Assembly: GCA_964520615.1 (NCBI GenBank)
Contig: CAZFNL010000137.1
Span: 84,898 to 148,897 of the forward strand
Reading direction: 5' to 3'
Source of the DNA: an uncultured Gammaproteobacteria bacterium
GTDB taxonomy: Bacteria; Patescibacteriota; Microgenomatia; 2-02-FULL-39-11
Length of the DNA: 64,000 bases
In this document: in pieces, positions 1-64,000 of the stretch
How the letters are laid out: each line of letters opens with the position of its first letter
Numbering within the stretch: position 1 is the first letter of the stretch
Made by a program: the position numbers and the translations under genes
Notes under the pieces: model-generated
Databases searched by the model: none
Told to the model about the DNA's origin: nothing
What the model saw: only the letters and a program-made list of their open reading frames with translations

Positions 1-1898
1 AGATAAATGCGGCACCACAACTCAAACACAAATAATATCCAGACGCGCAAATGCTCACTCCAAAGCATCTTGCCCGGTTTTGACTCATAAAATTTATTGA
101 CCACTCCAGATATATATTTTTCGTTGAATATTCCTCTTTTTTTAAGGGACTCTGCGCTTAAAACTGATTTTATATAAGGTTTCAATTTTCCTTTCATGTA
201 AATCACTCTCGGGATGGCAAAACCTGTTTTTTTGTGATTTATCACTTCCTTTGGCAACCAGTCTGCCACAGCTTTCTTGAGGATATATTTTGAAATTCCA
301 TCTCTAAACTTACGGGAAGGGTGAATTCTTGCTGAAAATTCAACAAGTCTGGGATCAAGAAAGGGCACTCTTGCCTCAAGAGAATTTGCCATACTCATCA
401 TATTCATACCCAAAAGCAAATCATCTCTGGTATAGCTTTTAAGGTCAATATAGTTTAATTGATCTACTGGATGCCAGCTTTTTATTTTCTGATACAACCC
501 GTCAAAATAATTTTGTGTGCTATAGTTTCCGTAATGCTTTGCTAAATAATCCTGACTGTAAATGTTTTTTTTCTCCTCCTCCTGATAAGCAAAATAAAGA
601 TAAAGGCTGCGCCGGACAAGAGTCGGCAGATTAAAAAAATCCTGTGATACTGATAAGACTTTCTTCCAGTCTGACCGGAAAGCAATCCTTTTCATCAGTA
701 AAAAAAGGAGTGATCTCGCGGCCGGAGGAATATGGTTGTATATGTCTCCTATAGATTTGGTATTGTAAAGCTCACTGTGGTATCCGGCAAAAAGCTCATC
801 CCCGCCAAGTCCTGACAAAGCTACTTTTACATCCTTTGCCGCCAGACGGGAAATAAAATATGTTTCGAGTGATCCTCCCGTGGGCTGGTCGAAATAATAG
901 ATTATTTGAGGAAGACTCTCTACCAAATCATTCTGTGATACGGTAAACTCCGTATGTATTGTCCCGTAACGTTTTGCTACCATTCCGGCATATTTTCTCT
1001 CATCATAGGCGCTACCCCCTTCAGACCAAAGCGAGTAAGTCCGTACGGGATGTCCTGACGACATTGAAAGAAGCGCAACAACTGTCGAAGAATCCACACC
1101 ACCAGAGAGATACGCACCTACCGGCACATCTGATACCTTGGCATAAGCTACCGCAGATACCAATTTTCTTTTCAGTTCTTCTATTTCCTCTTCTTTCGGA
1201 ATGGTTTTATTCTGCCATAAACCAACCGGGAGTTCCCAGTACTTCTCAATTCCGACTCCTCTTTTATCCACTGTCATGACTCTACCGGGCAAAAGACTAT
1301 TTACCCCTTCTATTATTGTCATAGGACTGGGGATGGAAAATATAGAAAGGTAGTGATGTAAAGATTCCGAACTTATCTCCCTCTTAACCAAACCTGACGC
1401 CAATATAGATTTTAATTCTGAGGCAAAAATAAAAGTTTTACCTACTTTAGTCCAATAGAGAGGGTTTACACCCAATTGATCGCGAACCAATATAAACTTA
1501 GACTGCCGTTTATCCCAGATACAAAATGCAAATTGTCCATTTAGTTTTTTAACAAACATGAGACCATACTCCCTGTAGCCGTTCAATATTACCTCCGTAT
1601 CAGTATGAGAAATGAATTCGTATCCCTTACCGACTAAATCTTTTTTCAATTCTTCAAAATTGAATATTTCACCGTTAAAGGTTATCCAGAATTCCCCATC
1701 TTTTGATGCCATTGGCTGACTACCAGCTATCGTTGGATCAATAATTGCCAGCCTGCGGTTTGCCAATCCGATATTTTCCTCCAAATGCTCACCGTGGCCA
1801 TCAGGACCCCTATGAACCAGAACGGAATCCATTCTGTGAAGGATTTTTTTATCAACTTTATGTCCATCAAAATTAAAAACTCCTGCTATGCCGCACAT
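1..1898 (-). CDS. asnB: Asparagine synthase (glutamine-hydrolysing), AsnB/WbpS-like amidotransferase. The 3' end runs off the window.
   Basis: The reverse-complement translation from 1898 begins MCGIAGVFNFDGHKVDKKILHRMDSVLVHRGPDGHGEH..NIGLANRRLAIIDP, a class-II glutamine amidotransferase N-terminus. An SGGVDSS PP-loop motif lies near 1090 in the same frame. The frame stays open to position 1. This ORF is absent from the supplied ORF track because it crosses the window edge. Confidence 0.8.
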   Translation of the reverse strand, partial: MCGIAGVFNFDGHKVDKKILHRMDSVLVHRGPDGHGEHLEENIGLANRRLAIIDPTIAGSQPMASKDGEFWITFNGEIFNFEELKKDLVGKGYEFISHTDTEVILNGYREYGLMFVKKLNGQFAFCIWDKRQSKFILVRDQLGVNPLYWTKVGKTFIFASELKSILASGLVKREISSESLHHYLSIFSIPSPMTIIEGVNSLLPGRVMTVDKRGVGIEKYWELPVGLWQNKTIPKEEEIEELKRKLVSAVAYAKVSDVPVGAYLSGGVDSSTVVALLSMSSGHPVRTYSLWSEGGSAYDERKYAGMVAKRYGTIHTEFTVSQNDLVESLPQIIYYFDQPTGGSLETYFISRLAAKDVKVALSGLGGDELFAGYHSELYNTKSIGDIYNHIPPAARSLLFLLMKRIAFRSDWKKVLSVSQDFFNLPTLVRRSLYLYFAYQEEEKKNIYSQDYLAKHYGNYSTQNYFDGLYQKIKSWHPVDQLNYIDLKSYTRDDLLLGMNMMSMANSLEARVPFLDPRLVEFSARIHPSRKFRDGISKYILKKAVADWLPKEVINHKKTGFAIPRVIYMKGKLKPYIKSVLSAESLKKRGIFNEKYISGVVNKFYESKPGKMLWSEHLRVWILFVFELWCRIY

Positions 1899-1904
1899 AA
1901 ACGA

Positions 1905-3092
1905 TTAAATTATCTCTTTATAAACATCTTCCGTTCTCTCAACAATTTTATCTATAGAATACTCATTTTTAACCATTCTATTGGCATTTCTCCCGAAATA
2001 ACTGCGGAAATTTTCCCGTTTCAAGATCTCTTCCAAACCCTGTGCTATCTTTTTCGCATTATTATCAACTATTTTGCCCGCGTCGTATTCTATGATTCTG
2101 TCAAAACCTGATTTATCAGATAACAGAAGAGGTAGATTGCAAGCGGCCGCCTCTAACGCGGAAATAGGCATACCCTCAGCGTAGGAAGTCAAAGCAAATA
2201 CATGAGCAGCTGATAAAGCCGCCAGCTTAGCCCTTCCCGTAAGATTACCGGCAAAAATTACCGCTTTTTCCAAACCATTACTCCTTGTTGTCATCTTTAA
2301 GTCGTCCAGATATTCTTTTTTTTCTGCAGGCCCTGCAATCACTAGTTTAATATTGTCTTTTTTATAATGTATATATAATAGTGATTTTATCAGAAGCTCA
2401 ATTCCTTTTTTGGGATGTATCCGTCCAAGAAAAAGAATGACACAATCGTTTTCTTTTAATCCCCATTGACTACGAAATTCAACTTTTTTGGGAAGTTTTA
2501 GGAATAGATTAGCGTCAATACCGTTAGGAATTACTATCACATTTTTCTTATTAATCCCCAATTTCAAATATGATTTTTTCTCTTCCTCTGTCAGGGCGAT
2601 AATTTTTGCCGCTCCCAAAAGGAGTTTTTTGCCGCCAAATTGGTAAAATAACTTTTTCCTTCCTAGATTACCTTCTTTTTCCGACATCTTGGCCGTACCG
2701 TGTCCCGACAATATATAAGGGATGCCCTTTTTTTTTGCCCAAAAAGCCGCCCACAAATGCATTGGGGTATATATTTCATGCATATGGATTATGTCAAAAT
2801 CTGAGATAGTTCTTATAAGTTTAAGGAAAAAAGCTGGCGGGGAAAAAATATGTTTTTTGAAGGCAAGATTTCCGGAAATATTTTTGAAGTAATAAACGCC
2901 AAATCCTTCAATCCTTATTTTTTTATTTGTCTGTGCTTTAATACTATCTGTATCGCTGCCTAAATCAGTAGTAAATACTATCACTTCATGACCATGTTTT
3001 ACCAATTCTCGGCTTAGATTATATACTGCCGTTGCGCTTCCTCCAACTGAAAGAGCTGGAAAAAAGTATGGGACTAATTGAAGAATTTTCAT
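1905..3092 (-). CDS. Glycosyltransferase family 4 (GT-B, Glycos_transf_1).
   Basis: 395 aa. The N-terminus MKILQLVPYFFPALSVGGSATAVYNLSRELVKHGHEV is a GT4 N-domain, and the C-terminal half EGMPISALEAAACNLPLLLS is a retaining GT-B motif. Confidence 0.85.
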   Translation of the reverse strand: MKILQLVPYFFPALSVGGSATAVYNLSRELVKHGHEVIVFTTDLGSDTDSIKAQTNKKIRIEGFGVYYFKNISGNLAFKKHIFSPPAFFLKLIRTISDFDIIHMHEIYTPMHLWAAFWAKKKGIPYILSGHGTAKMSEKEGNLGRKKLFYQFGGKKLLLGAAKIIALTEEEKKSYLKLGINKKNVIVIPNGIDANLFLKLPKKVEFRSQWGLKENDCVILFLGRIHPKKGIELLIKSLLYIHYKKDNIKLVIAGPAEKKEYLDDLKMTTRSNGLEKAVIFAGNLTGRAKLAALSAAHVFALTSYAEGMPISALEAAACNLPLLLSDKSGFDRIIEYDAGKIVDNNAKKIAQGLEEILKRENFRSYFGRNANRMVKNEYSIDKIVERTEDVYKEII

Positions 3093-4798
3093 TTAGTAAT
3101 CAGATAATCTTCCAGTATCATTGCGTCCAGTCCTGAATTTTCAAAAGTGGAAAGAGCAACGTCAGGAGTACCCACTATTGGAAACCCATGCAGGTTAAAT
3201 GAAGTATTAAGGAGTCCCGCAACACCAGTCAGTTTTTTAAATTCGGTCAATATGCCTCTGTAACCGGGATTCCAGTTATCTACCGTCTGCGGTCTACATG
3301 TTCTGTCATATGGATGAAGCCCGGCAACAATCTCGTCTGCTCTTTCTTTTGTGTCGAAAGCCTCAATCATATATCTGGCAGGTTTTTGGTAATCTTTCAA
3401 ATATTTATCTGAATCCTCCTCCAGAATGGAGGCGGCAAAAGGCATCCAAAAATCCCTTTGCTTTATGGCAAAGTTTAATTTTGAAATCACCCGCAAATCT
3501 CTTGGATCAGCCAGAATACTGCGATTACCCAATGCTCTAGGCCCCCACTCGTCCCGGCCGGCAAACCTGGCGACAATTTTACCACTGTTTAACAGTTTAG
3601 CGGTTTCTTTTGCCATCCCCTTCTCCAATTTCACGGCTTTCTTTTTCCATTTTGATTTTTTTAGTAAACTGTCGACTTCTTCAGAGGAATATTTTTGTCC
3701 GAGATACAAATCTCCAAGCGGCTCAACCTCAGCCTTTATTTTCATCTCCTGACACAATCTGACATAACCTTCAATGGCAACCCCGGCTGGAGTCCCGCCG
3801 TCATCAGCTGCCGGATAGAAAAAAGCTTTTTTCACTTCTGGCATTTCCCTTATTACTTTGTTTGCCTTCACATTGAGAAATGAACCTCCGCTTGCGGCCA
3901 CGTTATGCACTCCGGTATGAGCTATTGCATTTTTTACCCATTGTGAAACCAGATCTTCAAAATATTTCTGTGTTGCAAAGGCAATATTGTCAAATCTGCG
4001 CCCGGCAAGAATAGAAGCAAGATTTCTAGTGACATCATATAGATAAGCACCGAAAATATTCTGGAACTCCAGGGGTCTTCCCGGATTTATCCTGATGATT
4101 TTTTTGAATTCATCCATCAGTCCGTCATCCCTGCCGTATGGCGCGAGTCCCATCACCTTGTACTCATGTTCCCAGCGTTTCATCCCGAGGTACCCGGTTA
4201 TCTCACTGTAAATATTGTTGGACAGGCTGTCATAAAATGTCGTTTCGGCAACTCTTTTGATTTTATTATTTTTACCTACTGAAACCGTAGCGGATAACCC
4301 GTCCCCCGACCCGTCCAGTGTAAGAATTAATGTTTCATCCTGAAAACCTGAACCGTAATAAGCGCAGGCGGCGTGGCTCAGATGATGGTCAATAAAAATG
4401 ATTTTTTTCTCCCCAATCCCAAGACTTTCAAATAGATCCTTCAGTCGACCTGTTTGCCTGAACTTATGAAGAAGTTTTACATATGCTTTTGCAAAAAGAT
4501 GTGAATGAAGGTATGGTGCCAGTTCGACCTGAAGCCTTCCCAGCCAGTTGATGTCAGCATATGGTGGACCCACACGGACAAAACAGCCTATGGCGATAAG
4601 GTCGGTTTGCTCAGGCGGTATCCCCGCAATTTCAAAAACTTTGGCAATGGCAAATACCGGCACGCCGGAATAATTCTTTATGTTATTCAGCCTCTCCTCG
4701 GATATGGCTGAAAGTATTTTCCCGTCACGAAGGAGTGCCGCCCCCGCATTGTGCCCGTCATGAATACCCAAAACAGTAAGATGATTTTTCTTATCCAT
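3089..4798 (-). CDS. Carbamoyltransferase, NodU/CmcH (HypF-like) family.
   Basis: 569 aa. The N-terminus LTVLGIHDGHNAGAALLRDGKILSAISEERLNNIK is typical of NodU/CmcH O-carbamoyltransferases, and the length fits the family. It overlaps the downstream GT4 by 4 nt. Confidence 0.85.
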   Translation of the reverse strand: MDKKNHLTVLGIHDGHNAGAALLRDGKILSAISEERLNNIKNYSGVPVFAIAKVFEIAGIPPEQTDLIAIGCFVRVGPPYADINWLGRLQVELAPYLHSHLFAKAYVKLLHKFRQTGRLKDLFESLGIGEKKIIFIDHHLSHAACAYYGSGFQDETLILTLDGSGDGLSATVSVGKNNKIKRVAETTFYDSLSNNIYSEITGYLGMKRWEHEYKVMGLAPYGRDDGLMDEFKKIIRINPGRPLEFQNIFGAYLYDVTRNLASILAGRRFDNIAFATQKYFEDLVSQWVKNAIAHTGVHNVAASGGSFLNVKANKVIREMPEVKKAFFYPAADDGGTPAGVAIEGYVRLCQEMKIKAEVEPLGDLYLGQKYSSEEVDSLLKKSKWKKKAVKLEKGMAKETAKLLNSGKIVARFAGRDEWGPRALGNRSILADPRDLRVISKLNFAIKQRDFWMPFAASILEEDSDKYLKDYQKPARYMIEAFDTKERADEIVAGLHPYDRTCRPQTVDNWNPGYRGILTEFKKLTGVAGLLNTSFNLHGFPIVGTPDVALSTFENSGLDAMILEDYLITK

Positions 4799-4876
4799 AA
4801 CTCTCTAATCTAAAAACTCTACAATTATACAATAGAACCTCTCTTCCTGCCCAAAAACATTCCAATTTCTTATTTT

Positions 4877-4938
4877 TAATTCCTAATTCCTAATTCATTA
4901 TTCATAATTCCTAATTCATAATTCCTTATTCTTAATTC
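4877..4938. repeat. Heptanucleotide tandem repeat (TAATTCC/TAATTCA/TTATTCA), about 9 copies, in the divergent intergenic region.
   Basis: Direct reading: taattcc taattcc taattca ttattca taattcc taattca taattcc ttattc ttaattc. It lies between the divergently transcribed carbamoyltransferase operon and rfbF. Confidence 0.85.
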
Positions 4939-4952
4939 AGCAGACAAATAAC

Positions 4953-4981
4953 TTACAACTAAATACTCTTTCTGCTATAAT
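4953..4981 (+). promoter_or_regulatory. Sigma70-like promoter candidate: TTACAA, 17-nt spacer, TATAAT, ending 9 nt before the rfbF ATG (near-leaderless).
   Basis: TTACAA at 4953-4958, a 17-nt spacer, and TATAAT at 4976-4981. The ATG is at 4991. I saw no Shine-Dalgarno sequence. Confidence 0.4.
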
Positions 4982-4990
4982 CCAGGCTAT

Positions 4991-5770
4991 ATGAAGACAA
5001 TCATACTCTGCGGAGGAACAGGTACCAGGCTTAAAGAAGAAACGGAATACAAGCCAAAACCGATGATAAACGTCGGCGGCAAGCCCATCATTTGGCATAT
5101 CATGAAAATATACGCCCACTGGGGCTTCAATGAGTTTATTCTGGCGCTGGGCTATAAGGCCAACTATATCAAGGACTTTTTCCTCAACCAGAAAGCTTTT
5201 ACCACAGACTTTACACTAGAAACAAAAACACACAAAACTTCCTACCACTGGGAGCATAGAAAAGAAGTGGATGATTTCAAAATCACATTTGTCGATACCG
5301 GCATGGATACTCTTCCGGGAGAAAGGATTCTTCTCTGTGAGAGCTACATCCCCAAAAGCGATAAGGATTTTATGGTGACATACGGCGACGGCGTGACGGA
5401 TCTTGATATCGTAAAACTTGTGAAGTTCCACAAGAAACAAAACACAATAGGAACCATAACCGGAATCCATCCCAAATTTAAGTTTGGAGTGGTAAAAGTA
5501 GGAAACAACAATAAGATACAGGAGTTTAAGGAAAAACCATACATGTCTGATTGGGCAAACGGAGGATATATGGTTTTCAAGAGGGATTATTTCAAATACC
5601 AGAAGCCGAAAGAATTGGAACACGCCGCTCTTGCCCGCCTAGCCAAAATTTCACAGCTCTCCATTTACAAACACACAGGTTTCTGGTTTGCTGTCGACAC
5701 TAACAAAGAATATGACCAACTGAACGGCATCTGGGAAAGCGGCAATCCGCCGTGGAAAGTATGGAAGTGA
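4991..5770 (+). CDS. rfbF: Glucose-1-phosphate cytidylyltransferase.
   Basis: 259 aa. MKTIILCGGTGTRLKEETEYKPKPMINVGGKPIIWHIMKIYAHWGFNEFILALGYKANYIKDFF is the canonical RfbF/DdhA N-terminus, and the length is typical. Confidence 0.9.
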   Translation: MKTIILCGGTGTRLKEETEYKPKPMINVGGKPIIWHIMKIYAHWGFNEFILALGYKANYIKDFFLNQKAFTTDFTLETKTHKTSYHWEHRKEVDDFKITFVDTGMDTLPGERILLCESYIPKSDKDFMVTYGDGVTDLDIVKLVKFHKKQNTIGTITGIHPKFKFGVVKVGNNNKIQEFKEKPYMSDWANGGYMVFKRDYFKYQKPKELEHAALARLAKISQLSIYKHTGFWFAVDTNKEYDQLNGIWESGNPPWKVWK

Positions 5771-5774
5771 AATT

Positions 5775-5812
5775 TGGTTATGGGTTGTCGGTTGTGAGTT
5801 GTGAGTGTATTT
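5775..5812. repeat. Heptanucleotide tandem repeat (GGTTGTG-type), 4-5 copies, in the intergenic region after rfbF.
   Basis: ggttatg ggttgtc ggttgtg agttgtg agtgtat, followed by a T6 run. Confidence 0.6.
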
Positions 5813-5860
5813 TTTAGTTCCAACTTTTCTAATTTCTGAAATCTAGAATCTATTTTAATT

Positions 5861-6898
5861 ATGCCGAATAAATACAGAAACATTCTCGTCACCGGTGCCA
5901 CAGGCTTTGTCGGCTCCCACCTGACAGAAGAACTAGTAAAAACAGGAGCAAAGGTTACTGCCACCACTCACCATCCTGTAGCGCGCAATTCCTATTTTGC
6001 CTCAAAGCATCTCGGACGAAAAACAAAAGTGGTACAAATAGAACTGGCTGACTATAAATCAGTTGGAAAGCTGATTTCAGAAACAAAATCTGACTGTATT
6101 TATCACCTGGCCGCCCAACCTGTAGTCGATACAGCTTTCCGGGATCCTAAAGCAACACTATATTCAAATATAGTCGGTACGATAAACCTTCTTGAAGCGG
6201 CAAGAAGATACGGCAAAACCCGAGCAATTGTCATCGCTTCATCGGACAAAGCGTACGGGAAAATGGAACCGGGAATGATGAATAATGAATTAAGAATAAT
6301 GAATACAAAAAAAAATAACTACCAACGACCAACTGCCAACCACCAACTAAAATATATTGAATCCGATCCTCTTCGCGGCGATCATCCCTATGAAGTCTCA
6401 AAATCCTCAGCAGACCTTATCTCCTATTCTTATTTTAAGACTTACGGCCTTCCGGTAACCATTACCCGCTTCGGCAATATTTACGGGGAAGGCGACACGC
6501 ATTTCTCCCGGATCATTCCGGGTATCATGGAGGCAATTGTGAAAAAGAAAACATTTCCTATAAGAAGCAACGGCAAATATATCCGTGACTATCTTTATGT
6601 CAAAGATGTCGTCAGGGGATATATGCTTTTGGCCCAAAATATAGGAAAAACAAAAGGAGAAGCGTACAATTTCGGCTCGGATGAATCGTTGAGTGTAGTA
6701 GATCTGATCAGCCTTCTGGAAAAAGTATTGAAAATAAAGATAAAATATAAGATTCTGGATATAGCCAAAAACGAAATCCCCTACCAGTCGCTGGACTGGA
6801 CCAGAATCAGAAAAACCCTCGGCTGGAAACCCCAATATTCTTTTGCGGATACTGCAAAAAATATTTACCTGTGGTACGCAGGATATTTTCGATCTTAA
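5861..6898 (+). CDS. rfbG: CDP-glucose 4,6-dehydratase-like enzyme (extended SDR) carrying an in-frame insertion of about 26 aa.
   Basis: 345 aa. It has the Rossmann motif VTGATGFVGSHL, then HLAAQPVV, SDKAYGK, the catalytic PYEVSK, and GYMLLAQ. It is adjacent to rfbF. The insertion reads MEPGMMNNELRIMNTKKNNYQRPTANHQLK between the SDK and YxxxK motifs, where RfbG normally has about 15 aa. Confidence 0.7.
   Translation: MPNKYRNILVTGATGFVGSHLTEELVKTGAKVTATTHHPVARNSYFASKHLGRKTKVVQIELADYKSVGKLISETKSDCIYHLAAQPVVDTAFRDPKATLYSNIVGTINLLEAARRYGKTRAIVIASSDKAYGKMEPGMMNNELRIMNTKKNNYQRPTANHQLKYIESDPLRGDHPYEVSKSSADLISYSYFKTYGLPVTITRFGNIYGEGDTHFSRIIPGIMEAIVKKKTFPIRSNGKYIRDYLYVKDVVRGYMLLAQNIGKTKGEAYNFGSDESLSVVDLISLLEKVLKIKIKYKILDIAKNEIPYQSLDWTRIRKTLGWKPQYSFADTAKNIYLWYAGYFRS
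6278..6345. repeat. Intragenic heptamer arrays (ATGAATA x4, then an A9 tract, then ACCAACN x4). These are reverse-orientation relatives of the two intergenic heptamer repeats.
   Basis: atgaata atgaatt aagaata atgaata c aaaaaaaaa taact accaacg accaact gccaacc accaact. The reverse complement resembles the repeat at 4877-4938 and the repeat at 5775-5812. Confidence 0.55.
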
Positions 6899-6901
6899 AA
6901 C

Positions 6902-7846
6902 TCAATTCTTTCTCCTGTGATCATTTATTATCCTCTCGATTATATATGTAGGCCGTTGCTTCACTTCTTCAAAGATTATCTGTATATATTTCCCCAAAAT
7001 ACTGATAGCCAACATCTGCGCTCCGCCGAAAAAGACAATAGAAAGAAGAATGGGGATTTGCGCCCTGATGGGATTACCAATCAGCAATACAGTAAATAAA
7101 TACAATAAAAGAAAAATAAAAGAAAGTAATGTCAGAAAAAATCCTAAAGTTGTCATAACATCCAAAGGTATGAATGTAAATCCAAGAAGTCCCCTTTGAG
7201 AATCTCTAATGTAATCGAAAAATGTATTCTTGCTTCTACCATACTTTCTTGCGGCTCTTTCGTATTCTACTTTGGCTACACGAAAACCTACCCATGCTCT
7301 CAAGCCTCTAAAAAAACGGTTCCTTTCCGGTAAATCATTTATTACATCCAATACTTTCCTATCCAATAGACAAAAACTTCCAGCCTCAAGAGGCATATCG
7401 ATATTTGAAAGTCTTTTAAAAACTAAGTAAAAGGATTTTCTGATTATTGTCATAACCGGAGTATCGTTGATTTTTTTCCTGACTCCGATTACGACCTGAG
7501 CTCCTTTTTCCCACTCATTCACAAACCTTAAAATTATATCGGGAGGATCCTGAAGGTCGCAATCAACTATTGTTAGCGCGTCCCCGATAGCATGCTTCAT
7601 CGCCGCTTGTGAGGAATATTCGGAAGTGAAATTGCGTGACATAAAAAGCGCGGTTGCTTTTTTGTCATTCCGGCAAATTTTTTTTATCACTTCTCTTGAC
7701 TTGTCCAAACTGGCATTATCCGCAAACACTATCTCATAATCATATTTGCCCAATTTCTTCATCGTTTTTACTATTTCTCCATATGCATAGGAAATATTAT
7801 CCTCCTCATTGTAAGTAGGGACTATGATGGATATAGTTTTTTTCAT
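6902..7846 (-). CDS. GT2 polyprenyl-phosphate sugar synthase (GtrB/ArnC/DPM1-like) with a C-terminal 2-TM anchor.
   Basis: 314 aa. ISIIVPTYNEEDNISYAYGEIV..YEIVFADNASLDKS is a GT-A motif with DxD. The C-terminus FIPLDVMTTLGFFLTLLSFIFLLLYLFTVLLIG..ILLSIVFFGGAQMLAISILGKY forms the two TM helices characteristic of GtrB/ArnC. Confidence 0.8.
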   Translation of the reverse strand: MKKTISIIVPTYNEEDNISYAYGEIVKTMKKLGKYDYEIVFADNASLDKSREVIKKICRNDKKATALFMSRNFTSEYSSQAAMKHAIGDALTIVDCDLQDPPDIILRFVNEWEKGAQVVIGVRKKINDTPVMTIIRKSFYLVFKRLSNIDMPLEAGSFCLLDRKVLDVINDLPERNRFFRGLRAWVGFRVAKVEYERAARKYGRSKNTFFDYIRDSQRGLLGFTFIPLDVMTTLGFFLTLLSFIFLLLYLFTVLLIGNPIRAQIPILLSIVFFGGAQMLAISILGKYIQIIFEEVKQRPTYIIERIINDHRRKN

Positions 7847-8643
7847 TGACGGGGAAACTTAAAACTGATTCTTTTCTGGAGCATTTTTAACCTTTTATCA
7901 TCCTCATGACATATTCTCTCGTAATAATTATTCTTATTCCTCAGCCAAAGCAGTTCAAATTCATTGGCAAGTATTATGCCTTCTTCGATTTTTCCGGAAT
8001 TTCTGGTGGTTTTGAAAACTATTTTCCGGGTTTCGTAATAATCAAGAAGTCCTTTCCGGACTAATTTTTGGATAAAAGGTATGGCTTCTTTGGCAATTCC
8101 GCCGCCCATTGCTGTTTTTAAACGCTTTTTTTTAACCTGCTCAAACATATCTTCGGCAATCTTATACATTCCGGGACTATTTATTTCCTCCCGAGAAATA
8201 CCAAGAGATCCGGACATATCCACCCGACCAAGCGTAATCTTCCCAATAAGTTCTAAATTAGGGGAACGTAATATCTCTTTTAGATTCTGGTAGGCCGTGT
8301 AAGTTTCAATATTTACTCCAAAAATTATCCTCTTCATGAGATCTTCCGGGAAATGATAATTTATTGCCTCAAGAAATTTTTTCATGGCATACGCGCTCTC
8401 TACCATAGGAGCAACAAGTCCCGTTACTCCTATATGCTGCGCTTCAAACATGTCGGTGATCGCTTCAGCACCGCCGATTTTCAATACAATTCCCAATTCG
8501 GCTTTCTCAGCAATATCTTTCAATCTCATTGCCTCATGTATTCTGACCGCCTCTGCTTCAAACTCAGCTTTCACTTCACAAACTCCATAACTCTTTTTCA
8601 TTTTTTTAAGCAATAAAACCATTTCCAGTTCCAAATCCTTCAT
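7843..8643 (-). CDS. HpcH/HpaI aldolase or PEP/pyruvate-utilising TIM-barrel family protein (tentative).
   Basis: 266 aa. Motifs GLVAPMVESAYAMKKF, GVNIETYTAYQNLKEIL and ITLGRVDMSGSLGI resemble HpcH/citrate-lyase-beta signatures. I cannot confirm this without a search. Confidence 0.4.
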   Translation of the reverse strand: MKDLELEMVLLLKKMKKSYGVCEVKAEFEAEAVRIHEAMRLKDIAEKAELGIVLKIGGAEAITDMFEAQHIGVTGLVAPMVESAYAMKKFLEAINYHFPEDLMKRIIFGVNIETYTAYQNLKEILRSPNLELIGKITLGRVDMSGSLGISREEINSPGMYKIAEDMFEQVKKKRLKTAMGGGIAKEAIPFIQKLVRKGLLDYYETRKIVFKTTRNSGKIEEGIILANEFELLWLRNKNNYYERICHEDDKRLKMLQKRISFKFPRQ

Positions 8644-8691
8644 TTTATCCTCCTTTGATAAATCATTCGGTTATTATATCGTGTATGCCTA

Positions 8692-9795
8692 TTATATTAG
8701 AAACATCCTGATGATGTCCAAAAAATTACCTAGGTCTTTCTCCAGTTCATCCGCGGTATAATCGGTAATTTTTACCAGAGACATATTTCCCTTCGGCAAT
8801 ACCAAGACCATTTTTTCCGATACTTTTTTCTTGTCCTTATTCATTCCCGAAAGTATGTGACCTTGTATAAAATTTTTTCCGTCAATTTTTAGATTGTCCA
8901 ATTTCAATAAAGGGAAAAAAATATCATCGTTTATCCGTATATTCAGCTTTTTTGACAACCAGCCTTTTCTTACACTTACGCTGTTGGCATAAATCATACC
9001 CAGTAACACTCCTATCCCGTGGGATACGCTAAAGTTTGAAGCAGATTCCAAAGCATGCCCCAGCTCATGTCCGTAATTTAAAAGATTCCGCCTGCCATGA
9101 TCAAACTCATCATTTTCCATATAACTTAATTTTATCCTTATGCAATCTTTTATTATTTCCTCTATATTTTTTTTATCAAAGAAGGACAAAACCTTTTTCA
9201 GTCTTGAGGATATTTCTTCTAACCTGCTTTGCGCGTTTTTATCCATCAAGAGCAATTTAGCAATTTCTCCCATTCCGTTGATAATATCCATCTTTTTCAG
9301 TGTTTTTAAAAATTCCGTATCTATATATATAAAATCCGGCGGGTAAAAAGTACCGATAACATTTTTATACTTATTAAAATTTAGAGATGTTTTTAATCCG
9401 ACGGCACTGTCTGCTTGTGCAAGAAGAGTAGTCGGTATATATATCCAATGGACTCCCCTGTATAAGGTTGAGACGCAATATCCTACTATATCCTGGTTTA
9501 TTCCCCCGCCAAAAGATATCACCGTCAGATTTTTTTTATACGGAAGAGGTAATAGCCATTTATAGATTTTTTCTACTGTCCTTAATGTTTTTCCGCTTTC
9601 GTCAAGTTCTAAAACTAAAAGCTTGCTTTTTTGGAATTTATCAAAAATCCTATTTTTATAAAAACCATAAACTACATTCCCGCAAATTATAACGGAATTC
9701 GGGATATTTTGGAGGTCATCCAAATACTCAAAATTATTTGAGAACCGGACGGTAAAATTTTTTATTGGAGATGTGATGAGAATGTCGCCGTTCAT
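8692..9795 (-). CDS. 3-Dehydroquinate synthase-like sugar-phosphate cyclase (DHQS superfamily).
   Basis: 367 aa. FGGGINQDIVGYCVSTLYRGVHWIYIPTTLLAQADSAVGLKTSLNF..KNVIGTFYPPDFIYID matches the DHQS core, and NYGHELGHALE matches the metal-binding His pair. Confidence 0.75.
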   Translation of the reverse strand: MNGDILITSPIKNFTVRFSNNFEYLDDLQNIPNSVIICGNVVYGFYKNRIFDKFQKSKLLVLELDESGKTLRTVEKIYKWLLPLPYKKNLTVISFGGGINQDIVGYCVSTLYRGVHWIYIPTTLLAQADSAVGLKTSLNFNKYKNVIGTFYPPDFIYIDTEFLKTLKKMDIINGMGEIAKLLLMDKNAQSRLEEISSRLKKVLSFFDKKNIEEIIKDCIRIKLSYMENDEFDHGRRNLLNYGHELGHALESASNFSVSHGIGVLLGMIYANSVSVRKGWLSKKLNIRINDDIFFPLLKLDNLKIDGKNFIQGHILSGMNKDKKKVSEKMVLVLPKGNMSLVKITDYTADELEKDLGNFLDIIRMFLI

Positions 9796-10466
9796 TTGGC
9801 AATAAATCCTCCGTCAATGGGAAGTACGGATCCGGTAATATAAGTATTTTTTTCTGAAACGAGAAAAGAAACCAATTCAGCAATTTCCGCAGCAAACGCA
9901 AATCTTCCCAACGGTATGTCTCCGGCTATTTCCGCATTCTTCCGCGGGGAATTTCTGCCTGTTAAATCAGTAAGGGTAAAACCGGGACACACTGAATTAA
10001 CCAATATATTAAAAGGTGCCAGTTCCAAAGCTAATGCTCTTGTCATACCGTTTATACCGTGCTTTGACGAAGCGTATAAAACCTGTTTGCCCCTTGCGAC
10101 AATTCCAAATATGGAGCTTACGTTTATTATTCTTCCCCATTTTTGCTTTTTCATATACCCAACAACAGAGTTTGCCAAATAAATCGGGGTGATGAGGTTG
10201 ATTCTTAATGTATCCTCTATATTTTTTTTATCCAGTTCTCCTAAATACTGAGGCTGATTTATGCCGGCGTTATTGATCAGTATATCTATCTTCTGACTTC
10301 TTAATTTATTAATATATATTGAAACGGATTGTTCATCGGACAGATCCAGTTCTCCTCTGGATGGCGTTATCAGCAAATATCCCTCTTCTTCAAGTTTTCC
10401 CCTGATTGCTTTGCCTATTCCTCTTGATGCACCGGTCAGAAGAACTGTTCTTTTATTATTATTCAT
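9792..10466 (-). CDS. Short-chain dehydrogenase/reductase (classical SDR).
   Basis: 224 aa. It has TGASRGIGKAI, NNAGI and the catalytic YASSKHG (YxxxK). Confidence 0.85.
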   Translation of the reverse strand: MNNNKRTVLLTGASRGIGKAIRGKLEEEGYLLITPSRGELDLSDEQSVSIYINKLRSQKIDILINNAGINQPQYLGELDKKNIEDTLRINLITPIYLANSVVGYMKKQKWGRIINVSSIFGIVARGKQVLYASSKHGINGMTRALALELAPFNILVNSVCPGFTLTDLTGRNSPRKNAEIAGDIPLGRFAFAAEIAELVSFLVSEKNTYITGSVLPIDGGFIAK

Positions 10467-10471
10467 AAATC

Positions 10472-11398
10472 TTATTGTTCCTTTATTTTAATTTTTCCCA
10501 AATAAGGATCTTTTATTACCATTTCTTTATCAATCATGCCTAAATTTTTTTTATACCAATTATATAAACTTCTTATCCCCTCCGCCAAAGATATCGGTTT
10601 GAAGTCCGGAATTTCCTTCTTCAGCCGCGAAATATCAGCAGTGTATTCCAGATTCATGCCTTTATGCAATATATTGATATCCGATCCGTAATCACTGGCA
10701 GAATTTATAAGCTCAGCAATTTCTACAAGATCTGTTTTTCCTCCGCTTCCTATATTATATACTTTATATTTCGGCTCATGATTGATGAAATAGCTTACTA
10801 TTTTTACCAGATCGTCAATATATAAATAGTCAAATACAACATTCTGGCCTATTTTAATCTCCTGCTTTAAAAGGTTTTTTACAATTGAATTTGATATAAA
10901 CTTAAAAAGATAGTTTTCATATTTCCCGTAGACGCCGAAAAGTCTAAGACAATATATTTTTTCTGATTTTAGCGCAAAGCTGGAACAGACAAATTTATAA
11001 AAGCCGTAATCATCCTTGGGTACCCGCTTTCCGAATTCTTTCTCGCTTATATTTACCAAAGCCCGGCTTTTATCATATTCCGCACCCGATCCGAAATATA
11101 TAAACTTTTCGATTAAATCTTCGCATAAAACAAGATTTATAAAAATCCGCAGATTTACTTCTACGACATTTTTATAATTTCGCGAATCTCTTCCTCCTCC
11201 GGCATTTGCACAATGCAGAATAATTTGAATTTTATTCTTTTTTATAAACTCTCTTAACCGGGAAGAATCCTTATAGTCAAAATCACTATGAGAGGGAGCC
11301 AATATATCAAATTTATCGCTTAAAAATTCCTTTATGTTTTTGCCTATAAAGCCCGATCCGCCTGTCAAAAAAATTTTCTTTTTCACTTTTCCTCCCAA
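10472..11398 (-). CDS. NDP-4-keto-6-deoxyhexose reductase-like enzyme (RmlD/RfbJ/RfbS-like extended SDR).
   Basis: 308 aa. It has the short Rossmann motif IFLTGGSGFIGKNI and a YGxxK region (FGVYGKYENY). It sits next to the ThDP enzyme and the CDP-sugar genes. Confidence 0.55.
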   Translation of the reverse strand: MGGKVKKKIFLTGGSGFIGKNIKEFLSDKFDILAPSHSDFDYKDSSRLREFIKKNKIQIILHCANAGGGRDSRNYKNVVEVNLRIFINLVLCEDLIEKFIYFGSGAEYDKSRALVNISEKEFGKRVPKDDYGFYKFVCSSFALKSEKIYCLRLFGVYGKYENYLFKFISNSIVKNLLKQEIKIGQNVVFDYLYIDDLVKIVSYFINHEPKYKVYNIGSGGKTDLVEIAELINSASDYGSDINILHKGMNLEYTADISRLKKEIPDFKPISLAEGIRSLYNWYKKNLGMIDKEMVIKDPYLGKIKIKEQ

Positions 11399-13224
11399 AG
11401 CGGTATAAGCATATTGCTTTTAAATTCATCACGGGGCAAAAACGGACCCATGTCTTCAAGCGCAGGAGAAACAAACTGCCCGTTGGGTAATTTCCTGGCC
11501 ATCAGTTTAGGATTAAGCGTCAGATTTTTGACAGAGTTTATGACACATACCATCGGGCCTTTACTTTTTAATACATTTTGGATTTTCCTTTTCATATCAC
11601 TATGATTATTTATCTCTATAGCCGGTAATCCATAAGCTTTTGCCACTTTTATAAAATCCGGACAGCTCACTCCAGATTTTTTGTCTACCGCCACGTGTCT
11701 GCCCTCAAACAGATTGTCTTGGGTATTTCTTATGGATTGGTATCCGTCATTATCATAAATAAAAAGCTTTATGGGTAGCCGGTGATGCTTCATCACCTGT
11801 AATTCATGAATATTAAGTTGTATACTGCCGTCACCTTCAAAACAGATAATTCTTTTATTTTTTCCGGAGGCAAAAGCAGCTCCTACTGCCGCAGGCAATC
11901 CGTATCCCATTTGGGCGCAACCGTTGTTCAGAACTATACGCTGTTTGTTCCTGACCCAAAATGCCTGGTATGAACAATTAAGAGGTCCTACACCGTCAGA
12001 AAGTACTATTATTTCGCCTTCGTCAAGCATCGAGCTGATTGTTTCAATAAAACAATAAGGATTTACTGCGTTCTTCTCTTTCCAATACTCAGGTAAAACT
12101 GTTTTATATTTTCGATTAAGCTTTCTCCCGTAGTCCATCCATTTGTTAATCACCAATTTAAAATTCTTCTTGTTTAATTGCTTTATCATTTCAACAATAA
12201 ATTCTTTCGCGTCAACATTTATCTTCAGGTCAGGTGACAATATTGGTTTATCTGTTTCCTTTCTATCAATATCAACCATCACGTGATATGCTTCCCTGGC
12301 AAAAGCCTTATAAGTAAATCCTATAGTCCGAATATCCAACCGTGCTCCGATAGACAGCAGAAAATCACTGTTTTGCAGGATGAAATTGGCAGCTCTTTGC
12401 CCGAAAGCGTGTCCCCTGCCGAAAAAATATTTATTATCAGAAGGAATCAAATCGTATCCGGCATAACTTGTCAGTACCGGAATTTTCAGGAGTTCAACCA
12501 GCTTTAAAAATTCTCCGGCAGCTGCCGACAGCCGGATGCCGTTGCCCGCATACAGAACCGGGCGTTTGGAATGGCTTAATCTAAATATGGTTCGTGAAAC
12601 CAGCTTCGACAAAAGTAGTTTTTTATCATCTTCTGAAGGCAATTTCAGTTCTTCACCAGGAACAAATCTCTTTAACTTTCCTTTTTCTATATACCAACCT
12701 TGTATATCCAAAGGTATATCAAGCCAAGCCGGACCCGGCCTGCCTGATTTTGCCATATATACGGCCTTCTCCAGATGATATCTGATATCATCCGGCTTCA
12801 GGACTGTCACGGCATATTTTGTAATCGGCTTTACCATGTCAATGATATTTATTTCCTGATCTCCCAATTGCCGGGATATTTTTCCTGCCCCCATAGTTTC
12901 TCTTTTTACTTGTCCGGATATTATCAGCATGGGAATGGAATCAAGCCAGCCGCCAAGGACTCCCGTAATCGCATTGGTTCCTCCGGGCCCTGTGGTCACA
13001 AGACACACGCCCAAATTCCCTGAAATCCTCGCGTAAGCTTCCGCGGCTGTGGCACAAGCTTGTTCGTGATAGTTGCAGATATATTTCAGTTTTCCTGCTT
13101 TTCCTATAGAATCAACAAGGTGAATATTTCCGCCGCCTGATATAAGAAAAATGTGGTTTACTCCCAAATTTTCGATGAAACTGATAATGTAATCAGATAA
13201 CTTTATTTTAACCATGGCACTCAA
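11383..13224 (-). CDS. ThDP-dependent acetolactate-synthase-like enzyme, a candidate YerE-type NDP-4-ketosugar two-carbon branching enzyme.
   Basis: 613 aa. The TPP_enzyme N-domain is NHIFLISGGGNIHLVDS..CLVTTGPGGTNAITGVLGGWLDSIPMLIISGQV. The C-terminal ThDP motif is EGDGSIQLN..YDNDGY. There are no ilvN or ilvC neighbours, and it is embedded among CDP-deoxysugar genes. Confidence 0.75.
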   Translation of the reverse strand: MSAMVKIKLSDYIISFIENLGVNHIFLISGGGNIHLVDSIGKAGKLKYICNYHEQACATAAEAYARISGNLGVCLVTTGPGGTNAITGVLGGWLDSIPMLIISGQVKRETMGAGKISRQLGDQEINIIDMVKPITKYAVTVLKPDDIRYHLEKAVYMAKSGRPGPAWLDIPLDIQGWYIEKGKLKRFVPGEELKLPSEDDKKLLLSKLVSRTIFRLSHSKRPVLYAGNGIRLSAAAGEFLKLVELLKIPVLTSYAGYDLIPSDNKYFFGRGHAFGQRAANFILQNSDFLLSIGARLDIRTIGFTYKAFAREAYHVMVDIDRKETDKPILSPDLKINVDAKEFIVEMIKQLNKKNFKLVINKWMDYGRKLNRKYKTVLPEYWKEKNAVNPYCFIETISSMLDEGEIIVLSDGVGPLNCSYQAFWVRNKQRIVLNNGCAQMGYGLPAAVGAAFASGKNKRIICFEGDGSIQLNIHELQVMKHHRLPIKLFIYDNDGYQSIRNTQDNLFEGRHVAVDKKSGVSCPDFIKVAKAYGLPAIEINNHSDMKRKIQNVLKSKGPMVCVINSVKNLTLNPKLMARKLPNGQFVSPALEDMGPFLPRDEFKSNMLIPLWEEK

Positions 13225-13297
13225 CTTCCCAGAATTAATTGGATAAAAAAACTTCCTTACTGCATCAATAGTGTTTCTGGTATTATAATACGTTATT

Positions 13298-14356
13298 GTG
13301 GTTAATAAAAAGTCAAGAAATTGCCCAATCTGTAATTACCAATCAAATTTTCCCATTTTTACCCAGAAGTTTGCCGGCGGGCTTGAACATAAAATCGTAG
13401 TATGCGATAACTGCGGTTTCGTATTTGTAAAATATACATACGACCGGAAAACAGCTAACAAACATTATAAAAAAAATTCAAAATATAATCACGGCCGGGA
13501 TGAAAATCTGCATGAAATATACGCAAAAATTATACAGCAATATTGTCCTCCAACCTCTAAGATACTTGACGTAGGCTGTTCAGACGGACATTTATTGTAT
13601 CTTTTAAGACAAAAGGGTTTTAAGAGCCTTGATGGTTTTGATCCCAGCCCTCAATGCCAAATAGCCGCATCTAGAAAATACAAAATAAAAATACGAACGG
13701 CCGAACTCTACTCTTTTGACACCCGGAGAAAATACGATATTATTATTCTTGCCCAAGTTTTAGAACATCTGGTTGATATAAAACAGGCAATTCAAAAACT
13801 TTCTTCAATACTTTCCGGAAATGGCTACTTTTTTATCGCCTTGCCTGATGCAGATAATTTTTATAAGGATTTCGAAGAACCTTTCTATGAATTCTCTCTT
13901 GAGCATATTAATTTTTTTGGTGTTTCTGCCCTTCACGCTCTCATGCATGACTTTCAGCCTATCCATTTCACCTCGGACGGTAAAGTAATTTTTTCCCTTT
14001 GGCAAAAAAGCGGAGGTGTCAGGAATTCACTAAAAAAATATATCCGGCTGTCAAAGGCAAAAATGGCCAGGATAAACAGAGTAATCGACAATTGCCCTGA
14101 CAGATTAATAGTCTGGGGAGCCGGATCGCTCACGGAAAGGCTTTTCACTTCCACAAAACTTGCCCAGAAAACTATCAAATTAGCAGACAGAAACTTGAAT
14201 TTGGCGGGTAAAAAGCTGATAGGAATAGAGATCATCCCTCCGGAAAAGCTCCGAAGCTATAAAGAACCGGTACTCATATCCTCATTCCGCTTTAAGGACG
14301 AGATTCTCAAGGATATAAAAAAAATGGGTATAAAAAATAAAATAATTACGTTTTGA
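13298..14356 (+). CDS. NDP-sugar C-methyltransferase-like protein (TylCIII/NovU architecture): Zn-ribbon, class-I SAM methyltransferase, then a C-terminal Methyltransf_14-like domain. It has a GTG start.
   Basis: 352 aa. CPICNYQ..CDNCGFVF is a Cys4 ribbon. LDVGCSDGHLL and IIILAQVLEHL form the SAM fold. The C-terminus LIVWGAGSLTERL..IGIEIIPPEKL..VLISSF resembles the C-methyltransferase C-terminal domain. Confidence 0.7.
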   Translation: MVNKKSRNCPICNYQSNFPIFTQKFAGGLEHKIVVCDNCGFVFVKYTYDRKTANKHYKKNSKYNHGRDENLHEIYAKIIQQYCPPTSKILDVGCSDGHLLYLLRQKGFKSLDGFDPSPQCQIAASRKYKIKIRTAELYSFDTRRKYDIIILAQVLEHLVDIKQAIQKLSSILSGNGYFFIALPDADNFYKDFEEPFYEFSLEHINFFGVSALHALMHDFQPIHFTSDGKVIFSLWQKSGGVRNSLKKYIRLSKAKMARINRVIDNCPDRLIVWGAGSLTERLFTSTKLAQKTIKLADRNLNLAGKKLIGIEIIPPEKLRSYKEPVLISSFRFKDEILKDIKKMGIKNKIITF

Positions 14357-14369
14357 AATCAATAAACAT

Positions 14370-15071
14370 TTATTTTGCAAAGCGTAAAAGAAGAATGCCT
14401 ACCAGATTTCTAAAGGCAATTGATGGAATTTTATCTAGTGTATAGACTTTTGTCTTATCACCACGTTGAGTCTTACGGTGATGTATCGGTATTTCATTTA
14501 TGGATAATTTAGCTTTAATAGCCACAGCTATAAAACCCCACCAAAACCCTTCATTTAAATAAGAAAGATACTTTGTGTAAGATAAGATTGCCCTCCTCTT
14601 GAATAAAACAAAAGGAGCGGATGGATCGTGTATTGATGCAGAAAAAAGTAATTTATAGATTATTCGGAAAAAAAGAGAAAAAACTTTTCTTTGTAGAGGA
14701 TCGGACCTTCTCCGTCTCCAACCTATCAGTATGTCTGCCGACATTCTCTTCTTCCAAAACTTGGGAAAATCTTCCGGATTGCATTGGCCGTCAGAATCGA
14801 CACAAAGTAAAAACTCTGACTGTGCGGACTTTATACCATCCAATACTGCACTACCGTAACCTCTCCTTTTCTTTTTCTGATTGAGGCTAATAGGATAATT
14901 CAATTTTAGTTTTTTTAATAATTCTTTTGTTCCATCAGTTGAACCATCCTCGCAAATTATGAAATTGAAACGGATTTTGTTTTTATCGAGAAAAATTTTC
15001 CATTCCGAAAGGACATATTCTATAACTTCTTTTTCATCATACACAGGCAAAATTATTGATAGTGAACTCAT
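14370..15071 (-). CDS. Glycosyltransferase family 2.
   Basis: 233 aa. LSIILPVYDEKEVIEYVL..ICEDGSTDGTKELL and CVDSDGQ (DxD). Confidence 0.75.
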   Translation of the reverse strand: MSSLSIILPVYDEKEVIEYVLSEWKIFLDKNKIRFNFIICEDGSTDGTKELLKKLKLNYPISLNQKKKRRGYGSAVLDGIKSAQSEFLLCVDSDGQCNPEDFPKFWKKRMSADILIGWRRRRSDPLQRKVFSLFFRIIYKLLFSASIHDPSAPFVLFKRRAILSYTKYLSYLNEGFWWGFIAVAIKAKLSINEIPIHHRKTQRGDKTKVYTLDKIPSIAFRNLVGILLLRFAK

Positions 15072-15135
15072 CTTAATGTAAAATCAATTTCTTTATATAA
15101 TTGTCATGTATTATAATACAAAGTTAATATAATCT

Positions 15136-16386
15136 ATGCCTTCCGATATATCATTTGTCCCGGGAAAGACTTATATTCCAGCCTCTGGGAAAGTATTTGG
15201 CGAAAACGAAATAGAAAATGCCGTATCAGCCGCCCGTGAGGGATGGTGGACGGAAGGTCATTTTGCCAAAGAATTTGAAAAGGAATTCTCCCGCTTTTTG
15301 GGCGTGCGCTACGTTTCACTGGTCAACTCCGGCTCCAGTGCCAATCTGACCGCTTTATTTTCCCTGACTTCGAGAGTTTTTGGAGAAAGAAGTTTGAAAA
15401 GAGGCGATGAATTTATTACAGGAGCTGTCGCCTTCCCCACAACCGTCAATCCCGGCATCATCTTTGGTATGACACCGGTCTTTGTGGATGCTGATCTTTC
15501 TTCTCTTAATATTAATACGGAAAAAATTGAAAAAGCCATCACCAAAAAAACAAAACTTATTATGGCAGCCCACACCCTAGGCAACCCCTATAATCTGGAT
15601 AAAATAGTGGCACTAGCCAAAAAATACCATCTATGGTTGATTGAGGACTGCTGTGATGCCTTGGGAAGCCGTTATGAAGGGAAACTTGTGGGAACATATG
15701 GCGATATATCCACATTCTCCTTTTATCCTGCTCACCAGATTACCATGGGTGAAGGCGGAGCAGTCGTTACCAATAACCCCCTTATCCACCGCTCCATACG
15801 TCAATTCCGCGACTGGGGCAGGGACTGCTGGTGCGATACAGGAAAGGATGATACTTGCGGCAAGCGGTTTGGTTGGAAAATGGGAGAACTGCCCGCAGGT
15901 TACGACCATAAATATATCTACTCCCAGATAGGTTTTAACCTGAAACTTACGGATTTCCAGGCGGCAATCGGCCTGGCACAACTTCAAAAATTGCCGCAAT
16001 TTATAAAAAAAAGGAAAGAAAATTATAAAGAACTATTTAAATTCTTTCGAAGATATAATAAGTTTTTTGAGCTTCTTACAACAACAGATAAAGAAGATCC
16101 TTGCTGGTTTGGCTTTCCTCTTCTTGTCAAGAAAGACGCACCGTTTACCAGAAATCAGCTCACAGAGTATCTGGAAAAAGAAAAAATAGGTACCAGAAAT
16201 GTCTTTTCAGGAAACCTTCTTCGGCACCCGGCATATCTGAAAATAAAATACAGGACTGCAGGAAAGATTGTCAACGCAGATCACGTGATGAACAGGGCAT
16301 TCTGGTTGGGAGTTTTTCCAGGAATAAATTTTGAGATGATAGAATATATCAAAAAGACTATCGAAAAATTTCTTAAAAGATTCTGA
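15136..16386 (+). CDS. ddhC: CDP-6-deoxy-L-threo-D-glycero-4-hexulose-3-dehydrase (E1; DdhC/RfbH/AscC-like), of the DegT/DnrJ family.
   Basis: 416 aa. FYPAHQITMGEGG has His where aminotransferases have the Schiff-base Lys, which is the E1 hallmark. The cysteines in IEDCCDALG..(57 aa)..DCWCDTGKDDTCGK form C-X57-C-X1-C-X7-C, the E1 [2Fe-2S] motif. Confidence 0.85.
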   Translation: MPSDISFVPGKTYIPASGKVFGENEIENAVSAAREGWWTEGHFAKEFEKEFSRFLGVRYVSLVNSGSSANLTALFSLTSRVFGERSLKRGDEFITGAVAFPTTVNPGIIFGMTPVFVDADLSSLNINTEKIEKAITKKTKLIMAAHTLGNPYNLDKIVALAKKYHLWLIEDCCDALGSRYEGKLVGTYGDISTFSFYPAHQITMGEGGAVVTNNPLIHRSIRQFRDWGRDCWCDTGKDDTCGKRFGWKMGELPAGYDHKYIYSQIGFNLKLTDFQAAIGLAQLQKLPQFIKKRKENYKELFKFFRRYNKFFELLTTTDKEDPCWFGFPLLVKKDAPFTRNQLTEYLEKEKIGTRNVFSGNLLRHPAYLKIKYRTAGKIVNADHVMNRAFWLGVFPGINFEMIEYIKKTIEKFLKRF

Positions 16387-16410
16387 TATCGCCTGTTCCT
16401 CCAAATAAAA

Positions 16411-18066
16411 CTATCTGATAGAAGTCTCACCTTTATATTTCAACTTATATACTTTAAGGGAGTACCCGTCATCATCAAAATTCATTTCTTTCACTAAAGT
16501 ATAACGTAATTTCAACGACGGACTATACATTCTGGTTTCGTACCACCGGAGATAATTTGCATTGTCAGTATTGGGCATTTCAATATAATAGATTATTTTA
16601 GGCTTATTATAAAGATAACTGTACCAGTTGATTATATATACAGCATCTATATTCTTATGACTTACAGTTCTCCAAAAGCCGCTTTTATCCCAGACTGGAA
16701 ATAGAAATGGTCCTGCACGAAGATTATAAGCAAAAGCATCTTTTTTGAGAGGACGAATACTTTGGAGCAAATCATTTAAAAGGTAGTGCAAATGAGTATA
16801 TTCCAGATTATATACGAGTTGATCACGTCCATATCCGCAACATTCACCCGTAATTGACGTCATGTCTAAGATATCGTGATTTCCAAATCTAAACGTCCCA
16901 TATATTTTCTGAGAAATTGGATCAATTGTTTTAAAACATGATATAAAAAAAAGTGAAATAATGGATAAGAGTAAAAAATTTCTAATTATCCTTTTTTGAA
17001 TAAAAACATGTATTCCGAAATAAAAAAGAATAATCAAAAAAGGATACAACGGTAAAAAATAACGCGGGTTGGAAAAGGTTTTGTAACTGATCATTACCAG
17101 AGTCATGACAAAAAAAATCGTATAAAGAAATATTATATTAAGATATTTTATATCTTCTTTGTAACTGTCCCCTCTTCTTTTCCTTACGATTTTAAATACT
17201 GATAAAATAATTCCCAAAATAAGAAAATAGGTTAGAATCCAGTTAAAATTAGCAATAAAAATTAGTATGAAATATGAGGCTGGTATTTTTTGCACAACGG
17301 AATGAGGAAAAAGTGGCATTTGTAGATTACCACCAGAGTCAGTCAGATACCAAGGCAATGGTTCCTGTCTCAATATAAACACTCTTACCATAAGAAATAG
17401 TAAATAAATTAGAACTGGAAAAGAAAAAAATGCATAATTCCACATTTTTCTAAAAACTTTGCCAAGGTTTAATTTTCTCCATTCGAGAGAAAATAAAAAG
17501 CTAATAAAAACTGAAATTGCGTAGAAGACAATACCTGTTTCTTTGGTAAAAACCAAGGCTGTGCCTGATAAAATGGTAAGTTTTTTGTGTTTAGTAATCA
17601 AAAAATAAAGAAAAATTGTATAGAAAACCAAAACTCCGTAATCAGGACTGTATTGCAGAGCATTTGCCACAAAAGGAGGATAGAACGCGTATAAGAATGT
17701 CAATAGATTTACTTCAATATTATGCTTATTTCCGGAAAAAAGGTGTTTTAATATACCGTAAAAAGCAACCATTGATAAAACTGTAAAAAAAGCTATGGTG
17801 AAATGGAGAACTGGCATATTCCCAAAACCGAAATATTGTGGCAGACTTGTAGGAAGCGTCCAGGCAAAAGAAACATGTTCGGCAAAGTTAAAATTCAGCA
17901 GGTTAAATGATGAAGTCACGGCTTTGTACATATGAGTATTGACATACTCATAAGAGTCCCAAAGAGGCACGAAACCGGAATATCGGTAAATAAGAAGTAT
18001 ATAAGCAAAAATTATAAAAAAGAGCGGAATATGCTTTTTTATTGCTGAGGAAAATATTCGTAACAT
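16411..18066 (-). CDS. Polytopic membrane protein, uncharacterised (possible GT-C glycosyltransferase or polymerase).
   Basis: 551 aa with at least 10 hydrophobic segments and a hydrophilic C-terminal domain. I recognised no family. Confidence 0.45.
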   Translation of the reverse strand: MLRIFSSAIKKHIPLFFIIFAYILLIYRYSGFVPLWDSYEYVNTHMYKAVTSSFNLLNFNFAEHVSFAWTLPTSLPQYFGFGNMPVLHFTIAFFTVLSMVAFYGILKHLFSGNKHNIEVNLLTFLYAFYPPFVANALQYSPDYGVLVFYTIFLYFLITKHKKLTILSGTALVFTKETGIVFYAISVFISFLFSLEWRKLNLGKVFRKMWNYAFFSFPVLIYLLFLMVRVFILRQEPLPWYLTDSGGNLQMPLFPHSVVQKIPASYFILIFIANFNWILTYFLILGIILSVFKIVRKRRGDSYKEDIKYLNIIFLYTIFFVMTLVMISYKTFSNPRYFLPLYPFLIILFYFGIHVFIQKRIIRNFLLLSIISLFFISCFKTIDPISQKIYGTFRFGNHDILDMTSITGECCGYGRDQLVYNLEYTHLHYLLNDLLQSIRPLKKDAFAYNLRAGPFLFPVWDKSGFWRTVSHKNIDAVYIINWYSYLYNKPKIIYYIEMPNTDNANYLRWYETRMYSPSLKLRYTLVKEMNFDDDGYSLKVYKLKYKGETSIR

Positions 18067-18122
18067 ATGAAAATGGAATAACGTAAGTATATAAAAACCT
18101 GCGGTCTGGTAAAAGGGGAAAA

Positions 18123-19178
18123 TTAGCGCTCTAAAAGAATCTTTTTTAAGCTATTTCTGATCTGGTTTTTATTTTTGGTGGCAAAATACCATTCTATTGT
18201 CCTATGTAACCCATCCCTAAACTTCACCTGAGGCTCCCAACCTAGAAGATTTTTTGCCAGGCGGCAATCGGCTACCCTATTGTAAGGTCCTGTGGGCATG
18301 GAAGGTAAAATCTTTATTTTGGCATCAGATCTCGCACAACGTAAAATCTCCTGAGCCGCATCAATCACTTTTGTTCTTTCGGTTGTCCCCAGATTTATCG
18401 CTATACCATCATTTATCTTTTCTGCGGCCAAAAGTGTACCTTCCACAATATCGGCTACATAAGTCCAATTCCTTATCTGTTCTCCCGTACCCCAAATTTC
18501 ATAAGGATTTTGCCTTATGAATGCTTTGGCAATCATAGCAATCACCGCATGGCTTTCTACCTCTCTTTCTCCATAGACGGAAAAATACCTGCATGAGACG
18601 GACTTTAACCCGAAATCTCTATAATATGCACTCAAAGTCATCTCACCCATAAGCTTTGCCCATCCGTACATATTATCTGCATCATATGGAGATTTCACCA
18701 TTTCTTCTTTGAGATATATTATTTTATTCGGATCAGTCTGTAAAAAATTCGGATAAACACAACCTGAAGAGGCAAAAACCACTTTTTCCACTTTTTCATT
18801 TAGTGAAGCCAAAAATACAGATCCATCTAGAAGCAAATTAGATGAGGTAGAACCCTGATGAAAATCTATGTATCCTCTTCCTCCGTAATTACAGGCAAGG
18901 TGAAAAACGATATCAACTCCTCTTACACTTTTTCGTGCATTATCTAAATTACGAAGATCTCTAACAAGAAATTCCACATTTTTGTTTTTGACATGTTTCG
19001 AAAAATAGGGTAAATGAGTTCTGCTTATGTTTACCACTCTAACCTTAGTCCCCATTTCCACTATCCTATCTATAAGATGTGACCCTATAAATGAAGCACC
19101 CGTTACAAGTACTTTTTTCTTTCTCCAAAACATTTCGCTAACCATAAACACGAAGATATATTCATAAACTAATTTCAA
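18123..19178 (-). CDS. NAD-dependent NDP-sugar epimerase/dehydratase family protein. The real start is probably at the internal Met, near 19133.
   Basis: VLVTGASFIGSHL Rossmann motif, ASSGCVYP, and YGWAK (YxxxK). The first 15 codons are hydrophobic and lie before the Rossmann fold, so they are probably not coding. Confidence 0.7.
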   Translation of the reverse strand: MKLVYEYIFVFMVSEMFWRKKKVLVTGASFIGSHLIDRIVEMGTKVRVVNISRTHLPYFSKHVKNKNVEFLVRDLRNLDNARKSVRGVDIVFHLACNYGGRGYIDFHQGSTSSNLLLDGSVFLASLNEKVEKVVFASSGCVYPNFLQTDPNKIIYLKEEMVKSPYDADNMYGWAKLMGEMTLSAYYRDFGLKSVSCRYFSVYGEREVESHAVIAMIAKAFIRQNPYEIWGTGEQIRNWTYVADIVEGTLLAAEKINDGIAINLGTTERTKVIDAAQEILRCARSDAKIKILPSMPTGPYNRVADCRLAKNLLGWEPQVKFRDGLHRTIEWYFATKNKNQIRNSLKKILLER

Positions 19179-19242
19179 TAAGTAAAGAGTGAGCTCTCCA
19201 GGTTAAAGCCCGGAGATTTCTGCGAAGGATTAAAACAAAGGT

Positions 19243-20190
<948 letters not shown>

Positions 20191-20976
20191 TTATTTAATA
20201 ACAGTGTAAGCGGTTAGAGTGAAAATATCATGTAACCTGTGTATTATAGGTAACACTCCCTTGTCGTGTTCTTTGACCACTTCATAACCTTCATCAAACA
20301 ATTTCTTAACATTTTTTGAGCTTTTGGATTCATCATGAAGTCTGAATGACGCTAAATAATCATCGATAAAACCCAATTTATATATTCTACTCATTCTTAA
20401 CCAATAATCATAGTCCATAGTATAATAAAGACTGGTATCAAATAACCCTACTGATTTTACCGTCTCACGTCTCCAAAAAGTCGCTGGTTGTGAAATAAAG
20501 TTCACTACAGAAAGGCTGACTGAATTTCTAAAATACTTCAACCAGAAGTTCTTGTATAATGTAATTAGCTTCCTAATTTCTTTGCCTTTTTCATTTATTA
20601 TCTTACACATCCCAGTAGTCCAAAATATATCTGGATTTGTCGAAAAAAAGTCAGCAATTTTTTCTATACTTCCCGGTAATAAAATATCATCTGAGTTAAG
20701 ATAAGTGACTATATCCCCAGTCACTTTTTCCATCCCTTTATTTATCGCGTCTGTTTGACCATTATCTTTTTTGGACATCCATTGAATTTTTTTACCGTAT
20801 CTTTTTAATACCGGAATCGTATCATCTTTTGAACCTCCATCAATTATCCAATATTCCAAATTCTTATATCCCTGGGAAAGAACCGAGTCTATAGTTTCTG
20901 CAATAAAGTTACCCTGATTGAAGGAAGGGGTAATTACACTAATTTTGGGAAGAGGATTTTTTTTCATTTTTTCCAT
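20191..20976 (-). CDS. Glycosyltransferase family 2.
   Basis: 261 aa. ISVITPSFNQGNFIAETIDSVLSQGYKNLEYWIIDGGSKDDT and NSDD. Confidence 0.8.
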   Translation of the reverse strand: MEKMKKNPLPKISVITPSFNQGNFIAETIDSVLSQGYKNLEYWIIDGGSKDDTIPVLKRYGKKIQWMSKKDNGQTDAINKGMEKVTGDIVTYLNSDDILLPGSIEKIADFFSTNPDIFWTTGMCKIINEKGKEIRKLITLYKNFWLKYFRNSVSLSVVNFISQPATFWRRETVKSVGLFDTSLYYTMDYDYWLRMSRIYKLGFIDDYLASFRLHDESKSSKNVKKLFDEGYEVVKEHDKGVLPIIHRLHDIFTLTAYTVIK

Positions 20977-21304
20977 TCAACTCCTTCATAGCCAGCTTTT
21001 GTACTAACTTTGTCAGTTCATGACGTAAATCCTGAAGATAAACATAAAGCCTGAAAACAAGATAAAAAAGAAGTACAATTGAAGCGTAAATAACAAGATC
21101 TACTCCACGGCCTATACCCAAAATCCTTGCGATATCCCCAGAAATGGATGGATAAATGATGATTGCCAAAGCAGACCCGAAAAGCAAAACCCAAAATATA
21201 AACCCAAAAAATGTTACTTCTCCACTTCTGAAGCGTAAGAAAACACGCGACAAGGCAAATAGAACAAAAATACTTAAGATCGCTTGTGTAAATACTAAAT
21301 GCAT
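20939..21304 (-). CDS. Small 3-4 TM membrane protein, DUF2304-like GT2 partner.
   Basis: 121 aa and hydrophobic. It sits directly between two GT2 genes, an arrangement typical of DUF2304 proteins. The family call is from memory. Confidence 0.4.
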   Translation of the reverse strand: MHLVFTQAILSIFVLFALSRVFLRFRSGEVTFFGFIFWVLLFGSALAIIIYPSISGDIARILGIGRGVDLVIYASIVLLFYLVFRLYVYLQDLRHELTKLVQKLAMKELNGKNEKKSSSQN

Positions 21305-21308
21305 AAAT

Positions 21309-21989
21309 CTATCTTACCAACCTCAAAAGCAAATTTATTAAGACTGTCGGAGCATTACTCAATTTCTGTCCTTTATTCAGTGAATAGTCAGAATAAACGG
21401 GATTTATAGATATCTCTGAAAATCTCAATTTGTTACTTTTTATTTCCTTAAAAAATTCGCTTGAGACTTCCATTCCGTCTGTCTGCAATTTAATTTTGTT
21501 TATTGCCTTATTATTAAATGCCCTCAGTCCAGATTGTGAATCAGAAGTCCAAATGTGGTAAAGAATAAAAGTTAATATGTTTGCCAATTGGTTTATCAAT
21601 CTTCGGGAAAAAGGTACATGTGTCTTACTTTTCCATCTGGTACCTATAACCACATCTGATTTTTGAGAAAGAATAGGTTTAATAACATCAGATATATACT
21701 TTGACTCATGTTGTCCATCAGCATCAAAAGTCACCAAAATATCATAATTTCTCGGCAAAGCAAATGCAAATATAGTCTTAAGCGCTCCCCCTAATCCTCT
21801 ATTTATTATATGATGCAAAACTATAACCTTTTTAGACTCTGCGACTTCCCTTGTCCTATCAATCGATCCGTCATCAACAACAACTACATCTATTCTATCA
21901 ACTCCTAATAATCTTTTAGGTAGGGATGAAATTACTTTTCCAATCATTTTTTCCTCATTGTAAGCCGGTATTCCTATCAATAGTCTCAT
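21309..21989 (-). CDS. Glycosyltransferase family 2 (DPM1-like).
   Basis: 226 aa. LLIGIPAYNEEKMIGKVISSL..VVVVDDGSIDRTREVA and FDADGQ. Confidence 0.8.
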   Translation of the reverse strand: MRLLIGIPAYNEEKMIGKVISSLPKRLLGVDRIDVVVVDDGSIDRTREVAESKKVIVLHHIINRGLGGALKTIFAFALPRNYDILVTFDADGQHESKYISDVIKPILSQKSDVVIGTRWKSKTHVPFSRRLINQLANILTFILYHIWTSDSQSGLRAFNNKAINKIKLQTDGMEVSSEFFKEIKSNKLRFSEISINPVYSDYSLNKGQKLSNAPTVLINLLLRLVR

Positions 21990-22024
21990 TGCTTAATTTT
22001 ATAGGAGAATTAAGATGTATTCAA

Positions 22025-23221
22025 TCAGCTTACCCAATGACCTCTTGTAAAGAGTACCGTGTAAAAAGAAAGAAGTACAATAAAAATTATCAATAACGCT
22101 ATCTTCACCCATTTATTTTTAATAAGCCCAAGAACGATAAAAAGGGGAAACGCTACCAATATATATCGAGGCATACTGGAAAAGGTTCCGGTGAGCGTTG
22201 GTACCAATATCGTCAACAAAGAAAAAATGAGGTATGACAGCCGGATCTTCTTCAAATAAGAAGTAACTAAAAGTATTATTGATAATATCGTTGCTACAAA
22301 TTCAGTAAACGCAATAACAAAAGGTTCTGTCAGAGGATTTAGATTTGAAAAAATCTTAAAATATCTCCAGATTACCTGCGGCAGCAGTATTATTCCTGCT
22401 CCGCTTCTCTGGGCACCAAAAACCGGCTGGGCATGCCAGAAATAGAGAAAATCTCCATATTTCCACTGTAGAAAAATCATATAGGCAAGAAGTCCTATGG
22501 GAAGAATATATGTTATTGGAGAGTGAACTATATAATTCAAATAACTAATTACATCATTAAAATATCGCGTGTACTTTGTCTCTAACTTGTTTGTTTTTGA
22601 ACCTTTTCTGCCGATCTTTCCCCTCTTTGCAATAATTTCCTCCCACCATAAGGCAGGAATGAGAAATATACCAACAAGCCTAGTCGCTGAAGCAAGAGCA
22701 CCCAAAACTGCCGCCAGCCTGAAATGTTTTTTTCTGGCCGTATAAAACGCACTGAATATAAATAAAAGAAAAATACCTTCGGTATAAAGGCTGCCTAAAA
22801 AAAATGATGTCGGGAAGAAAACAAAAAAAAGAATCATCCACTTTATTTCATCCTTTTTATAATCAAGCAACAATAACCTTTGAAAAATAAAAAGAACCGC
22901 CAAAAACAAAAGACTTGAAAAAATAATGCCCGTAAAAACCGGGTTTACAAAAAAGATTAAACTATGGATAAACCTAAGAACAAGAGGATAAAGAGGGAAG
23001 AAAACCTGAGTGTATTGGGCGCTATAACCCCCTTTTGCAATTGTCAGATAGTGTACTCCGTCAAAATTGGCAAAGGACCAAAACCATGCTGGCAAACCCG
23101 AAGGTATAAGAAGCATGTCAGCATAGGGAAAACGGGGGGAAAATGGTAATAGTCCAACACCCAATTGTGCAACAGCAAACAAACCGATTCTCCAAATTAA
23201 AAATAAAGCAAAAATAAACAT
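22025..23221 (-). CDS. PIG-V/Gpi18-like (GT76, Mannosyl_trans2) polytopic membrane glycosyltransferase.
   Basis: 398 aa. ANFDGVHYLTIAKGGYSAQYTQVFFPLYP matches the WDGxHYLxIAxxGY..E..AFFPL signature of GPI-mannosyltransferase-II-like proteins. There are at least 9 TM segments. Confidence 0.55.
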   Translation of the reverse strand: MFIFALFLIWRIGLFAVAQLGVGLLPFSPRFPYADMLLIPSGLPAWFWSFANFDGVHYLTIAKGGYSAQYTQVFFPLYPLVLRFIHSLIFFVNPVFTGIIFSSLLFLAVLFIFQRLLLLDYKKDEIKWMILFFVFFPTSFFLGSLYTEGIFLLFIFSAFYTARKKHFRLAAVLGALASATRLVGIFLIPALWWEEIIAKRGKIGRKGSKTNKLETKYTRYFNDVISYLNYIVHSPITYILPIGLLAYMIFLQWKYGDFLYFWHAQPVFGAQRSGAGIILLPQVIWRYFKIFSNLNPLTEPFVIAFTEFVATILSIILLVTSYLKKIRLSYLIFSLLTILVPTLTGTFSSMPRYILVAFPLFIVLGLIKNKWVKIALLIIFIVLLSFYTVLFTRGHWVS

Positions 23222-23227
23222 TATGGA

Positions 23228-24292
23228 TTATTTCTTATATGCTACTTCTTTGTATACTTTAACTGTTTCCGAAGCACATTTTTCCCATGTAAAAAATTCT
23301 GCTCTTTTCTTTCCTTTTTGGATTAAATCATATACCAATTCCTTGTTTCCCAATAAATTTAATACTTTTTTTACTACTAAATCGGTATTCTGCGGATCAA
23401 ACATGACCGCTGCATCTCCTGCCACCTCCGGCAAACTGGCAGACTTTGCTGCTACAACAGGACATCCCGCCGCAAAAGCTTCAAGAAGAGGCAATCCGAA
23501 CCCCTCGGCAAATGATGGTTGCACATATACTTGTGCCAATTGATATACAACCGCCAATTCGGATACGGCCAATGAACTAACTCTCAATACTTTATCTTCT
23601 ATTTCCATCTCTTTCATCAATTCGATCGTTTGAACCAATTCTGTCGATGGTCGCGTAAATCCTTCTCCTACTAAGACTAATTTCAAACCAGAGTTCCTGG
23701 CAACTAAAACTGAAAAAGCCTTCAGAAAACCTGGAATGTTTTTGTTAAAATTGATATCCCCCACATTTAGTATGAACTTTTTGGGAAGCGACAACCTTTT
23801 TATAACTTTTTCTTTATAATCTTTGGAATATGCTTTGCCAAATTCCGGTGTTACACCCAGATAGACCACATGTATTTTCTCCTTTTTTATACCGGCAAAT
23901 CCTTCAATATCAGTCTGTGATGAAATGGAGTCGGTAATTATTGCACCGGCACTCCAAAGAGAAATTTTCTGCAAATTCCATTTTAGAAAACCCTTCAAAC
24001 CGGGTGGAAAATGATTCGGGTAACGAAGAGGGATAAGATCATGGACAGTGACTACGGTAGGCTTTGTCTTTATGAAGGGAAGAGTCAAAAAAAAAGGGTC
24101 AAAATAAGGAAAATGGATAACATCGACAGTGCAATATTTAATTTCATCGATCGTCCTTAAATTTACTTCAACATCCAGAAGCTTATTCAAAGCAGTATAT
24201 AGATTTTGAGTGTAATTACCGGTTCCGCGCATCTTATGGCCTGCAATCGGAGGAACAACAATTGCAACTTTGAGCTTTTTTCCCTTTATCAT
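23228..24292 (-). CDS. Glycosyltransferase family 4. The start is reassigned to the internal Met at 24292.
   Basis: EGFGLPLLEAFAAGCPVVAAKSASLPEVAGDAAVMF is a GT4 motif. The ORF-track start at 24382 would overlap the upstream gene by 89 nt, whereas the Met at 24292 abuts its stop. Confidence 0.8.
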   Translation of the reverse strand: MIKGKKLKVAIVVPPIAGHKMRGTGNYTQNLYTALNKLLDVEVNLRTIDEIKYCTVDVIHFPYFDPFFLTLPFIKTKPTVVTVHDLIPLRYPNHFPPGLKGFLKWNLQKISLWSAGAIITDSISSQTDIEGFAGIKKEKIHVVYLGVTPEFGKAYSKDYKEKVIKRLSLPKKFILNVGDINFNKNIPGFLKAFSVLVARNSGLKLVLVGEGFTRPSTELVQTIELMKEMEIEDKVLRVSSLAVSELAVVYQLAQVYVQPSFAEGFGLPLLEAFAAGCPVVAAKSASLPEVAGDAAVMFDPQNTDLVVKKVLNLLGNKELVYDLIQKGKKRAEFFTWEKCASETVKVYKEVAYKK

Positions 24293-24293
24293 T

Positions 24294-25094
24294 TTACTTG
24301 GAAATATTTCTAGCTTTCTTCTTCTCCCAATACTTAATATAGGAAACGGGATATCGCAAAGCGGAAAAGAAAGAAAAAACAAATCCGGGGAAACCGTCTA
24401 AGAAGCCTTTATGTCTTACAAAAGTCAAAAGAAACCATAAAGATGGTTTTATAAACATAAAAAAAACTATTGAAGAAAAAGAAATTGAAGTTTTCTTGTC
24501 CATCAACTCATCGGCAAATATATCGGTATATTTATTGAAATGCTCTAAATAATGCGCGAAATTTGGATACGGGTAATGTAAAAGTGGGTTTTGAAGATAT
24601 GCAGTCTCTCCTTCTACAACCGCCTGTTCATGGACGCTTTTACAGGGTAATCTGCCCTTTCCCTTACGGTAAAACCTCAAAGTATAGTCAGGATACTGTC
24701 CTCCTTTTTCAAGAAATCTTCCCAGGAAAAAATTCTTGCGGGGAAGCCAGAAACCGTTTAACGTTCGCTTGTTACTGATAGATTGTTGCTGATCAATAGT
24801 AGAAAGGATTTCTTTTTTAAGTTCCTGAGAAACTACCTCATCGGCATCCAACTGTAGCACCCAGTTCCCTCCTTTGCATGCATCTATCGCTTTTTGTTTG
24901 TTAATATGGAACATATCCGGATTGTCAGCTGATATAACTTTTGCTTCTAAACCATGGGCAATTTTGACAGTATCATCGGTTGATGAACCGTCTACAACCA
25001 CAATTTCCTCTACCCAATCCTTCACGCTTGTTAGACACTTGGCAATATTTTCTTCTTCGTTATATGCAGCTATGGCAACAGATATTTTGTTCAT
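24294..25094 (-). CDS. Glycosyltransferase family 2.
   Basis: 266 aa. ISVAIAAYNEEENIAKCLTSVKDWVEEIVVVDGSSTDDTVKIA and LDADE. Confidence 0.8.
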   Translation of the reverse strand: MNKISVAIAAYNEEENIAKCLTSVKDWVEEIVVVDGSSTDDTVKIAHGLEAKVISADNPDMFHINKQKAIDACKGGNWVLQLDADEVVSQELKKEILSTIDQQQSISNKRTLNGFWLPRKNFFLGRFLEKGGQYPDYTLRFYRKGKGRLPCKSVHEQAVVEGETAYLQNPLLHYPYPNFAHYLEHFNKYTDIFADELMDKKTSISFSSIVFFMFIKPSLWFLLTFVRHKGFLDGFPGFVFSFFSALRYPVSYIKYWEKKKARNISK

Positions 25095-26743
25095 GTTTTC
25101 CTAAATTTTATTATGAGATATGACACACACAAAAGTGAGACAAGAGATAAAATATCGCTTGTCTTGCGAAGCGGAGTTTCTATAAATTTTACTTCAACAA
25201 GATTTTTTCCTGCATCTATTGGTATCTTCATAAAGCCATTATCCATATAATTTACGCTTGTCTGACGGTTGTTTACATAAACATTCCATCCAGGATAATA
25301 AATCCTGTTTATCTGCAAAACCCCTGACTGGGATGCGGTGACAGAAAGGCTCATATAATTTGATTTTGCCGTATTTATTTCTATTTTCGTGTTATTATCG
25401 GAAAATTCAGCTTTTGGCATGCCGGGTTTAAGAAGCTCTGTTCTTACCCAAATAGGAGTATATTCATCATTCTGATTAGTGGTTGATTCAAGACTAAGAT
25501 AAAAGGGCATTGTCCAATTTTGCACTTGATTTATCCTAGTATCGTTTCTCACTGCATATAAAGTAATAAGAACTAAAAAGAAAGCAAAAAGTCCTTTCCA
25601 ACGGACAATAGAAGTGGTAAATCCTGCTAGGTAGGAAGCGGCAAAAACAGTCACAGGAAGAACTCTCCATGTAAAATCCACAACCGCTACCTTGCTTATG
25701 AGCCTCCAAAAAAATAATGACGGCTGCAACATAAGAAAGATAGTGAAAAGAAAAATTAAAAAGAAAATCAGCGCTTCTTCTCCTTTGAGTTTTTCCTCTT
25801 TACCCAATTTGTTCCGAAAAAAAAGCCAAACTATTCCCACAAGACCCGCAACCACCGAAAGCCACTGCCCTATACCCAACTGAAGCGACATGGCTCCTTC
25901 CTGAGCTCTCATCATTCCGTATCCCCAGGGAGAATAAATCAGCTCTTTTATTGTCAAAAAGGTATTTCCGACAAATTCCGGACCCATAATATTGGCAAAC
26001 ACTGTAAAGTTTCTCTCGATAAGTGACGGGAAAAAGTAATATGCTGACAACCCTATCGAAAGAAACCCTATTGCTGCAAATGACGTAAATATAATCTTCC
26101 TGTTTTTGCTCATGAAAAATGAAATGATAAAATACAAACCTAAAGCCAATATAAAAAGAAAAAACACCATTGCGTGAGAAAAAAGGAGACCAGCTACAGA
26201 TAATGCTCCCACAGCAATCCATCTTAGATTCAATTTTTTATCTTTTTTAATCTCATAAATGGCAAAAAAAAGAAGAGGGGGAAAAATAAAAGCGGTGGCA
26301 TCTCCAATTGCCGCCCTAACAAAAATATTGGAAAACCTATAAGGAGCATATTGGTATATAATTGTTCCTACAATAGCCGGAAATGCCCCAAATACTTTTT
26401 TTTGGAAAAAGTACATAGCAATCCCTGAGAGAATATAAGTGACAAGAAAAGTCATCTTTACGCTATCAACCACTGAAAGTCCACCAAGATGAAGCGGTTC
26501 CCCAAAGAACCATGGCATCTGATAGGAAAAGCTGAAGAGCGGATAACCAAAACCGTGCAAAAGGTTTCCGACATAACGCGGCGGAAACTGTCCATCATGC
26601 AGAAGCTTATCAAAATAATACAGTCTGACAATCTGGTGAATACCGTCATGACTTGTATAAAATCCCGGAATAAAAAGATCCTTCAGAGTAAATACAGAAA
26701 AAAGGACAATTAAGGCAATAATTATAAAGTCAGTTTTTTTCAC
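25091..26743 (-). CDS. YfhO-like polytopic membrane protein (GT-C candidate), family B copy 1.
   Basis: 550 aa. The N-terminal loop reads HDGIHQIVRLYYFDKLLHDGQFPPRYVGNLLHGFGYPLFSFSY. The C-terminal extracytoplasmic domain has YYPGWNVYVNNRQ..KNLVEVKF plus a final TM. It is paralogous to 58521-60254 and 60262-61899. Confidence 0.5.
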   Translation of the reverse strand: MKKTDFIIIALIVLFSVFTLKDLFIPGFYTSHDGIHQIVRLYYFDKLLHDGQFPPRYVGNLLHGFGYPLFSFSYQMPWFFGEPLHLGGLSVVDSVKMTFLVTYILSGIAMYFFQKKVFGAFPAIVGTIIYQYAPYRFSNIFVRAAIGDATAFIFPPLLFFAIYEIKKDKKLNLRWIAVGALSVAGLLFSHAMVFFLFILALGLYFIISFFMSKNRKIIFTSFAAIGFLSIGLSAYYFFPSLIERNFTVFANIMGPEFVGNTFLTIKELIYSPWGYGMMRAQEGAMSLQLGIGQWLSVVAGLVGIVWLFFRNKLGKEEKLKGEEALIFFLIFLFTIFLMLQPSLFFWRLISKVAVVDFTWRVLPVTVFAASYLAGFTTSIVRWKGLFAFFLVLITLYAVRNDTRINQVQNWTMPFYLSLESTTNQNDEYTPIWVRTELLKPGMPKAEFSDNNTKIEINTAKSNYMSLSVTASQSGVLQINRIYYPGWNVYVNNRQTSVNYMDNGFMKIPIDAGKNLVEVKFIETPLRKTSDILSLVSLLCVSYLIIKFRKT

Positions 26744-27536
26744 TTTTTCCCTTAAAATGGAATATTGGAAAATCTATGCCGTAATTTTTGAGTAAATACT
26801 TCACCAGCGTATACAATATCATTATTCCATATCTAGTAGAACGGATAAAATTTATTGAAGATGCTTCAGGAAAATAGCGCACGGGTACTGCAATTTCTCC
26901 AATGGTAAAACCGGCAGCATGGGCACTAACTAAAATTTCCTGGTCAAAAACAAAGTCATCTGAAAATTTATCTAAAGGCAACCTCTTTAGAACATTACTG
27001 CTAAAAGCACGAAAACCTGTATGGTATTCGGAAAGATTCAGATCAAGAATGATATTCTCAAAAAGTGTAAGAACTCTGTTGCTTATATACTTATATAAAG
27101 GCATCCCTCCTAAAAGAGCCTCTTTTCTGCTTCTTATCCTGCTCCCTAGCATGATATCAAACTTTCCGTCAATGATTGGTTGTACCAGATATTTAGTCAA
27201 AGTGGCATCATACTGATAATCAGGATGAATCATCACTATTATATCGGCATTTTTCCCCAACGCCTCCCTATAACAAGTCTTCTGATTACCTCCGTATCCC
27301 AAATTTTTATCATGAACAAATACGGTAAGTTTCAGCTTTTTGGCAATTTCCACAGTACTGTCGGCGCTATCATCATCTACAACTATCACTTCATCTACTG
27401 CGTCTTTGGGAATATCATTGTAGGTTTTTTTTATGGTCTTTTCGGCATTGTATGCCGGCATAACAACTACAACTTTCTTCCCTTTAGTATTTTTTGTCAT
27501 ATTTTGTTTCCTCATCTTCCGTCTCAACTGTCTCAT
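26730..27536 (-). CDS. Glycosyltransferase family 2 (DPM1/GtrB-like).
   Basis: 268 aa. VVVVMPAYNAEKTIKKTYNDIP..VIVVDDDSADSTVEIAKKL. Confidence 0.8.
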   Translation of the reverse strand: MRQLRRKMRKQNMTKNTKGKKVVVVMPAYNAEKTIKKTYNDIPKDAVDEVIVVDDDSADSTVEIAKKLKLTVFVHDKNLGYGGNQKTCYREALGKNADIIVMIHPDYQYDATLTKYLVQPIIDGKFDIMLGSRIRSRKEALLGGMPLYKYISNRVLTLFENIILDLNLSEYHTGFRAFSSNVLKRLPLDKFSDDFVFDQEILVSAHAAGFTIGEIAVPVRYFPEASSINFIRSTRYGIMILYTLVKYLLKNYGIDFPIFHFKGKSEKN

Positions 27537-28974
27537 CCTCTAAATTCTCAATTTTTTTCTCCTCTAGATATTCTCTTTCAATATTTACCGACTCTATGTC
27601 ATATTTTTTCCGACCAGCAATAATATTCCAAGCTGCATACAATCCCATCTCAATCGAATGATCCATATTGTTATAGCGGAAAGTACCATTCCTGCCGACA
27701 ATCTGGATATTAGAAAATTGTTTCAAGAAATCCTTAATCTTGAAGACATCGTCATTATAATTAACATGGTATACAGGATATTCTTTGGGTACCCGGTGGA
27801 CATATCCGCCTAATATATCGCTTTTTTTAATAAGATTAAACTCCTTTATGTAAGAATTTGATACCATATCAATGACATTTTTATCATTTTTACGCCACAC
27901 GACATCTCCCATCGTGCAGGCCACCTCAAAGACTAAAGTAGTTGTCCCTTTAGGAGACAACTCATCGCTCCAATTATCCATCTCCATCACCCTCATAAAT
28001 GGAATCTCCTTTGGATGGACATAAATCCATGTGTCTGGAGTAATATGTGTTTTCTTTACAAATAACGCAACCTGTAATTCATCTCTGTAAGTGAGCTTTG
28101 AAGCTAAATTCAGATTTTTAATGTCTACACGGGGGGTCATCCGGTTGACCAATTCATTTAGGGGAATGCTTGAAATAAAATAATCAGCCGAAAGTCTGGT
28201 TTTCCTTTTATTCTTAAAGGATACTTCAACAGATTTAATGATGTTTTTTTCACTGGAAATACAGGTTACTTCAGCATTCAAGTATATTTTTCCTCCCTTT
28301 TTCTTTATTTCTTCAGCCATCTTCTGGGCTAACCTACCTACTCCCTTTTTGGGATAAGAGAATTCATCCACAAGAGATACTACACTTTTACTCTTAAACA
28401 ACGTTTCTCTAATAAGGGTAAAAATGTTTAGCCCGCGGGTCCGCTGTCCCACCCAATCAATTGAAATAGTTCGACAGTCTGCTCCCCACAATTTTTCACT
28501 ATAGCGCTTGAAAAAAAGCTCGTATAGAGTTTTACCGAATTGGTTTATATAGCCATCCTCCATGGTTAATAGTTTCGGGCGAAAAATCCTTGCGCGAATT
28601 CTGGCGTAAATATAATCAATTACGGCTCTTAAGGCTTTCCATATACCAATCCCTGAAAGAGCATTCATAAGTTTTATGGGATAATAGAAAAATTTCCCGT
28701 CAAAATATATCCTTGTCAGCCTTGGTACTTTTATTACCTCATTACCAAGAAGCTCCAGCATCCATCGGTTAACCATATTGCTTTTGGTATACCAGCGATG
28801 CGGACCCGTATCAAAACGGAAGCCATTTACATTTATGGTACGAGCCAAACCACCCACATCATCCCATTTTTCCACAATCTCCACGTTTATCCCTTTTTGA
28901 GACAATTCATATCCGGCGGCCAAACCAGCCAATCCTGCTCCTAGAACTACAACTTTTTTTGAATTTTTTATCAT
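27484..28974 (-). CDS. FAD/NAD(P)-binding oxidoreductase (amine-oxidase fold, possibly UDP-galactopyranose-mutase-like).
   Basis: 496 aa. VVVLGAGLAGLAAGYELSQKGINVEIVEKWDDVGGLART is a GxGxxG dinucleotide-binding motif with a conserved Glu. The C-terminal tail is acidic: EDETVETEDEETKYDKKY. Confidence 0.55.
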   Translation of the reverse strand: MIKNSKKVVVLGAGLAGLAAGYELSQKGINVEIVEKWDDVGGLARTINVNGFRFDTGPHRWYTKSNMVNRWMLELLGNEVIKVPRLTRIYFDGKFFYYPIKLMNALSGIGIWKALRAVIDYIYARIRARIFRPKLLTMEDGYINQFGKTLYELFFKRYSEKLWGADCRTISIDWVGQRTRGLNIFTLIRETLFKSKSVVSLVDEFSYPKKGVGRLAQKMAEEIKKKGGKIYLNAEVTCISSEKNIIKSVEVSFKNKRKTRLSADYFISSIPLNELVNRMTPRVDIKNLNLASKLTYRDELQVALFVKKTHITPDTWIYVHPKEIPFMRVMEMDNWSDELSPKGTTTLVFEVACTMGDVVWRKNDKNVIDMVSNSYIKEFNLIKKSDILGGYVHRVPKEYPVYHVNYNDDVFKIKDFLKQFSNIQIVGRNGTFRYNNMDHSIEMGLYAAWNIIAGRKKYDIESVNIEREYLEEKKIENLEDETVETEDEETKYDKKY

Positions 28975-28986
28975 TGCAGAATAATT

Positions 28987-29916
28987 TTATTGCCTTAAAT
29001 TTTTGAAATATTTGACTGTCAAATCCAATCCTTTGGATAAATCCACCTGCGGCTTCCAACCCAATTTTTCTGCTGCCATTGATGCATCCAAACAACTTCT
29101 CTTCTGCTCCCCATCTTTGGCTGGACCGTATTTTGCGACTATCTGACTGTCAGTAGATTTTTTGATCTTCTCATAAATTTTCACGACATCGGTCTCTTTC
29201 CCTGTCCCGATATTAAAAGCTCCAACGATAGACTTTTTGGCAGCCAAAACGTTTGCTCTTACCACATCAGCTACATACACATAATCCCTCGTTTGCCTGC
29301 CGTCGCCGTTTATAACAGGTACATGCCCATGCAATAGCTTCAAACTGAATATGGCAACAACTCCGGCTTCACCGTGCGGATTTTGCCTGGGACCATAAAC
29401 ATTGGAATATCTTAGTGCGACAAACGGTATACCGCAGGTCTTATAATAAAAATGGAGATAATACTCAGAAGCCAACTTTGATACTCCGTACGGTGACAGC
29501 GGCTGTAATGGCGTATAGCTTTCAGATGTCGGCATTTTTTGTGCCTCACCGTAGACAACGCCACCTGAAGAGGCAAAAATCGCTTTTTTTACTCCTGTTT
29601 TTTTACCTGCTTCCAAAAGATTTAAAAGTCCAATCAGATTTATCTCTGCGTCATTTATGGGGTCATCAACTGAGTTGCGTACGCTTATCTGGGCTGCATG
29701 GTGATTCAATATGTCCGGCTTTTCTTTCTGAAAAATCTTTTCAATTTCTTTTTTGTCTCGTATGTCTGCTTTATAAAAAACTGCTTTTTGGTTTACAAAC
29801 TCCCTGTGTCCGGTTGACAAATTATCAACCACACAGACTTCATATCCTTTAGCAATAAAAGCATCAACGATATGTGACGCAATAAATCCTGCACCACCCG
29901 TAACTAAGATTTTCAT
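28987..29916 (-). CDS. UDP-hexose 4-epimerase-like enzyme (GalE/WbpP family).
   Basis: 309 aa. [43 protein letters not shown] and YGVSK. Confidence 0.8.
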   Translation of the reverse strand: MKILVTGGAGFIASHIVDAFIAKGYEVCVVDNLSTGHREFVNQKAVFYKADIRDKKEIEKIFQKEKPDILNHHAAQISVRNSVDDPINDAEINLIGLLNLLEAGKKTGVKKAIFASSGGVVYGEAQKMPTSESYTPLQPLSPYGVSKLASEYYLHFYYKTCGIPFVALRYSNVYGPRQNPHGEAGVVAIFSLKLLHGHVPVINGDGRQTRDYVYVADVVRANVLAAKKSIVGAFNIGTGKETDVVKIYEKIKKSTDSQIVAKYGPAKDGEQKRSCLDASMAAEKLGWKPQVDLSKGLDLTVKYFKNLRQ

Positions 29917-29927
29917 ATTCTGATATT

Positions 29928-31544
29928 TTACCTTCCCACTATCCTGAAGGCAACACTGCCGTCCAAAAAATGGATCTCAGAGAGAAACTTGCCGGCGGAA
30001 GCGGCCGGAATTTCATCAGGAGTACCCACAAAAAGTGTATCGCTTAACCTTGAATCCTTTGTCCAATCGATATTGCGGAACTCATATTTGCCAAAAGATC
30101 TGTTTGCTCTCTGAATCTGTCCGCTTCCCCAGTTTTTCTGATACCAGGCGGGGTCAGTTTTATTGTAAAAAAGGAAAAATATATACGGCTGGTCATACCT
30201 GTAGGTTACGATTATTCTTTTGTAATTTGCCGCATATTTATCTACAACCGAGACGGCTTGTTTATAACCATACTGCCATGACTGGGAATCCATAATCGGC
30301 GTATGCACCCAATACATATGCATATAATAAAAAAAGTTGACTAGCAGTAGAAAAACAGCCAAGGTTACAAAAGATTTATAAAATTCCGGTCTTATTTTTA
30401 CTTTCAGGATATATAGGAATTCAAAAAATCCAACAGCTGTAAAAATCTGGTAAGTAGGAATAAACTCCAATGAGCGCACCGCATGAGGAGTACCAGTTGT
30501 TATTGAGGCCGCGGCAGGTGCCAGAAGAAACCACAGAAATATTACGTTTGCTCTTTCATCCCTATGGTTTAACATGTAATAAATTCCAAAAAGAATAAAC
30601 GGAAGAGTCCAAATATAAAGCATACCCATATTTAATGCATGATGACGGCCGGGTGCATCACCATAGAGGAAAAGAAAATCAAAGTTAAAGTGGTCAAGAT
30701 ATCCAGCTAGAATATCAAATCCGTACACTACTCGCCTGTTATGAGTCAAAACACCCAGGAGATCACCTCTCCCACGATCAAATTCTATTTTGCCTATGCT
30801 ATTACCCAACCTTTCCTGGTCATTCATTATTGTAACCGAACCAAGCCTTGCACTTGTAGTTCTCATTTCTATATAAACCGGGGCAACAAGAATTGCTAAA
30901 ATTATGGCACTTGCCAAAAGCCATTTCAGATTCTTCAAAATATATTTTCTGAAAATAAATATAAGCCCCAGAACCATAACTGGACTAATAAGCCTCGGGC
31001 TATGGTAAGCATAGATTGATAGTGCAAATGAAACGGCGGAAAAAAGATAAAACCATCTTTTTTTCATCCCTTTTAGGAAAAACAGAACTCCGGACATGAA
31101 AAAAAACAGACCTAAATTAGCTTCGAAAGCCACGCGGGAAAACTGTATCTGCCAGGGAGAAATAGAGAAAAGAAAAGTAAAAAAAAGATGAAACCGTCGA
31201 CTTCTTTTTGGGAAAAGCTCTTTGATAAGAAAATACGCTACGATAACGGCTAAGAATCCGAAGAATGCCGATATAAGCCTGGTTGAAAATTCAGTCAAAC
31301 CCAGGATTGCCACAGGAATTATAGTCAAATAAGAATATAATGGTGGCTTATAATCTCCGAATGATTTTATCGATAAAGGCAAAAACCTACCATATTCATC
31401 ACGTCCTGTTTGCAATATCGAATAGGCATTGTATCCCAATGAAGCCTCATCCCAATCCAAAGACGGAGGATTGGTTCCCAACTGCCAAAATCTTAGAAAA
31501 AAGGCAAGAGCAATAATTGAAATCAGGGTTATTTTATATCTCAT
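29928..31544 (-). CDS. PMT_2/ArnT-like GT-C glycosyltransferase (GT39/GT83-type), array paralog 1.
   Basis: 538 aa. LRFWQLGTNPPSLDWDEASLGYNAYSILQTGRDEYG has the loop-1 DE motif, followed by about 11 TM segments and a C-terminal soluble domain. Confidence 0.75.
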   Translation of the reverse strand: MRYKITLISIIALAFFLRFWQLGTNPPSLDWDEASLGYNAYSILQTGRDEYGRFLPLSIKSFGDYKPPLYSYLTIIPVAILGLTEFSTRLISAFFGFLAVIVAYFLIKELFPKRSRRFHLFFTFLFSISPWQIQFSRVAFEANLGLFFFMSGVLFFLKGMKKRWFYLFSAVSFALSIYAYHSPRLISPVMVLGLIFIFRKYILKNLKWLLASAIILAILVAPVYIEMRTTSARLGSVTIMNDQERLGNSIGKIEFDRGRGDLLGVLTHNRRVVYGFDILAGYLDHFNFDFLFLYGDAPGRHHALNMGMLYIWTLPFILFGIYYMLNHRDERANVIFLWFLLAPAAASITTGTPHAVRSLEFIPTYQIFTAVGFFEFLYILKVKIRPEFYKSFVTLAVFLLLVNFFYYMHMYWVHTPIMDSQSWQYGYKQAVSVVDKYAANYKRIIVTYRYDQPYIFFLFYNKTDPAWYQKNWGSGQIQRANRSFGKYEFRNIDWTKDSRLSDTLFVGTPDEIPAASAGKFLSEIHFLDGSVAFRIVGR

Positions 31545-33160
31545 ATTTTTTCTCCGATGATAAATACAGTATCACCTTTAAGACTCTGTATTTCCTTTAT
31601 CTCTTTAAAGCCTCCGGGCATATTTCCGGTTGTTGTCACAACTAGTATTTTCCCTTTGGATTTTTGAAGGTTGTCAAAACCGAAATGTATTTTACCTAGG
31701 TCCGAAACATGCCAAAATCCAAACCAATCCCGGGAATCTTTCTTTATATTCTGAAATTGGCTTTCGGTATACCGGTTGTAAAAAGCAAAATATATATACG
31801 GCCGGCCATAAGACTCTGTCACAAAAATATGGTCATATCTTTTTTCCAGTGGCGTCACATAGGAAACCATCTGTTTATACCCATACTGCCACTCCCCGCT
31901 CCAGTCAACTGGATAATGGATATAATAATTGTGCAGATAATAATAAACGCAGGCAACCAGTAGAAATACGACACTAATCGATAACGTCTGAAATAATTTA
32001 GGCGTTAGATCTTCCTTCAAGCTCCTAAATACCATATATACTCCAAAAGCAATAATAATCTGGTACACAGGCAGAATTGACACAATCCTTAATGCATGGG
32101 GGGTTTCCTTTGCCAGAGCTGCCGGGATTGGTACTATAATCATCCAAAAAAAAAGAGGCCAGAAAACATTTTTTCTCTTCTTAAACAGCCAAAATCCTCC
32201 GGCAATGAGGAAAAACAGGTCAAAGACATAAAGTTCACCCATATTTTGCACCGATAGTCTGGGATTGGCGTCACCCTCTACAAAAAGAAACCGTCCGGTA
32301 AAATTGTCAAAATAGTGCTTCAGGAAATCCATTCCGTAAAGCATCCTTCTGTTGTGAATAATTTTTGCCCACCAAACCCCTTTATCATAAGTTATCATTT
32401 CATTTGATTGTTTTAAGGGAGCAAGGTTATTGAAAATAGATACTTCCTGCAATCGAAGTTTGCTTTCCCGGCTCAACAGGTATGGAATGCTGGGGGAAAC
32501 CAATATAATACCTATAAATACCGAAATAATGACCCATTTCTTATTTGAGAGCATATGCCGCCAAAAATAGACTGATAGGAATAAAAGAAGTAGCGGGGCA
32601 ATTATCCTGTTGGCATTGAAAGTATAAAACGAAGCTATAAATAAAATCACTGATAGTGACAAAAACCACTTCTTTCTTTTTGAGAGAAGAAAAAAATACA
32701 CTGCACTTAAATTCAAAAAAGCTGCCATATTGGCCTCGTATGCCGCACGCGACAGTTGCAGCGACCATGGTGAAACACCAATAAACAAAGATGCTAATAA
32801 AGCTGTTTTTTCATTGCCGAATAATTCCAATACTAAAAGATATGTCACCAAAACCATCATTATTCCGCAAACGGCAGACGGAAATCTGACGGAAAATTCA
32901 TTCAGTCCGAAAAGATGGACTGGCAGGACATCTGCATATATGTACCCCGGGGGTTTATAATCTCCAAAGGCAATAAAACGTGCTAAAGGAAAATATTCTC
33001 CATGCTCATCATGAAGGGATGTCCCAATAAGAAATGCATTGTATCCTAGTGAAGATTCATCCCATGAAAGCGATGGTGGATTTATGTTTATCCGGTACAG
33101 CCTGAGTATTGCGGATAATACGAGAATTATAAACAGAATTGCTATATTTTTTTTAATCAT
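31541..33160 (-). CDS. PMT_2/ArnT-like GT-C glycosyltransferase, array paralog 2.
   Basis: 539 aa. INPPSLSWDESSLGYNAF..DEHGEYFPL. It overlaps paralog 1 by 4 nt. Confidence 0.75.
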   Translation of the reverse strand: MIKKNIAILFIILVLSAILRLYRININPPSLSWDESSLGYNAFLIGTSLHDEHGEYFPLARFIAFGDYKPPGYIYADVLPVHLFGLNEFSVRFPSAVCGIMMVLVTYLLVLELFGNEKTALLASLFIGVSPWSLQLSRAAYEANMAAFLNLSAVYFFLLSKRKKWFLSLSVILFIASFYTFNANRIIAPLLLLFLSVYFWRHMLSNKKWVIISVFIGIILVSPSIPYLLSRESKLRLQEVSIFNNLAPLKQSNEMITYDKGVWWAKIIHNRRMLYGMDFLKHYFDNFTGRFLFVEGDANPRLSVQNMGELYVFDLFFLIAGGFWLFKKRKNVFWPLFFWMIIVPIPAALAKETPHALRIVSILPVYQIIIAFGVYMVFRSLKEDLTPKLFQTLSISVVFLLVACVYYYLHNYYIHYPVDWSGEWQYGYKQMVSYVTPLEKRYDHIFVTESYGRPYIYFAFYNRYTESQFQNIKKDSRDWFGFWHVSDLGKIHFGFDNLQKSKGKILVVTTTGNMPGGFKEIKEIQSLKGDTVFIIGEKI

Positions 33161-33162
33161 AT

Positions 33163-34827
33163 TCAGCAGGGAATTTTCGGATCAATATAACATTTTTTGC
33201 GCAATGTATCATGTATTACAAAAATAAGCCTTCCGTCATCAGGAGCAACTATCTGGTCTTCTCCTCTTGGTTCTTCGGGACGGCCGATATAAAGGCTATT
33301 GGGAGGTATTATTTTCTTTTTTAATCTGTTTGCATCAAGATCAAGAGAGCCAAAATAATATTTGCCGAGTTTAATAAGATGCCGGCCGTCAGCCATGGTG
33401 ACAGGATGATCTATGGCGTACCTGTATCGTATCGGATCATAATGATTATAGACAGCAAAAGCCAGAGTAGCACCGCTGTAAAAATTTGAAATGAAAATCT
33501 GTTTATATTTGGAAGTTCGGGCTTGTGCATAATCAATAGCTGCCTTATTCTCCCATCCCCACCATGTAGCTGCATAAACCGGATACTCCAGATAATAGCG
33601 AATAAGAAGTGTACTCAATGAAACTGTAAAAAGAAGTACTAAAGATGTAACTAGAACACGTCTTCCTAAAATATTTTCTACTGCTTTAATGCTTTCATAA
33701 ATTCCATAGCCGACAAAAATATATGGAGCGGGTAACAATGCCAATGTCCGTACCGCAAACGGTTTCCCTACAAGCGCTGCGGGTACTGGTGCCAAAAGAA
33801 TCCATCCAAAGAAAAATAAGGCGACTTTCCTTTTTTTAACAAACAGCAGATACGCTCCTACAATAAAAAACGGGAACTCCAGAAGGTAGAACATACCCAT
33901 ATTGCCGGTAAAATACCGTAAAGAACTGTCTCCATAAATGTACCAGAAGTTTGGAGATAAAAGCTCTAAATAATTATCGGCAACTAATTGAACTGTGGTT
34001 AAATATCTGTTATGAAATACAGATTTCAACGCAACAGGAATCTTTGATGCATTTCTTTCCTTTATAACTGTCTGAACAGCTGTTGATTCCAACGATCCGG
34101 TAAGCTTATTGAAACGTGATAGTCCTTTTCCGAAAAACGTTACTTTAATAAGTGGAGAGATAAGAATTAGAAAAAATATGAAACTTATTGCAAACTTTTT
34201 CAGTAAATCCCGCTTCTTGTCCAAACTGTCCTCATATCTATAACTGTAAGCAAAAAGTGAAATTAGGAAAATAGGTACCAGAATCCGGGGAGTAAAATAA
34301 GTGTAAAGAGACATGGAAAAGAAAAACATTCCCAAAAGCATAATTTTCAACCTATTCTTACTGGCAAAATAGAAATAAATACCCAGTATAAAAAACAGTA
34401 GGCTCATCGTTGCTTCAAAATAGCCTCTGGACAGATGTATATGCCATGGTGAAATTGCCATAAGAAAAGCAATTATGAGCGAAGTTTTCTTCCTGAAAAA
34501 TAATCCTGAAAGTAGATAAACCGCATAAACTGTTATCATGGAGGAAATTGCCACCGGAAGCCTTATGGAAAACATATTCATCCCCATCACTTTGAAAAAT
34601 GGCACAAGTATATATACTGGGATTGGAGCTTTATAGTCGTCAAACGACCTGAATTCCAAAGGATAAGGAGTCCCATACTCATCCTTACCAGTCAAAAGAA
34701 TATTGTAGGCATTCCAGGCAAAGGCCTGTTCGTCACCATAAAGTGTTGCCGGGAATTTATTAAGCTGCCAAAAGCGCAGAAAGATGCTCAATATCAATAT
34801 CAGTGCTATCAAAATTTTCGTCTTCAT
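33163..34827 (-). CDS. PMT_2/ArnT-like GT-C glycosyltransferase, array paralog 3.
   Basis: 554 aa. LRFWQLNKFPATLYGDEQAFAWNAYNILLTGKDEYGTPYPL. Confidence 0.75.
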   Translation of the reverse strand: MKTKILIALILILSIFLRFWQLNKFPATLYGDEQAFAWNAYNILLTGKDEYGTPYPLEFRSFDDYKAPIPVYILVPFFKVMGMNMFSIRLPVAISSMITVYAVYLLSGLFFRKKTSLIIAFLMAISPWHIHLSRGYFEATMSLLFFILGIYFYFASKNRLKIMLLGMFFFSMSLYTYFTPRILVPIFLISLFAYSYRYEDSLDKKRDLLKKFAISFIFFLILISPLIKVTFFGKGLSRFNKLTGSLESTAVQTVIKERNASKIPVALKSVFHNRYLTTVQLVADNYLELLSPNFWYIYGDSSLRYFTGNMGMFYLLEFPFFIVGAYLLFVKKRKVALFFFGWILLAPVPAALVGKPFAVRTLALLPAPYIFVGYGIYESIKAVENILGRRVLVTSLVLLFTVSLSTLLIRYYLEYPVYAATWWGWENKAAIDYAQARTSKYKQIFISNFYSGATLAFAVYNHYDPIRYRYAIDHPVTMADGRHLIKLGKYYFGSLDLDANRLKKKIIPPNSLYIGRPEEPRGEDQIVAPDDGRLIFVIHDTLRKKCYIDPKIPC

Positions 34828-36452
34828 TATTTATGAAGGGAATCGTAATCAGCCAAAATAAAGGCCTTAGTGTTATCAGGATAATATACCCTATGTATTG
34901 CGTTATTTAATTTCGGAAAATCATTTGGTGCTCCCACAAACAGTATGTTCTTCATACTCTCAAATCTTGGCGGGAAATCCCCAAACTTGTATTTGCCAAA
35001 TCCGTCTACCCATCCAAAACCGTATTCGTTAAGATTCTCCAATTTTGCCTCTTTCTGATATACGCTTGGTGGGTATTTCATATAGAAAAGCGGGTATATG
35101 TATCCCCAGGCATTTCGGCTAAACCAAATCTGTTTATATTTAGGCTGAAGTTCAACTACCTCATTTATAACCGTTTGCATCCCGAAATGCCAATCTTTTG
35201 CATATCTGACCGGAGAGTTAAAATAGTACATATGTAAATAGTATGCTACGTTTATAGACATAACTACTGTTATGAGTATATAAAATACTCGATATATTAC
35301 CGAGTATTTTCTGTTATCAATTAGTGAGACAATTCCTATTGCAACAATGATACTCAGAATTGGCAATAGCGACAATGTTCTGCTGGCTGAGGGAACGAAT
35401 CTTGTCAGTGATGCAGGAATGAGCGCAATAAGCGTCCAGGCGATAATTACCTGACTATGGATATTTTTCTTTCTGATAAGAAAATACGCTCCACAGAGAA
35501 GAAAAGGCAAAACTGTTACATAAAGTAAACCGTTTCCCAAAGTACGGTAAATTGTAACCGCATCACCATTGAAAAAGAGAAAATCAGCAGAGAAGTTTTT
35601 GAAATAATTATCTAAAAATGTTATCGAATATAACATCGGTTTATTGTGGAATAAAGATGGAAGGAAAAAATTACCAAGTTTGTCCTCTCCTCTCTCCTGA
35701 TTAATTTCATTTTTTAATCCTGCATCTGTTGTTATTGCTGTAAAACTTGGTCTTGACCAAAAATCAGGAGACCTAATTATATTTATAAACGGCAACAACA
35801 AAATTAGACCGGAGACAATTGCCGCTCCAACCTCTTTTCTCATACTATGTAACTGATGTCTAAATATAATCAGAAGACTTGTAAGAAGAAACGGAGCTAT
35901 AACACGCGTATCATGATATGCATACATGGACAGGGCAAAAATAATAAAAGATACTATTATCAGCTTTTTGTATTTAAAAGAATATAAAAAAAGCAGGACT
36001 CCAAGTGAAAGAAGCACTACCGACAAATTATTCTCATGTGCCATACGGTTAAACTGCAACCCGAAAGGAAATACCGCAACAAAAAAAGCGCTGAAAAGTG
36101 AAACTGGGGTTCTCCGGAACATCCTGTCTGAGAGAAGATAAACAGTAACAATTAGAACCAAACCCAAAAAGGCGGAAGAATACCTTACAGCTTCTATAGT
36201 CAGCCCAAACACTTTTACAAACGGAACCATAAAATATATATAAAGAGGAGTTTTGTAGTCCCCAAACGACTTGAACGCCAAAGGGAAAGGAGTACCGTAT
36301 TCATCTTTACCAGTCAGAAGAATGGAATAGGCATTATATCCGTATGCCGCTTCATCACTGTATAATCCCGGCGGGACAGTCGAAATCTTATAGAACCTGA
36401 GAAAGACGGACAGGATAAGTATCAGAACAAATAAAACTGTTTTTTTGTTCAT
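34827..36452 (-). CDS. PMT_2/ArnT-like GT-C glycosyltransferase, array paralog 4.
   Basis: 541 aa. LRFYKISTVPPGLYSDEAAYGYNAYSILLTGKDEYGTPFPL. Confidence 0.75.
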   Translation of the reverse strand: MNKKTVLFVLILILSVFLRFYKISTVPPGLYSDEAAYGYNAYSILLTGKDEYGTPFPLAFKSFGDYKTPLYIYFMVPFVKVFGLTIEAVRYSSAFLGLVLIVTVYLLSDRMFRRTPVSLFSAFFVAVFPFGLQFNRMAHENNLSVVLLSLGVLLFLYSFKYKKLIIVSFIIFALSMYAYHDTRVIAPFLLTSLLIIFRHQLHSMRKEVGAAIVSGLILLLPFINIIRSPDFWSRPSFTAITTDAGLKNEINQERGEDKLGNFFLPSLFHNKPMLYSITFLDNYFKNFSADFLFFNGDAVTIYRTLGNGLLYVTVLPFLLCGAYFLIRKKNIHSQVIIAWTLIALIPASLTRFVPSASRTLSLLPILSIIVAIGIVSLIDNRKYSVIYRVFYILITVVMSINVAYYLHMYYFNSPVRYAKDWHFGMQTVINEVVELQPKYKQIWFSRNAWGYIYPLFYMKYPPSVYQKEAKLENLNEYGFGWVDGFGKYKFGDFPPRFESMKNILFVGAPNDFPKLNNAIHRVYYPDNTKAFILADYDSLHK

Positions 36453-36454
36453 TT

Positions 36455-38215
36455 TTATTTATAAATCAGTGTTGACGGTGTTACTTCGATATCCAATATA
36501 TAAAACTGCGGGGTACCGTTTTTAAGCCTGATTGTTCTGAGAACTTTACTTGTAACCTCATCCCCAACTGTCAGATTGAAAGTGCTGCCGCCTAACTTTT
36601 CCTTAACATGGGAAAGAAGTTTGTTTGTCACGAGAACTGCACTCCGTGTGGCTCCGGGCGGGGTTGAGTCAACCCTGGAAACCAGCAATCTGTCTGGTAT
36701 AACCAAATCATCAGCCCAATCTATTTTTTTATAAGTTATGCCTCCGAAACTTTTGACATTTTGGAATCCCTCAGCGTCGGTTTGATATCTGACAACATTT
36801 TCCTGATAGAGTTTTGGGTCCGTCCTATTATAAAAGAGAAAGTATATATAAGGTGAATCGTCAGGATTATCGACCACTATATTCCGAAATCTGGGAGAAA
36901 GATTGTCTACATCTTCAACCAACTGTTGGTATCCTCCCCCCCATTGCGCTTCCAGCAATTTGGGGAAATGTATAAAATACCGGTCGATATAAAAGGAAAA
37001 ATTGACTATAAGAAGCACTCCTACTCCAAGCAAAAAGAGTCTTTGGAATGTCTTTTTTTTGACATCTTGAAATAACAGTACAAATCCAATTGCCGCCAAA
37101 ATATAAGGTAAGGGCAGAAAAACCAACATCCGAGCAGAATGGGGTGCATCTTTGGTAATAGCCGCTGGTATTGGAGAAATTAAAAGCCAGAAAAGAAGAA
37201 TGTAACGCCATTTTAATTTATCCCGAAAAATATAAAACAGGCCTAAAAGTAAAAACGGAGCTTCCCACATATAGAGATTACCAAAATCAGGTATATTGTG
37301 TTGCCAGTTATTCCCGCCTTTAATAAACAGAAATTCTGGAGAAAAACCCAAATAATATCCCTGCAGAAACCTTCCGATAAGGAATGTAATTTTGTTATGG
37401 TAGGCAAGAGTAAGTTTGGAATAAGGATTTATATGATCAAATCTTGGCAACACTACTTTCTGGTATACCAGTGATATATCCGATAGGGGCGTCAAGCCGG
37501 AAATTTTCGTCTTATCCGCAACAAAAAGAGTTTTTGCAAAAATTATTAATCCCAATAAAAATACTGGCAGAAGAAACATAAACAACTTCTTCAATTCCCT
37601 GTGGTATGTTAGAAGATAAACAAGAAGTGCGACTAAAAGAAGAGGTGTAAATACATGATTACCATGATATGTATACATACTAAGACCGAAAAATATTGAA
37701 GATAGCGCCATATATCCAGAAGTTTTTATTCCCTTCAAAAATAAATACAATCCCAATACGACAAAAAATACAGCCACATTTGCTTCTGCCGCTTCCCTGG
37801 AAAAGTGAATAGACCATGGAGATATCGATATGAAAAAAGCTGCCAGAAGAGCTATTGCCTCCATCTTTCTCTCATCCCTTAATAGTTCTTTAACCAAGAA
37901 ATATACAAAGAGGATGGTAGCGGTTCCAAAAAGTATGGACGGAAGACGGACCGAAAACGGCGTCAGGGAAAAAAACTTTATCGGGATGACATCCATATAA
38001 ATATAAAGCGGCAGCTTCCAATCGCCGAAAGACTTGAACGATAAAGGCAGAAATTTCCCGTATTCATCATTTCCAGTATTCAGTATGGAATAAGCATTGT
38101 AACCTATGGCCGCTTCATCACGGTTTAAGCCCGGAGGGGCATAATTTGTATTCCAAACCCGAAGCACAAACCCCAAAATAAGGATAAGGAGAATAAGAAA
38201 ATACTTTCTCTTCAT
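36455..38215 (-). CDS. PMT_2/ArnT-like GT-C glycosyltransferase, array paralog 5. The start is reassigned to the internal Met at 38215.
   Basis: LRVWNTNYAPPGLNRDEAAIGYNAYSILNTGNDEYGKFLPL. The ORF-track start at 38305 overlaps the upstream paralog by 89 nt. The Met beginning MKRKYFLILL at 38215 abuts its stop. Confidence 0.7.
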   Translation of the reverse strand: MKRKYFLILLILILGFVLRVWNTNYAPPGLNRDEAAIGYNAYSILNTGNDEYGKFLPLSFKSFGDWKLPLYIYMDVIPIKFFSLTPFSVRLPSILFGTATILFVYFLVKELLRDERKMEAIALLAAFFISISPWSIHFSREAAEANVAVFFVVLGLYLFLKGIKTSGYMALSSIFFGLSMYTYHGNHVFTPLLLVALLVYLLTYHRELKKLFMFLLPVFLLGLIIFAKTLFVADKTKISGLTPLSDISLVYQKVVLPRFDHINPYSKLTLAYHNKITFLIGRFLQGYYLGFSPEFLFIKGGNNWQHNIPDFGNLYMWEAPFLLLGLFYIFRDKLKWRYILLFWLLISPIPAAITKDAPHSARMLVFLPLPYILAAIGFVLLFQDVKKKTFQRLFLLGVGVLLIVNFSFYIDRYFIHFPKLLEAQWGGGYQQLVEDVDNLSPRFRNIVVDNPDDSPYIYFLFYNRTDPKLYQENVVRYQTDAEGFQNVKSFGGITYKKIDWADDLVIPDRLLVSRVDSTPPGATRSAVLVTNKLLSHVKEKLGGSTFNLTVGDEVTSKVLRTIRLKNGTPQFYILDIEVTPSTLIYK

Positions 38216-38216
38216 T

Positions 38217-39875
38217 TCAGCTGTTTTTGAAAATCTTAAATAACGACTTACTGGCCGGATTACGTATTTCTTTAATATAACTTTTATCACCGGCCGCCTG
38301 TTCAAAAGGTACTACATATAAAGTATTATTCTGCAAATTATCCTTGACATACTTCCATTCAAAATTATTAGGGAACCAGTATTTCCCGAATCCTTCCACA
38401 TGCTCAAACCCAAAACGGTCGGGCACATAAGGCCTTACTGCCTGCTTTTGATAAAGTGCGGGATTATATTTATTATAGAAAAGAAAATATATATACGGCA
38501 TACCGTTCATATCAGCAACAATCACATTGTCATATCTACCTTCAATCCCACTTATGTAATTCACCACTTGTTTCCAACCCCAATTCCACCAGTCGGAATG
38601 TTCTTTGGGCAAAACAAGAAAATACTGTTGCAAGAAATATCCAAATAAAATCGTATAAACCAAACTTATTGCGATACCCGGTATTATACTTCTGTTGATC
38701 CGGCCGGATAAATATACCGCACCAGTTGCCGAAAATATGACCACTGGTACAACAATATTGAATGTCCGGTTGCTTGAGGGAGTCATAAATGTAAAAGCAG
38801 CAGGAATAATAGAAATTAGTAATAATCCCAAGAGGAGACCTGTGCCCTTATATTTGTGTTTTATCAATAAAATTATTCCTGCCAGAATCAATATCCCGTC
38901 TGGAATATATAAAATTCCCATATTAGGTATCTGAAAAGGCTCAGCCATATCCCCGGTGAAGAAAAGGTAATTACCGTCAAAATGAGATAAATATCTCTTA
39001 ATTATACTTTGCGCGTACATTGTGATGTTGTTGTGGAAAAATCTGGTAATTGCCGGTGAAATTTGTTTTACTCCATCCTGAGCAATATATTCCCATTGCA
39101 AAAGTTTGACTCCCTGATCATAAAAAACGCTAACCGTCTGCGCTCTTCCCAAAAGAACTTCCTTATTTTTCGCTATTCCTACAATAAGAGGAAGAAGTAT
39201 TATACAGCCAGCTAAAAAACCAACTATGACTTCTTTTGATAATAAAGATATGTTTTTTCTGTCCCCCATATAAAGATACAGAATTACAAGTGGTGTAATG
39301 ACACGCATGCCATAATAAGCGTATATTGATAAGGCAAAACAAATAGCAGAAAAAATCAACATTGACGCCCTTTTTTTAGACCAAAGGTAAAACAGCACAC
39401 CGGTTTCAAGGAAAAATAGGCTTACCACTACCAACATCGCCGCCCTGCTCTCTAAAATATGCCATGGAGATATAGCTAGAAATAAAGCAGATAATAAGGC
39501 TATTTTAGAACGTGATTTTTGACCGGAAAAAAGCTCAAAAACAAGTAAATATGTAATAATAACTGTTCCTACTCCCAAAACCGCAGAAGGCATCCTAACC
39601 GCAGCTTCGTCCAATCCCAAAAAATAAATAAAAGGAATCATAAGATATGTAGGCAAAGGCGGTTTCCAGTCCCCGAATGATCTCAAAGATACCGGCAGAG
39701 ATGCGCCGTGTTCATCCCTACCCGTCAGGAGTATGGAATATGCATTATATCCCTGGTCAGCTTCATCAGTGTATAAAGATGCGGGGAAGCTTCCGAGCCA
39801 GACAATACGTAAAACTGCAGAAAAAATTATGATTGCAAGGAGTAATAATTCTGCTTTTAATTTAATATGGCGCAT
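38217..39875 (-). CDS. PMT_2/ArnT-like GT-C glycosyltransferase, array paralog 6.
   Basis: 552 aa. LRIVWLGSFPASLYTDEADQGYNAYSILLTGRDEHGASLPV. Confidence 0.75.
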   Translation of the reverse strand: MRHIKLKAELLLLAIIIFSAVLRIVWLGSFPASLYTDEADQGYNAYSILLTGRDEHGASLPVSLRSFGDWKPPLPTYLMIPFIYFLGLDEAAVRMPSAVLGVGTVIITYLLVFELFSGQKSRSKIALLSALFLAISPWHILESRAAMLVVVSLFFLETGVLFYLWSKKRASMLIFSAICFALSIYAYYGMRVITPLVILYLYMGDRKNISLLSKEVIVGFLAGCIILLPLIVGIAKNKEVLLGRAQTVSVFYDQGVKLLQWEYIAQDGVKQISPAITRFFHNNITMYAQSIIKRYLSHFDGNYLFFTGDMAEPFQIPNMGILYIPDGILILAGIILLIKHKYKGTGLLLGLLLISIIPAAFTFMTPSSNRTFNIVVPVVIFSATGAVYLSGRINRSIIPGIAISLVYTILFGYFLQQYFLVLPKEHSDWWNWGWKQVVNYISGIEGRYDNVIVADMNGMPYIYFLFYNKYNPALYQKQAVRPYVPDRFGFEHVEGFGKYWFPNNFEWKYVKDNLQNNTLYVVPFEQAAGDKSYIKEIRNPASKSLFKIFKNS

Positions 39876-40740
39876 GTATATTGTGTAAGTTACCTATAAT
39901 AAATTGCGGATAATGGATTTGGTAGAAATGTAGAAATCCGGCAAAATCATAAATTAAAAAAAGAAAAAGAAAAACTGGTAAAACACTGCTCAAAAAATAT
40001 TTATTTAGGAAAATGTTATAGATTCCAACAGATATAAATATAGTAAAAAAAGGTAATGTAAGGTAATACTCCCGGCTTTCAGGAAAAAAGGGGCTCACTG
40101 CGGAAATAATTAGAAGCAAAAAAAAGGGTAGAAGGATTTCCTTTTTTTGGGAAACTATAACCCGGTAAAAACCTACAAGAAAAAAAGGCAGAAATCCCAA
40201 AAGCAAAATTCCGTAGTCTCTTACTCCGCCCCACCAAAAAGTAATATTTTTGAAAAATAAAAGATCAGGTGATACTAATATAAATATATTTCTTACAATA
40301 TCCTTTATTCCTGGCAGGTGATTGAAATGTCTAAAAATCCAAAATTGCGGGTAAACGAAATATAAGATTATTGAAAAAGGCAGAAAGATTCCTATCTTTA
40401 TCTTTTTGTTAGAAGAGGAAAAAGAGATTAAGAGCGTAAAAATCAACATAAAAAGTGCAACAGTCGGTTGGGAAGCTATACGGTTTTGCTCTATCGTCCA
40501 AGGCAGTAAACTGAACACATACGCACCAATTAACCCGAGCTTGATATTATTATCTTTTATTTTCTTTACATAAAAATAGATTAGATAAACTGAAAAAATC
40601 CCGATTAGGAAAGATATAAAACGGGGAAATAAATCAGCCTGAAACTTTAGAGGAGGCACCGATCCAAGCTGATAAATCCGTAATAAAACAGCGTTGAGTA
40701 AAATAAGCGCCAATATGAAATTCTTTTTCATACTCCTCAC
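39862..40740 (-). CDS. Internally deleted PMT_2-like paralog (292 aa). It is either a gene remnant or a non-catalytic membrane subunit.
   Basis: The N-terminus LLRIYQLGSVPP matches the paralog leaders. The DE loop, the FGDYKPP region and the C-terminal soluble domain are all absent. The mid-TM block SPDLLFFKNITFWWGGVRDYGILLLGFLPFFLVGFY aligns with the conserved F..FLF..G(x)n..LLG.FY block of the full-length copies. Confidence 0.5.
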   Translation of the reverse strand: MRSMKKNFILALILLNAVLLRIYQLGSVPPLKFQADLFPRFISFLIGIFSVYLIYFYVKKIKDNNIKLGLIGAYVFSLLPWTIEQNRIASQPTVALFMLIFTLLISFSSSNKKIKIGIFLPFSIILYFVYPQFWIFRHFNHLPGIKDIVRNIFILVSPDLLFFKNITFWWGGVRDYGILLLGFLPFFLVGFYRVIVSQKKEILLPFFLLLIISAVSPFFPESREYYLTLPFFTIFISVGIYNIFLNKYFLSSVLPVFLFLFLIYDFAGFLHFYQIHYPQFIIGNLHNIHAPY

Positions 40741-42416
40741 AGGTTCTTGGCAATTACCAGAGCTTTCGTACCATTCAGGTACTTTATGGTTTTAAGGATT
40801 CTTGCATCCGGAGGAAAATCACCCGGCAATCCTACAAGAAGCAATCTTTCATTTTTTGGCAATTTATTGTAAGTGAAGTTCTTAAACTCATACTTGTCAA
40901 AATGATTTCTTTGGTCGGCAAAACCGCCTGAAACAGTTCCTCCTCCTGCCAGATATTTTGCCGGAGGGTATTTGGAATAGAAAAGCCAGAAAATATAAGG
41001 CATATCCACATGCATGGAAACCAATACTTTGTCATAATTGGCTTTCTCTTTTTCAGTATATTGAACTGCTTGTTTTCTGCCGTAAAGCCAATATTTTGAC
41101 AACTCATAATTGGTATGGACATAATACTGATGCAGGTAATAGCTATTGTCTATCATAAAAGTGCCCGTCGCAAAAATCATAAAGAGTATAACCACCCATC
41201 TGGACTCTTTTCTGATAAATTTAAAAGCGATAAATAATCCTACTGCGGCAAATATCTGCCATAGAGGGAGAAAAAGTTCGGACCTGACAGCATGGGGAGC
41301 CTCCCTTGTAACAGCATCCGGTATGGGCACAAAAAGAAACCATAAAGGTAAAATAAGGGAATAGCGGTTAAGCCCGTTTTTCAATATATAAAGAATACCC
41401 AGTACAATAAATGGCAACTCCCATATATAGATAAGGCCAAACCCTGGAGCATGATGTAAAGGGACATCTCCTTTTACAAACAAAAACTCAAAGCCAAAAT
41501 TGGACAAGTAATGATGAAATGCTTTAACTAAAGTATCGTAATCCGTATATATCCATCTCTGGTTATGAAAGATTTTTCCGGAAAGCGTATAACCGGCTTT
41601 GGCATCCAGTAATCTCTGATTCAGAAATATTTTTTCAAGGTCTTTCTCATCAAGATATCGGGCTCCGGCATTGAATATGTTTGTTGCCTGAAACCTGATC
41701 TCAGAATCTGGCGTAAGAAGTATTGATACGAATCCGGCAAAAAATACGGCAAATATAAGACCAAATCCGACTATATGTTTCCCTTTCGGAAGCAACCGGT
41801 TGAATATAAGAAAAAGCGAGACCAGAAGAAGAGGTGCAACTACTCGAGTGCTGTGGTATGAAAAGAGGTCCAGGCCGAAAAATAAAGCCGACAGTGTAAA
41901 AAGCCGTGGTTTTTCCAAACCGGCAATAAAAAGATACACTGCCACAACCGTAATAAATACGGACACATTTACTTCAAATGCCGCCCGTGAAAACTGCAGA
42001 TGCCAGGGAGACACTGAAAGAAGAAATGCCACAAGAAAAGCTATATATGAGGCTCCTTTTGCCAAATTGGGTACCTTTGACATAATTGTAAAGACCAGAA
42101 AATAGGTAGCAATAACTGTCAGTATCCCGAAAAATACTGATGGGAACCTCACTCCGAATGAATTTAGGCCGAATAGAGCCACTGAGGGAACTGTAATATA
42201 TTCATAAATTGGAGGCTTGTAATCATCAAGAGACCTGAAAGTCAAAGGCAAAAGAGTGCCGAATTGATCCCGACCCGTATGCAGTATTGAATAAGCGTCA
42301 TAGCCTATGGCCACCTCATCCCACTCCAGGGATACCGGTGTCTTACCCAGTTGGTAAAGCCGCAAGATACTTGCCAGTATAAAAATGGAGACCAATAGAA
42401 AAATATGCCGTTTCAT
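40737..42416 (-). CDS. PMT_2/ArnT-like GT-C glycosyltransferase, array paralog 8. It is promoter-proximal, the first gene of the array.
   Basis: 559 aa. LRLYQLGKTPVSLEWDEVAIGYDAYSILHTGRDQFGTLLPL. Confidence 0.75.
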   Translation of the reverse strand: MKRHIFLLVSIFILASILRLYQLGKTPVSLEWDEVAIGYDAYSILHTGRDQFGTLLPLTFRSLDDYKPPIYEYITVPSVALFGLNSFGVRFPSVFFGILTVIATYFLVFTIMSKVPNLAKGASYIAFLVAFLLSVSPWHLQFSRAAFEVNVSVFITVVAVYLFIAGLEKPRLFTLSALFFGLDLFSYHSTRVVAPLLLVSLFLIFNRLLPKGKHIVGFGLIFAVFFAGFVSILLTPDSEIRFQATNIFNAGARYLDEKDLEKIFLNQRLLDAKAGYTLSGKIFHNQRWIYTDYDTLVKAFHHYLSNFGFEFLFVKGDVPLHHAPGFGLIYIWELPFIVLGILYILKNGLNRYSLILPLWFLFVPIPDAVTREAPHAVRSELFLPLWQIFAAVGLFIAFKFIRKESRWVVILFMIFATGTFMIDNSYYLHQYYVHTNYELSKYWLYGRKQAVQYTEKEKANYDKVLVSMHVDMPYIFWLFYSKYPPAKYLAGGGTVSGGFADQRNHFDKYEFKNFTYNKLPKNERLLLVGLPGDFPPDARILKTIKYLNGTKALVIAKNL

Positions 42417-42555
42417 CTTTACTCTAAGGACTCGTCCATAAATAATTTAATAGGTATTTATATTTACGGCCTTCTGTGCGGCACCGCAAATAGTCATATT
42501 AGAGACGGATGCTGCCTAAAACCGGATCAAAATAACAAGTATTTTAGCACAAAAT

Positions 42556-42580
42556 GAAGCTGAGTAAATAAAGCAGCTTA
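42556..42580 (-). terminator. Weak hairpin (GAAGCTG, 11-nt loop, CAGCTT) in the 173-bp gap between GT2 42590-43513 and the GT-C array.
   Basis: Inverted repeat read directly from the sequence. The stem is only 6-7 bp and AT-rich and the U-tract is poor. It could be a terminator, or part of the array promoter region. Confidence 0.2.
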
Positions 42581-42589
42581 CTTTACATC

Positions 42590-43513
42590 TCAGTCTTTCT
42601 TAAATAAGGAAAATATCTGTCCGTCTTTAATTTTAATCATTGACTTAAACTCGAAACGCTCCTCAAGTGCCTGGGGCAATCTGACTATTGCCTGTAAAAG
42701 CCCTTGTATAAAAGACTTATCAATCTTAATTAATGACTTGGATGTAATATAGATCAAATATAAAATATGATTAACCAGTAATCCAAAATCAGTAATATTC
42801 ATCCAGACAAAAAGAATCTGATTCCGGTATGAAATTGTCTTTATCCGGCTGCTTTTATATTTGTTTCGGATAGCCCCAGTACTTTGTTTGTGCCAAACTG
42901 TGCTTTTCGGTTCAAATACCACTTTATATCCGGCTTTCATCGCTCTGTAAGACAGGTCTATATCCTCCCAGTAAAAGGGGTCATATATTTCCCGCAACCC
43001 CCCCAGATCATTCCATAAGTCTTTTCTGAAAATCCCAGCTCCTCCTGAAACCCAAAGAGTATTTTTCTTGTCGGGATTTCCTTTTGAGTGGATGAGAAAT
43101 CCATTTTTAAATTCACCGATACCCCTGCCTCGGAGTACCGTCATGTTTTTCTCTTCTACGCTTTTCTGAAGGCATCCTACTGCAAAAACTTTATTATCGG
43201 CAAAATGGGGCAGAAGATATTCTAAAAAATCAGTTTCTGGATAAACATCGCTATTTAGAAGAAGCACTAATTCTCCTTTTGCCACCCTCACGCCATTATT
43301 TACCGCAGTGGAAAATCCCCGATTGATTTTACTTTGTAAAACCTTTATATGGGGAAAATTCTTCCGGAGCATTACCACGCTATCATCCTCTGAAGCATCG
43401 TCCACAACTATAATCTCTGCACCTCTTGCAGCTTCTGAAACCTCCGGCAAGTTTTTCGCTAACAAATTCCGGCCGTTATAGTTTGGTATAACAACGCTTA
43501 CCTTTTTATTCAT
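42590..43513 (-). CDS. Glycosyltransferase family 2.
   Basis: 307 aa. VSVVIPNYNGRNLLAKNLPEVSEAARGAEIIVVDDASEDDSVVML and LLNSDV. Confidence 0.8.
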   Translation of the reverse strand: MNKKVSVVIPNYNGRNLLAKNLPEVSEAARGAEIIVVDDASEDDSVVMLRKNFPHIKVLQSKINRGFSTAVNNGVRVAKGELVLLLNSDVYPETDFLEYLLPHFADNKVFAVGCLQKSVEEKNMTVLRGRGIGEFKNGFLIHSKGNPDKKNTLWVSGGAGIFRKDLWNDLGGLREIYDPFYWEDIDLSYRAMKAGYKVVFEPKSTVWHKQSTGAIRNKYKSSRIKTISYRNQILFVWMNITDFGLLVNHILYLIYITSKSLIKIDKSFIQGLLQAIVRLPQALEERFEFKSMIKIKDGQIFSLFKKD

Positions 43514-43528
43514 ATTAAACTTCTCGTA

Positions 43529-45844
43529 TCAAATCAAACTAGTGTAAAACGTTATTGTGTGTTCACCTTTGGGTACGACAATCGCCCGCAAAAGGAAATC
43601 AGCCTTGAGAATTTCCGCAGGTTTCTCATCAATTGATGCCTTCCATGACGGATAATAAATATCAGTCAAAACCAACAATCTGTCTTCAGTTGTAACCACC
43701 TTAATCTGGACATCATTTGCCTCATAATGAACAATCTCTGCTTTATCATTTTCTAACCCTTTCTTCTGAGGTTTGATATCCACATTCTTATTCAACACCA
43801 CCGTATTCCTTAAATTATCGGCAAGTGAATACATCTTGTCCATCTCTTCCTGGGGATTTGAGGCAATGACAATATTTCCAGCAAAAAAAGCCCTCGGGAA
43901 AAACTTCGTATTTTCATAAAGGTAAGTATTTCCCTCAGTCATGATATATCTTAACTTTGATGATTTTAGCGGTCCGAAACTAAGTATATACTTTACCCCC
44001 AATAGATCTGAAAAGAAACTGTCGTAATTTGAAGGAGTTACAATCCTGTTGAAGGATGCGGCATCTATATCCGTCTTACCCCTTCCCCATGAAGCCGCAA
44101 ACCGATTGTACAACAAAAGATATAAAGGATCATATCCTGCTACATCCTGTAATTTGTAGTAGACAGAAAAATTCGGAGGCATTATACGTCTGTCCGTAGC
44201 CATAATTCTAAAATTGCTTTTGTTGTCTCTTTTTATAAAATTAGTGACGGTTGTTGGAGGATAAAGGAATTCGCTTTTGGAAAATGGGGTAAATTTCCAA
44301 CCAAACCTGAAAATCTCTGCAATAAAAATGATAATTAGCAAAAAAAATAGAGGGACTTTATTATTCATCTTCTTTGACGCTACCCACAGCAATAATACCG
44401 CAGAAAACAAATATACAATACTGGGCAAGAAAAGATTTCTTTTAGAGACGGAAATGTCCGCCGCCGAAATATTCAGCTTAAAAAGAGAAAATTTCAAAAC
44501 AAATATCCAAAGAAGAATAAAAACTGCGGCAACAGGAATTAAAACACACAATATTTTCCTTATATTTTTATCTGATGAAATTTTTTCATAACCCAATGCC
44601 GAAAGAATTGAAAGAGAAAAATCCACAAGAAACATCAATCTTGTGGGCTGACTTGAAGAAAGAAGAGGAATATGCAAACTGAAAGGCAGCATTGAAAATA
44701 CATTTGGCAAGGCAAAAATAAGACTGAGGAAAAAAACGGTACCGAAAAAAAGGACCTTCTTGCTATAGTGGAATACAAGTGCATACAAGGCAAAAATAAG
44801 AGGCAAAATTCCTATAAAACCTACAAACTCGCCATAATTCCAGACTCCCCAATAGTTATTTGTGGCAGGATTACCGAAAAAGTCAGGAGCAATAAACTGA
44901 ACGAGGTTTTGCCAGGGAAGAAACCAACCAGCAACATGCGTATAGTTTCCCTGATCGACATTTCTAGCTGAAAGCAGGATGAAACGCAGTGAAGGCAACC
45001 ATTGGACTAGTGTCAAAATAACAAATAACAAATAACAAAATAAAAAAAGCAAAATGATCCTGAGTTTATTTTTCCTCGCCAGTAAAATTTTGATCGCTAA
45101 ATAGAAATTAGTGACTATAAACTCATAAAAGAAAATCTGCAAATGTCCGGCAAAAAAAGAGAAAATTAAGGAAAAAGTAAAAATCCCTACCCAGATAATT
45201 ATCTTCTTTTTTTTTGCTTGTAGTTTTGAGTTTTGAAGATTACTGATAGCTTGAATAATTTTCTCAATTGATAACAGTAATAATGGAAGCCAGAGTGCGG
45301 TTTGTAAAACTGTATTCCACTCCAACCAAGCAATGCTGAAACCTGAAAAAGCAAATGCTACGGATCCTATAAAAGCACCCGTTTCCCCTACCCCGATTTC
45401 CTTCAAATAAAAATATAAAAACATTCCCGCAAGAAGAGGTTGGACAATAATAAGAATTGTCCAGGCGACATCAAACGGCAGAAATATAAATAAGGTATTC
45501 AGTGGATAAAAAGATGCTGACTGGAAATTGGCTAAAAGTGGCGTACCGGAAAATGAGTAAGGATTCCAAAGAGGCAGTACACCATTTACCATTTGTGACA
45601 TTGCTGCATACCGCCAGACATATTGTTGTCGTACTGGATCAGTCGTCAGAAAGTTTTTGTAGGGAACACCTGCCGGATAACCGGCAAAAGACACATCCTT
45701 AAAAGGATAATACATGCCTGTTATGGTGTCGGCAGGAATGGGAAGTTTACCCTGCAAAAAGACCGGGTAAAAAAAAATGATAATTAAGAATAATATAAGA
45801 AATAGGAAAAAACTATTCCGAAAGAATTTGGTCAATCTTTTCAT
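43529..45844 (-). CDS. YfhO-family polytopic membrane protein (GT-C candidate), long form.
   Basis: 771 aa. The N-terminus is PADTITGMYYPFKD..LPLWNPYSFSGTPLLANFQSASFYPLN. There are at least 12 TM segments. The C-terminal domain is DIYYPSWKASIDEKPAEIL..VVPKGEHTITF. Both ends resemble B. subtilis YfhO-type proteins. Confidence 0.55.
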   Translation of the reverse strand: MKRLTKFFRNSFFLFLILFLIIIFFYPVFLQGKLPIPADTITGMYYPFKDVSFAGYPAGVPYKNFLTTDPVRQQYVWRYAAMSQMVNGVLPLWNPYSFSGTPLLANFQSASFYPLNTLFIFLPFDVAWTILIIVQPLLAGMFLYFYLKEIGVGETGAFIGSVAFAFSGFSIAWLEWNTVLQTALWLPLLLLSIEKIIQAISNLQNSKLQAKKKKIIIWVGIFTFSLIFSFFAGHLQIFFYEFIVTNFYLAIKILLARKNKLRIILLFLFCYLLFVILTLVQWLPSLRFILLSARNVDQGNYTHVAGWFLPWQNLVQFIAPDFFGNPATNNYWGVWNYGEFVGFIGILPLIFALYALVFHYSKKVLFFGTVFFLSLIFALPNVFSMLPFSLHIPLLSSSQPTRLMFLVDFSLSILSALGYEKISSDKNIRKILCVLIPVAAVFILLWIFVLKFSLFKLNISAADISVSKRNLFLPSIVYLFSAVLLLWVASKKMNNKVPLFFLLIIIFIAEIFRFGWKFTPFSKSEFLYPPTTVTNFIKRDNKSNFRIMATDRRIMPPNFSVYYKLQDVAGYDPLYLLLYNRFAASWGRGKTDIDAASFNRIVTPSNYDSFFSDLLGVKYILSFGPLKSSKLRYIMTEGNTYLYENTKFFPRAFFAGNIVIASNPQEEMDKMYSLADNLRNTVVLNKNVDIKPQKKGLENDKAEIVHYEANDVQIKVVTTEDRLLVLTDIYYPSWKASIDEKPAEILKADFLLRAIVVPKGEHTITFYTSLI

Positions 45845-46913
45845 AGAATTTTTTAGGTCCGAAATCTGCTGCTCTTTTTACTGATTCCGAAGACATCTTT
45901 TTCCTAAGATTTTCATCATTCATTAAAAGCGTTGTTTTCCCTAACAATTCTTTCTTACTTTTCCAGAAATAACCGTCTATACCATCATTTATTATATCCA
46001 CCTGGCCGCCGCCCTTAAAAACGACCGGTACGCACTGAGCCGACATTGCCTCCAGAGTAGTAATGCCAAAATGTTCCGCCCTTTCTGGATATAACTGTAA
46101 ATCCTCTCTGTAACCTGTCGCATGCCAATATATTTTTGATTTTCTATAAAGCCGTACCAGTTCATGAAAATTAACGTTTGTATAGAACTCTATAGGGAAA
46201 TCCCCAATTGTCTCTTTCAACCTGTTCATTTCAATATTGTTTTTTTTACTTGGCAGAAGACCTCCAGCAAGAATCAATTTCCATCCTGAAAAATATTTTT
46301 TATAGTTTTGTCGGAAAACATCAATAAGTAATTCCTGCTTCTTGTTGTGGGGATTTATAAAAAATCGGCCAACAGACAAAATTATATTTTGTTTTTCCCC
46401 ACCATCATACTGCAACTTCTCAATTTCAACCGGAGGGGATAAAACGGTGGCTTCAAGTCCCAGCCTGTCAGAAATCATACCCGCCATAAATTCCGAATAG
46501 CACAGAATTTCCCAATTATGCAATTTCACTTTATTCAGCAACGATTTTTTTGTCAGATGAATAGGTGATTGCACTATTAGAAAATTCTTCTTCGCAATCG
46601 GAAAAAAGAGGCTACCGTCCGTCATGTAAAAAAATATGTCATACATCCGAGGTCTTATGATTTTGGAAAGAGGTCCTGTCTTTATAATTTGTGATTGTGG
46701 CAAAAAATTGACGCCGGAAAGATCAATATTTAGCATTGACTCAATTTTCTCCCGCACGCGCACATCCCCATAGATATAGACGGCATAGTCTTTTTGGCTT
46801 TTCAGATACTGGGCAATAGACAATATATACCTTTCCCCTCCCCCCAATGTTTCAAGGTATGGACTGTATATCCCTACTTTCATCTTTTTTGTCTCTTTAT
46901 TTTTCTTCACCAT
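45813..46913 (-). CDS. Glycosyltransferase family 4.
   Basis: 366 aa. EHFGITTLEAMSAQCVPVVFKGGGQVDII is a GT4 C-domain motif. Confidence 0.8.
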   Translation of the reverse strand: MVKKNKETKKMKVGIYSPYLETLGGGERYILSIAQYLKSQKDYAVYIYGDVRVREKIESMLNIDLSGVNFLPQSQIIKTGPLSKIIRPRMYDIFFYMTDGSLFFPIAKKNFLIVQSPIHLTKKSLLNKVKLHNWEILCYSEFMAGMISDRLGLEATVLSPPVEIEKLQYDGGEKQNIILSVGRFFINPHNKKQELLIDVFRQNYKKYFSGWKLILAGGLLPSKKNNIEMNRLKETIGDFPIEFYTNVNFHELVRLYRKSKIYWHATGYREDLQLYPERAEHFGITTLEAMSAQCVPVVFKGGGQVDIINDGIDGYFWKSKKELLGKTTLLMNDENLRKKMSSESVKRAADFGPKKFYEKIDQILSE

Positions 46914-47669
46914 CTAACTTATCGCCTTTTGCTTTTCCCACAATTTAGCATAGGTGATAAAAATGCTAAATGATTGATAAATACTCTCTATAAGACCGGT
47001 AGTACCAACTTTATAACCTCCGTCTGTAACATATGATTTTATAAAAGCAGTTGACATCACCCTAAAAAACCGCCACGGAGTCATTTTAGGATGATTGCTC
47101 TTGTAGCGGAGTTGCGCCTCAAGGTTGGACCATTGATTTGTCTTTTCCACCATCTCGGAAATGTCATTATGTGTAAAATGGAGTAAAATCCCCTCTTTTA
47201 TATCAGCTATCCCGCCAAGTACCTGGGGCGTCTCATGCAGCGATCCGTACCATCCCAGAAGATCTTTTTTCCTGACCAATCTGACCATTTTTTCCTCATT
47301 TGGCCATTCCACCCCCAGGTAATAATTTTTCCTCCTGACAGCATAGGCACAATATTTTCCCCCTATATTTTTTACTGCTTCAACCAGATATTCCTTAAGT
47401 TGCGGCGTCACCCTTTCATCAGCATCAATATAAAAAAGCCATTCATTTTCGGCCTTTTCGCGACCCAGATTGCGCAGATAGGAAAAATCAAGAGTACCGC
47501 TTACAACCACTTTTGCACCCAAAGATTTTGCCTTATCGACTGTCTTATCAGTTGAACCATTATCAACAACAATAATTTCCTTTACAAAGGGCAACGTTTT
47601 TATGCAATCTGCTATGTCTTTTTCTTCGTTCTTGGTTATAATAACTGCGCTTATATCTGCGTTTTTCAT
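46914..47669 (-). CDS. Glycosyltransferase family 2.
   Basis: 251 aa. ISAVIITKNEEKDIADCIKTLPFVKEIIVVDNGSTDKTVDKAKSLGAKVV and IDADE. Confidence 0.8.
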   Translation of the reverse strand: MKNADISAVIITKNEEKDIADCIKTLPFVKEIIVVDNGSTDKTVDKAKSLGAKVVVSGTLDFSYLRNLGREKAENEWLFYIDADERVTPQLKEYLVEAVKNIGGKYCAYAVRRKNYYLGVEWPNEEKMVRLVRKKDLLGWYGSLHETPQVLGGIADIKEGILLHFTHNDISEMVEKTNQWSNLEAQLRYKSNHPKMTPWRFFRVMSTAFIKSYVTDGGYKVGTTGLIESIYQSFSIFITYAKLWEKQKAIS

Positions 47670-48574
47670 AATTTTCCCTTACCCATCCTACCTTTATAAA
47701 AATCAGCTACTGCCTGCCTGAAGATATTTCCTTTAAATAAATCCCTGAAGCTTTCCAAAAGAAGGGATTTTTTTGCCCTAAGCGGGGCATACCGGAAGCC
47801 AAAATATAGTCTATTGCGAAGCTGGTAATAAACGTGCAGTTTTGATCCTGGTTTTCCTGAAGTCTCTGCATTTTTGTGCCATATGGAAACCCCCGGATAA
47901 TATTTTATTTCAAATCCTGCTCTTTTTGCCCTCAGTGAAAAATCCACATCCTCAAAATAGAGAAAATACCTCTCATCAAGAAAGCCTATTTTATCTATAA
48001 CTTTTCCATTTATAAACATGCAGCAGCCTGTGGAAAAACCGGTATCGCAAATTTCATCATATTGACCTGTATCCACCTCATCCACTCCCCTATGTGAAGC
48101 ATAAATGTTTTTCCAGTCCACAATACCTCCCGCATACCATATGACACGGCCCTTTTCATCCACTGTATACCTTTGCGAATGGTATTCGCTGCCGGCGGCA
48201 AAATAAATCTTTGGGGAGACAAGACCTATCCGGGAGTTTTTTAGGCCAAAAGCGGCTAAGTTGTCTAATGATTTTGCAGATACCAAAGTATCGTTGTTCA
48301 ACAATATGAAATATTTACAACCATCTTGCAAGGCTTTCCTCAAACCGACATTGTTGGCAGCTGAGTAACCGATATTAGAATCGTTAACAATAAGCTCTAT
48401 TCCCCTATACCTTTTATCAATTTCATGAGGAATTCCAAAGTCTCCCGAATTGGAAACAATATATATCTTTTTATTCCCCAAATCGGAACCTCTTGAGTAA
48501 ATAGAAGACAAACATGCGTCTGTATCCTTCCAATTTATGTAGTGAAGTATAATTACGGCTGTTTCGGAAATCAT
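47666..48574 (-). CDS. Glycosyltransferase family 2 (WbbL/rhamnosyltransferase-like).
   Basis: 302 aa. VIILHYINWKDTDACLSSI, ILLNNDTLV and a DxD-like FEDVDF. Confidence 0.75.
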   Translation of the reverse strand: MISETAVIILHYINWKDTDACLSSIYSRGSDLGNKKIYIVSNSGDFGIPHEIDKRYRGIELIVNDSNIGYSAANNVGLRKALQDGCKYFILLNNDTLVSAKSLDNLAAFGLKNSRIGLVSPKIYFAAGSEYHSQRYTVDEKGRVIWYAGGIVDWKNIYASHRGVDEVDTGQYDEICDTGFSTGCCMFINGKVIDKIGFLDERYFLYFEDVDFSLRAKRAGFEIKYYPGVSIWHKNAETSGKPGSKLHVYYQLRNRLYFGFRYAPLRAKKSLLLESFRDLFKGNIFRQAVADFYKGRMGKGKL

Positions 48575-49494
48575 AATTTTCTTTTTATGCGCCAGATTAA
48601 GGACTCAAGGATGGAATGAGGTTTGGAAAGAAAAAGGTCGTATAGCCAATATCTTTTATGCCTGTATTCATTTTCTATCATAGACCGTACATCCTCAATG
48701 GATACTTTTTCCTCTTTGAAGTTTTCCAGTTCCCAAAGCTTCAGATACATAGAGAGCTCCGAAAAAGACTGCAAAAGAGACAAACCCAAACCGTGCACTC
48801 CGTCCTTATAACCTTCCTGAACAAAATACCTTTGGACAAACTCACGTACAGGCGGGTCAAAAAGATATTCAGGCTTAAACCTCTTGTCGGAAAGATACAT
48901 TTCCTTGGCAGCAATCCCCGAATAGCGGTTCATCCTTTCAATAAACTGTTCGATAGTCTGATAATTATGATGAACAATGCTTAAAGACTCTTCAGCAGGA
49001 AAGTCCAAACCGTTCCCCCTGGTCAAAGGAATCCCATGTATTTTATCAGTCCATGACACCATGCCTTTTTTGAAAAACCTGATCTGGTAATCCGGCCACC
49101 ATCCTGCATGCGTTATCCACTTGTCAAAAATGATATTTTTACGCGGTATTCGACAGAAATCTGCGTTCTCTCCCTTTGCAACATCTTTAATATAATCCGC
49201 CAATGTTTTGGGAATTTCCTCATCTGCATCAAGTATTAAAACCCAATCGCCTTTGGCTTTAGAAATGGCAAAATTGCGGGCCGGTTCCACAAAACCGGTA
49301 TATGCGTGTTTGAAAAGCCTGATTGAGAAAGGTTTGGCTTTTTGGCATGTCCTGTCGTTTGACCCCATATCCACCATAACTATTTCCCCGGCTAAATCCG
49401 CTAGAGAAGACAAGCATCGCTCAATATTTTGCTCTTCGTTATATGTGTTTACAACTGCAGAAATCATGGTACTAAAACTGATACGCCGAAACAA
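48571..49494 (-). CDS. Glycosyltransferase family 2.
   Basis: 307 aa. ISAVVNTYNEEQNIERCLSSLADLAGEIVMVDMGSNDRT and LDADE. Confidence 0.8.
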   Translation of the reverse strand: MFRRISFSTMISAVVNTYNEEQNIERCLSSLADLAGEIVMVDMGSNDRTCQKAKPFSIRLFKHAYTGFVEPARNFAISKAKGDWVLILDADEEIPKTLADYIKDVAKGENADFCRIPRKNIIFDKWITHAGWWPDYQIRFFKKGMVSWTDKIHGIPLTRGNGLDFPAEESLSIVHHNYQTIEQFIERMNRYSGIAAKEMYLSDKRFKPEYLFDPPVREFVQRYFVQEGYKDGVHGLGLSLLQSFSELSMYLKLWELENFKEEKVSIEDVRSMIENEYRHKRYWLYDLFLSKPHSILESLIWRIKRKL

Positions 49495-49503
49495 TCAAAA
49501 ATG

Positions 49504-51192
49504 TCATTCCGATAGCTTTATTCTACACTTATTAGCCTCATTCACCAAATATCCCGACAGTATTCGATAGGGGTCAACATAAGGCAATGCACGAAACCTT
49601 ACAAGGGTCTGGAATGGGAAAGAAAACTCACCAAAAAATGGACTCGTGCTTTTTATACCAAACAGTTTATCTGATCCTGTCATAAGGCCAAAGTATTTTA
49701 CATTTCCGACATCGGCAAAACGCAGTCCCCCCCTGAATTTATGGTAAGAACCGACATAATGGGCAATAACCAATTGTTTTAACCAATTATTCAGCTTTTC
49801 CCCAACGGAATAATTCATACTTGTAGTAAATATTTCTTTACCATCCAGGAAAATATCTTCTTTTTTCAGCTCTAACATATATTTTCTCTCTGAATCTGAT
49901 TGCCCCTCTGTCACCTCAAGTTTTATATCGCTTCCTACACGTTTTGATTTAATGCTGGTGACATGTGAAAGAAGCGTCAGGCTTTTTTTATTTTGAGCTT
50001 CGTCTACACAGGAAGGCATAAATCTTTTCAATACGGTACTTACGTCTCCTGCAGAAATATCGGAAAAAGTGTAACTACTACCATATGTTTTCAGGTCACG
50101 CAGTATAAGTTTATCACCGTCCATGAGGAGTCCCGCACGATAATATGCCGATGTATACCAATAAGCGTGCTGCCGCTTATTTTTGTAATCCGGAGACTCA
50201 ATAAAATATGAATAGTCGGAATTTTTCTGTACTTTATCAAAAATTGAGGCAAAATCACTCATTTTCGAAAATACAATTTGAGTACCGCTCTTATAAGATA
50301 GGAGATATTGTATCTGCAGTTTCAATTCATCGCCGTACTTTGCGCTTTCCATCCCTGTCTCAAGACCTATTGTCAACTGGTTTAAGTCATTATCAGCAAA
50401 TAAATACTGACTGGTCAAATAGCCGAAATAAGAAATATTAAAACCGTGCGATATATAATCATTTGCCTGAACCGAATAAGTGGAATTATTCACTGTTGTA
50501 CCGTATCCCCTAACAGAATCCCTTTGGGCCCACTGCAAAACCACAAGAGGCAGCACTCCACTTCCTGAAGCCGGAGTAAGGGGATTGAGTTTTGAAGGCG
50601 AATAAGGCGTCCCCCAAGGCTGTCCCCAAAGCCCGTATTTATCTGTACTGTATTGGTCGCTACAGTCTAAAAGCGCAGAAATTTTATACTTTTGAGACAT
50701 ATAATTTACGGAAACTGCATCAATATACCAGGCGCCAACCGACTTTGGATAATACCCAAAAACCTGCCTGAATTTTTCAAAAGCAGCATCAATCATCCTT
50801 TCACGCTCAAAAGGGGTATAACCAGACAGAAAAACCTTATCCGGTCTGGCCCAGTCACCCTCTCCAATAAGATACGGCACCTGGCTATCTGTAGCCAGGT
50901 TTTCATCAACCTCAAGAAGTAACCCTACCTCCTGTCCGGAAGGAAGATTTTTGAGAATATCAATAACGCTTTTGTCTTTTAGGTTTCCGTATTGCACAAG
51001 CCATGTACTGTTTACTTTGAGTGAAGCGACCATGCTTGCTTCTTTTACCAAACCTTCCTTATCCTGCCAAAGATACTTATCCCGGACAGGACTTACTAAA
51101 GTCACAAAAACTCGCGGTTGGAAGGCAAAAATTTTTTTGGCGGGAATTGCCAAAAAAACAAGAAGTATAAAAATTGTTAGAAACCTCTTCAC
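49504..51192 (-). CDS. Large exported or membrane-anchored protein of unknown function. The proposed GTG start overlaps the wzx stop (GTGA).
   Basis: The ORF-track start at 51390 overlaps wzx by about 200 nt. The GTG at 51192 gives MKRFLTIFILLVFLAIPAKK, a signal peptide or anchor, followed by about 540 aa of hydrophilic sequence with no recognisable motif. Confidence 0.4.
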   Translation of the reverse strand: MKRFLTIFILLVFLAIPAKKIFAFQPRVFVTLVSPVRDKYLWQDKEGLVKEASMVASLKVNSTWLVQYGNLKDKSVIDILKNLPSGQEVGLLLEVDENLATDSQVPYLIGEGDWARPDKVFLSGYTPFERERMIDAAFEKFRQVFGYYPKSVGAWYIDAVSVNYMSQKYKISALLDCSDQYSTDKYGLWGQPWGTPYSPSKLNPLTPASGSGVLPLVVLQWAQRDSVRGYGTTVNNSTYSVQANDYISHGFNISYFGYLTSQYLFADNDLNQLTIGLETGMESAKYGDELKLQIQYLLSYKSGTQIVFSKMSDFASIFDKVQKNSDYSYFIESPDYKNKRQHAYWYTSAYYRAGLLMDGDKLILRDLKTYGSSYTFSDISAGDVSTVLKRFMPSCVDEAQNKKSLTLLSHVTSIKSKRVGSDIKLEVTEGQSDSERKYMLELKKEDIFLDGKEIFTTSMNYSVGEKLNNWLKQLVIAHYVGSYHKFRGGLRFADVGNVKYFGLMTGSDKLFGIKSTSPFFGEFSFPFQTLVRFRALPYVDPYRILSGYLVNEANKCRIKLSE

Positions 51193-52637
51193 GGCTTTAA
51201 CTTGAAAGATTTGGGTATATAAGGCAATATCTGGTTTCTCATCCAAAACCAGGTTAACGCTAGATAGACTGATCCCGAAAGTATCATTGCCAAAGCAAAT
51301 GTATATATGCTTGCCGCGTGCTGTATCAATATATATAAAGGTAGAGACATAAGAATTGTGGCTATAAGGGGTTTTTGCATAGGTTCCCACACTTTGAAAA
51401 CTATATAGCGCCTCATTATAACTATCGGAATAAATCCTGTCGATGAAATAAGAAGTGCTGCCAATGCCACACCGCTATAACCTATCTTGAGCGTAAAAAG
51501 TGGCACCAGGGCCCATGTCAGAACTGTCCACATCACCATTAGAACCAGAGTGGTCTTTATTTTACCCAGAGCGTTCAGGGCATTGACAAGGGGACTCGAA
51601 AAAGCGGCAAATATACTGCCGGCAGCAAATAAATAAAAAGCAAAGACTGCCGGTTCCCATTTGGAATATTTGGGAATGATATGTATAAGTGTCTGCATGG
51701 AAAAAACCAGGACGACTGTAGCCGGAAATATAAAAAACGCTAGGAAAAAAATTGTCTTTTCAAGAGCTTTTCCGAGCACTTCCTTATGATTCTGTAGTCT
51801 GGAGTAAGCCGGAAATGTCACCCTGATAACACTGTCAATTATGGCTCTCAGAGCCGATTCGCCCCATTTCTTTGCCCAACCGACATATCCCACTTGAAAC
51901 GCAGGCAAAATACTGCCCAGAAAAAGCGTCATAAGATCATCCTTTATAAGCGCCAGAAAAGAATTTGTCTGAAAAGGTATTCCAAAAGATATTAACTCCT
52001 TTATGGGTTCAAGAGAAAGTCCTATTCCAGGCTTCCAGGGGGAAATATAGTAGATTGCAATAACCCCGACAATCCCCCTGACAATTGCCCCCCAGGCAAA
52101 GCTGGCAATACCAAAATTCATAAAGGCCAAAATCACAGTCACGATATAATAGGCTACCGTCTCAACAATCTGTGATACGGCCAAAAGGGCAAAATCAAGC
52201 TTCCTCTCAAGAAGAAGTGACGGAATTGTCTTTAGTGACGACAGGAAAAAGGAAATAAGAAGCGCATATAAAAGGAACATCCCTTCCGAACTTAACTTAT
52301 AGATATGGGATAAAAGCGGCGACAGGAAAAAAACTATGCCGACAATGGTAATGACCAATAGTTCCTGCAAAGTGAAAACTGATACCAGTTCTTTCCGGCT
52401 GGGCTCCTGCTTTTTCTGTATCAGTGCAGCTGCCAGTCCGACATCGGAAAAATAGGAAAGGAATGAAATCACTGCCGAAACTATAAAAAAGACTCCGAAA
52501 ATCGCCGGCGTCAGAACAATTGTCAGAAGGAAATTTGCCACGAAGGAAAATATGTTCAGAAGAATGTTTCTGGTTGACAGCGCCACCACCCCGCTTATGA
52601 TCTTGCCTTTTATCGTGACAATATCTTCCTCTATCAT
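51189..52637 (-). CDS. wzx: Wzx-like oligosaccharide flippase (polysaccharide biosynthesis protein, MOP/PST family).
   Basis: 482 aa. LSTRNILLNIFSFVANFLLTIVLTPAIFGVFFIVSAVISFLSYFSDVGLAAALIQKK is typical of PST-family flippases. There are about 12-14 TM segments. Confidence 0.7.
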   Translation of the reverse strand: MIEEDIVTIKGKIISGVVALSTRNILLNIFSFVANFLLTIVLTPAIFGVFFIVSAVISFLSYFSDVGLAAALIQKKQEPSRKELVSVFTLQELLVITIVGIVFFLSPLLSHIYKLSSEGMFLLYALLISFFLSSLKTIPSLLLERKLDFALLAVSQIVETVAYYIVTVILAFMNFGIASFAWGAIVRGIVGVIAIYYISPWKPGIGLSLEPIKELISFGIPFQTNSFLALIKDDLMTLFLGSILPAFQVGYVGWAKKWGESALRAIIDSVIRVTFPAYSRLQNHKEVLGKALEKTIFFLAFFIFPATVVLVFSMQTLIHIIPKYSKWEPAVFAFYLFAAGSIFAAFSSPLVNALNALGKIKTTLVLMVMWTVLTWALVPLFTLKIGYSGVALAALLISSTGFIPIVIMRRYIVFKVWEPMQKPLIATILMSLPLYILIQHAASIYTFALAMILSGSVYLALTWFWMRNQILPYIPKSFKLKP

Positions 52638-52739
52638 TTGCTAATTATACTATAAAGAAAGATATAAATATGCGGTTTTATTAGGGATTAACTGATAATT
52701 TTACACCTGTGTATTAGATAATTTTTGAATTTGATAATT

Positions 52740-54116
52740 TCATTTAACGTAATCAGTTTTAATCTTGTTGTTATGGAAGAATGTCTGAAAGCCATCTTGA
52801 TCGTTGAGGGCTAGACGGTTTTCTGAGTTATCCGGAATATTAAATATTAACTTTTTGTAACCGGATAAAACCATTTCCTGCTTTGCTTTCTGCGTCAACT
52901 CGGCGGACAACTTTGCCCTTCGTGGGGCCCAATGAACTTTGTCATTTAGGGATACCGAGACTACGGAAAAAAGAAACCACACCAACATAAATATACCTAA
53001 AGATGCTTGTTGAAGTGCTTTGTTTGTCCATCGGATATAAGAGAATAACCAAACAAAAAAGATTATCAATCCCAAAAGAGATATTGGTAGATAATAAGCA
53101 AACTTGTGTCCGGAAAAAAGGAGTACCGGCAATAGACCGATCGCAAACCATAAAAGGGGAAAAGCTGTATACTTTCCCAGATTGCCTGCGTTTGCCTTTA
53201 CCCTGACAAAGTTTAGTAAACCGATAACGATTAGTGCTAAAAGTGCGATAAAAAGAAAATCGCTTACATATGCATACCAGGGATAATTGACTGTAATAAG
53301 GCGGTTGAAAAAAAGTATCCTGGTCATCTGTTCGGTCAATATTTCCGACCAGTTCAAACTCCAAAAAAGGTAAGTCTTTATGTTGGAGACTATATTCCAA
53401 CCGACTCCAAGATGATAGTTTCCCGAAGTTGGAGGAGAAAAAAGCGTGAAGCGCAAAAGGAAAAGCACTAACCCGGTTACAAAATAGATGAAGGTTGTTA
53501 AAAGCCGCTTTGCTTTATTGAAAAACAGAAGATATAAAAACAGGATAGCAGGTAAGACGACTATAATTTCATTTACCAGGAGTCCTGCGGTAAAAACAAT
53601 AAATGAGAGGGCATAATCGATTAAGTTTTTACTTTTTATATAGAAAAGAAAAAACAGGAAGGATGCGAAAAAAAAAGTTGGGCAAAGAATGAAAGCGTAA
53701 GTCGCAGACCAATACATGGGAATAAAATAGACACTTGAGACTGCATAAAGGAATGAAGCCGCAAGCGCAGTCTTTTTATTCTGCAAAAGCAAGAAAACTA
53801 GAATATAAACTAGGACAATATTCAGCGCGTGAGTAAGGAAAGTAAGGATATGAAACGGGAGTGGATTTATGCCAAAAAGCGTCTGCATAAGAAAAAAGGG
53901 TAACTGCATTCCCAAAGGCCGGTAATAGATAACGTCCTGTCTGGGAATAAAAAATCCGGCAATGTTTGCTATGCTTTTGACCTGACTGATTTTCAAAGAA
54001 AACCAGTCATCCTGAAAATAAAAAGCGCCAAAAGAATTGCGGTATAAAAAGGCGCTTGAGAGAATCGACAGAAGCAGAAAAAGAAGAGTTGTACCACTGA
54101 ATAATTTTTTAGTCAT
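52740..54116 (-). CDS. Polytopic membrane protein, uncharacterised (candidate polymerase/ligase or GT-C).
   Basis: 458 aa with at least 11 TM segments. It sits upstream of wzx. I recognised no family. Confidence 0.4.
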   Translation of the reverse strand: MTKKLFSGTTLLFLLLSILSSAFLYRNSFGAFYFQDDWFSLKISQVKSIANIAGFFIPRQDVIYYRPLGMQLPFFLMQTLFGINPLPFHILTFLTHALNIVLVYILVFLLLQNKKTALAASFLYAVSSVYFIPMYWSATYAFILCPTFFFASFLFFLFYIKSKNLIDYALSFIVFTAGLLVNEIIVVLPAILFLYLLFFNKAKRLLTTFIYFVTGLVLFLLRFTLFSPPTSGNYHLGVGWNIVSNIKTYLFWSLNWSEILTEQMTRILFFNRLITVNYPWYAYVSDFLFIALLALIVIGLLNFVRVKANAGNLGKYTAFPLLWFAIGLLPVLLFSGHKFAYYLPISLLGLIIFFVWLFSYIRWTNKALQQASLGIFMLVWFLFSVVSVSLNDKVHWAPRRAKLSAELTQKAKQEMVLSGYKKLIFNIPDNSENRLALNDQDGFQTFFHNNKIKTDYVK

Positions 54117-54513
54117 ACCTTTCTACATTTACAGTTTTACCGCCTTTTCCTGAAGAGATACCAAGGGCAATATAGTCTATGTCCTTGTTGCTATTATTAT
54201 CCATACGGTGGACAGTTTTTCTGGGTATAAAAATTGCGTCACCCTGATATAAAATATCCGACAAACTGCCTACTTTAACACAAATATTACGGCCAGACAG
54301 AATGATAAATATCTCATCCATATCCTCATGATAATGGGGAGTAAAACTTTTGCCGGCAAGAAGCCTTGCCCAGTTTACCATCTGTACCCTGCCCTTTATT
54401 TTCTGTTCACCAAAGCTTATCAAAACTTTTTTCAGGACTGAAGGATTTTCGGAGTCTTCATGTCCGGCTGGGATAAACTTCAATTTGTTTCCTCTTATTA
54501 TTTGAGGTTTCAT
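54109..54513 (-). CDS. Cupin-domain protein.
   Basis: 134 aa. HYHEDMDEIFIILSGRNICVKVG is a cupin motif 1-like sequence. Confidence 0.55.
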   Translation of the reverse strand: MKPQIIRGNKLKFIPAGHEDSENPSVLKKVLISFGEQKIKGRVQMVNWARLLAGKSFTPHYHEDMDEIFIILSGRNICVKVGSLSDILYQGDAIFIPRKTVHRMDNNSNKDIDYIALGISSGKGGKTVNVERYD

Positions 54514-54523
54514 AAAATTATCT

Positions 54524-54829
54524 TTAATTCCAAACTGACTTTACCAGGTCTACTGTATCAGCATTCCTAAACACTACTCCCTCTTTTCTCAACCGGGCTG
54601 ATTGTGCAACTTTACCCCCGAAAGCATAGCCATTTGCTATTTTTCCGTCACTCCTAACCACCCTGTGGCAGGGTATTTTTTGCGGGTCAGAATTTTGATG
54701 AAGAATTGCCCCAACCAACCTGGGATTTATTTTACCTGCTTTTACCGCAACAGCTTTATAAGTCATCACTTTGCCCTGGGGTATTTTTGCCACAATATTG
54801 TAAACTCTTTTAGTTGTGTCGCTTTTCAT
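54524..54829 (-). CDS. MGMT-family protein (O6-alkylguanine-DNA alkyltransferase DNA-binding/active-site domain only).
   Basis: 101 aa. VMTYKAVAVKAG and IPCHRVVRSDGKIANGYAFGG carry the PCHRV active-site Cys motif. It is not the PWHRV variant found in ATL proteins. Confidence 0.8.
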   Translation of the reverse strand: MKSDTTKRVYNIVAKIPQGKVMTYKAVAVKAGKINPRLVGAILHQNSDPQKIPCHRVVRSDGKIANGYAFGGKVAQSARLRKEGVVFRNADTVDLVKSVWN

Positions 54830-54852
54830 AGATATGATTATACAGGAAAAAG

Positions 54853-55617
54853 TCAGCTTTTTGACCCTGCACCTTTGGAGACGAGTGAAGATTGCGACCT
54901 GAGCCTGAAGTCATAAAAGAGCTTCATATATAAAAGCAGATAACTTTTGGTCATCTTATAAAGCTTGAAATTTGAAACACCTTCAACCCTATTGGTATAA
55001 ACTGTAGGCACCTCCCCCAACCTGAATCCCGAAAGCTGCGCTTTTATGGCAAATTCAGGAGAAATGCCAAAACCCACCGATTCCAGCTCGATTACGTCAA
55101 ACACTTCTTTTTTAAAAGCTCTGAAGGCGTTTGTGATATCGTGCACGGGAACGGCAAAAAGCAACCCAGCCATCCTTGTCCCCCAGGAGCTCAAAAAGGC
55201 TTTTAGAAAATCAAGATTTCCGCGGGAGCCACCTGGCATATAACGGGATCCGAAAACTATATCGTAGCCTTTCTGGATTTTCTTTATCATCTTCCCATAT
55301 GTCTCCACGTCATCAGACCTGTCCCCCATCGTCCATATGATTATTTTCCCTTTTGCGGCTTTTGTGCCTGCAATAAGTGACTTACCCATAGTGTTACCTT
55401 TTTCTTCTTTATCGGATTTCCTATATACAGGATGCACATTCTTGTACTTTTGGGCGGTCTTCCTCAGAATTTCGCCTGTCCCGTCTGTACTTCTATCGTC
55501 AACCGGTATTACCTCAAAATTTAATTTTTCTTTTTTTCCGTAGGAAACTACCCTTTTGATCATGGGAAGACAATTTTTGCTTTCGTTATGAAAGGGAATA
55601 ACAAAGGATATTTTCAT
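54853..55617 (-). CDS. Glycosyltransferase family 2 (DPM1-like polyprenyl-phosphate sugar synthase type).
   Basis: 254 aa. ISFVIPFHNESKNCLPMIKRV..FEVIPVDDRSTDGTGEIL. Confidence 0.8.
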   Translation of the reverse strand: MKISFVIPFHNESKNCLPMIKRVVSYGKKEKLNFEVIPVDDRSTDGTGEILRKTAQKYKNVHPVYRKSDKEEKGNTMGKSLIAGTKAAKGKIIIWTMGDRSDDVETYGKMIKKIQKGYDIVFGSRYMPGGSRGNLDFLKAFLSSWGTRMAGLLFAVPVHDITNAFRAFKKEVFDVIELESVGFGISPEFAIKAQLSGFRLGEVPTVYTNRVEGVSNFKLYKMTKSYLLLYMKLFYDFRLRSQSSLVSKGAGSKS

Positions 55618-56738
55618 CGCAGGCCACGTTTTTCTAATTCTTTGAGAGCAAAGTCCGTCTTGTCTACGGCTTTTTCATTCCTACCCCAATCAATGAGCTG
55701 GGATATGCCTTCTGTAAAATCCACATTTGTGTTCCAGCCCAATAATTCCTGTATTTTGGCTATGTCGGCATAGCAGTGGCGCACATCAAGCCTACGCACT
55801 TTATAAGTGACATCCGGCTCCAACTCGCTTTTGTGAAGTTTTATTATTATTTCTGCCACCTCTTTTATAGAAATTGGCTTGCCGGACCCGACGTTGAATA
55901 CCTGGTAGTTTGCTTCGTCCTTTTCCAGTGCGGCAATATTGGCAGCGGTCACATCTGACACATGAACAAAATCCCGAGTCTGCATGCCGTCTTCATTTAT
56001 AATAGGCGCCTTCCCGTTTTTTACCCGGCTCATGAAAATTGCCGCCACCCCGTTGTAGGGATTGGAAAGGCTTTGCCTGGGACCGTAGACATTGAAATAC
56101 CTCAAGGCCACGGAGGGTAAACCGTAAGCTTTGCCAAAAGTCAAAACCATCTCTTCCTGCTCCTTTTTCCCTATTGCATATATGGAATTGGAATTCTGTT
56201 TGGCATCCTCATTTGTGGGAGCGGGAAAAACCATCTGTTTACAATTGAGACAATAGATGTTGAAATCTTTTTTTGCCAGCTGTTCTTCGCTTCTTAGTGG
56301 AGGACGAACCAACCCGCATTTAGGACACCGGTATGTACCTTCGCCATAAGAACTCATTGACGCGGCGACAACTATTTTTTTCACCGTATGCTTTTCGTTA
56401 GCCAGTATATCAAGAAGAAGTGCGGTACCAAGGCTATTTACTTTGACATAATGCTCTATCTCATACATACTCTGTCCCACACCAACTGCCGCAGCCAGAT
56501 GCACTACCGCATCCACTCCGGCTATGGCCTTTTTCCAGTCGGCACGTCTTGTAACATCGCCTTTCATAAACTCTGCTTTTTTATTGAAATATTCAGGCAG
56601 TTTACCTGTCGGGTGTATTTGCCTGTAAAGATTGTCCAAAACACGGACTTTATAGCCCTTCCCTATAAGCCCGTCTAAAAGATGTGAACCGATAAACCCA
56701 GCTCCACCCGTTACCAAAATTTTATTAAATTTAAGCAT
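55614..56738 (-). CDS. NAD-dependent NDP-sugar epimerase/dehydratase with an inserted Cys4 zinc-ribbon.
   Basis: 374 aa. [18 protein letters not shown] is the Rossmann motif. The catalytic residues are S(124-ish) and YAIGK. Between them lies RCPKCGLVRPPLRSEEQLAKKDFNIYCLNCKQ (CxxC-x19-CxxC). Confidence 0.75.
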   Translation of the reverse strand: MLKFNKILVTGGAGFIGSHLLDGLIGKGYKVRVLDNLYRQIHPTGKLPEYFNKKAEFMKGDVTRRADWKKAIAGVDAVVHLAAAVGVGQSMYEIEHYVKVNSLGTALLLDILANEKHTVKKIVVAASMSSYGEGTYRCPKCGLVRPPLRSEEQLAKKDFNIYCLNCKQMVFPAPTNEDAKQNSNSIYAIGKKEQEEMVLTFGKAYGLPSVALRYFNVYGPRQSLSNPYNGVAAIFMSRVKNGKAPIINEDGMQTRDFVHVSDVTAANIAALEKDEANYQVFNVGSGKPISIKEVAEIIIKLHKSELEPDVTYKVRRLDVRHCYADIAKIQELLGWNTNVDFTEGISQLIDWGRNEKAVDKTDFALKELEKRGLR

Positions 56739-56762
56739 AATAAATCCTATCTTTATTATTTA

Positions 56763-57794
56763 TTATCTGAATATTTCAAACAATTTTTTGTTTTTCGTCA
56801 CCCACATATACAGTTTTTCTATACCCTTCTCCACTTTTATTTCCGGCCTCCAGCCCAAATCGCGGCCCACGAACCTGATATCGCTGACATATACTTTCTG
56901 GTCTCCCGGCCGCCAATCTGCAAATGCAGGCGTAAGCGTCTTTCCAAAAAGTCTTTCTAATATCGGCCCAAACTGGCTCCAGACCGACAGTATATTGTCC
57001 TTCCCCCCGCCCACATTATAGATCTTCCCGGCGGCTTTACCCTTTTTGGCTACGGCTGTTTCAAAAAGCCTCACCAGATCATCAATATAAAGCACGTCTC
57101 TTACCTGTTTGCCATCACCATAAATTGTGATTTTCTTCCCCAAAACCGTGGCAATTATAAACCAGGCTATCCATCCCTGGTCCTCTATGCCAAACTGCCT
57201 GGGACCGTATATACATGACTGGCGGAAAACTACTGTCGGAATCCCGTAAATCCTGCCGTAATCGCGTACGTACTGATCTGCCGCACCTTTGGAGCAGCCG
57301 TAAGGCGAGTGGAAATCCAGATTCATCTTTTCGGAGATTCCCTCTGGATAATCCCGGTATGCATACGTATCCTTTTTTTCCTTTATGACCACGTCTTCCA
57401 TCCCACCATATACTTTGTTGGTGGATGTAAAAATGATAAGAGGTTTAGACTTTGTCGACCGTATAGCTTCCAGAAGATTAAAAGTACCAAGTGCATTTAT
57501 GTCAAAATCAGTGCGGGGATCAAGAACTGAGGTGGTTACTGCCACCTGTGCCGCAAGATGGAATATGATATCTTTATCTTTTACCGCTTTTTTCAAATCA
57601 TTATATTTCCGGATATCCCCGGTAACAATATTCACATTGGGATACTCGGATTTCAACCATTTGGCATTCTCACGTGTACCCAATCTTTCAAAATTATCAA
57701 AAATTGTAACATCAAAACCTTTTTTGAGAAATCTGGCTGAAAGGTTTGAACCGATAAAACCCGCACCCCCCGTGATCAATAATTTAGTTTTCAT
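56763..57794 (-). CDS. CDP-paratose 2-epimerase (tyvelose epimerase, RfbE)-like extended SDR.
   Basis: 343 aa. LLITGGAGFIGSNL, FHLAAQVAVTTSV, STNKVYG, LDFHSPYGCSKGAADQY and GDGKQVRDVL match my recollection of tyvelose-epimerase-family motifs. Confidence 0.55.
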   Translation of the reverse strand: MKTKLLITGGAGFIGSNLSARFLKKGFDVTIFDNFERLGTRENAKWLKSEYPNVNIVTGDIRKYNDLKKAVKDKDIIFHLAAQVAVTTSVLDPRTDFDINALGTFNLLEAIRSTKSKPLIIFTSTNKVYGGMEDVVIKEKKDTYAYRDYPEGISEKMNLDFHSPYGCSKGAADQYVRDYGRIYGIPTVVFRQSCIYGPRQFGIEDQGWIAWFIIATVLGKKITIYGDGKQVRDVLYIDDLVRLFETAVAKKGKAAGKIYNVGGGKDNILSVWSQFGPILERLFGKTLTPAFADWRPGDQKVYVSDIRFVGRDLGWRPEIKVEKGIEKLYMWVTKNKKLFEIFR

Positions 57795-57798
57795 ATTA

Positions 57799-58545
57799 TT
57801 AATTCTGCCTATGTTTTAACTTATTCCATGGTCTTGTCAAAAACAATCTCCACAGACCTTCAAGATCACCATACACTGTTTTTAACACCCTGACTGTTGA
57901 ACCAGGATTATCTACCCAAAGAACAGGCTGTTCATATATCCTATATCCCAATTTCTCGCCCATAATCAACATTTCACTATCAAAAAACCAGGCATTATCC
58001 ACTATATGGGGGATAAGTTCTTTCACTGTTTTTCTGGTTACCGCCTTAAAACCACATTGTGCATCGGAAAACTTTGTCTGAAAGAAAAGCTTTATTAGTA
58101 TATTATACCCTCTTGAAAGTACTTCCCGCTTTATAGGCCTGCGCTTTACTTTTGATTGCAAAAGAAGTCTTGATCCAATCGCTATATCGTAACCTTCCAA
58201 CAAAGATCTCACAACCGGCTCAAGATTACGCAAATCGGTTGACAAGTCAACATCCATATACACAGACACGTCGGCGCGGCTCTGCCGCCATACCTTTTTT
58301 ACCGCCCTGCCGCGTCCTTTCTGGTCCAGATGGAAATATCCCACTCTCTTGTATTTTTTTGCCAGCTTTTTCGCAATATCAAGACTTCTGTCGGTCGAGG
58401 CGTTGTCTGCAATAGTAATTTTCCAGTCATAAAGAGTAAGATTTTTTTTGAGAAACGTCTGCAATTTTCTGACATTTATTTCAAGCTCTTCTTCCTCGTT
58501 AAATATCGGTATTACTATCTCTACTGATTTTTTCTTATTGGCCAT
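57799..58545 (-). CDS. Glycosyltransferase family 2.
   Basis: 248 aa. VEIVIPIFNEEEELEINVRKL..ITIADNASTDRSLDIAKKLA and MDVD. Confidence 0.8.
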   Translation of the reverse strand: MANKKKSVEIVIPIFNEEEELEINVRKLQTFLKKNLTLYDWKITIADNASTDRSLDIAKKLAKKYKRVGYFHLDQKGRGRAVKKVWRQSRADVSVYMDVDLSTDLRNLEPVVRSLLEGYDIAIGSRLLLQSKVKRRPIKREVLSRGYNILIKLFFQTKFSDAQCGFKAVTRKTVKELIPHIVDNAWFFDSEMLIMGEKLGYRIYEQPVLWVDNPGSTVRVLKTVYGDLEGLWRLFLTRPWNKLKHRQN

Positions 58546-60254
58546 CTTAATTTTGTGTCCCGAAATAATGATACATATACTAACAAAATTAGGCTTAAAA
58601 TGGAAATGGCATTTGACAGTGTTCTCACAAGTGTATTGCCGAAATTGAATTCCAATATATGATTCCCGGAAGAAACAAAAACATCTATAAGTCCGTTTTT
58701 GACACTTATTACCTCATTTTTTCCGTCAATTTTGGCCTGCCAGCCGGGAAAATAGGCTATTTGGGAAGTAAAACTTCCTTTTTGTGAGACATATATACTA
58801 TATTTTTTCTGCGTGGCCGACTCCGCCAAAATACTCAATATATTCAAATTGCTGCCCGATATCAGATTGTGGTAGACAACTTCTGACTGCCTTTTTGGGA
58901 TAAAAATTCCCGGTGGCAAATACTCATCTGATATTTTGGAAATCTTAAATCTCAAATTGTCAGAACTTGTGTAGTAAGACTGCTGAAACTGGACATATTC
59001 TTTAGGCTGGAAATACTTATAATTCAGAAAAACAGCGGGAATAACAAGTATTATAGCAAGTGGCATGGCAAATTTCCTTTTCAAAGGCAAAAATACGACG
59101 GCTGATACGGCCGAAAGGCTAAAGACGGCAAATGTCAGAAAACGCCAGGGATACTGTATAAAGGAAAATCCCGGAAGAATCCGCCAAAATAGTGATGACT
59201 CCTCCAGCATAAAATAAACCGATATGGGAAAGATGGCAAATATCAACAGAATGAATCTAAATATGCCCTCCGACAGCTTTTTGCGGAAGTATAGGAAAAA
59301 TAAAACCGCAACTGACAACAACCCCAAAAAAAGATTGTACTTCCCTATCTTAAAAGATAATCCATCTGCCCTACCGGGAGATGAACCGCCATACCCCCAC
59401 GGGGAATTCCACAGCTGGTCTGGATAGACAAAATTTGACGAATAATTGCTTCCACCCATTGTAAGGCTTTCCACCCTGGTGTATCCTTTTTCAATTACAG
59501 CAGGTATGGTAAAAAAAGCTGACAGACCGACTCCCAATGCAACTGTAAGAATAAGTGAAAATAACAGGCTGAAACCCCTCTTTTTTATTAAACTGTAAAT
59601 AAAGAGAAACAAAAGCCCGCAAGAAATAAAATACAGAGTGACCATTCCCAATATATTGTGTGACAAAAGAATCCCTGCAAGGCCGTCAGAAGCCAAAAGG
59701 AGACCCAAACTTTTGTCTTTACCCCTTTTATTCTCTTTTTTATTTTCGCTTTTTTGGATTAAAAAGAGACCCAAAAAGAATAGCGGCAAAAAAGCCAAAG
59801 CATAATACTCTCCCACTGCTCCCCTGACATATATATCTACCGCATGATAAGGAACATATGTAAAAATGACTGCAGATACAATACCGGCCATATTTCCGGC
59901 AATTTCTCTGCCTAAAAAATACATTGATACTAAAGCCAGAAGGATTCCGACTGCGTACATCGTCTTAGTTGCAGATATCGCATCCATTCCGAGGATGTTA
60001 AAAGCAGCACCTACATAATAAGGCAAAGGCGCATAAAAATTGAAAATGGGATAACCGTATCCATATCCCAAATCCTGAACCATTCGGACCGGAAACTGTC
60101 CTTCTTTCAGAGCTTTGGCCATCTCATACACACGGGAGGGCTGGGTATCGTCGTGTACAGGAAAAAAACCGCGGACAAAAAGCGGCCTGACAACCAAATA
60201 TGATAGCAGGAAAATGACAGCAATGCAGACGACTTGCACAAAAAATCGTCTCAT
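58521..60254 (-). CDS. YfhO-like polytopic membrane protein, family B copy 2.
   Basis: 577 aa. FPVHDDTQPSRVYEMAKALKEGQFPVRMVQDLGYGYGYPIFNFYAPLPYY, and a C-terminal YFPGWQAKIDGKNEV..GNHILEFNF domain plus a terminal TM. Confidence 0.5.
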   Translation of the reverse strand: MRRFFVQVVCIAVIFLLSYLVVRPLFVRGFFPVHDDTQPSRVYEMAKALKEGQFPVRMVQDLGYGYGYPIFNFYAPLPYYVGAAFNILGMDAISATKTMYAVGILLALVSMYFLGREIAGNMAGIVSAVIFTYVPYHAVDIYVRGAVGEYYALAFLPLFFLGLFLIQKSENKKENKRGKDKSLGLLLASDGLAGILLSHNILGMVTLYFISCGLLFLFIYSLIKKRGFSLLFSLILTVALGVGLSAFFTIPAVIEKGYTRVESLTMGGSNYSSNFVYPDQLWNSPWGYGGSSPGRADGLSFKIGKYNLFLGLLSVAVLFFLYFRKKLSEGIFRFILLIFAIFPISVYFMLEESSLFWRILPGFSFIQYPWRFLTFAVFSLSAVSAVVFLPLKRKFAMPLAIILVIPAVFLNYKYFQPKEYVQFQQSYYTSSDNLRFKISKISDEYLPPGIFIPKRQSEVVYHNLISGSNLNILSILAESATQKKYSIYVSQKGSFTSQIAYFPGWQAKIDGKNEVISVKNGLIDVFVSSGNHILEFNFGNTLVRTLSNAISILSLILLVYVSLFRDTKLRWPIRKNQ

Positions 60255-60261
60255 AAAAAGA

Positions 60262-61899
60262 TTAGGCAGAAGGGCGTTTAATTAATCGAAGGACAAGAGA
60301 TCTTAAAAGCAAGACTGCTGCAGCCGATAAACTAAACAGGGATATCATATCAGACCAGAATCTGACCGGGGTTTCTGTAAATTTGCCCTCCACCAATTTG
60401 TTACCGACAGGAACATTAACTGTAATTAACCCTTGGGGACTTGACCGGTAATCTATGGGCACTTCAACTCCCCCAACATAAAATTTCCATCCGGGAAAAT
60501 ATATAGTGTTTATCGTCACTGTATTGGGCTGTTCCGTGATGGTTCTGAATGAGATTTCATGGGAATTATACTGCAAGTTGTACAAGGTAGATTTGGCTTT
60601 GGCAAGAATAGCTTTTGGTCCAGTATAGCGGTTTTCCGGTTTCTCTTTTACCCATATAGGCATCAGTTCATCTTTGGATGTAGTAGTAGCATCATTGGTA
60701 GCATAATAAACATCAGGTTTATTGATATATACATCCGGATGGGCGAAATTCAGACTGAATATCACTGTAACAACTACCAGTATTCCTCCTATTATTCTAG
60801 TATTCTTATGAGTGGAAAGGAAAATTGACGACATCGCAAGGAAGAATGCTAAAGGCGTCAGAAGCCTCCAGGGAAAATCAAGCCATGAAAGAGGAGGAGC
60901 ACTCCAGAAATCAGCCGAAAAGGGATGGGCGAAAAAGATTAAAACCGCAATTGAAGAAATGATAAAAATCGCAAGTGGCATATATTTTTTACGATCAATC
61001 TCAGATGAAACCATTAGGCTTATAAAACCCAAAATACCGGCCAATATATGCGCCCAACCCAACTGGAATGAAGGCTTGTCTCCCCAACTCCAAGGCGAAA
61101 GAAGAAAGTCAGGTAATCTGATAAAATTCTGGGAAACGTCAGCAAGCTTTATTTGAGAAAGAATAAGGTAATTTTTTTCCAAAAGTGCAGGTATATAAAA
61201 ATATGCCGCCAGTCCCAATCCCAATAAAATCATAGGAAGAAAATACCGCCAGGAGTAGAGTTTTATATCTTCATAATAAGAAATTACGGAAACATAAAGA
61301 AATACTATCCAAAATGGAAAAAAAACCAAAGCCATGATGTTATGAGCCAAAATCATAAACGCCAAAACAAATGAACACAGTACCATTTTTACCGAAGTAG
61401 GTTTTAATACATACTTCAAAGACAGATAAAATAGAAGCGGAAAAATAGCCAGACTGAGCGATTCGCCTATAGATCCCCTAACATACAAATCAACCAGTCT
61501 GAATGGAGCCACAGTATAAAACACAGCAGATAGAAACCCGGCATAATCGCCTGCCAGTTCTCTCCCGAGAAGAAACATAAAAATCGCAGAAAAAAAGACG
61601 CTTGCAACAAATATAATTTTTATAGAATCAGTAAGACCTATATGCACCAGTCGGAAAAGTATTCCTATATAAAAAGGTGCTGGGTAGGTAAATGAAAAAA
61701 GAGGGTAACCGTACCCGTGGTTAAGATAATCTGACCAGCGAGGCGGAACCTGCAAGTCTTTTATTTCACGTTGCATTTCAGCCAGGCGCACTATCGACCA
61801 TTCACCGTCCTGAGTGGCAAAAAAGCCTGTTCTGAAATATGGCTTGGTATATAAAAGTACGACTATTAATATGACAATAAAAGGCAGAAATCTTCTCAT
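60262..61899 (-). CDS. YfhO-like polytopic membrane protein, family B copy 3.
   Basis: 545 aa. FATQDGEWSIVRLAEMQREIKDLQVPPRWSDYLNHGYGYPLFSFTYPAPFY, and a C-terminal YFPGWKFYVGGVEV..GNKLVEGKF domain. Confidence 0.5.
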   Translation of the reverse strand: MRRFLPFIVILIVVLLYTKPYFRTGFFATQDGEWSIVRLAEMQREIKDLQVPPRWSDYLNHGYGYPLFSFTYPAPFYIGILFRLVHIGLTDSIKIIFVASVFFSAIFMFLLGRELAGDYAGFLSAVFYTVAPFRLVDLYVRGSIGESLSLAIFPLLFYLSLKYVLKPTSVKMVLCSFVLAFMILAHNIMALVFFPFWIVFLYVSVISYYEDIKLYSWRYFLPMILLGLGLAAYFYIPALLEKNYLILSQIKLADVSQNFIRLPDFLLSPWSWGDKPSFQLGWAHILAGILGFISLMVSSEIDRKKYMPLAIFIISSIAVLIFFAHPFSADFWSAPPLSWLDFPWRLLTPLAFFLAMSSIFLSTHKNTRIIGGILVVVTVIFSLNFAHPDVYINKPDVYYATNDATTTSKDELMPIWVKEKPENRYTGPKAILAKAKSTLYNLQYNSHEISFRTITEQPNTVTINTIYFPGWKFYVGGVEVPIDYRSSPQGLITVNVPVGNKLVEGKFTETPVRFWSDMISLFSLSAAAVLLLRSLVLRLIKRPSA

Positions 61900-63393
61900 T
61901 TATCGTTTATTTATTATACCTGGCTGCACCAACACCTGGTAAAAAAGTAAAAATGTATCACTGTTGCCTCTCCTGTATTTCCCGATAAGTTTTAATGGCC
62001 AGTTGGAAGGTACTTGCTGGGTTTCCTTAAAAACCAGGTATGTCGGATACTTTTTTGCGCTTTCCAAAAGCACGGATGGAATATTCCCTACTGGCCAGTA
62101 ACCGTGTATATCTATATTTTTGTCATTACCCAGATATATCTGAAAAACCGCAGGAAAAAGCCCAAAGGTACCTTCGGTCCCCAATACGATTTTACCATAT
62201 GATGATTTATCTTTAAGATATGTTATTACCTCATTCACCCCGTAACCAGAAGGCCAATTGTTAAATAACTGATTCCTGTCAGTGACAGGTATGGCTGCAT
62301 TTACCGGATTTGTGAGCAAAAGAAATGATTGATATAAAGGAAAGATCACTATAATCGGAATCACAATAAGAAATGCCTTCATTTTTTTCGACGAAAAAGA
62401 ACCAAAAGCGGTAAGAGTATAACCAACTATAACAAGAAGCGACATTGTCATAAAAAGAAGAAATCTTGGAAAAAGCACCTTACCAAAGGCAGCCAGTGCC
62501 AAAAAAGGCACTAAAAACCAAAAGTATAAAAGAGCCAATCTATTATCTTTTTTAATAATTGCAAATATAAAAATGACAATAAGCACAACATCAACAGGAA
62601 CAGTCATATAAGGAATTAAAAACTGAAGCAATCCGTGTAGATTCGGCAGAAATACAGAAAATGGTGCATGAAAAAATTCCGGCACTGTGTATATGAAGGA
62701 ATAATTCTTTTGCTTTATAAGATAAAACCACGGAGATAATCTCAAAGAGTTATACATTACTTCAGCGATAAAGGTACTTATCAGGCTCAGACCAACCCAT
62801 TTAAGAAGCCTTCTTATTTTTTTCTTTGCCTTAAAATCAAATAAGACTAAGCTGAAAGGCAAAAGCAGAATATAAAAAAGGGCGGAAGACTTGGTCAAAA
62901 GTCCCAATCCTACAGTCATTCCCAAAAGAAGAGCAACATCAAGTCTGATTTTTTTAACTAGAAGAATTTCCAGATAAAGACTCCATATTCCTATAGTTGC
63001 CAAAAGACTGTCCATAAGCGCCAACCTATCATACAGAAGGTTAAAAGGTGCTATCATATATAATATAGAGCTTGCTACAGCAGCTTTCTTACCAAAAAGA
63101 TTTCTTGCCACAAGATATATACCCACTACCGCTGCCACTCCAGAAAGCACCGAGACAAACCTACCGGCAAAAAGTGGGTCATGAAAAAGCTTGAACATGG
63201 GATACATGAACCATGTCAAAAGGGGTTGTTTGCCGTCGGTAAGTGCTATATACCTTTGAGCAGGATCTGCCAGCCCGATTTGGGCCCAACGGATGTATAT
63301 AGCCTCATCGGTAAAAATAGGTATATTCAAGAGATTTACCACTCTTGTAACAAATGTCACAATAGCAATACCAATAACCAATAATACTTCCAT
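61900..63393 (-). CDS. PMT_2/ArnT-like GT-C glycosyltransferase, a divergent copy outside the tandem array.
   Basis: 497 aa. IPIFTDEAIYIRWAQIG has a DE..Y loop-1 motif, followed by about 11 TM segments. Confidence 0.5.
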   Translation of the reverse strand: MEVLLVIGIAIVTFVTRVVNLLNIPIFTDEAIYIRWAQIGLADPAQRYIALTDGKQPLLTWFMYPMFKLFHDPLFAGRFVSVLSGVAAVVGIYLVARNLFGKKAAVASSILYMIAPFNLLYDRLALMDSLLATIGIWSLYLEILLVKKIRLDVALLLGMTVGLGLLTKSSALFYILLLPFSLVLFDFKAKKKIRRLLKWVGLSLISTFIAEVMYNSLRLSPWFYLIKQKNYSFIYTVPEFFHAPFSVFLPNLHGLLQFLIPYMTVPVDVVLIVIFIFAIIKKDNRLALLYFWFLVPFLALAAFGKVLFPRFLLFMTMSLLVIVGYTLTAFGSFSSKKMKAFLIVIPIIVIFPLYQSFLLLTNPVNAAIPVTDRNQLFNNWPSGYGVNEVITYLKDKSSYGKIVLGTEGTFGLFPAVFQIYLGNDKNIDIHGYWPVGNIPSVLLESAKKYPTYLVFKETQQVPSNWPLKLIGKYRRGNSDTFLLFYQVLVQPGIINKR

Positions 63394-63453
63394 AACAATC
63401 TCAAGCCATTATAGCATTTATAACTCATTAAAAAGACATTTGTCAGACTGACT

Positions 63454-63927
63454 TTACGGTTTTGGGAAACATAGCTGACGAAGAAGTACAAGTATAAAAA
63501 CTGTAAAAACAGGTAGTACAAATAGTAAATTCTCCATGGGAAGTACACTACCTGAATAATCTCCCGCAAAGATAAAAGGAGCATACCGCAACATTGCCCC
63601 CAAAGTTAGAAAAACCGTAAACAGCTTCAGATTGAAACTCTTGCGAATAAGAGCTGTTATTCCCACAAGAGGTATGAAATACCATGGGTACGGCTCCCTA
63701 TAAATTATTTCCGCTCCTATTCCCAAAAAAGTTAAAAGGTACAAAGTGTATAAACCCCATCTGCCCAGTTCTACTTTCCTAAATTTATGCAGAATAAAAA
63801 CCGGCAACAGTAAAAGCGTGGCATATTTTACGCCTGCAGAGAGGAAAATTGCCAAAAAGCCTGAGATTTCTTTTTTTTTAAGGAAGAAAAGATAAATAGC
63901 CGCTAGAAGAAAAGTTAGCATCAACAC
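63454..63927 (-). CDS. Hydrophobic membrane protein, possibly the C-terminal part of a larger gene whose start lies beyond the window.
   Basis: 157 aa with four hydrophobic segments. The frame may stay open upstream toward position 64000. Confidence 0.3.
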   Translation of the reverse strand: MLMLTFLLAAIYLFFLKKKEISGFLAIFLSAGVKYATLLLLPVFILHKFRKVELGRWGLYTLYLLTFLGIGAEIIYREPYPWYFIPLVGITALIRKSFNLKLFTVFLTLGAMLRYAPFIFAGDYSGSVLPMENLLFVLPVFTVFILVLLRQLCFPKP

Positions 63928-64000
63928 CTCGTTATGAGGACTGACTATTGACTCAATTATTACAAGTGGGTTAAGTGCAAAAAAAGCTACAGATGCGGTA

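Follow-up and report, generated by a model that had tools for sequence, protein, structure and literature searches.

The six-gene operon on the minus strand at 13224-6902 of the window (the whole 64,000-nucleotide stretch of DNA that was analysed) most likely directs the synthesis of a long carbon side chain on a branched sugar of the cell surface. Its middle genes encode an SDR, a DHQS-like protein and an aldolase-like protein, and this trio probably forms the part of a caryophyllose-type branched-sugar operon that makes the side chain. The operon is a fresh example of an already known cluster type. In order of transcription the operon encodes a YerE-like ThDP carboligase, an NAD-dependent reductase, the SDR, the DHQS-like protein, the aldolase-like protein and a polyprenyl-phosphate-type GT2, and CDP-glucose genes and RfbH lie on either side of it. 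The features are:

4991..5770, plus strand: glucose-1-phosphate cytidylyltransferase-like protein, 259 aa, convergent with the operon (TIGR02623, 257 bits, cut-off 300)
5861..6898, plus strand: CDP-glucose 4,6-dehydratase-like protein, 345 aa (TIGR02622, 199 bits, cut-off 278; Pfam GDP_Man_Dehyd and Epimerase)
6902..7846, minus strand: polyprenyl-phosphate-type GT2, 314 aa, with two C-terminal hydrophobic segments, last gene of the operon (Pfam Glycos_transf_2)
7843..8643, minus strand: homologue of HpcH/HpaI-like class II (metal-dependent) pyruvate aldolases, 266 aa (Pfam, AF2 model, Foldseek)
8644..8691, minus strand: intergenic spacer of 48 nt with a AAGGAGGA Shine-Dalgarno ahead of the ATG of the aldolase-like gene (read from the sequence)
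8692..9795, minus strand: DHQS-family protein, 367 aa, divergent member of TIGR04425 (Pfam, NCBIfam)
9792..10466, minus strand: classical SDR ketoreductase, 224 aa, with TGASRGIG, NNAG and S...YxxxK (Pfam adh_short)
10472..11398, minus strand: extended-SDR NAD(P)-dependent reductase, 308 aa (Pfam Epimerase, 88.6 bits)
11383..13224, minus strand: YerE-like ThDP-dependent carboligase, 613 aa, first gene of the operon (Pfam TPP_enzyme_N/M/C)
13298..14356, plus strand: SAM-dependent methyltransferase, 352 aa, divergent from the operon (Pfam Methyltransf_23, 77 bits)
15136..16386, plus strand: RfbH/E1, CDP-6-deoxy-L-threo-D-glycero-4-hexulose 3-dehydrase, 416 aa (NF011936 RfbH)

The three middle ORFs (9792-10466, 8692-9795 and 7843-8643) are intact and fill exactly the span 7843-10466 that the sequence-only reading had given them. 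They are genuine genes and not chance ORFs, because the aldolase-like family is large and is found in many genomes with conserved synteny (at least 5909 clusters at 90% identity and at least 541 species genomes). The genes lie on the minus strand and are transcribed in the order SDR, DHQS-like, aldolase-like, which reverses the earlier placement of the DHQS-like gene downstream of the aldolase and upstream of the SDR. Nor are all three coupled by 4-nt overlaps as had been described, since only the SDR/DHQS-like junction overlaps within the trio (ATGA, 4 nt). The DHQS-like and aldolase-like genes are separated by the 48-nt spacer, and a second 4-nt ATGA overlap joins the aldolase-like gene to the downstream GT2 gene. 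The remaining junctions are a 16-nt overlap between the ThDP and 308-aa reductase genes and a gap of 5 nt. The trio that had been treated as a unit of its own is the centre of a larger operon, whose ThDP enzyme and reductase, directly upstream, had been overlooked. A sigma-70-like match (TGGACA-18-TATAAT, 11/12) lies at 8720-8691, and the regional total of such matches was not above that of shuffled controls.

The best match of the 613-aa ThDP enzyme among solved structures was JanthE (8rph), at 440 bits over the full length, and the top-scoring acetolactate synthase (AHAS) reached 260 bits; by this sequence comparison the enzyme is YerE-like. JanthE is a characterised YerE-like lyase (PMC12188165). 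We propose that the 613-aa enzyme grafts a decarboxylated keto acid onto C-4 of a CDP-4-keto sugar. The 416-aa RfbH, which scored 633.9 bits against NF011936 (cut-off 423), would provide the 3,6-dideoxy-4-keto acceptor. RfbH normally requires an E3 (AscD-like) reductase, and none was found in the window. The combination of a YerE-like ThDP carboligase with CDP-glucose, RfbH and reductase genes is shared with the YerE/YerF pathway to yersiniose A and with the ErwE and JanthE systems. However, YerE uses pyruvate as donor and needs no aldolase, and the erwiniose cluster has an aldolase and dehydrogenase pair of the BphI/BphJ type, whereas the aldolase of the window is a distant HpcH/HpaI relative joined by a DHQS homologue and an SDR. 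The sequence-only reading had anticipated either a cyclitol or a higher-carbon or branched ketose. A higher-carbon or branched sugar for the neighbouring glycosyltransferases agrees with these results, but the cyclitol is disfavoured, since the partners of the trio are a YerE-like carboligase that needs a 2-keto-acid donor and genes for a CDP-3,6-dideoxy-4-ketohexose.

The same set of genes is found in the caryophyllose region of the LOS locus of Mycobacterium marinum, although the earlier reading had recognised no characterised operon of this composition. By PGAP product names and gene content, on which the match is based, this locus encodes a DHQS-family protein (MMAR_2329), an aldolase/citrate lyase (MMAR_2331), a ThDP enzyme (MMAR_2332), a glycosyltransferase family 2 protein (MMAR_2333), a glucose-1-phosphate cytidylyltransferase (MMAR_2334), RfbH (MMAR_2335) and a CDP-glucose 4,6-dehydratase (MMAR_2336), with MMAR_2330 nameless and a GT-C enzyme nearby. 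Deletion of MMAR_2331, MMAR_2332 or MMAR_2333 abolishes caryophyllose (PMC5706390, PMC9306805), the side chain of which is acyclic and ends in a methyl group (PMC5706390). Steitz et al. (2022) include caryophyllose in their "unifying scheme for acyl-branched sugars", in which a keto acid produced by a pyruvate aldolase is coupled by a YerE-like enzyme, after which a reductase completes the branch (PMC9306805), and the same logic would apply to the operon of the window. The two loci differ in gene order, and polyprenyl-phosphate-dependent GT-C genes are far more numerous in the window, whose genome is low in GC and whose closest loci are in CPR/Microgenomates MAGs. In the caryophyllose literature examined, no role was assigned to the DHQS-family protein or to an SDR.

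The aldolase-like protein has the HpcH/HpaI TIM-barrel fold and not an unrelated one. The Pfam HpcH_HpaI model was matched marginally (28.4 bits, cut-off 25), the AlphaFold (AF2) model had a pLDDT of 89.8, and the best Foldseek matches in the PDB were the HpcH/HpaI aldolases 3qz6, 4b5w and 7et8 together with SbnG (TM about 0.6, identity about 16%). An hhalign comparison with E. coli YfaU (probability 89%) aligned E113 and D142 with the metal ligands E153 and D179. Thus, the protein shares the fold and two acidic metal-binding residues with HpaI and YfaU (RhmA), but the catalytic Arg of these enzymes has no mappable counterpart, as the N-terminal halves do not align. In addition to its low identity and marginal Pfam score, the family is set apart by its own invariant motifs (KAEFEAE, LKIGG, GRVD and ETRK), with 55-76% identity across phyla. 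A literature search found no biochemically characterised member of this subfamily. An aldolase role fits, because the gene is genomically linked to a 2-keto-acid-consuming enzyme, and we propose that the protein makes a 2-keto-3-deoxy acid phosphate.

The 367-aa protein belongs to the DHQS family and is not a glycerol or G1P dehydrogenase. It carries GGGINQDIVG, RGVHWIYIPTTLLAQADS, KNVIGTFYPP and GHELGHALE, so every superfamily motif quoted earlier is present. It scored 116 bits with Pfam DHQ_synthase and 94 bits with DHQS_C, 347.8 bits against TIGR04425 (cut-off 400, passed by same-cassette orthologues in Microcystis, Bacteroidales and Effusibacillus) and 245 bits against the aroB model (cut-off 305). 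Against PDB entries, AroB (142 bits) scored higher than ValA (90 bits) and DDGS (84 bits). A neighbour-joining phylogeny placed the family in a clade apart from AroB, DOIS and SH7P cyclases (bootstrap 91/100). All 14 DHQS active-site positions were identical to AroB in 52 of 52 family members, among them K250, R264 and K356 (A. nidulans numbering), residues not kept by the DOIS-annotated and SH7P-cyclase references. At the positions that separate subtypes, the protein has the AroB pattern K-R-N-H-K, whereas the DOIS-annotated reference has K-G-E-H-N and the SH7P-cyclase/DDGS-like references have M-(A/K/D)-(D/A)-P-x. This argues against a carbocycle cyclase of the DOI, EEV or bradyrhizose type; with DOIS, EEVS, EVS and DDGS the family shares superfamily, fold and activity outside the shikimate pathway, but not the fingerprint residues. 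K250 and R264 are regarded in the structural literature on DHQS as carboxylate-binding residues, and the invariance of the AroB-type pocket argues for a substrate with both a carboxylate and a phosphate. We propose that the protein is an NAD+/metal-dependent phosphate-lyase with a DAHP-like 3-deoxy-2-ulosonate phosphate as its substrate, working presumably by the oxidation, phosphate elimination and reduction of AroB. Unlike AroB, which forms dehydroquinate, it would release an acyclic 7-deoxy keto acid and would not cyclise its product. No biochemically characterised member of TIGR04425 was found in a literature search.

The same active site would also suit an alternative early shikimate or quinate route in which a non-canonical DAHP synthase, a DHQS and a quinate-type dehydrogenase lie in a glycan island by chance. 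From erythrose 4-phosphate, a pyruvate aldolase would yield a DAHP isomer, and CPR genomes often lack standard pathways. Nevertheless, such a housekeeping role is highly improbable: the clade is distinct from AroB and scores under the aroB cut-off, dehydroquinase, shikimate dehydrogenase and later shikimate genes were not found nearby, and M. marinum has a separate AroB (MMAR_2177). Furthermore, the DHQS-like genes, unlike aroB, are always in glycan clusters beside an SDR, among ThDP, RfbH and GT2 genes, even where a normal shikimate pathway is expected.

The cassette clusters in CPR, Elusimicrobia, Bacteroidales, cyanobacteria, Spirochaetes, Desulfobacterota-type MAGs, Firmicutes and Actinobacteria. 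Two sets of related loci were compared, 45 with at least 5 kb and 57 with at least 3 kb of flank. A ThDP homologue adjoins the aldolase-like gene in 42/45 and 54/57, respectively. Within the smaller set, the 308-aa reductase has a homologue in 31 loci. The SDR and DHQS-like genes are both present in 31 loci of this set and both missing from 12, and 2 loci have just one of them. Among the 57 loci, a GT2 homologue occurs in 39 and a GtrA-like membrane protein in 23. Many related loci also have a cytidylyltransferase homologue, and three have a transaldolase gene upstream. Of the 19 loci without the SDR and DHQS-like genes, 8 have a HAD phosphatase no more than 3 kb from the aldolase, versus 1 of the 38 with them (Fisher p = 3.3e-4, in a test that ignores the shared ancestry of the loci). 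This module, in contrast to AroB, is interchangeable with the phosphatase next to aldolases of 70-96% identity, as in L044 versus L040 and L046. Because the phosphatase replaces the pair beside near-identical aldolases, the swap suggests an aldol product with a phosphate group, which is then either hydrolysed or eliminated.

The swap also bears on a carbocyclic product. In such a route, which resembles what the sequence-only reading had suggested, the DHQS homologue would cyclise a DAHP-like acid from the aldolase to a dehydroquinate-like ring, and the SDR would reduce this ring to a quinate-like cyclitol acid for attachment to, or fusion with, the glycan; or a ring would be closed on the side chain after the ThDP step, as in caryose or bradyrhizose. 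The active site is indistinguishable from that of AroB, whose ring-opening and aldol steps are thought to require little catalysis, and DHQS chemistry is believed to run on to the carbocycle largely unaided once phosphate is lost, so that cyclisation to a dehydroquinate-like product may occur. The NCBI name of the TIGR04425 family is "phospholyase (cyclizing)", and the pathways to caryose and bradyrhizose have yet to be worked out (PMC9092360, PMC4743980). We nevertheless consider a carbocycle unlikely. Being an alpha-hydroxy acid, a dehydroquinate-like product could not act as a ThDP donor, yet nearly all loci keep the aldolase together with the ThDP gene, and the cassette has no conserved ligase, kinase or extra nucleotidyltransferase for cyclitol activation. 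A ring-making purpose is hard to reconcile with replacement by a simple phosphatase. Finally, M. marinum, with the same gene content, has acyclic caryophyllose and an LOS without a carbocycle (PMC5706390).

For the side chain of a branched sugar, we infer every substrate and the order of the steps as follows. The HpcH-like class II aldolase would join pyruvate to an aldose phosphate, most likely erythrose 4-phosphate (a guess, made because the known sugars have C6 side chains), giving a DAHP-like 3-deoxy-hept-2-ulosonate 7-phosphate. Through transient NAD+ oxidation, beta-elimination of phosphate and re-reduction, the DHQS homologue would convert this to a 7-deoxy-6-keto acid. The ketone left by the elimination would then be reduced by the 224-aa SDR to 2-keto-3,7-dideoxyheptonate; the SDR assignment agrees with Pfam (adh_short, 144 bits), and in NCBIfam the protein is FabG-like yet under every cut-off. 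The YerE-like enzyme would decarboxylate this acid and add it to C-4 of CDP-4-keto-3,6-dideoxyglucose, supplied by the flanking cytidylyltransferase, 4,6-dehydratase and RfbH. The 308-aa reductase, whose PDB relatives are dTDP-4-dehydrorhamnose reductase and GDP-fucose synthase, is a putative YerF-like enzyme, as judged from its position and the published scheme (PMC9306805), and would reduce the C-1' ketone of the branch to give a CDP-3,6-dideoxy-4-C-(tetrahydroxyhexyl)hexose. The GT2, for which the best NCBIfam models were PgfS (222 bits) and ArnC (132 bits), each under its cut-off, would load the sugar onto polyprenyl phosphate as the donor for the many GT-C enzymes of the island.

A different order of these steps is possible but doubtful. 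The DHQS-like protein and SDR could come first and convert a small sugar phosphate, for instance erythrose 4-phosphate, to a 4-deoxy-tetrose for the aldolase to join to pyruvate, or they could act after ThDP coupling, on a phosphorylated side chain bound to the CDP-sugar. In the proposal of Steitz et al., the substrates of the M. marinum and R. palustris aldolases are pyruvate and a free aldehyde (compound 28; PMC9306805), and action once the C-1' ketone is reduced would abolish the risk of cyclisation. The gene order in CPR genomes (SDR, DHQS-like, aldolase) is compatible with the pair acting first, but most phyla have the order aldolase, SDR, DHQS-like. Because the K250/R264 equivalents are invariant, unlike in enzymes with carboxylate-free substrates, a 2-keto-acid phosphate is the more probable substrate of the DHQS-like protein.

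The 352-aa methyltransferase is possibly a tailoring enzyme whose membership of the pathway is uncertain. It has a homologue in 6/45 related loci, and a putative branched-sugar cluster of R. palustris likewise has a methyltransferase (PMC9306805).

The three ORFs between 7843 and 10466 are intact and lie in the middle of a six-gene operon on the minus strand, so they are transcribed in the order SDR, DHQS-like, aldolase-like, the reverse of the order given in the sequence-only reading. The genes of the operon and its flanks were as follows.

13224-11383, minus strand: ThDP enzyme, 613 aa, directly upstream and on the same strand as the trio
11398-10472, minus strand: NAD-dependent epimerase/reductase-family protein, 308 aa
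10466-9792, minus strand: classical SDR, 224 aa (intact ORF, Pfam family)
9795-8692, minus strand: DHQS-family protein, 367 aa (intact ORF, Pfam family)
8643-7843, minus strand: HpcH/HpaI-like (aldolase-like) protein, 266 aa (intact ORF, Pfam family)
Downstream of the aldolase-like gene, minus strand: GT2, 314 aa (best NCBIfam models PgfS and ArnC)
4991-5770, operon flank: glucose-1-phosphate cytidylyltransferase-like gene
5861-6898, operon flank: CDP-glucose 4,6-dehydratase-like gene
15136-16386, operon flank: RfbH/E1, 633.9 bits against a cut-off of 423

Pfam backed the three family calls that had been made from the sequence, marginally so for the aldolase-like protein (HpcH_HpaI, 28.4 bits against a cut-off of 25), and all of the quoted DHQS-core motifs were found in the 367-aa protein. 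The 4-nt overlaps described throughout the trio held for one junction, where the SDR and DHQS-like genes share an ATGA overlap, but the DHQS-like and aldolase-like genes are separated by a 48-nt spacer containing a AAGGAGGA ribosome-binding site. A second ATGA overlap is shared by the aldolase-like gene and GT2, and there is a 16-nt overlap between the ThDP and 308-aa reductase genes and a 5-nt gap between the reductase and SDR genes. The top sigma-70-like match of the operon (TGGACA-18-TATAAT, 11/12) was found at 8720-8691 on the minus strand, at the 3' end of the DHQS-like gene and before the spacer, where it could drive the aldolase-like and GT2 genes as an internal promoter. The count of promoter-like matches across the region was the same as in shuffled controls, and a scan for terminators was likewise uninformative.

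The 367-aa protein belongs to the DHQS/sugar phosphate cyclase superfamily (PF01761, 116 bits; PF24621, 94 bits), and its metal ligands E177, H243 and H259 align with E184, H247 and H264 of E. coli AroB. With the aroB model TIGR01357 it scored 245 bits, below the cut-off of 305 and hence outside that equivalog. The top NCBIfam family, leading aroB by 100 bits, was TIGR04425 (347.8 bits, cut-off 400), a hypothetical equivalog named 'AroB-related putative sugar phosphate phospholyase (cyclizing)'. Scores above this cut-off were obtained for the cassette orthologues from Microcystis (468.6), Effusibacillus (403.5) and Bacteroidales (400.7), and all of them share one clade with the window protein. 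The phylogeny suggested in the sequence-only reading placed 52 cassette DHQS-like proteins in a single clade of their own, apart from all references (NJ bootstrap 91/100). The references were four AroB proteins, one DOIS-annotated protein, three 'sedoheptulose 7-phosphate cyclases' and one DDGS-like gene beside an O-methyltransferase, the DOIS, sedoheptulose 7-phosphate (SH7P) cyclase and DDGS-like references being PGAP-annotated plasmid genes and not biochemically characterised enzymes.

At 14 active-site positions, 52/52 members of the cassette family were the same as AroB. The comparison of subtype residues spoke against the carbocycle-forming subtypes, as the discriminating positions read K-R-N-H-K in the window protein and in 52/52 relatives, unlike in the DOIS, SH7P cyclase and DDGS references.

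Residues at the discriminating positions (A. nidulans DHQS numbering).
AroB and cassette family: K250, K; R264, R; N268, N; H275, H; K356, K
DOIS-annotated reference: K250, K; R264, G; N268, E; H275, H; K356, N
SH7P cyclase/DDGS-like references: K250, M; R264, A/K/D; N268, D/A; H275, P; K356, L/W/V/S

We take K250 and R264 to be the carboxylate binders in DHQS, the support here being solely their replacement in the DOIS-annotated and SH7P cyclase references. The AroB fingerprint suggests a pocket that would fit a DAHP-like substrate with a carboxylate and a phosphate, rather than glucose 6-phosphate or sedoheptulose 7-phosphate, and such a pocket disfavours DOI, EEV and gadusol-type readings. 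No role for a TIGR04425 protein or for its SDR partner was described in the literature searched.

The 613-aa ThDP enzyme contains the GDG...NDG ThDP motif, and its closest solved structure was 8rph, which aligned along its full length with 440 bits compared to 260 bits for the best AHAS. This structure is JanthE, a characterised YerE-like lyase (PMC12188165), and by sequence the window enzyme is YerE-like as well. For the aldolase-like protein, an AlphaFold (AF2) model built from 20 family members had a pLDDT of 89.8. The top Foldseek matches in the PDB were 3qz6, 4b5w, 7et8 and 4tv5 (E ~1e-8, TM ~0.6), with HpcH/HpaI aldolases and SbnG ranking first and pyruvate kinase barrels next, and the predicted fold is thus a TIM barrel of the PEP/pyruvate-binding superfamily. 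A profile comparison with E. coli YfaU aligned the invariant E113 and D142 with YfaU E153 and D179, which we take to be Mg ligands; the N-terminal half was unaligned with YfaU in hhalign or hmmsearch. The catalytic Arg of HpaI (R70) and YfaU (R74) stabilises the pyruvate enolate, and in the Pfam register its position falls near the invariant K55 (LKIGG), a Lys and not an Arg. We propose, on the modelled fold and these residues, that the protein is a putative class II pyruvate aldolase.

Kinship with glycerol dehydrogenase was also considered, as residues 16-86 (window 8388-8598) gave a weak profile match to 5zxl (E = 2.4e-4) spanning the 'GG.E...APM.ES' stretch, and was rejected; given the TIM barrel of the model, the match is probably a local beta-alpha-beta 'GGxE' resemblance. 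A phosphonate pathway, with PEP mutase, phosphonopyruvate decarboxylase and a group III alcohol dehydrogenase, was dropped because the TIM barrel is of the HpcH type and not the PEP-mutase type, the ThDP enzyme matches YerE-like proteins along its full length, and the 367-aa protein belongs to the DHQS enzymes instead of the Fe-ADHs. Two plasmid-borne homologues of the aldolase-like protein were uninformative for the cassette pathway. One, 34% identical, is on Ilyobacter polytropus plasmid pILYOP01 (11947-12720), where it neighbours genes for an aconitate hydratase, an isocitrate/isopropylmalate dehydrogenase-family protein, PrpF, a 2-hydroxyacid dehydrogenase and a 2-hydroxycarboxylate transporter, an organic-acid and non-glycan context that fits keto or hydroxy acid chemistry. 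The other, from an unannotated Novosphingobium plasmid record, is surrounded by cytidylyltransferase-, dehydratase- and GT2-like genes, and a ThDP or DHQS-like gene was not seen nearby.

For long acyl-branched sugars Steitz et al. put forward, and in part demonstrated, a general route in which a functionalised 2-keto acid comes from a pyruvate aldolase, is decarboxylated and added to CDP-4-keto-3,6-dideoxyglucose by a YerE-like enzyme, and a YerF-like reductase completes the branch (PMC9306805). The corresponding genes in the window, for the CDP-glucose pathway and RfbH, the YerE-like enzyme, the reductase and the aldolase, all lie within 4991-16386, and the set was repeated in dozens of loci. 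By names and gene content only, the composition of the cluster is that of the caryophyllose region in the Mycobacterium marinum LOS locus, where deletion of MMAR_2331, 2332 and 2333 abolished caryophyllose (PMC5706390). In that locus MMAR_2327, MMAR_2333, MMAR_2335 and MMAR_2336 have the PGAP names GT87, GT2, RfbH and CDP-glucose 4,6-dehydratase, taken from a transcriptome supplement (PMC12395582), and by name MMAR_2331 and MMAR_2329 are the counterparts of the aldolase-like and DHQS-like genes. Mycobacterium was absent from the best 120 of 5909 matches to an actinobacterial (Coriobacteriia) aldolase-like query, and ten GC-rich representatives of the 50%-identity library had MAG or metagenome names only, with no Mycobacterium among them. 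The cluster type is already known, and the new member in the window comes from a low-GC genome that is probably CPR. The known C12 sugars of this class all have a C6 side chain with a terminal methyl (PMC5706390, PMC9306805, PMC9092360). A link to bradyrhizose was unsupported, as the paper on its 11-gene cluster holds no gene descriptions and none of the terms dehydroquinate, aldolase or thiamine.

The window proteins were compared with 80 distinct loci by tblastn, and all ORFs of the 80 loci were also clustered. The same gene set was found in CPR bacteria (Gottesman-, Levy- and Roizmanbacteria), Saccharibacteria, Elusimicrobia, Bacteroidales, Microcystis, Geobacteraceae, Spirochaetes, Effusibacillus, Vampirovibrio and Coriobacteriia. 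Identity of the aldolase-like family across phyla was 55-76%; clustering of the family gave at least 5909 groups at 90% identity and 208 at 50% identity (the latter at E <= 1e-30), and the gene occurs in at least 541 species genomes. When at least 5 kb was available on each side, the ThDP gene was present in 42/45 loci, and the SDR and DHQS-like genes were both present in 31, one alone in two and neither in 12. These counts make the aldolase and the ThDP enzyme the core, with the SDR and DHQS-like genes as a tight, optional two-gene module.

Several loci departed from this pattern in other ways. Six (L058, L061, L063, L067, L068 and L073), most of which carry the label delta proteobacterium or Syntrophobacterales and one of which (L068) is an Omnitrophica MAG, have two tandem aldolase-like paralogues. 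These share approximately 40% and 44% identity with the window protein and are flanked by the ThDP gene on one side and the SDR or GT2 gene on the other. Two Roizmanbacteria loci (L016 and L019) combine the aldolase-like gene with two ThDP enzymes, 53-54% and 42% identical to that of the window, and have neither an SDR nor a DHQS-like gene. A 249-aa metallo-beta-lactamase-fold protein recurred in seven cassettes (L025, L030, L060, L062, L072, L075 and L077), for example just 5' of the ThDP gene in L060 (6454-7203). Three loci, one of them from an Acidobacteria MAG (L004, 4665-5525), have a transaldolase/FSA-family gene directly 5' of the cassette ThDP gene, possibly as a dedicated supply of erythrose 4-phosphate.

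ORF clustering of the 80 loci further revealed HAD phosphatase genes directly beside the aldolase-like gene in loci without the SDR and DHQS-like pair. HAD loci were L026, L029, L037, L044 (6137-6907), L045, L050, L055, L062, L068, L074, L078 and L082. A HAD gene was within 3 kb of the aldolase gene in 8/19 loci without the pair compared to 1/38 with it (Fisher p = 3.3e-4 for 57 loci with flanks of at least 3 kb, a statistic that ignores shared ancestry). The two types of loci are interspersed on the aldolase tree. The aldolase of L044, of the HAD type, is 94.5-96% identical to those of L040 and L046, of the SDR and DHQS type, and eight more such pairs are 70-85% identical. The place of the SDR and DHQS-like genes in L040 is taken in L044 by the HAD gene together with a 363-aa ORF. 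Read most simply, this swap suggests a phosphorylated aldol product, whose phosphate would be either hydrolysed, giving CH2OH, or beta-eliminated by DHQS-type chemistry and the ketone then reduced, giving CH3-CHOH.

We consider it possible, if somewhat short of probable, that the TIGR04425 clade is not a cyclase and forms together with the SDR a terminal-deoxygenation module, which would convert CH2-O-phosphate to CH3-CHOH for a caryophyllose-type 6'-deoxy side chain and would be interchangeable with a HAD phosphatase that leaves CH2OH. As far as we can tell, this hypothesis is new. The aldolase would join pyruvate and erythrose 4-phosphate to form 3-deoxy-heptulosonate 7-phosphate, which the DHQS-like enzyme would oxidise, relieve of its phosphate by elimination and re-reduce to a 7-deoxy-6-keto acid. 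The SDR would then reduce C-6, the ThDP enzyme would couple the acid to CDP-4-keto-3,6-dideoxyglucose, the 308-aa reductase would reduce C-1', and GT2 would load the sugar on polyprenyl phosphate for GT-C enzymes. Here we infer the substrates, the order of the steps and the absence of cyclisation, and the families, operon, conservation, active-site fingerprint and module swap were seen directly. Since its active site is indistinguishable from that of AroB, the DHQS-like enzyme may instead release a cyclised, dehydroquinate-like product. However, such a product cannot act as a ThDP donor, a plain phosphatase can replace the module that would make it, and the LOS branch in M. marinum is acyclic. 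The sequence-only observation was thus largely right, and of its two proposals the higher-carbon or branched sugar is favoured; the cyclitol is disfavoured by the AroB-type pocket, the ThDP-gene partner and the phosphatase-replaceable module.

Caryophyllose, aurantose and the R. palustris sugar are examples of long acyl-branched sugars, antigenic components of the cell surface with an only partly assigned pathway, and the branched-sugar literature searched did not explain how the terminal methyl arises or where the unusual aldehyde or keto-acid precursor comes from. We nominate the DHQS-family protein and the SDR as candidates for this step, for which the sister loci with a HAD phosphatase in place of the pair provide a natural control. 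The presence of the cassette in at least 541 species genomes from many phyla, including CPR/Microgenomates, suggests that these sugars may be common surface components. If the deoxygenation reading is true, AroB chemistry was recruited with an unchanged active site and halts before the aldol ring closure, and long-branched C12 sugars are widespread surface components well beyond mycobacteria and proteobacteria, CPR included. An acyclic product from an unchanged DHQS site would also bear on how much of the DHQS reaction is catalysed by the enzyme, and biocatalysis would gain defined, functionalised donors for YerE-like carboligases.

RfbH normally requires an E3 partner. An E3 (AscD-type) reductase was absent from the window, as tblastn with the FNR-like protein of related loci gave zero matches and the window ORFs scanned contained no FNR-type domains. 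This partner may be encoded elsewhere, and an FNR-like gene was present in only 8/57 related loci. The window also has no homologues of the HAD phosphatase, the metallo-beta-lactamase-fold protein or the GtrA-like protein of related loci, the latter found in 23/57. The closest NCBIfam models of GT2, PgfS (222 bits, cut-off 500) and then ArnC (132 bits, cut-off 529), are both polyprenyl-phosphate glycosyltransferases, and its sequence has two hydrophobic segments at the C-terminal end.

Elsewhere the window forms a very large glycan island, in which GT2 and GT4 genes are numerous and which also encodes a Wzx-like flippase and a carbamoyltransferase. This last protein, of the NodU/CmcH type (569 aa, 3089-4798, minus strand), adjoins a GT4 gene, suggesting that the same glycan may hold an O-carbamoylated sugar. 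A DUF2304 small membrane protein (20939-21304, minus strand) is encoded between two GT2 genes, and two YfhO-like proteins and a PTPS-related membrane protein were also found. At least nine paralogous PMT_2-type GT-C proteins of 460-620 aa, some in tandem, are encoded at 16411-42416, 52740-54116 and 61900-63393 (minus strand), and this array is an unusually dense set of enzymes that depend on polyprenyl-phosphate-sugar donors.

Follow-up and report, generated by a model that had tools for sequence, protein, structure and literature searches.

A predicted E1-type (RfbH/DdhC) 3-dehydrase encoded without a nearby E3 reductase in a probable branched-sugar locus

The gene at 15136-16386 of the window, by which we mean the whole 64-kb stretch of DNA that was analysed, is identified by its sequence as that of a genuine E1-type (AscC/DdhC/RfbH) 3-dehydrase with the DegT/aspartate-aminotransferase fold. 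The joint explanation that we favor, with a probability of roughly 0.85, is that this E1-type 3-dehydrase draws its electrons from a general ferredoxin or flavodoxin donor and hands its product to a YerE-like carboligase and an SDR. For the gene alone little is at stake, as the RfbH call is routine, a secure family assignment that annotation pipelines make already (homologs in related MAGs have been given the name RfbH), and the gene is ordinary save for the missing nearby reductase and its probable branched-sugar context.

15136..16386, + strand: predicted gene for an E1/RfbH/DdhC-type PMP-/[2Fe-2S]-dependent NDP-4-keto-6-deoxyhexose 3-dehydrase (Pfam, NCBIfam RfbH equivalog, PDB 3BCX match, structure model)

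The open reading frame begins with the ATG at 15136, and its stop codon ends at 16386, giving a product of 416 amino acids. Residues 23-409 match Pfam family PF01041 (DegT_DnrJ_EryC1) with 322 bits, and the score on the NCBIfam RfbH equivalog NF011936 is 633.9 bits (cutoff 423), covering positions 29-437 of the 440 in the profile, while all aminotransferase equivalog models in NCBIfam stay far under their own cutoffs. Alignment to the E1 of Yersinia pseudotuberculosis (PDB 3BCX) pairs query residues 7-413 with E1 residues 27-433 without a single gap (212/407 identities, 52%, E 2.6e-148), and Salmonella RfbH, also 52% identical, aligns in the same His/Cys register. An AlphaFold model of the product (pLDDT 81, pTM 0.84) has 3BCX as its best structural match with a TM score of 0.87, followed by ColD and aminotransferases. 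The first-pass annotation had already called this gene an E1 dehydrase acting in 3-deoxygenation, and had proposed alignment with the Yersinia and Salmonella enzymes and a structure prediction as ways of checking the call; the equivalog score and the identity to 3BCX show the call to have been right, the alignments put the His and all four Cys at equivalent positions, and the model agrees at the level of the fold. Three segments of the product carry the residues in question.

15640..15666, + strand: IEDCCDALG, residues 169-177, with Cys173 (15652-15654) as first proposed cluster ligand, Asp174 as the equivalent of E1 D194, and Cys172 as a non-ligand
15721..15759, + strand: FYPAHQITMGEGG motif, residues 196-208, with His200 (15733-15735) in place of the Schiff-base Lys and Tyr197 (15724-15726) as the equivalent of E1 Y217
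15823..15864, + strand: DCWCDTGKDDTCGK loop, residues 230-243, with Cys231, Cys233 and Cys241 as the other three proposed [2Fe-2S] ligands

In the ungapped alignment to 3BCX, His200 corresponds to H220 of the Yersinia enzyme. A MAFFT alignment pairs it with Lys188 of E. coli ArnB (FSFHAIKNITCAEGG). This is the PLP Schiff-base lysine of ArnB and the position that is changed in PDB 4OCA ("ArnB K188A"). This histidine is kept in all 122 close homologs and in 147 of 150 distant representatives. Residues D194, Y217 and F345 of E1 are said to be dehydrase-state active-site residues that are replaced by His in aminotransferases. Their equivalents in the query, D174, Y197 and F325, are invariant in 122/122 homologs, and across the four aligned positions the query reads D174/Y197/H200/F325 where ArnB has H/H/K/H.

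The product contains six cysteines (positions 172, 173, 231, 233, 241 and 323), four of which, counted from Cys173, are spaced exactly as C-x57-C-x1-C-x7-C (Cys173, Cys231, Cys233 and Cys241). This motif, C-X57-C-X1-C-X7-C, and the identity of the four cluster ligands of E1 have reportedly been established, and in the ungapped 3BCX alignment the four query cysteines correspond to C193, C251, C253 and C261 of the Yersinia enzyme. The two structural claims of the first-pass annotation, a His at the position of the PLP-binding Lys and this exact spacing starting within IEDCCDALG, are thus both borne out. Across all six translated frames of the 64-kb window, C.{57}C.C.{7}C has a single match, which lies in this gene. 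In 88/88 related loci the pattern falls at the E1 homolog, with one stray match in 1.59 Mb, so the spacing is not due to chance.

Conservation separates the proposed ligands from the other cysteines. Cys173 is present in 122/122 close and 144/150 distant homologs, while the adjacent Cys172 drops to 108/122 and 65/150; Cys231, Cys233 and Cys241 are invariant in the 122 and kept in 139-140 of the 150. Taken together, His200 and the four ligand cysteines are each retained in 93-98% of the 150 distant representatives, which are 37-69% identical to the query. The non-ligand positions Cys172 and Cys323 drift among homologs, as does the position of the extra cysteine of E1, C257, which is Lys237 in the query and Cys in only 7/122 and 4/150. 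Aside from this substitution and an N-terminus 20 residues shorter, the query shares with Yersinia E1 (AscC/DdhC; CDP-6-deoxy-L-threo-D-glycero-4-hexulose 3-dehydrase) and Salmonella RfbH the catalytic His, the four-Cys spacing and the equivalents of D194, Y217 and F345. As the RfbH score exceeds its cutoff, and the His and four Cys are conserved while the non-ligand cysteines drift, the assignment as a 3-dehydrase is sound. The Cys loop is the part of the AlphaFold model with the lowest confidence (pLDDT of 50 or less, and under 50 at residues 233-236), and the [2Fe-2S] geometry stays putative.

By homology to Yersinia E1, the PMP cofactor would condense with the 4-keto group of the NDP-4-keto-6-deoxyhexose to give a Schiff base, after which His200, at the site of the Schiff-base lysine, would take the C4' proton and the 3-OH would be expelled. 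The resulting glucoseen-PMP adduct would then be reduced in two one-electron steps through a [2Fe-2S] cluster predicted to sit on Cys173/231/233/241, freeing what would be CDP-4-keto-3,6-dideoxy-D-glucose and regenerating PMP. The sequence comparisons establish the family, the equivalence of the residues and their conservation, from which the cofactors, the CDP substrate and the route of the electrons are inferred. Two relatives with described mechanisms bear on this scheme (E1, SpnQ and ColD are treated together in PMC8987622). ColD (GDP-4-keto-6-deoxy-D-mannose 3-dehydratase; PDB 2GMS) has the same fold and likewise a His for the Lys, but it matches the query with only 193 bits and ~30% identity, and it lacks both Cys231/233/241 (gaps or non-Cys) and the loop that holds them. 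It is free of Fe-S clusters and uses glutamate to restore PMP (PMC8987622). The full Cys loop of the query rules against a ColD-type cluster-free 3-dehydratase. SpnQ, the TDP-4-keto-2,6-dideoxyglucose 3-dehydratase of Saccharopolyspora spinosa, is by description a PMP/[2Fe-2S] enzyme with a four-Cys motif and no dedicated E3, which is supplied with electrons by ferredoxin/reductase or flavodoxin/reductase pairs of general use (PMC8987622). In vitro without a reductase, SpnQ acts as a 4-aminotransferase.

In contrast to the Salmonella rfbI-F-G-H-abe operon, the query gene has no adjoining ddhD/rfbI (E3). A tblastn search with Salmonella RfbI found no E3/RfbI homolog in the 64-kb window at E<=1e-5 or at E<=1, and the same query at E<=1 found none within 10 kb of E1 in any of 85 loci from other genomes. 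In addition, neither the plant-type [2Fe-2S] ferredoxin motif nor the FNR motif was found in the window by regular-expression search, and no Fer2, FAD_binding_6 or NAD_binding_1 domain was found by Pfam among essentially all of its ORFs of at least 110 aa. Fusions of E1 to E3 were considered among long E1 homologs and rejected, the extra domains being SDR reductases or inteins. By analogy with what is reported for SpnQ, the query enzyme probably receives its electrons from a ferredoxin or flavodoxin system of general use whose genes lie elsewhere, and SpnQ-like use of general reductases is likely to be its operating mode. With no E3 nearby at any of the 85 E1 loci, the pairing of E1 with E3 known from textbooks looks like the exceptional case.

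The genes that may supply the substrate lie 8-10 kb upstream of the E1 gene, with an opposite-strand operon in between.

4991..5770, + strand: glucose-1-phosphate cytidylyltransferase homolog (RfbF-like), presumed first step of substrate supply (NCBIfam TIGR02623)
5861..6898, + strand: NDP-glucose 4,6-dehydratase (SDR), presumed maker of the E1 substrate (NCBIfam TIGR02622)

For the first of these, TIGR02623 is the best NCBIfam match, full length with 257 bits but under its cutoff of 300, and the product is 39% identical to Salmonella RfbF. The second best matches the CDP-glucose 4,6-dehydratase model TIGR02622 with 199 bits, under the cutoff of 278, and the dTDP-glucose 4,6-dehydratase model with 169 bits; its identity to Salmonella RfbG is 27%. 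A cytidylyltransferase homolog occurs no more than 10 kb from E1 in 58/85 other loci, and a 4,6-dehydratase homolog with a score of 150 bits or more is found with E1 in 34/85, usually at loci that have a cytidylyltransferase homolog as well. Acting in succession, the two enzymes would yield CDP-4-keto-6-deoxy-D-glucose, the most likely substrate. Directly upstream of 15136-16386, the 64-nt divergent intergenic region holds consensus-like -35/-10 pairs, none of them decisive, and the promoter/terminator scan found no terminator-like site.

The hallmark residues fix the chemistry as that of an E1/SpnQ-type PMP/[2Fe-2S] 3-dehydrase and leave the nucleotide sugar to be read from the neighborhood. 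An enzyme of the SpnQ type would perform the same PMP/[2Fe-2S] chemistry on an NDP-sugar other than CDP-4-keto-6-deoxyglucose, for example a dTDP-4-keto-2,6-dideoxyhexose. This would fit the missing dedicated E3, which SpnQ also lacks (PMC8987622), and the two sub-cutoff scores of the 4,6-dehydratase homolog, that on the dTDP model being nearly as high as that on the CDP model, as well as the identity of 48-50% to Streptomyces "RfbH" proteins, which are nearly as similar to the query as the enterobacterial ones. SpnQ nevertheless differs in both nucleotide and sugar from what the locus suggests. The sole nucleotidyltransferase of the window best matches a glucose-1-phosphate cytidylyltransferase over its full length, the cytidylyltransferase homolog recurs with E1 in the majority of loci counted above, and neither an RmlA, 2,3-dehydratase or 3-ketoreductase set nor any 2-deoxygenation enzyme was found among the annotated ORFs of the window. 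We therefore regard a different nucleotide sugar as improbable, and CDP, as suggested by the sub-cutoff cytidylyltransferase homolog 10 kb away, as the most likely nucleotide for the E1-type enzyme.

The opposite-strand operon that separates the supply genes from the E1 gene contains three genes that bear on the fate of the E1 product.

11383..13224, - strand: YerE-like ThDP-dependent carboligase, probable consumer of the E1 product (Pfam TPP_enzyme_N/M/C)
10472..11398, - strand: SDR reductase in a YerF-like position directly downstream of the carboligase gene, with a 16-nt overlap (Pfam Epimerase/RmlD_sub_bind)
7843..8643, - strand: HpcH/HpaI-type aldolase-like gene in the same operon, possible source of a hydroxy-keto-acid donor (Pfam HpcH_HpaI at 28.4 bits, cutoff 25)

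The best PDB match of the carboligase is JanthE (8RPH), full length with 440 bits, whereas no acetolactate synthase scores above 260 bits. JanthE is a YerE-like enzyme (PMC12188165), and the likeness of the carboligase to YerE/ErwE was drawn through this best match, with JanthE alone as the point of comparison. The acceptor of YerE is the E1/E3 product (PMC9306805), and the arrangement seen here, with a YerE-like carboligase followed by an SDR, an aldolase-family gene in the operon and an E1, resembles the yersiniose and erwiniose pathways (YerE/YerF, ErwE/ErwF/ErwI). Under the YerE/YerF scheme of PMC9306805 the SDR at 10472-11398 would act on the carboligase product, and a role in donor supply is possible for the aldolase-like gene at 7843-8643 by analogy with ErwI/HpaI in the same work, although the aldolase here is HpcH/HpaI-type by a weak Pfam match and not BphI-type. 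The window lacks a partner of the abequose or paratose synthase type, the best Abe match being one of 89 bits on the 4,6-dehydratase gene. The YerE-like carboligase, reductase and aldolase close to the E1 gene point to a branched sugar like yersiniose or erwiniose rather than to abequose, paratose or tyvelose, and the end product is probably not a classical 3,6-dideoxyhexose. The 4-keto product of the E1 reaction would most likely pass to the carboligase and the adjoining SDR, giving a C4-acyl-branched 3,6-dideoxyhexose like yersiniose or erwiniose. The locus encodes many glycosyltransferases, and these would then place the branched sugar into a surface glycan.

This context also bears on a reductase-free course of reaction, in which the adduct would be hydrolysed and PMP regenerated with glutamate as in ColD, or the enzyme would act as a 4-aminotransferase, the cysteines being structural or vestigial. 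The lack of an E3-type gene within 10 kb of E1 throughout the 85 loci would be consistent with such a course, as would the catalytic His that ColD and the query have in common. The ligand cysteines, however, are far more conserved than their neighboring cysteines and keep their exact spacing in every related locus, while ColD is without three of the four and without their loop. Furthermore, the nearby YerE-like enzyme requires a 4-keto acceptor and not a 4-amino sugar, and under the reductase-free conditions in which SpnQ transaminates, E1 has no transaminase activity (PMC8987622). We consider this course very unlikely for the query. An ordinary DegT/DnrJ PLP-dependent sugar aminotransferase mis-read as a dehydrase would have the same Pfam family and fold, but is refuted by the sequence, with His for the Schiff-base Lys, D174, Y197 and F325 in the dehydrase state (all three are His in ArnB), a Cys loop that is specific to E1 and absent from ArnB in the alignment, and aminotransferase equivalog scores far below cutoff.

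The host of this E1-type 3-dehydrase is probably a Microgenomates/Patescibacteria (candidate-phyla-radiation, CPR) bacterium. Descriptions of Patescibacteria generally give them no outer membrane, and the label "lipopolysaccharide biosynthesis protein" is for this reason probably a misnomer here. What appears to be present is a large glycan locus of a probable CPR bacterium given over to an apparent branched 3,6-dideoxy sugar, and this makes the locus a testable system both for the reductase that serves E1 outside enterobacteria and for the surface sugars of CPR bacteria.

In 40/85 loci, almost half of them, a carboligase homolog of at least 200 bits lies no more than 10 kb from E1, and homologs of the 10472-11398 SDR scoring 100 bits or more occur in 12/85. 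A tentative generalization, which we hold at somewhat less than even odds, is that E1 enzymes outside enterobacteria, the present probable Patescibacteria enzyme among them, generally work without a dedicated E3 and have as their main role the feeding of YerE-like carboligases rather than the synthesis of abequose, paratose or tyvelose. If true, C4-acyl-branched 3,6-dideoxyhexoses like yersiniose, erwiniose or caryophyllose would be widespread in surface glycans, even in those of ultra-small CPR bacteria. Finally, the minus-strand operon also contains a FabG-like SDR and an AroB-related cyclase, for which the published yersiniose and erwiniose schemes offer no equivalent, and under the same supposition its aldolase, cyclase and SDR genes could give an unusual keto-acid donor, and with it an undescribed branched sugar.

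The open reading frame at 15136-16386 on the plus strand is intact and encodes a 416-residue homolog of the RfbH/E1-type 3-dehydrases (the query). Three segments of its translation carry the hallmark residues:

Residues 169-177, plus strand: IEDCCDALG
Residues 196-208, plus strand: FYPAHQITMGEGG, with His200 at nucleotides 15733-15735
Residues 230-243, plus strand: DCWCDTGKDDTCGK

Cysteines occur at positions 172, 173, 231, 233, 241 and 323. Counted from Cys173, their spacing is exactly C-x57-C-x1-C-x7-C (Cys173/231/233/241), as the first-pass annotation had read it. Translated in all six frames, the 64-kb window contains this pattern a single time. It was found at the E1 homolog in 88/88 related loci, and 1.59 Mb of sequence yielded just one stray hit, indicating a conserved feature rather than chance.

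The best PDB match (phmmer) was Yersinia pseudotuberculosis E1 (AscC/DdhC; 3BCX, E 2.6e-148), with query residues 7-413 aligning ungapped to chain residues 27-433 at 212/407 identities (52%). At a constant offset of +20, His200 corresponds to H220, Cys173, Cys231, Cys233 and Cys241 to C193, C251, C253 and C261, and Asp174, Tyr197 and Phe325 to D194, Y217 and F345; E1 differs in having an additional cysteine, C257, where the query has Lys237. Work attributed to Agnihotri et al. in 2004 and Smith et al. in 2008 reportedly identifies C193/C251/C253/C261 as the E1 cluster ligands, and D194H/Y217H/H220K/F345H is said to shift E1 towards an aminotransferase. The second PDB match, 3BB8, is an engineered E1 H220K mutant with Lys in the His200 column. 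In a MAFFT alignment, Salmonella RfbH, taken from an annotated rfb cluster, keeps this register and is 52% identical, and the His and four Cys fall at equivalent positions in both reference enzymes. In the same alignment, Lys188 of FSFHAIKNITCAEGG in the true aminotransferase ArnB of E. coli, the PLP Schiff-base lysine, lies under His200, bearing out the earlier reading of a His at the aminotransferase lysine position. Lys188 is also the residue mutated in PDB entry 4OCA (“ArnB K188A”). ArnB differs further in having His in the columns of query D174, Y197 and F325, Ala at both the Cys172 and Cys173 columns, and gaps across the query Cys loop. A review describes the four-Cys [2Fe-2S] motif in E1 and SpnQ and His in place of Lys in these dehydrases, with the 3-dehydratase ColD lacking the cluster (PMC8987622).

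The query belongs to the Pfam family DegT_DnrJ_EryC1 and scored 633.9 bits on the NCBIfam RfbH equivalog NF011936, against a curated cutoff of 423. An aminotransferase was rejected, as every NCBIfam aminotransferase equivalog scored far under its own cutoff and His200 occupies the ArnB Lys188 column. An AlphaFold2 model (33 sequences, mean pLDDT 81.3, pTM 0.84) was matched best by 3BCX in Foldseek (TM 0.87), followed by ColD (~0.80) and then aminotransferases; confidence was lowest at residues 221-270, with pLDDT <50 at 233-236. The alignments with E1 and RfbH, the NF011936 score and hallmark conservation together support the 3-dehydrase assignment made in the first-pass annotation. This is one more representative of a well-known family of enzymes, an assignment that curated models already provide; what is modestly new is the context without the reductase partner E3 and the YerE-linked, probably CPR, setting.

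Among 120 homologs at 65-90% identity together with E1 (counts over 122), C173, H200, C231, C233, C241, D174, Y197 and F325 are invariant (122/122), whereas C172 is kept in 108/122, C323 in 105/122 and a Cys at the E1-C257 position in 7/122. Across 150 more distant cluster representatives (37-69% identity), each of the five hallmark residues is kept in 93-98%, and all five in 132/150, while Cys stands at 172 in 43%, at 237 in 3% and at 323 in 7%. Selection has thus picked out precisely those cysteines reported as ligands. Inteins are common in E1 homologs (P0121, P0127, P0139, P0140, P0143, P0146, P0147, P0154, P0160, P0169, P0176, P0198, P0252 and P0261), at recurrent hot spots coinciding with hallmark residues: a C...HN intein between LIEDC and CDALG, with the Cys173-equivalent ligand as +1 extein nucleophile; an S...HN intein between PAHQIT and T.GEGG, three residues past the catalytic His; and a C...HN intein between DWGRD and CWC, with the Cys231-equivalent ligand at +1. 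In P0223, DHKY is followed by another insertion, near query residue 261. No intein interrupts the window protein.

Two genes of the window bear on substrate supply:

4991-5770, plus strand: nucleotidyltransferase; the NCBIfam model it fits best, over the whole length, is glucose-1-phosphate cytidylyltransferase
5861-6898, plus strand: SDR; best match CDP-glucose 4,6-dehydratase (199 bits, cutoff 278)

The first scored 257 bits (cutoff 300) and is 39% identical to Salmonella RfbF; the second, for which dTDP-glucose 4,6-dehydratase came next (169 bits), is 27% identical to RfbG. In a survey of 85 other E1 loci (±10 kb around E1), 58 held a cytidylyltransferase homolog, and 4,6-dehydratases took two forms, RfbG-like and window-like, both usually alongside that homolog. 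Given these homologs in the window and across E1 loci, the substrate is most likely CDP-4-keto-6-deoxyglucose.

The probable fate of the product is suggested by a single six-gene operon:

13224 down to 6902, minus strand, in order: ThDP enzyme, SDR reductase, FabG-like SDR, AroB-related cyclase, HpcH/HpaI-type aldolase-like protein, GT2 glycosyltransferase

The gene of the SDR reductase, a putative YerF-like enzyme, overlaps by 16 nt that of the ThDP enzyme, a probable YerE-like carboligase. Aligned along its whole length, the ThDP enzyme scores 440 bits with JanthE (PDB 8RPH), a YerE-like enzyme (PMC12188165), whereas the best acetolactate synthase reaches 260 bits. YerE joins pyruvate to CDP-4-keto-3,6-dideoxy-D-glucose, which E1 and E3 produce, before YerF reduces the added branch; for erwiniose, the donor is a longer hydroxy-keto acid provided by an aldolase (PMC9306805). 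Of the 85 loci, 40 have a ThDP-enzyme homolog (>=200 bits) no more than 10 kb from E1, compared with 3/85 for an abequose-synthase-like gene (>=100 bits). Each relative's locus for which a gene table was inspected also has a ThDP-enzyme homolog (L003, which is syntenic and 90% identical, and the contigs of P0046 and P0002). These findings favor a C4-acyl-branched 3,6-dideoxyhexose, rather than a classical one, as the likeliest end product. The published yersiniose and erwiniose schemes differ in having no counterpart of the window's FabG-like SDR or cyclase, the latter a putative sugar-phosphate cyclase (TIGR04425, 348 bits, cutoff 400). Loci L005-L007 (contigs of P0002, 76% identical to the query; “Patescibacteria group bacterium” at NCBI) carry, besides a YerE-like enzyme, two split transketolase pairs (Transketolase_N plus Transket_pyr/C), which hint at a second route to two-carbon branching.

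E1 requires electrons, classically from E3 (AscD/DdhD/RfbI) (PMC8987622), whose Salmonella gene lies directly upstream of rfbF-G-H in the annotated cluster. With Salmonella RfbI as probe, neither the window nor the 85 loci gave a match, even with the threshold relaxed to E<=1; in the window, ferredoxin-type motif searches returned nothing credible, and Pfam searches of essentially all ORFs of at least 110 aa found no Fer2, FAD_binding_6 or NAD_binding_1. Among the 85 loci, only the Fibrobacteres MAG locus L060 has a reductase-like neighbor, which lies ~840 nt upstream of E1:

L060, 8378-9160, plus strand: FNR-like ORF, 261 aa, with NAD_binding_1 and FAD_binding_8 and without a ferredoxin domain

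This protein is a candidate alternative electron donor. Natural fusions of E1 to SDRs (RmlD_sub_bind/Epimerase reductases, N- or C-terminal) occur in P0122-P0125, P0128 and P0145, none of which carries an E3-like reductase. Across the window and the 85 loci, absence of an E3 gene near E1 is the rule outside enterobacteria, which points to SpnQ-like use of general ferredoxin or flavodoxin systems (PMC8987622).

Two short Logan contigs encode a protein identical to the query, and gene order is shared with the 154-kb Logan contig that carries the nearest non-identical relative (90% identity). The next relatives, at 67-78% identity, are Patescibacteria (Microgenomates, Roizman-, Gottesman- and Shapirobacteria); the probable source is a CPR bacterium of the Microgenomates class. 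Bacteria of this kind are usually described as having no outer membrane, so the inherited name “lipopolysaccharide biosynthesis protein RfbH” probably reflects family membership rather than the biology of this organism. Other genes in the window include:

13298-14356, plus strand: class I methyltransferase (Methyltransf_23), in the region directly upstream of E1
14370-15071, minus strand: GT2, directly upstream of E1
29928-42416, minus strand: seven near-tandem PMT_2-type membrane glycosyltransferase paralogues, ~540-620 aa
3-1904, minus strand: AsnB-like asparagine synthase, truncated at the window start
3089-4798, minus strand: carbamoyltransferase
55614-56738, minus strand: SDR with a Cys4 insertion at 56241-56327

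The order methyltransferase, GT2, E1 and 551-aa membrane protein is kept in L003. PMT_2- and YfhO-type membrane glycosyltransferases are numerous, and the window's set of lipid-linked-sugar transferases is an unusually large battery. A single 292-aa ORF, which has no Pfam match, interrupts the near-tandem array. Elsewhere in the window are further PMT_2 copies and membrane proteins of the YfhO/PTPS_related type, including 52740-54116 and 61900-63393. The AsnB-like and carbamoyltransferase genes suggest extra glycan decoration by amidation or carbamoylation. The SDR insertion, CPKCG...x20...CLNC, looks like a zinc ribbon or a rubredoxin knuckle.

Follow-up and report, generated by a model that had tools for sequence, protein, structure and literature searches.

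A conserved tandem array of seven GT-C glycosyltransferase paralogs and a short GT-C-core companion in a Gottesmanbacteria-like bacterium

Results

Organization of the tandem array

The window, i.e., the whole 64-kb stretch of DNA analyzed here, derives from a Gottesmanbacteria-like groundwater bacterium with a tiny genome (Microgenomates, CPR/Patescibacteria). Its minus strand carries, at positions 29928 to 42416, a 12.5-kb tandem array of seven full-length GT-C genes and a short member, c7 (Table 1). The original prediction had placed eight paralogs back to back at this locus, and both the open reading frames and their coordinates were recovered as claimed. From c1 to c8, the junction spacings were −4, −14, +1, +2, −1, +2, and −4 nt, so that the predicted 0- to 4-nt junctions hold for all neighbors except c7 and c6, which overlap by 14 nt. 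The open frame of c5 extends to a TTG at 38305, equivalent to 616 aa, and the c5 ortholog in the related locus L001 is called at 586 aa.

In pairwise comparisons the seven full copies were 26 to 39% identical, with c3 being the most divergent (26 to 31% identity to the other copies), and the GC content of the array matches that of its surroundings. When an HMM built from the seven full copies was searched against the 64-kb window, c7 was retrieved at an E value of 2e-19, and the rest of the window yielded one weak match only (ORF 61900-63393). Rfam and tRNA scans of the 64-kb window gave no matches.

Table 1. Genes and features of the array and the surrounding region
Feature	Position	Strand	Description
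c8	40737-42416	−	First array gene; full-length GT-C (PMT_2) paralog, 559 aa
c7	39862-40740	−	Short GT-C-fold paralog; 292 aa from GTG, 289 aa from ATG
c6	38217-39875	−	Full-length GT-C paralog, 552 aa
c5	36455-38215	−	Full-length GT-C paralog, 586 aa from ATG at 38215
c4	34827-36452	−	Full-length GT-C paralog, 541 aa
c3	33163-34827	−	Full-length GT-C paralog, 554 aa
c2	31541-33160	−	Full-length GT-C paralog, 539 aa
c1	29928-31544	−	Last array gene; full-length GT-C paralog, 538 aa; structure modelled
Intergenic gap	42417-42589	−	Upstream of c8; 173 bp
GT2 glycosyltransferase	42590-43513	−	307 aa; directly upstream of the array; Glycos_transf_2, 86.4 bits
YfhO-family GT-C	43529-45844	−	771 aa; upstream of the GT2; Pfam YfhO, 63.7 bits
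Candidate polyprenyl-phosphate sugar synthase	6902-7846	−	GT2, GtrB/ArnC/PgfS type, 314 aa; C-terminal TM helices
Candidate polyprenyl-phosphate-HexNAc synthase pair	20939-21989	−	GT2 + DUF2304; GacI/GacJ or PpgS/Rv3632 type
GT2 of the pair	21309-21989	−	226 aa; full-length NCBIfam PpgS match, 142.9 bits (cut-off, 370)
DUF2304 small membrane protein	20939-21304	−	121 aa; Pfam DUF2304, 73.9 bits
AglJ/DPM-like GT2s	26730-27536 and 54853-55617		Below equivalog cut-offs
Candidate Wzx-type flippase of lipid-linked sugar/glycan	51189-52637	−	Polysacc_synt_3, 176.2 bits; polytopic

Family assignment and fold of the full-length copies

All seven full-length copies matched Pfam PMT_2 (PF13231) with scores of 30.0 to 46.8 bits against a gathering cut-off of 26.1 bits (c8, 32.0; c6, 30.0; c5, 41.9; c4, 37.5; c3, 41.8; c2, 46.8), which bears out the GT-C identity proposed for them. 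PMT (PF02366) was above threshold for c2 (41 bits) and c6 (32.2 bits) and was not reported for the other five, and no copy contained a MIR or PMT_4TMC domain at an E value of ≤0.01 in Pfam. Public MAG annotations already label enzymes of this kind GT39 or “phospholipid carrier-dependent glycosyltransferase.”

The sole NCBIfam matches were to Agl23 (TIGR03663), at 29.7 to 46.8 bits in four copies against a cut-off of 126.25, spanning positions ~3 to 184 of the 435-position profile; the other copies had no match. A PDB sequence search with c2 alone found nothing, an eight-copy profile returned noise and ArnT at an E value of 0.79, and an 80-sequence profile returned ArnT at an E value of 0.011 over residues 66 to 225 only, the sole PDB sequence match. 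ArnT was also the solved structure closest to the model by TM-score, at 11 to 12% identity, with ALG12, AftA, and EmbA among the further structural neighbors (9 to 14% identity). The full copies share a GT-C membrane fold in which the N-terminal TM module is conserved and the first outer loop is long, and as modelled their architecture is ArnT-like, with ~11 TM helices, an acidic outer loop 1, and a small C-terminal outer domain. In the c1 model, a C-terminal alpha/beta domain occupies residues 420 to 538 and a helical outer loop residues 230 to 312. The predicted uniform C-terminal domain size of ~150 aa does not hold, the domain being about 120 aa in c1 and longer in c5, which carries the longest C-terminal extension among the array copies.

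The match to ArnT in structure and in the PDB sequence search, taken with the DegT-family aminotransferase and the ArnC-like GT2 of the window, could be read as true ArnT function, that is, aminoarabinose transfer to lipid A or another lipid. We rejected this reading as exceedingly improbable, since no ArnT model was among the NCBIfam matches, identity is only 11 to 12%, and the Ara4N pathway is missing, with neither an ArnA nor an ArnD homolog detected among the genes of the window. Moreover, seven paralogs would be superfluous for one lipid modification, and lipid A synthesis is not known from CPR bacteria.

The first outer loop and membrane topology

Alignment of the seven full copies revealed that D32, E33, D49, D64, K66, R89, R137, H268, N269, and R357 are common to all of them, including the D64-x-K66 motif, and D32-E33 and D49 are also invariant in 80 homologs. 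Position 50 is E in six full copies and Q in c8. Two copies each miss one otherwise conserved acidic residue: c6 has L and V in place of E141 and N143, with its loop-1 acidic residues kept, and in c5 a G replaces D296. Loop 1 is the best-conserved region of these proteins (55% mean identity versus 27 to 34% elsewhere), and 37% of its columns are common to at least six orthogroups. The segment right after the DE motif, which had been proposed to vary between copies, falls within this loop and does not behave as a variable segment.

Predicted cytoplasmic loops contain 10 to 15 K+R residues, and the short outer loops 2 to 6; the composition of loop 1 is acidic on balance. This positive-inside count and superposition on enzymes with an extracytoplasmic loop 1 both support an outward-facing loop 1, in agreement with the extracytoplasmic location originally predicted for the acidic DE motif, which is conserved in 7/7 copies. 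The large outer loop was enriched in positions that distinguish the paralogs and are conserved within orthogroups (25% of columns, including a cluster at 300 to 308), and paralog-specific outer-loop signatures were found at residues 300 to 308 and 349 to 356; these sites were defined with a relaxed criterion, as a very strict one gave almost none.

Orthology, age, and selection

Each copy has 1:1 orthologs in other Gottesmanbacteria at 48 to 68% identity (up to 90% across the compared genomes), and paralogs in the compared genomes share about 26 to 40%. The gene order c8-c7-c6...c2-c1 is conserved. Seven related loci (L001, L002, L004, and L006 to L009) were covered by the copy-number survey. 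Orthologs of c8 (61 to 89% identity, in the same first position) and c6 (44 to 81%) occur in L006, L007, L008, L009, and L002, and those of c2 (50 to 87%) in 6/6 related loci, each adjoining c1. Orthologs of c5 were identified in L006 (82%), L007 (48%), and L004 (56%), and orthologs of c4 in the same three loci (84, 51, and 52%, respectively), and neither gene had an ortholog in L008, L009, or L002; c3 orthologs (58 to 86%) occur in L006, L007, L008, L009, and L004. Variation among relatives is confined to the middle of the array, where c5, c4, and c3 have been gained, lost, or replaced; c8-c7-c6 at one end and c2-c1 at the other stay fixed. A ~650-aa membrane protein encoded inside the array in relatives gave no significant hhalign match to the GT-C family.

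The dN/dS values of the seven full copies were 0.08 to 0.105 (c8, 0.08 versus L006; c6, 0.08; c5, 0.09; c4, 0.10; c3, 0.105; c2, 0.086). The array is ancient, with each copy individually conserved.

The short member c7

c7 lacks the catalytic loop 1, and with it D32-E33 and D49. The C-terminal domain and a segment in the middle of the protein are missing too, and c7 did not match Pfam PMT_2. Its predicted structure retains the GT-C core fold. It belongs to a previously undescribed family of ~290-aa proteins with no Pfam model, for which clustering at 50% identity gives 94 clusters and in which 22 columns are invariant, and it occupies the same position in distant relatives. Its dN/dS of 0.16 indicates purifying selection. 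These data rule out a pseudogene, and the “internally deleted copy” of the original prediction is not a decayed one but a member of a distinct conserved family. Because of the missing catalytic loop 1, middle segment, and C-terminal domain, c7 is probably non-catalytic.

A head-to-tail layout with one shortened copy, in which the middle varies among relatives, might suggest recent amplification of a cassette that is redundant or diversifying (e.g., for antigenic variation), with c7 as a decaying pseudogene. Orthology and selection contradict this, with 26 to 39% identity between paralogs versus 48 to 90% between same-order orthologs and dN/dS values of 0.08 to 0.16 across all eight genes. The separate c7 family and a GC content matching the surroundings also speak against it, and we give recent amplification almost no credence.

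Start and stop codons within the array abut or overlap (−14 to +2 nt), suggesting coupled translation. This arrangement would suit a hetero-oligomeric complex like Pmt1-Pmt2 or EmbA-EmbB, in which only some subunits would be catalytic and c7 would be a scaffold. Consistent with such a complex, the c8-c7-c6 neighborhood is strictly conserved, c5 and c6 deviate at the acidic residues noted above, and the structural neighbors of the loop-less c7 model include PIG-U, a non-catalytic GT-C-fold subunit. The turnover of c5, c4, and c3 among relatives fits independent enzymes better than obligate subunits, and we regard the complex as rather unlikely.

Genes adjoining the array and the surrounding glycosylation island

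The gap upstream of c8 had been proposed to hold the array promoter. Its size was as predicted, and it contains a promoter-like TTTACT-16-TAAAAT with an upstream TG at 42568-42541 of the minus strand. A promoter role was not supported, as the length of the equivalent gap is unconserved (28 bp in L007; 40 bp in L008; 82 bp in L006, with an indel of 88 bp) and promoter-like sites across the region (45) were not enriched over shuffled sequences (mean, 51.1). No hydrophobic (TM) segment was found in the GT2 directly upstream of the array, and its NCBIfam and PDB searches gave generic sub-threshold GT2 matches only. Its position before c8 is conserved in L006 to L009, and the gene order GT2-GT2-GT2-GT4-YfhO-GT2-array recurs in L008 and L009.

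A glycosylation island fills the whole window, with about 15 GT-C-type genes, numerous genes for cytoplasmic GT2 and GT4 enzymes, and others for the tailoring of sugar nucleotides. A generic DegT-family aminotransferase is also present, and an unannotated polytopic ORF (16411-18066) had no significant hhalign match to the GT-C family. Several genes are candidates for donor supply (Table 1). The GT2 at 6902-7846 matched the NCBIfam models PgfS (221.9 bits) and ArnC (132.2 bits) over their full length and has hydrophobic segments at residues 220 to 285. The GT2-DUF2304 pair is conserved in L001 and L002; GacI/GacJ and PpgS/Rv3632 are precedents for a GT2 with a DUF2304-type partner (bioRxiv 10.1101/180810). 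All candidate synthases lie in the island, all score below equivalog cut-offs, and none adjoins the array.

No GtrA-type flippase was matched among the scanned ORFs of the island. Together with the Agl23 matches and the conservation of c7 despite its missing catalytic loop, this might hint that part of the array, c7 above all, translocates lipid-linked sugars (scramblase activity) instead of transferring them, like archaeal Agl23, reported as a putative hexose-P-dolichol flippase that moves lipid-linked oligosaccharide in proteoliposomes (PMC11182771). The Agl23 scores are far under the cut-off and confined to the N-terminal ~180 profile positions, the acidic loop-1 residues of active GT-C transferases are kept in 7/7 full copies, and a Wzx-type flippase gene is present; a translocator function is thus very unlikely. 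For the Wzx family, a role as flippase has been proposed for GacK of the GacIJKL system (bioRxiv 10.1101/180810).

The acceptor could be protein, with PMT- or Pgf/PgtC-like transfer to Ser/Thr of secreted or surface proteins such as S-layer proteins, pilins, or those with Ser/Thr-rich disordered regions, and with the paralogs either serving different protein classes or extending an O-glycan. Such O-glycosylation is possible, though the less probable choice: the copies lack MIR and PMT_4TMC modules, no Ser/Thr-rich candidate acceptor was found in the window, and the island's Wzx-type flippase, its wealth of cytoplasmic GT2 and GT4 genes, and its genes that tailor sugar nucleotides are typical of lipid-linked polymer synthesis. 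It is partly compatible with the interpretation preferred below, the acceptor being the sole difference.

Discussion

We consider the array most probably (roughly 0.7) an ancient, vertically inherited block of the island that encodes seven specialized outer-face polyprenyl-phosphate-sugar transferases of a surface glycosylation system. Island-encoded cytoplasmic GT2 enzymes would load single sugars onto polyprenyl phosphate, and the lipid-linked sugars would be flipped across the membrane. Each full-length paralog, all seven presumably being active, would then act at the outer face, moving a sugar from such a monosaccharide donor to the particular position of a surface glycoconjugate that it accepts as substrate. 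That the copies are specialized is argued by ortholog identity exceeding paralog identity, the conserved order, the low dN/dS, and the orthogroup-specific sites of the outer loop. The combinatorial or sequential system suggested originally is partly supported: in the present reading the paralogs would form a fixed specialized set, probably sequential or branch-specific, and not a combinatorial or redundant one. The short, conserved c7, with its GT-C fold but no catalytic loop, would most likely be a partner that lacks catalytic activity.

A bolder version would make the array a Gottesmanbacteria/Microgenomates-specific assembly line in which the seven specialized enzymes build a complex outer glycan entirely from polyprenyl-phosphate monosaccharides, with c7 as an obligatory non-catalytic partner, either a scaffold or a donor carrier/scramblase (cf. 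Agl23). Though quite unlikely, it would, if true, make c7 the first bacterial GT-C-fold pseudoenzyme subunit and define a CPR-specific envelope polymer pathway.

The genomes of CPR/Patescibacteria measure about 1 Mb, these bacteria are presumed to grow in attachment to other cells, and to our knowledge almost nothing is known of their surface chemistry. In this bacterium, glycosylation genes take up at least 64 kb, and the seven separately conserved GT-C enzymes 12.5 kb. Such an investment implies that strong selection acts on a structurally complex coat of surface glycan or glycoprotein, which could plausibly determine host attachment or phage resistance. The array most likely decorates the cell surface from outside, and it provides a defined gene set, i.e., seven enzymes sharing a catalytic loop and an undescribed loop-less GT-C-core family. 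A description of the array was not found in the searched literature on GT-C enzymes of CPR, Patescibacteria, and Gottesmanbacteria, which included few subscription-journal papers.

The chemistry is of a known kind, and the array leaves GT-C chemistry as it is understood unchanged. The closest solved structure is that of Cupriavidus metallidurans ArnT (GT83; PDB 5EZM/5F15), from which the array differs in its low identity, its seven paralogs in place of one, and the missing Ara4N pathway. Unlike the PMTs (GT39; yeast Pmt1/Pmt2/Pmt4 and actinobacterial Pmt), the copies have a C-terminal alpha/beta domain instead of MIR and PMT_4TMC, and only 2/7 full copies match PF02366. For c7, the comparison system is PIG-U/GAB1, a GT-C-fold subunit of GPI transamidase.

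The island would follow the logic of GtrA/B/C, CsbB-YfhO, GacI/J/K/L, PgfS/PgfM1, and GtrB/PgtC2, for the parts of which it has candidates, namely, putative GT2 synthases (one with DUF2304, as in GacI/GacJ), a Wzx-type flippase, and GT-Cs, among them YfhO-family members. The GT2-to-flippase-to-GT-C route has precedents in GacI/GacJ/GacK/GacL (bioRxiv 10.1101/180810) as well as in PgfS/PgfM1 and GtrB/PgtC2. These three-component systems have one GT-C per modification, or two in Pgf, whereas the array has seven and a loop-less eighth in tandem, its candidate synthases are not adjoining, and no GtrA homolog was seen.

Paralogous GT-C sets that build glycans stepwise on the non-cytoplasmic face are found in the mycobacterial embCAB/Aft arabinosyltransferases and in eukaryotic ALG3/9/12 and ALG6/8/10, which use polyprenyl- or dolichyl-phosphate monosaccharides as donors. 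embC-embA-embB is likewise a tandem paralog array, but one of only three genes, the ALG genes lie scattered, and both belong to different GT-C subfamilies with 9 to 14% identity to the array described here.

Organization of the array

Eight back-to-back ORFs had been predicted on the minus strand, and both the coordinates, running from c8 (first gene) to c1 (last gene), and the sequence similarity agreed with this. The seven long copies aligned end to end with pairwise identities of 26-39%, and an HMM built from them matched the short copy, c7, at 2e-19, similarity far above chance; the sole other match of this HMM in the window was a weak one, to ORF 61900-63393. Successive junctions within the array are spaced by -4, -14, +1, +2, -1, +2, and -4 nt. 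The c5 frame stays open above its ATG, and translation likely begins at that ATG (38215), given that the ortholog in L001, a closely related locus, was called at 586 aa.

Features of the window and of related loci (window positions unless a locus is named)
Feature	Position	Strand	Description
c8	40737-42416	-	ORF, 559 aa
c7	39862-40740	-	ORF, 292 aa
c6	38217-39875	-	ORF, 552 aa
c5	36455-38215	-	ORF, 586 aa counted from ATG
c4	34827-36452	-	ORF, 541 aa
c3	33163-34827	-	ORF, 554 aa
c2	31541-33160	-	ORF, 539 aa
c1	29928-31544	-	ORF, 538 aa
Open frame above c5 ATG	38216-38305		90 nt, to TTG at 38305; overlaps c6 3' end
Insertion relative to L006	42428-42515		~88 bp
Sigma-70-like match	42568-42541	-	in 173-bp gap
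GT2 adjoining array upstream	42590-43513		generic, soluble
YfhO-family protein	43529-45844
YfhO-family protein	25091-26743
PIG-V-like protein	22025-23221
PMT_2 protein outside array	52740-54116
PMT_2 protein outside array	61900-63393
PTPS_related protein	58521-60254
PTPS_related protein	60262-61899
Wzx-type flippase	51189-52637
GT2 with C-terminal TM helices	6902-7846
GT2	21309-21989		226 aa
DUF2304 small membrane protein	20939-21304		after GT2 21309-21989; 73.9 bits
Putative sugar-modification block	1-16386		TPP-dependent, DHQ-synthase-like, aldolase, SDR, methyltransferase, aminotransferase, carbamoyltransferase, asparagine-synthase genes
Carbamoyltransferase	3089-4798
DHQ-synthase-like gene	8692-9795
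TPP-dependent enzyme	11383-13224
Polytopic membrane protein	16411-18066		551 aa, C-terminal soluble part, no Pfam match
ORF with large outer domain	49504-51390		628 aa, single N-terminal TM segment, no Pfam match
Cupin-domain protein and MGMT DNA-binding domain alone	54109-54829		134 aa and 101 aa; between PMT_2 and GT2 genes
~650-aa protein between c3 and c2 orthologs	L004:6447-8396; L008:14487-16436; L009:15888-17873; L007 ~13330-15310		polytopic, C-terminal soluble part
Divergent PMT_2 copy	L008:11021-12841; L009:12472-14253; L004:3060-4790		576-606 aa, <31% identity to any window copy

Family, active site, and membrane topology of the long copies

All seven long copies scored above the gathering threshold of Pfam PMT_2 (30.0 to 46.8 bits versus 26.1), as the original prediction had anticipated, and c2 and c6 also passed the PMT threshold (PF02366). 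NCBIfam returned sub-threshold Agl23/TIGR03663 matches only (at most 46.8 bits versus a cut-off of 126.25), and the family-model searches of the array copies matched no ArnT model, MIR domain, or PMT_4TMC module. When an 80-sequence profile was compared with solved structures, the sole match was ArnT, at E=0.011; the alignment includes the KPP motif that follows loop 1, and the similarity is marginal at the sequence level. By family and fold, the seven long copies belong to the GT-C enzymes and have an ArnT-like architecture. They share 9-16% identity with characterized GT-C members and are neither classical GT39 nor classical GT83 enzymes. A true ArnT function is extremely improbable, as it fails the family models, lacks the Ara4N pathway, and runs against host biology. 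It is also rather unlikely that some members are translocators of the Agl23 kind (PMC11182771).

Residues D32-E33, D49, D64-x-K66, R89, R137, H268-N269, and R357 (c1 numbering) are common to all seven long copies, while Q replaces the otherwise conserved E50 in c8, G stands in place of the conserved D296 in c5, and c6 is without the conserved E141/N143. The sequence following the DE motif had been thought to vary between copies; instead, loop 1 (residues 20-68), the first outer loop carrying this motif, is the most conserved region, with a mean identity of 55% compared with 27-34% elsewhere.

With loops assigned from the helices of the structure model, the predicted cytoplasmic loops of all seven long copies contain 10-15 Lys+Arg among 34-46 residues, and the short outer loops contain 2-6 among 54 residues, loop 1 being net acidic. 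This bias, together with superposition on enzymes having an extracytoplasmic first loop, indirectly places four parts of the protein outside the membrane: the DE motif, as predicted; the large loop at 230-312; the loop with TPHAxR; and the C-terminal domain, which spans residues 420-538 and is alpha/beta in the model.

c7 represents a distinct short family

Although c7 had been described as an internally deleted copy, it is no decaying gene. Its close homologs (n=35, 275-321 aa) share 22 invariant columns, and a c7 profile run against 1.84 billion representatives recovered 94 clusters at E<=1e-30; almost all measured ~260-310 aa, and they were cleanly separated by score from full-length GT-Cs. 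Moreover, c7 is the second array gene in every locus extending that far, and its dN/dS is 0.16. In a profile-profile comparison, c7 proved homologous to the long copies (probability 99.8, E=2e-27) but without three of their blocks: loop 1 and the next helix, the stretch at residues ~165-270, and the C-terminal domain. None of its invariant positions is an Asp, and invariant Glu residues are confined to another outer loop (PESRE). We infer that its role is non-catalytic: c7 may be a partner, a scaffold, or a handler of lipids. A hetero-oligomeric complex of the array products is conceivable but doubtful.

Conservation of the array in related genomes

The closest homologs of c1, named 'glycosyltransferase family 39 protein' or 'phospholipid carrier-dependent glycosyltransferase', were found in MAGs of Patescibacteria and Candidatus Gottesmanbacteria. 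Related loci hold a 1:1 ortholog of each array copy in retained order. Close relatives L001 and L006 carry all eight genes, c8 to c1, at 79-91% ortholog identity, and L007 (Gottesmanbacteria NC_groundwater_881) carries all eight at 48-67% (c7, 35%) plus, between c3 and c2, a membrane protein of ~650 aa that is not of the PMT_2 family. The more distant L008 and L009 read c8-c7-c6, a divergent PMT_2 copy (~600 aa), c3, the ~650-aa protein, and c2-c1; L004, which begins within c5, its upstream part not captured, reads c5-c4, a divergent copy, c3, the ~650-aa protein, and c2-c1. In L002, also more distant, c8-c7-c6 is separated from c2-c1 by a PTPS_related gene on the opposite strand and by two unrelated ORFs. 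Array content differs between loci in the middle, the ends being constant. The divergent PMT_2 copy replaces c5 and c4 in L008 and L009 and sits between c4 and c3 in L004; therefore, the array middle is a swap zone. The ~650-aa protein, absent from the window, had no Pfam match, and hhalign detected no homology to the array family.

Similarity is far higher between orthologs than between paralogs, so the duplications are, on sequence comparison, older than the split of these lineages. The seven long copies are under purifying selection, with dN/dS values between the window and L006 of 0.08-0.105. A recent redundant amplification is contradicted by both results and is extremely improbable.

In an alignment of the seven orthogroups, columns common to at least six orthogroups made up 37% of loop 1, 21% of the short TM1, and 8-11% of most other regions. 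Sites conserved within but different between groups peaked in the large outer loop, where they made up 25% of columns and clustered at 300-308, with more near 349-356. Taken together, the shared loop 1 and these paralog signatures in the outer loop match what would be expected of copies with common donor binding and chemistry but distinct specificity for acceptor or linkage.

The gap upstream of c8

The 173-bp gap had been proposed to hold an array promoter. A single sigma-70-like match in it has the right orientation, but such matches are no commoner in the region than in shuffled sequence. The equivalent gap is shorter in relatives: it spans 82 bp in L006, which differs from the window by an 88-bp indel, and only 28 bp and 40 bp in L007 and L008, respectively. 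The gap parts flanking the window's insertion are 88-91% identical to L006. The gene order GT2-GT2-GT2-GT4-YfhO-GT2-array is conserved in relatives, and a dedicated array promoter is no more likely than transcription together with the genes upstream.

The array lies in a glycosylation island

The entire window is one glycosylation island, nearly all on the minus strand with almost no intergenic space. It contains ~15 GT-C-type genes, array included (we take the YfhO, PIG-V, PMT_2, and PTPS_related Pfam families to belong to the GT-C clan), 12 GT2 and 3 GT4 genes, and many sugar-nucleotide epimerase and dehydratase genes. No initiating phosphoglycosyltransferase or Wzy-type polymerase was recognized in the window, and tRNA and Rfam scans of it matched nothing. 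The putative sugar-modification block, which suggests synthesis of an unusual modified sugar, also includes (3-16386) GT4, nucleotidyltransferase, and 4,6-dehydratase-like genes, an HpcH-type aldolase, and a DegT aminotransferase; its asparagine synthase is AsnB-like and cut by the window end. The 551-aa protein is possibly another GT-C-like or polymerase-like protein. As annotated, the 5' end of the 628-aa ORF shares ~200 nt with the Wzx gene, so translation probably begins further downstream.

Candidate donor synthase and flippase genes are present. The GT2 with C-terminal TM helices gave full-length matches to PgfS (222 bits) and ArnC (132 bits), and the 226-aa GT2 matched PpgS over its full length (143 bits), all under the equivalog cut-offs. 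The latter GT2 and its DUF2304 neighbor (20939-21989) are kept as a pair in L001 and L002.

Proposed function and comparison with known systems

The best-supported reading, to which we assign a probability of about 0.68, is a fixed set of specialized GT-C transferases with c7 as a non-catalytic partner. The GT-Cs would take single sugars from polyprenyl-phosphate carriers on the membrane's outer face, and each would add its sugar at a different position of a surface glycoconjugate, every copy presumably being active and acting sequentially or branch specifically. Protein O-glycosylation, which differs from this in the acceptor only, is a possible but clearly less probable alternative.

The array enzymes add new members to a known superfamily, and public MAGs already carry automatic annotations for them. 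In the searchable literature, we found no description of the conserved seven-plus-one tandem organization, the fixed-ends/variable-middle pattern, or the short GT-C-fold family of c7, for which there is no Pfam model; the closest mention concerned Peribacteria, credited with 'possibly 8' genes that bear the annotation dolichol-phosphate mannosyltransferase (PMC4736985). The GT2 and DUF2304 pair has the same arrangement as GacI/GacJ and PpgS/Rv3632, in which the small protein stimulates a polyprenyl-phosphate-HexNAc synthase, and the Gac pathway is completed by the Wzx-family GacK and the GT-C GacL (bioRxiv 10.1101/180810). Streptococcal PgfS/PgfM1 and GtrB/PgtC2, which target Ser/Thr-rich protein regions, provide a second precedent (PMC12041528).
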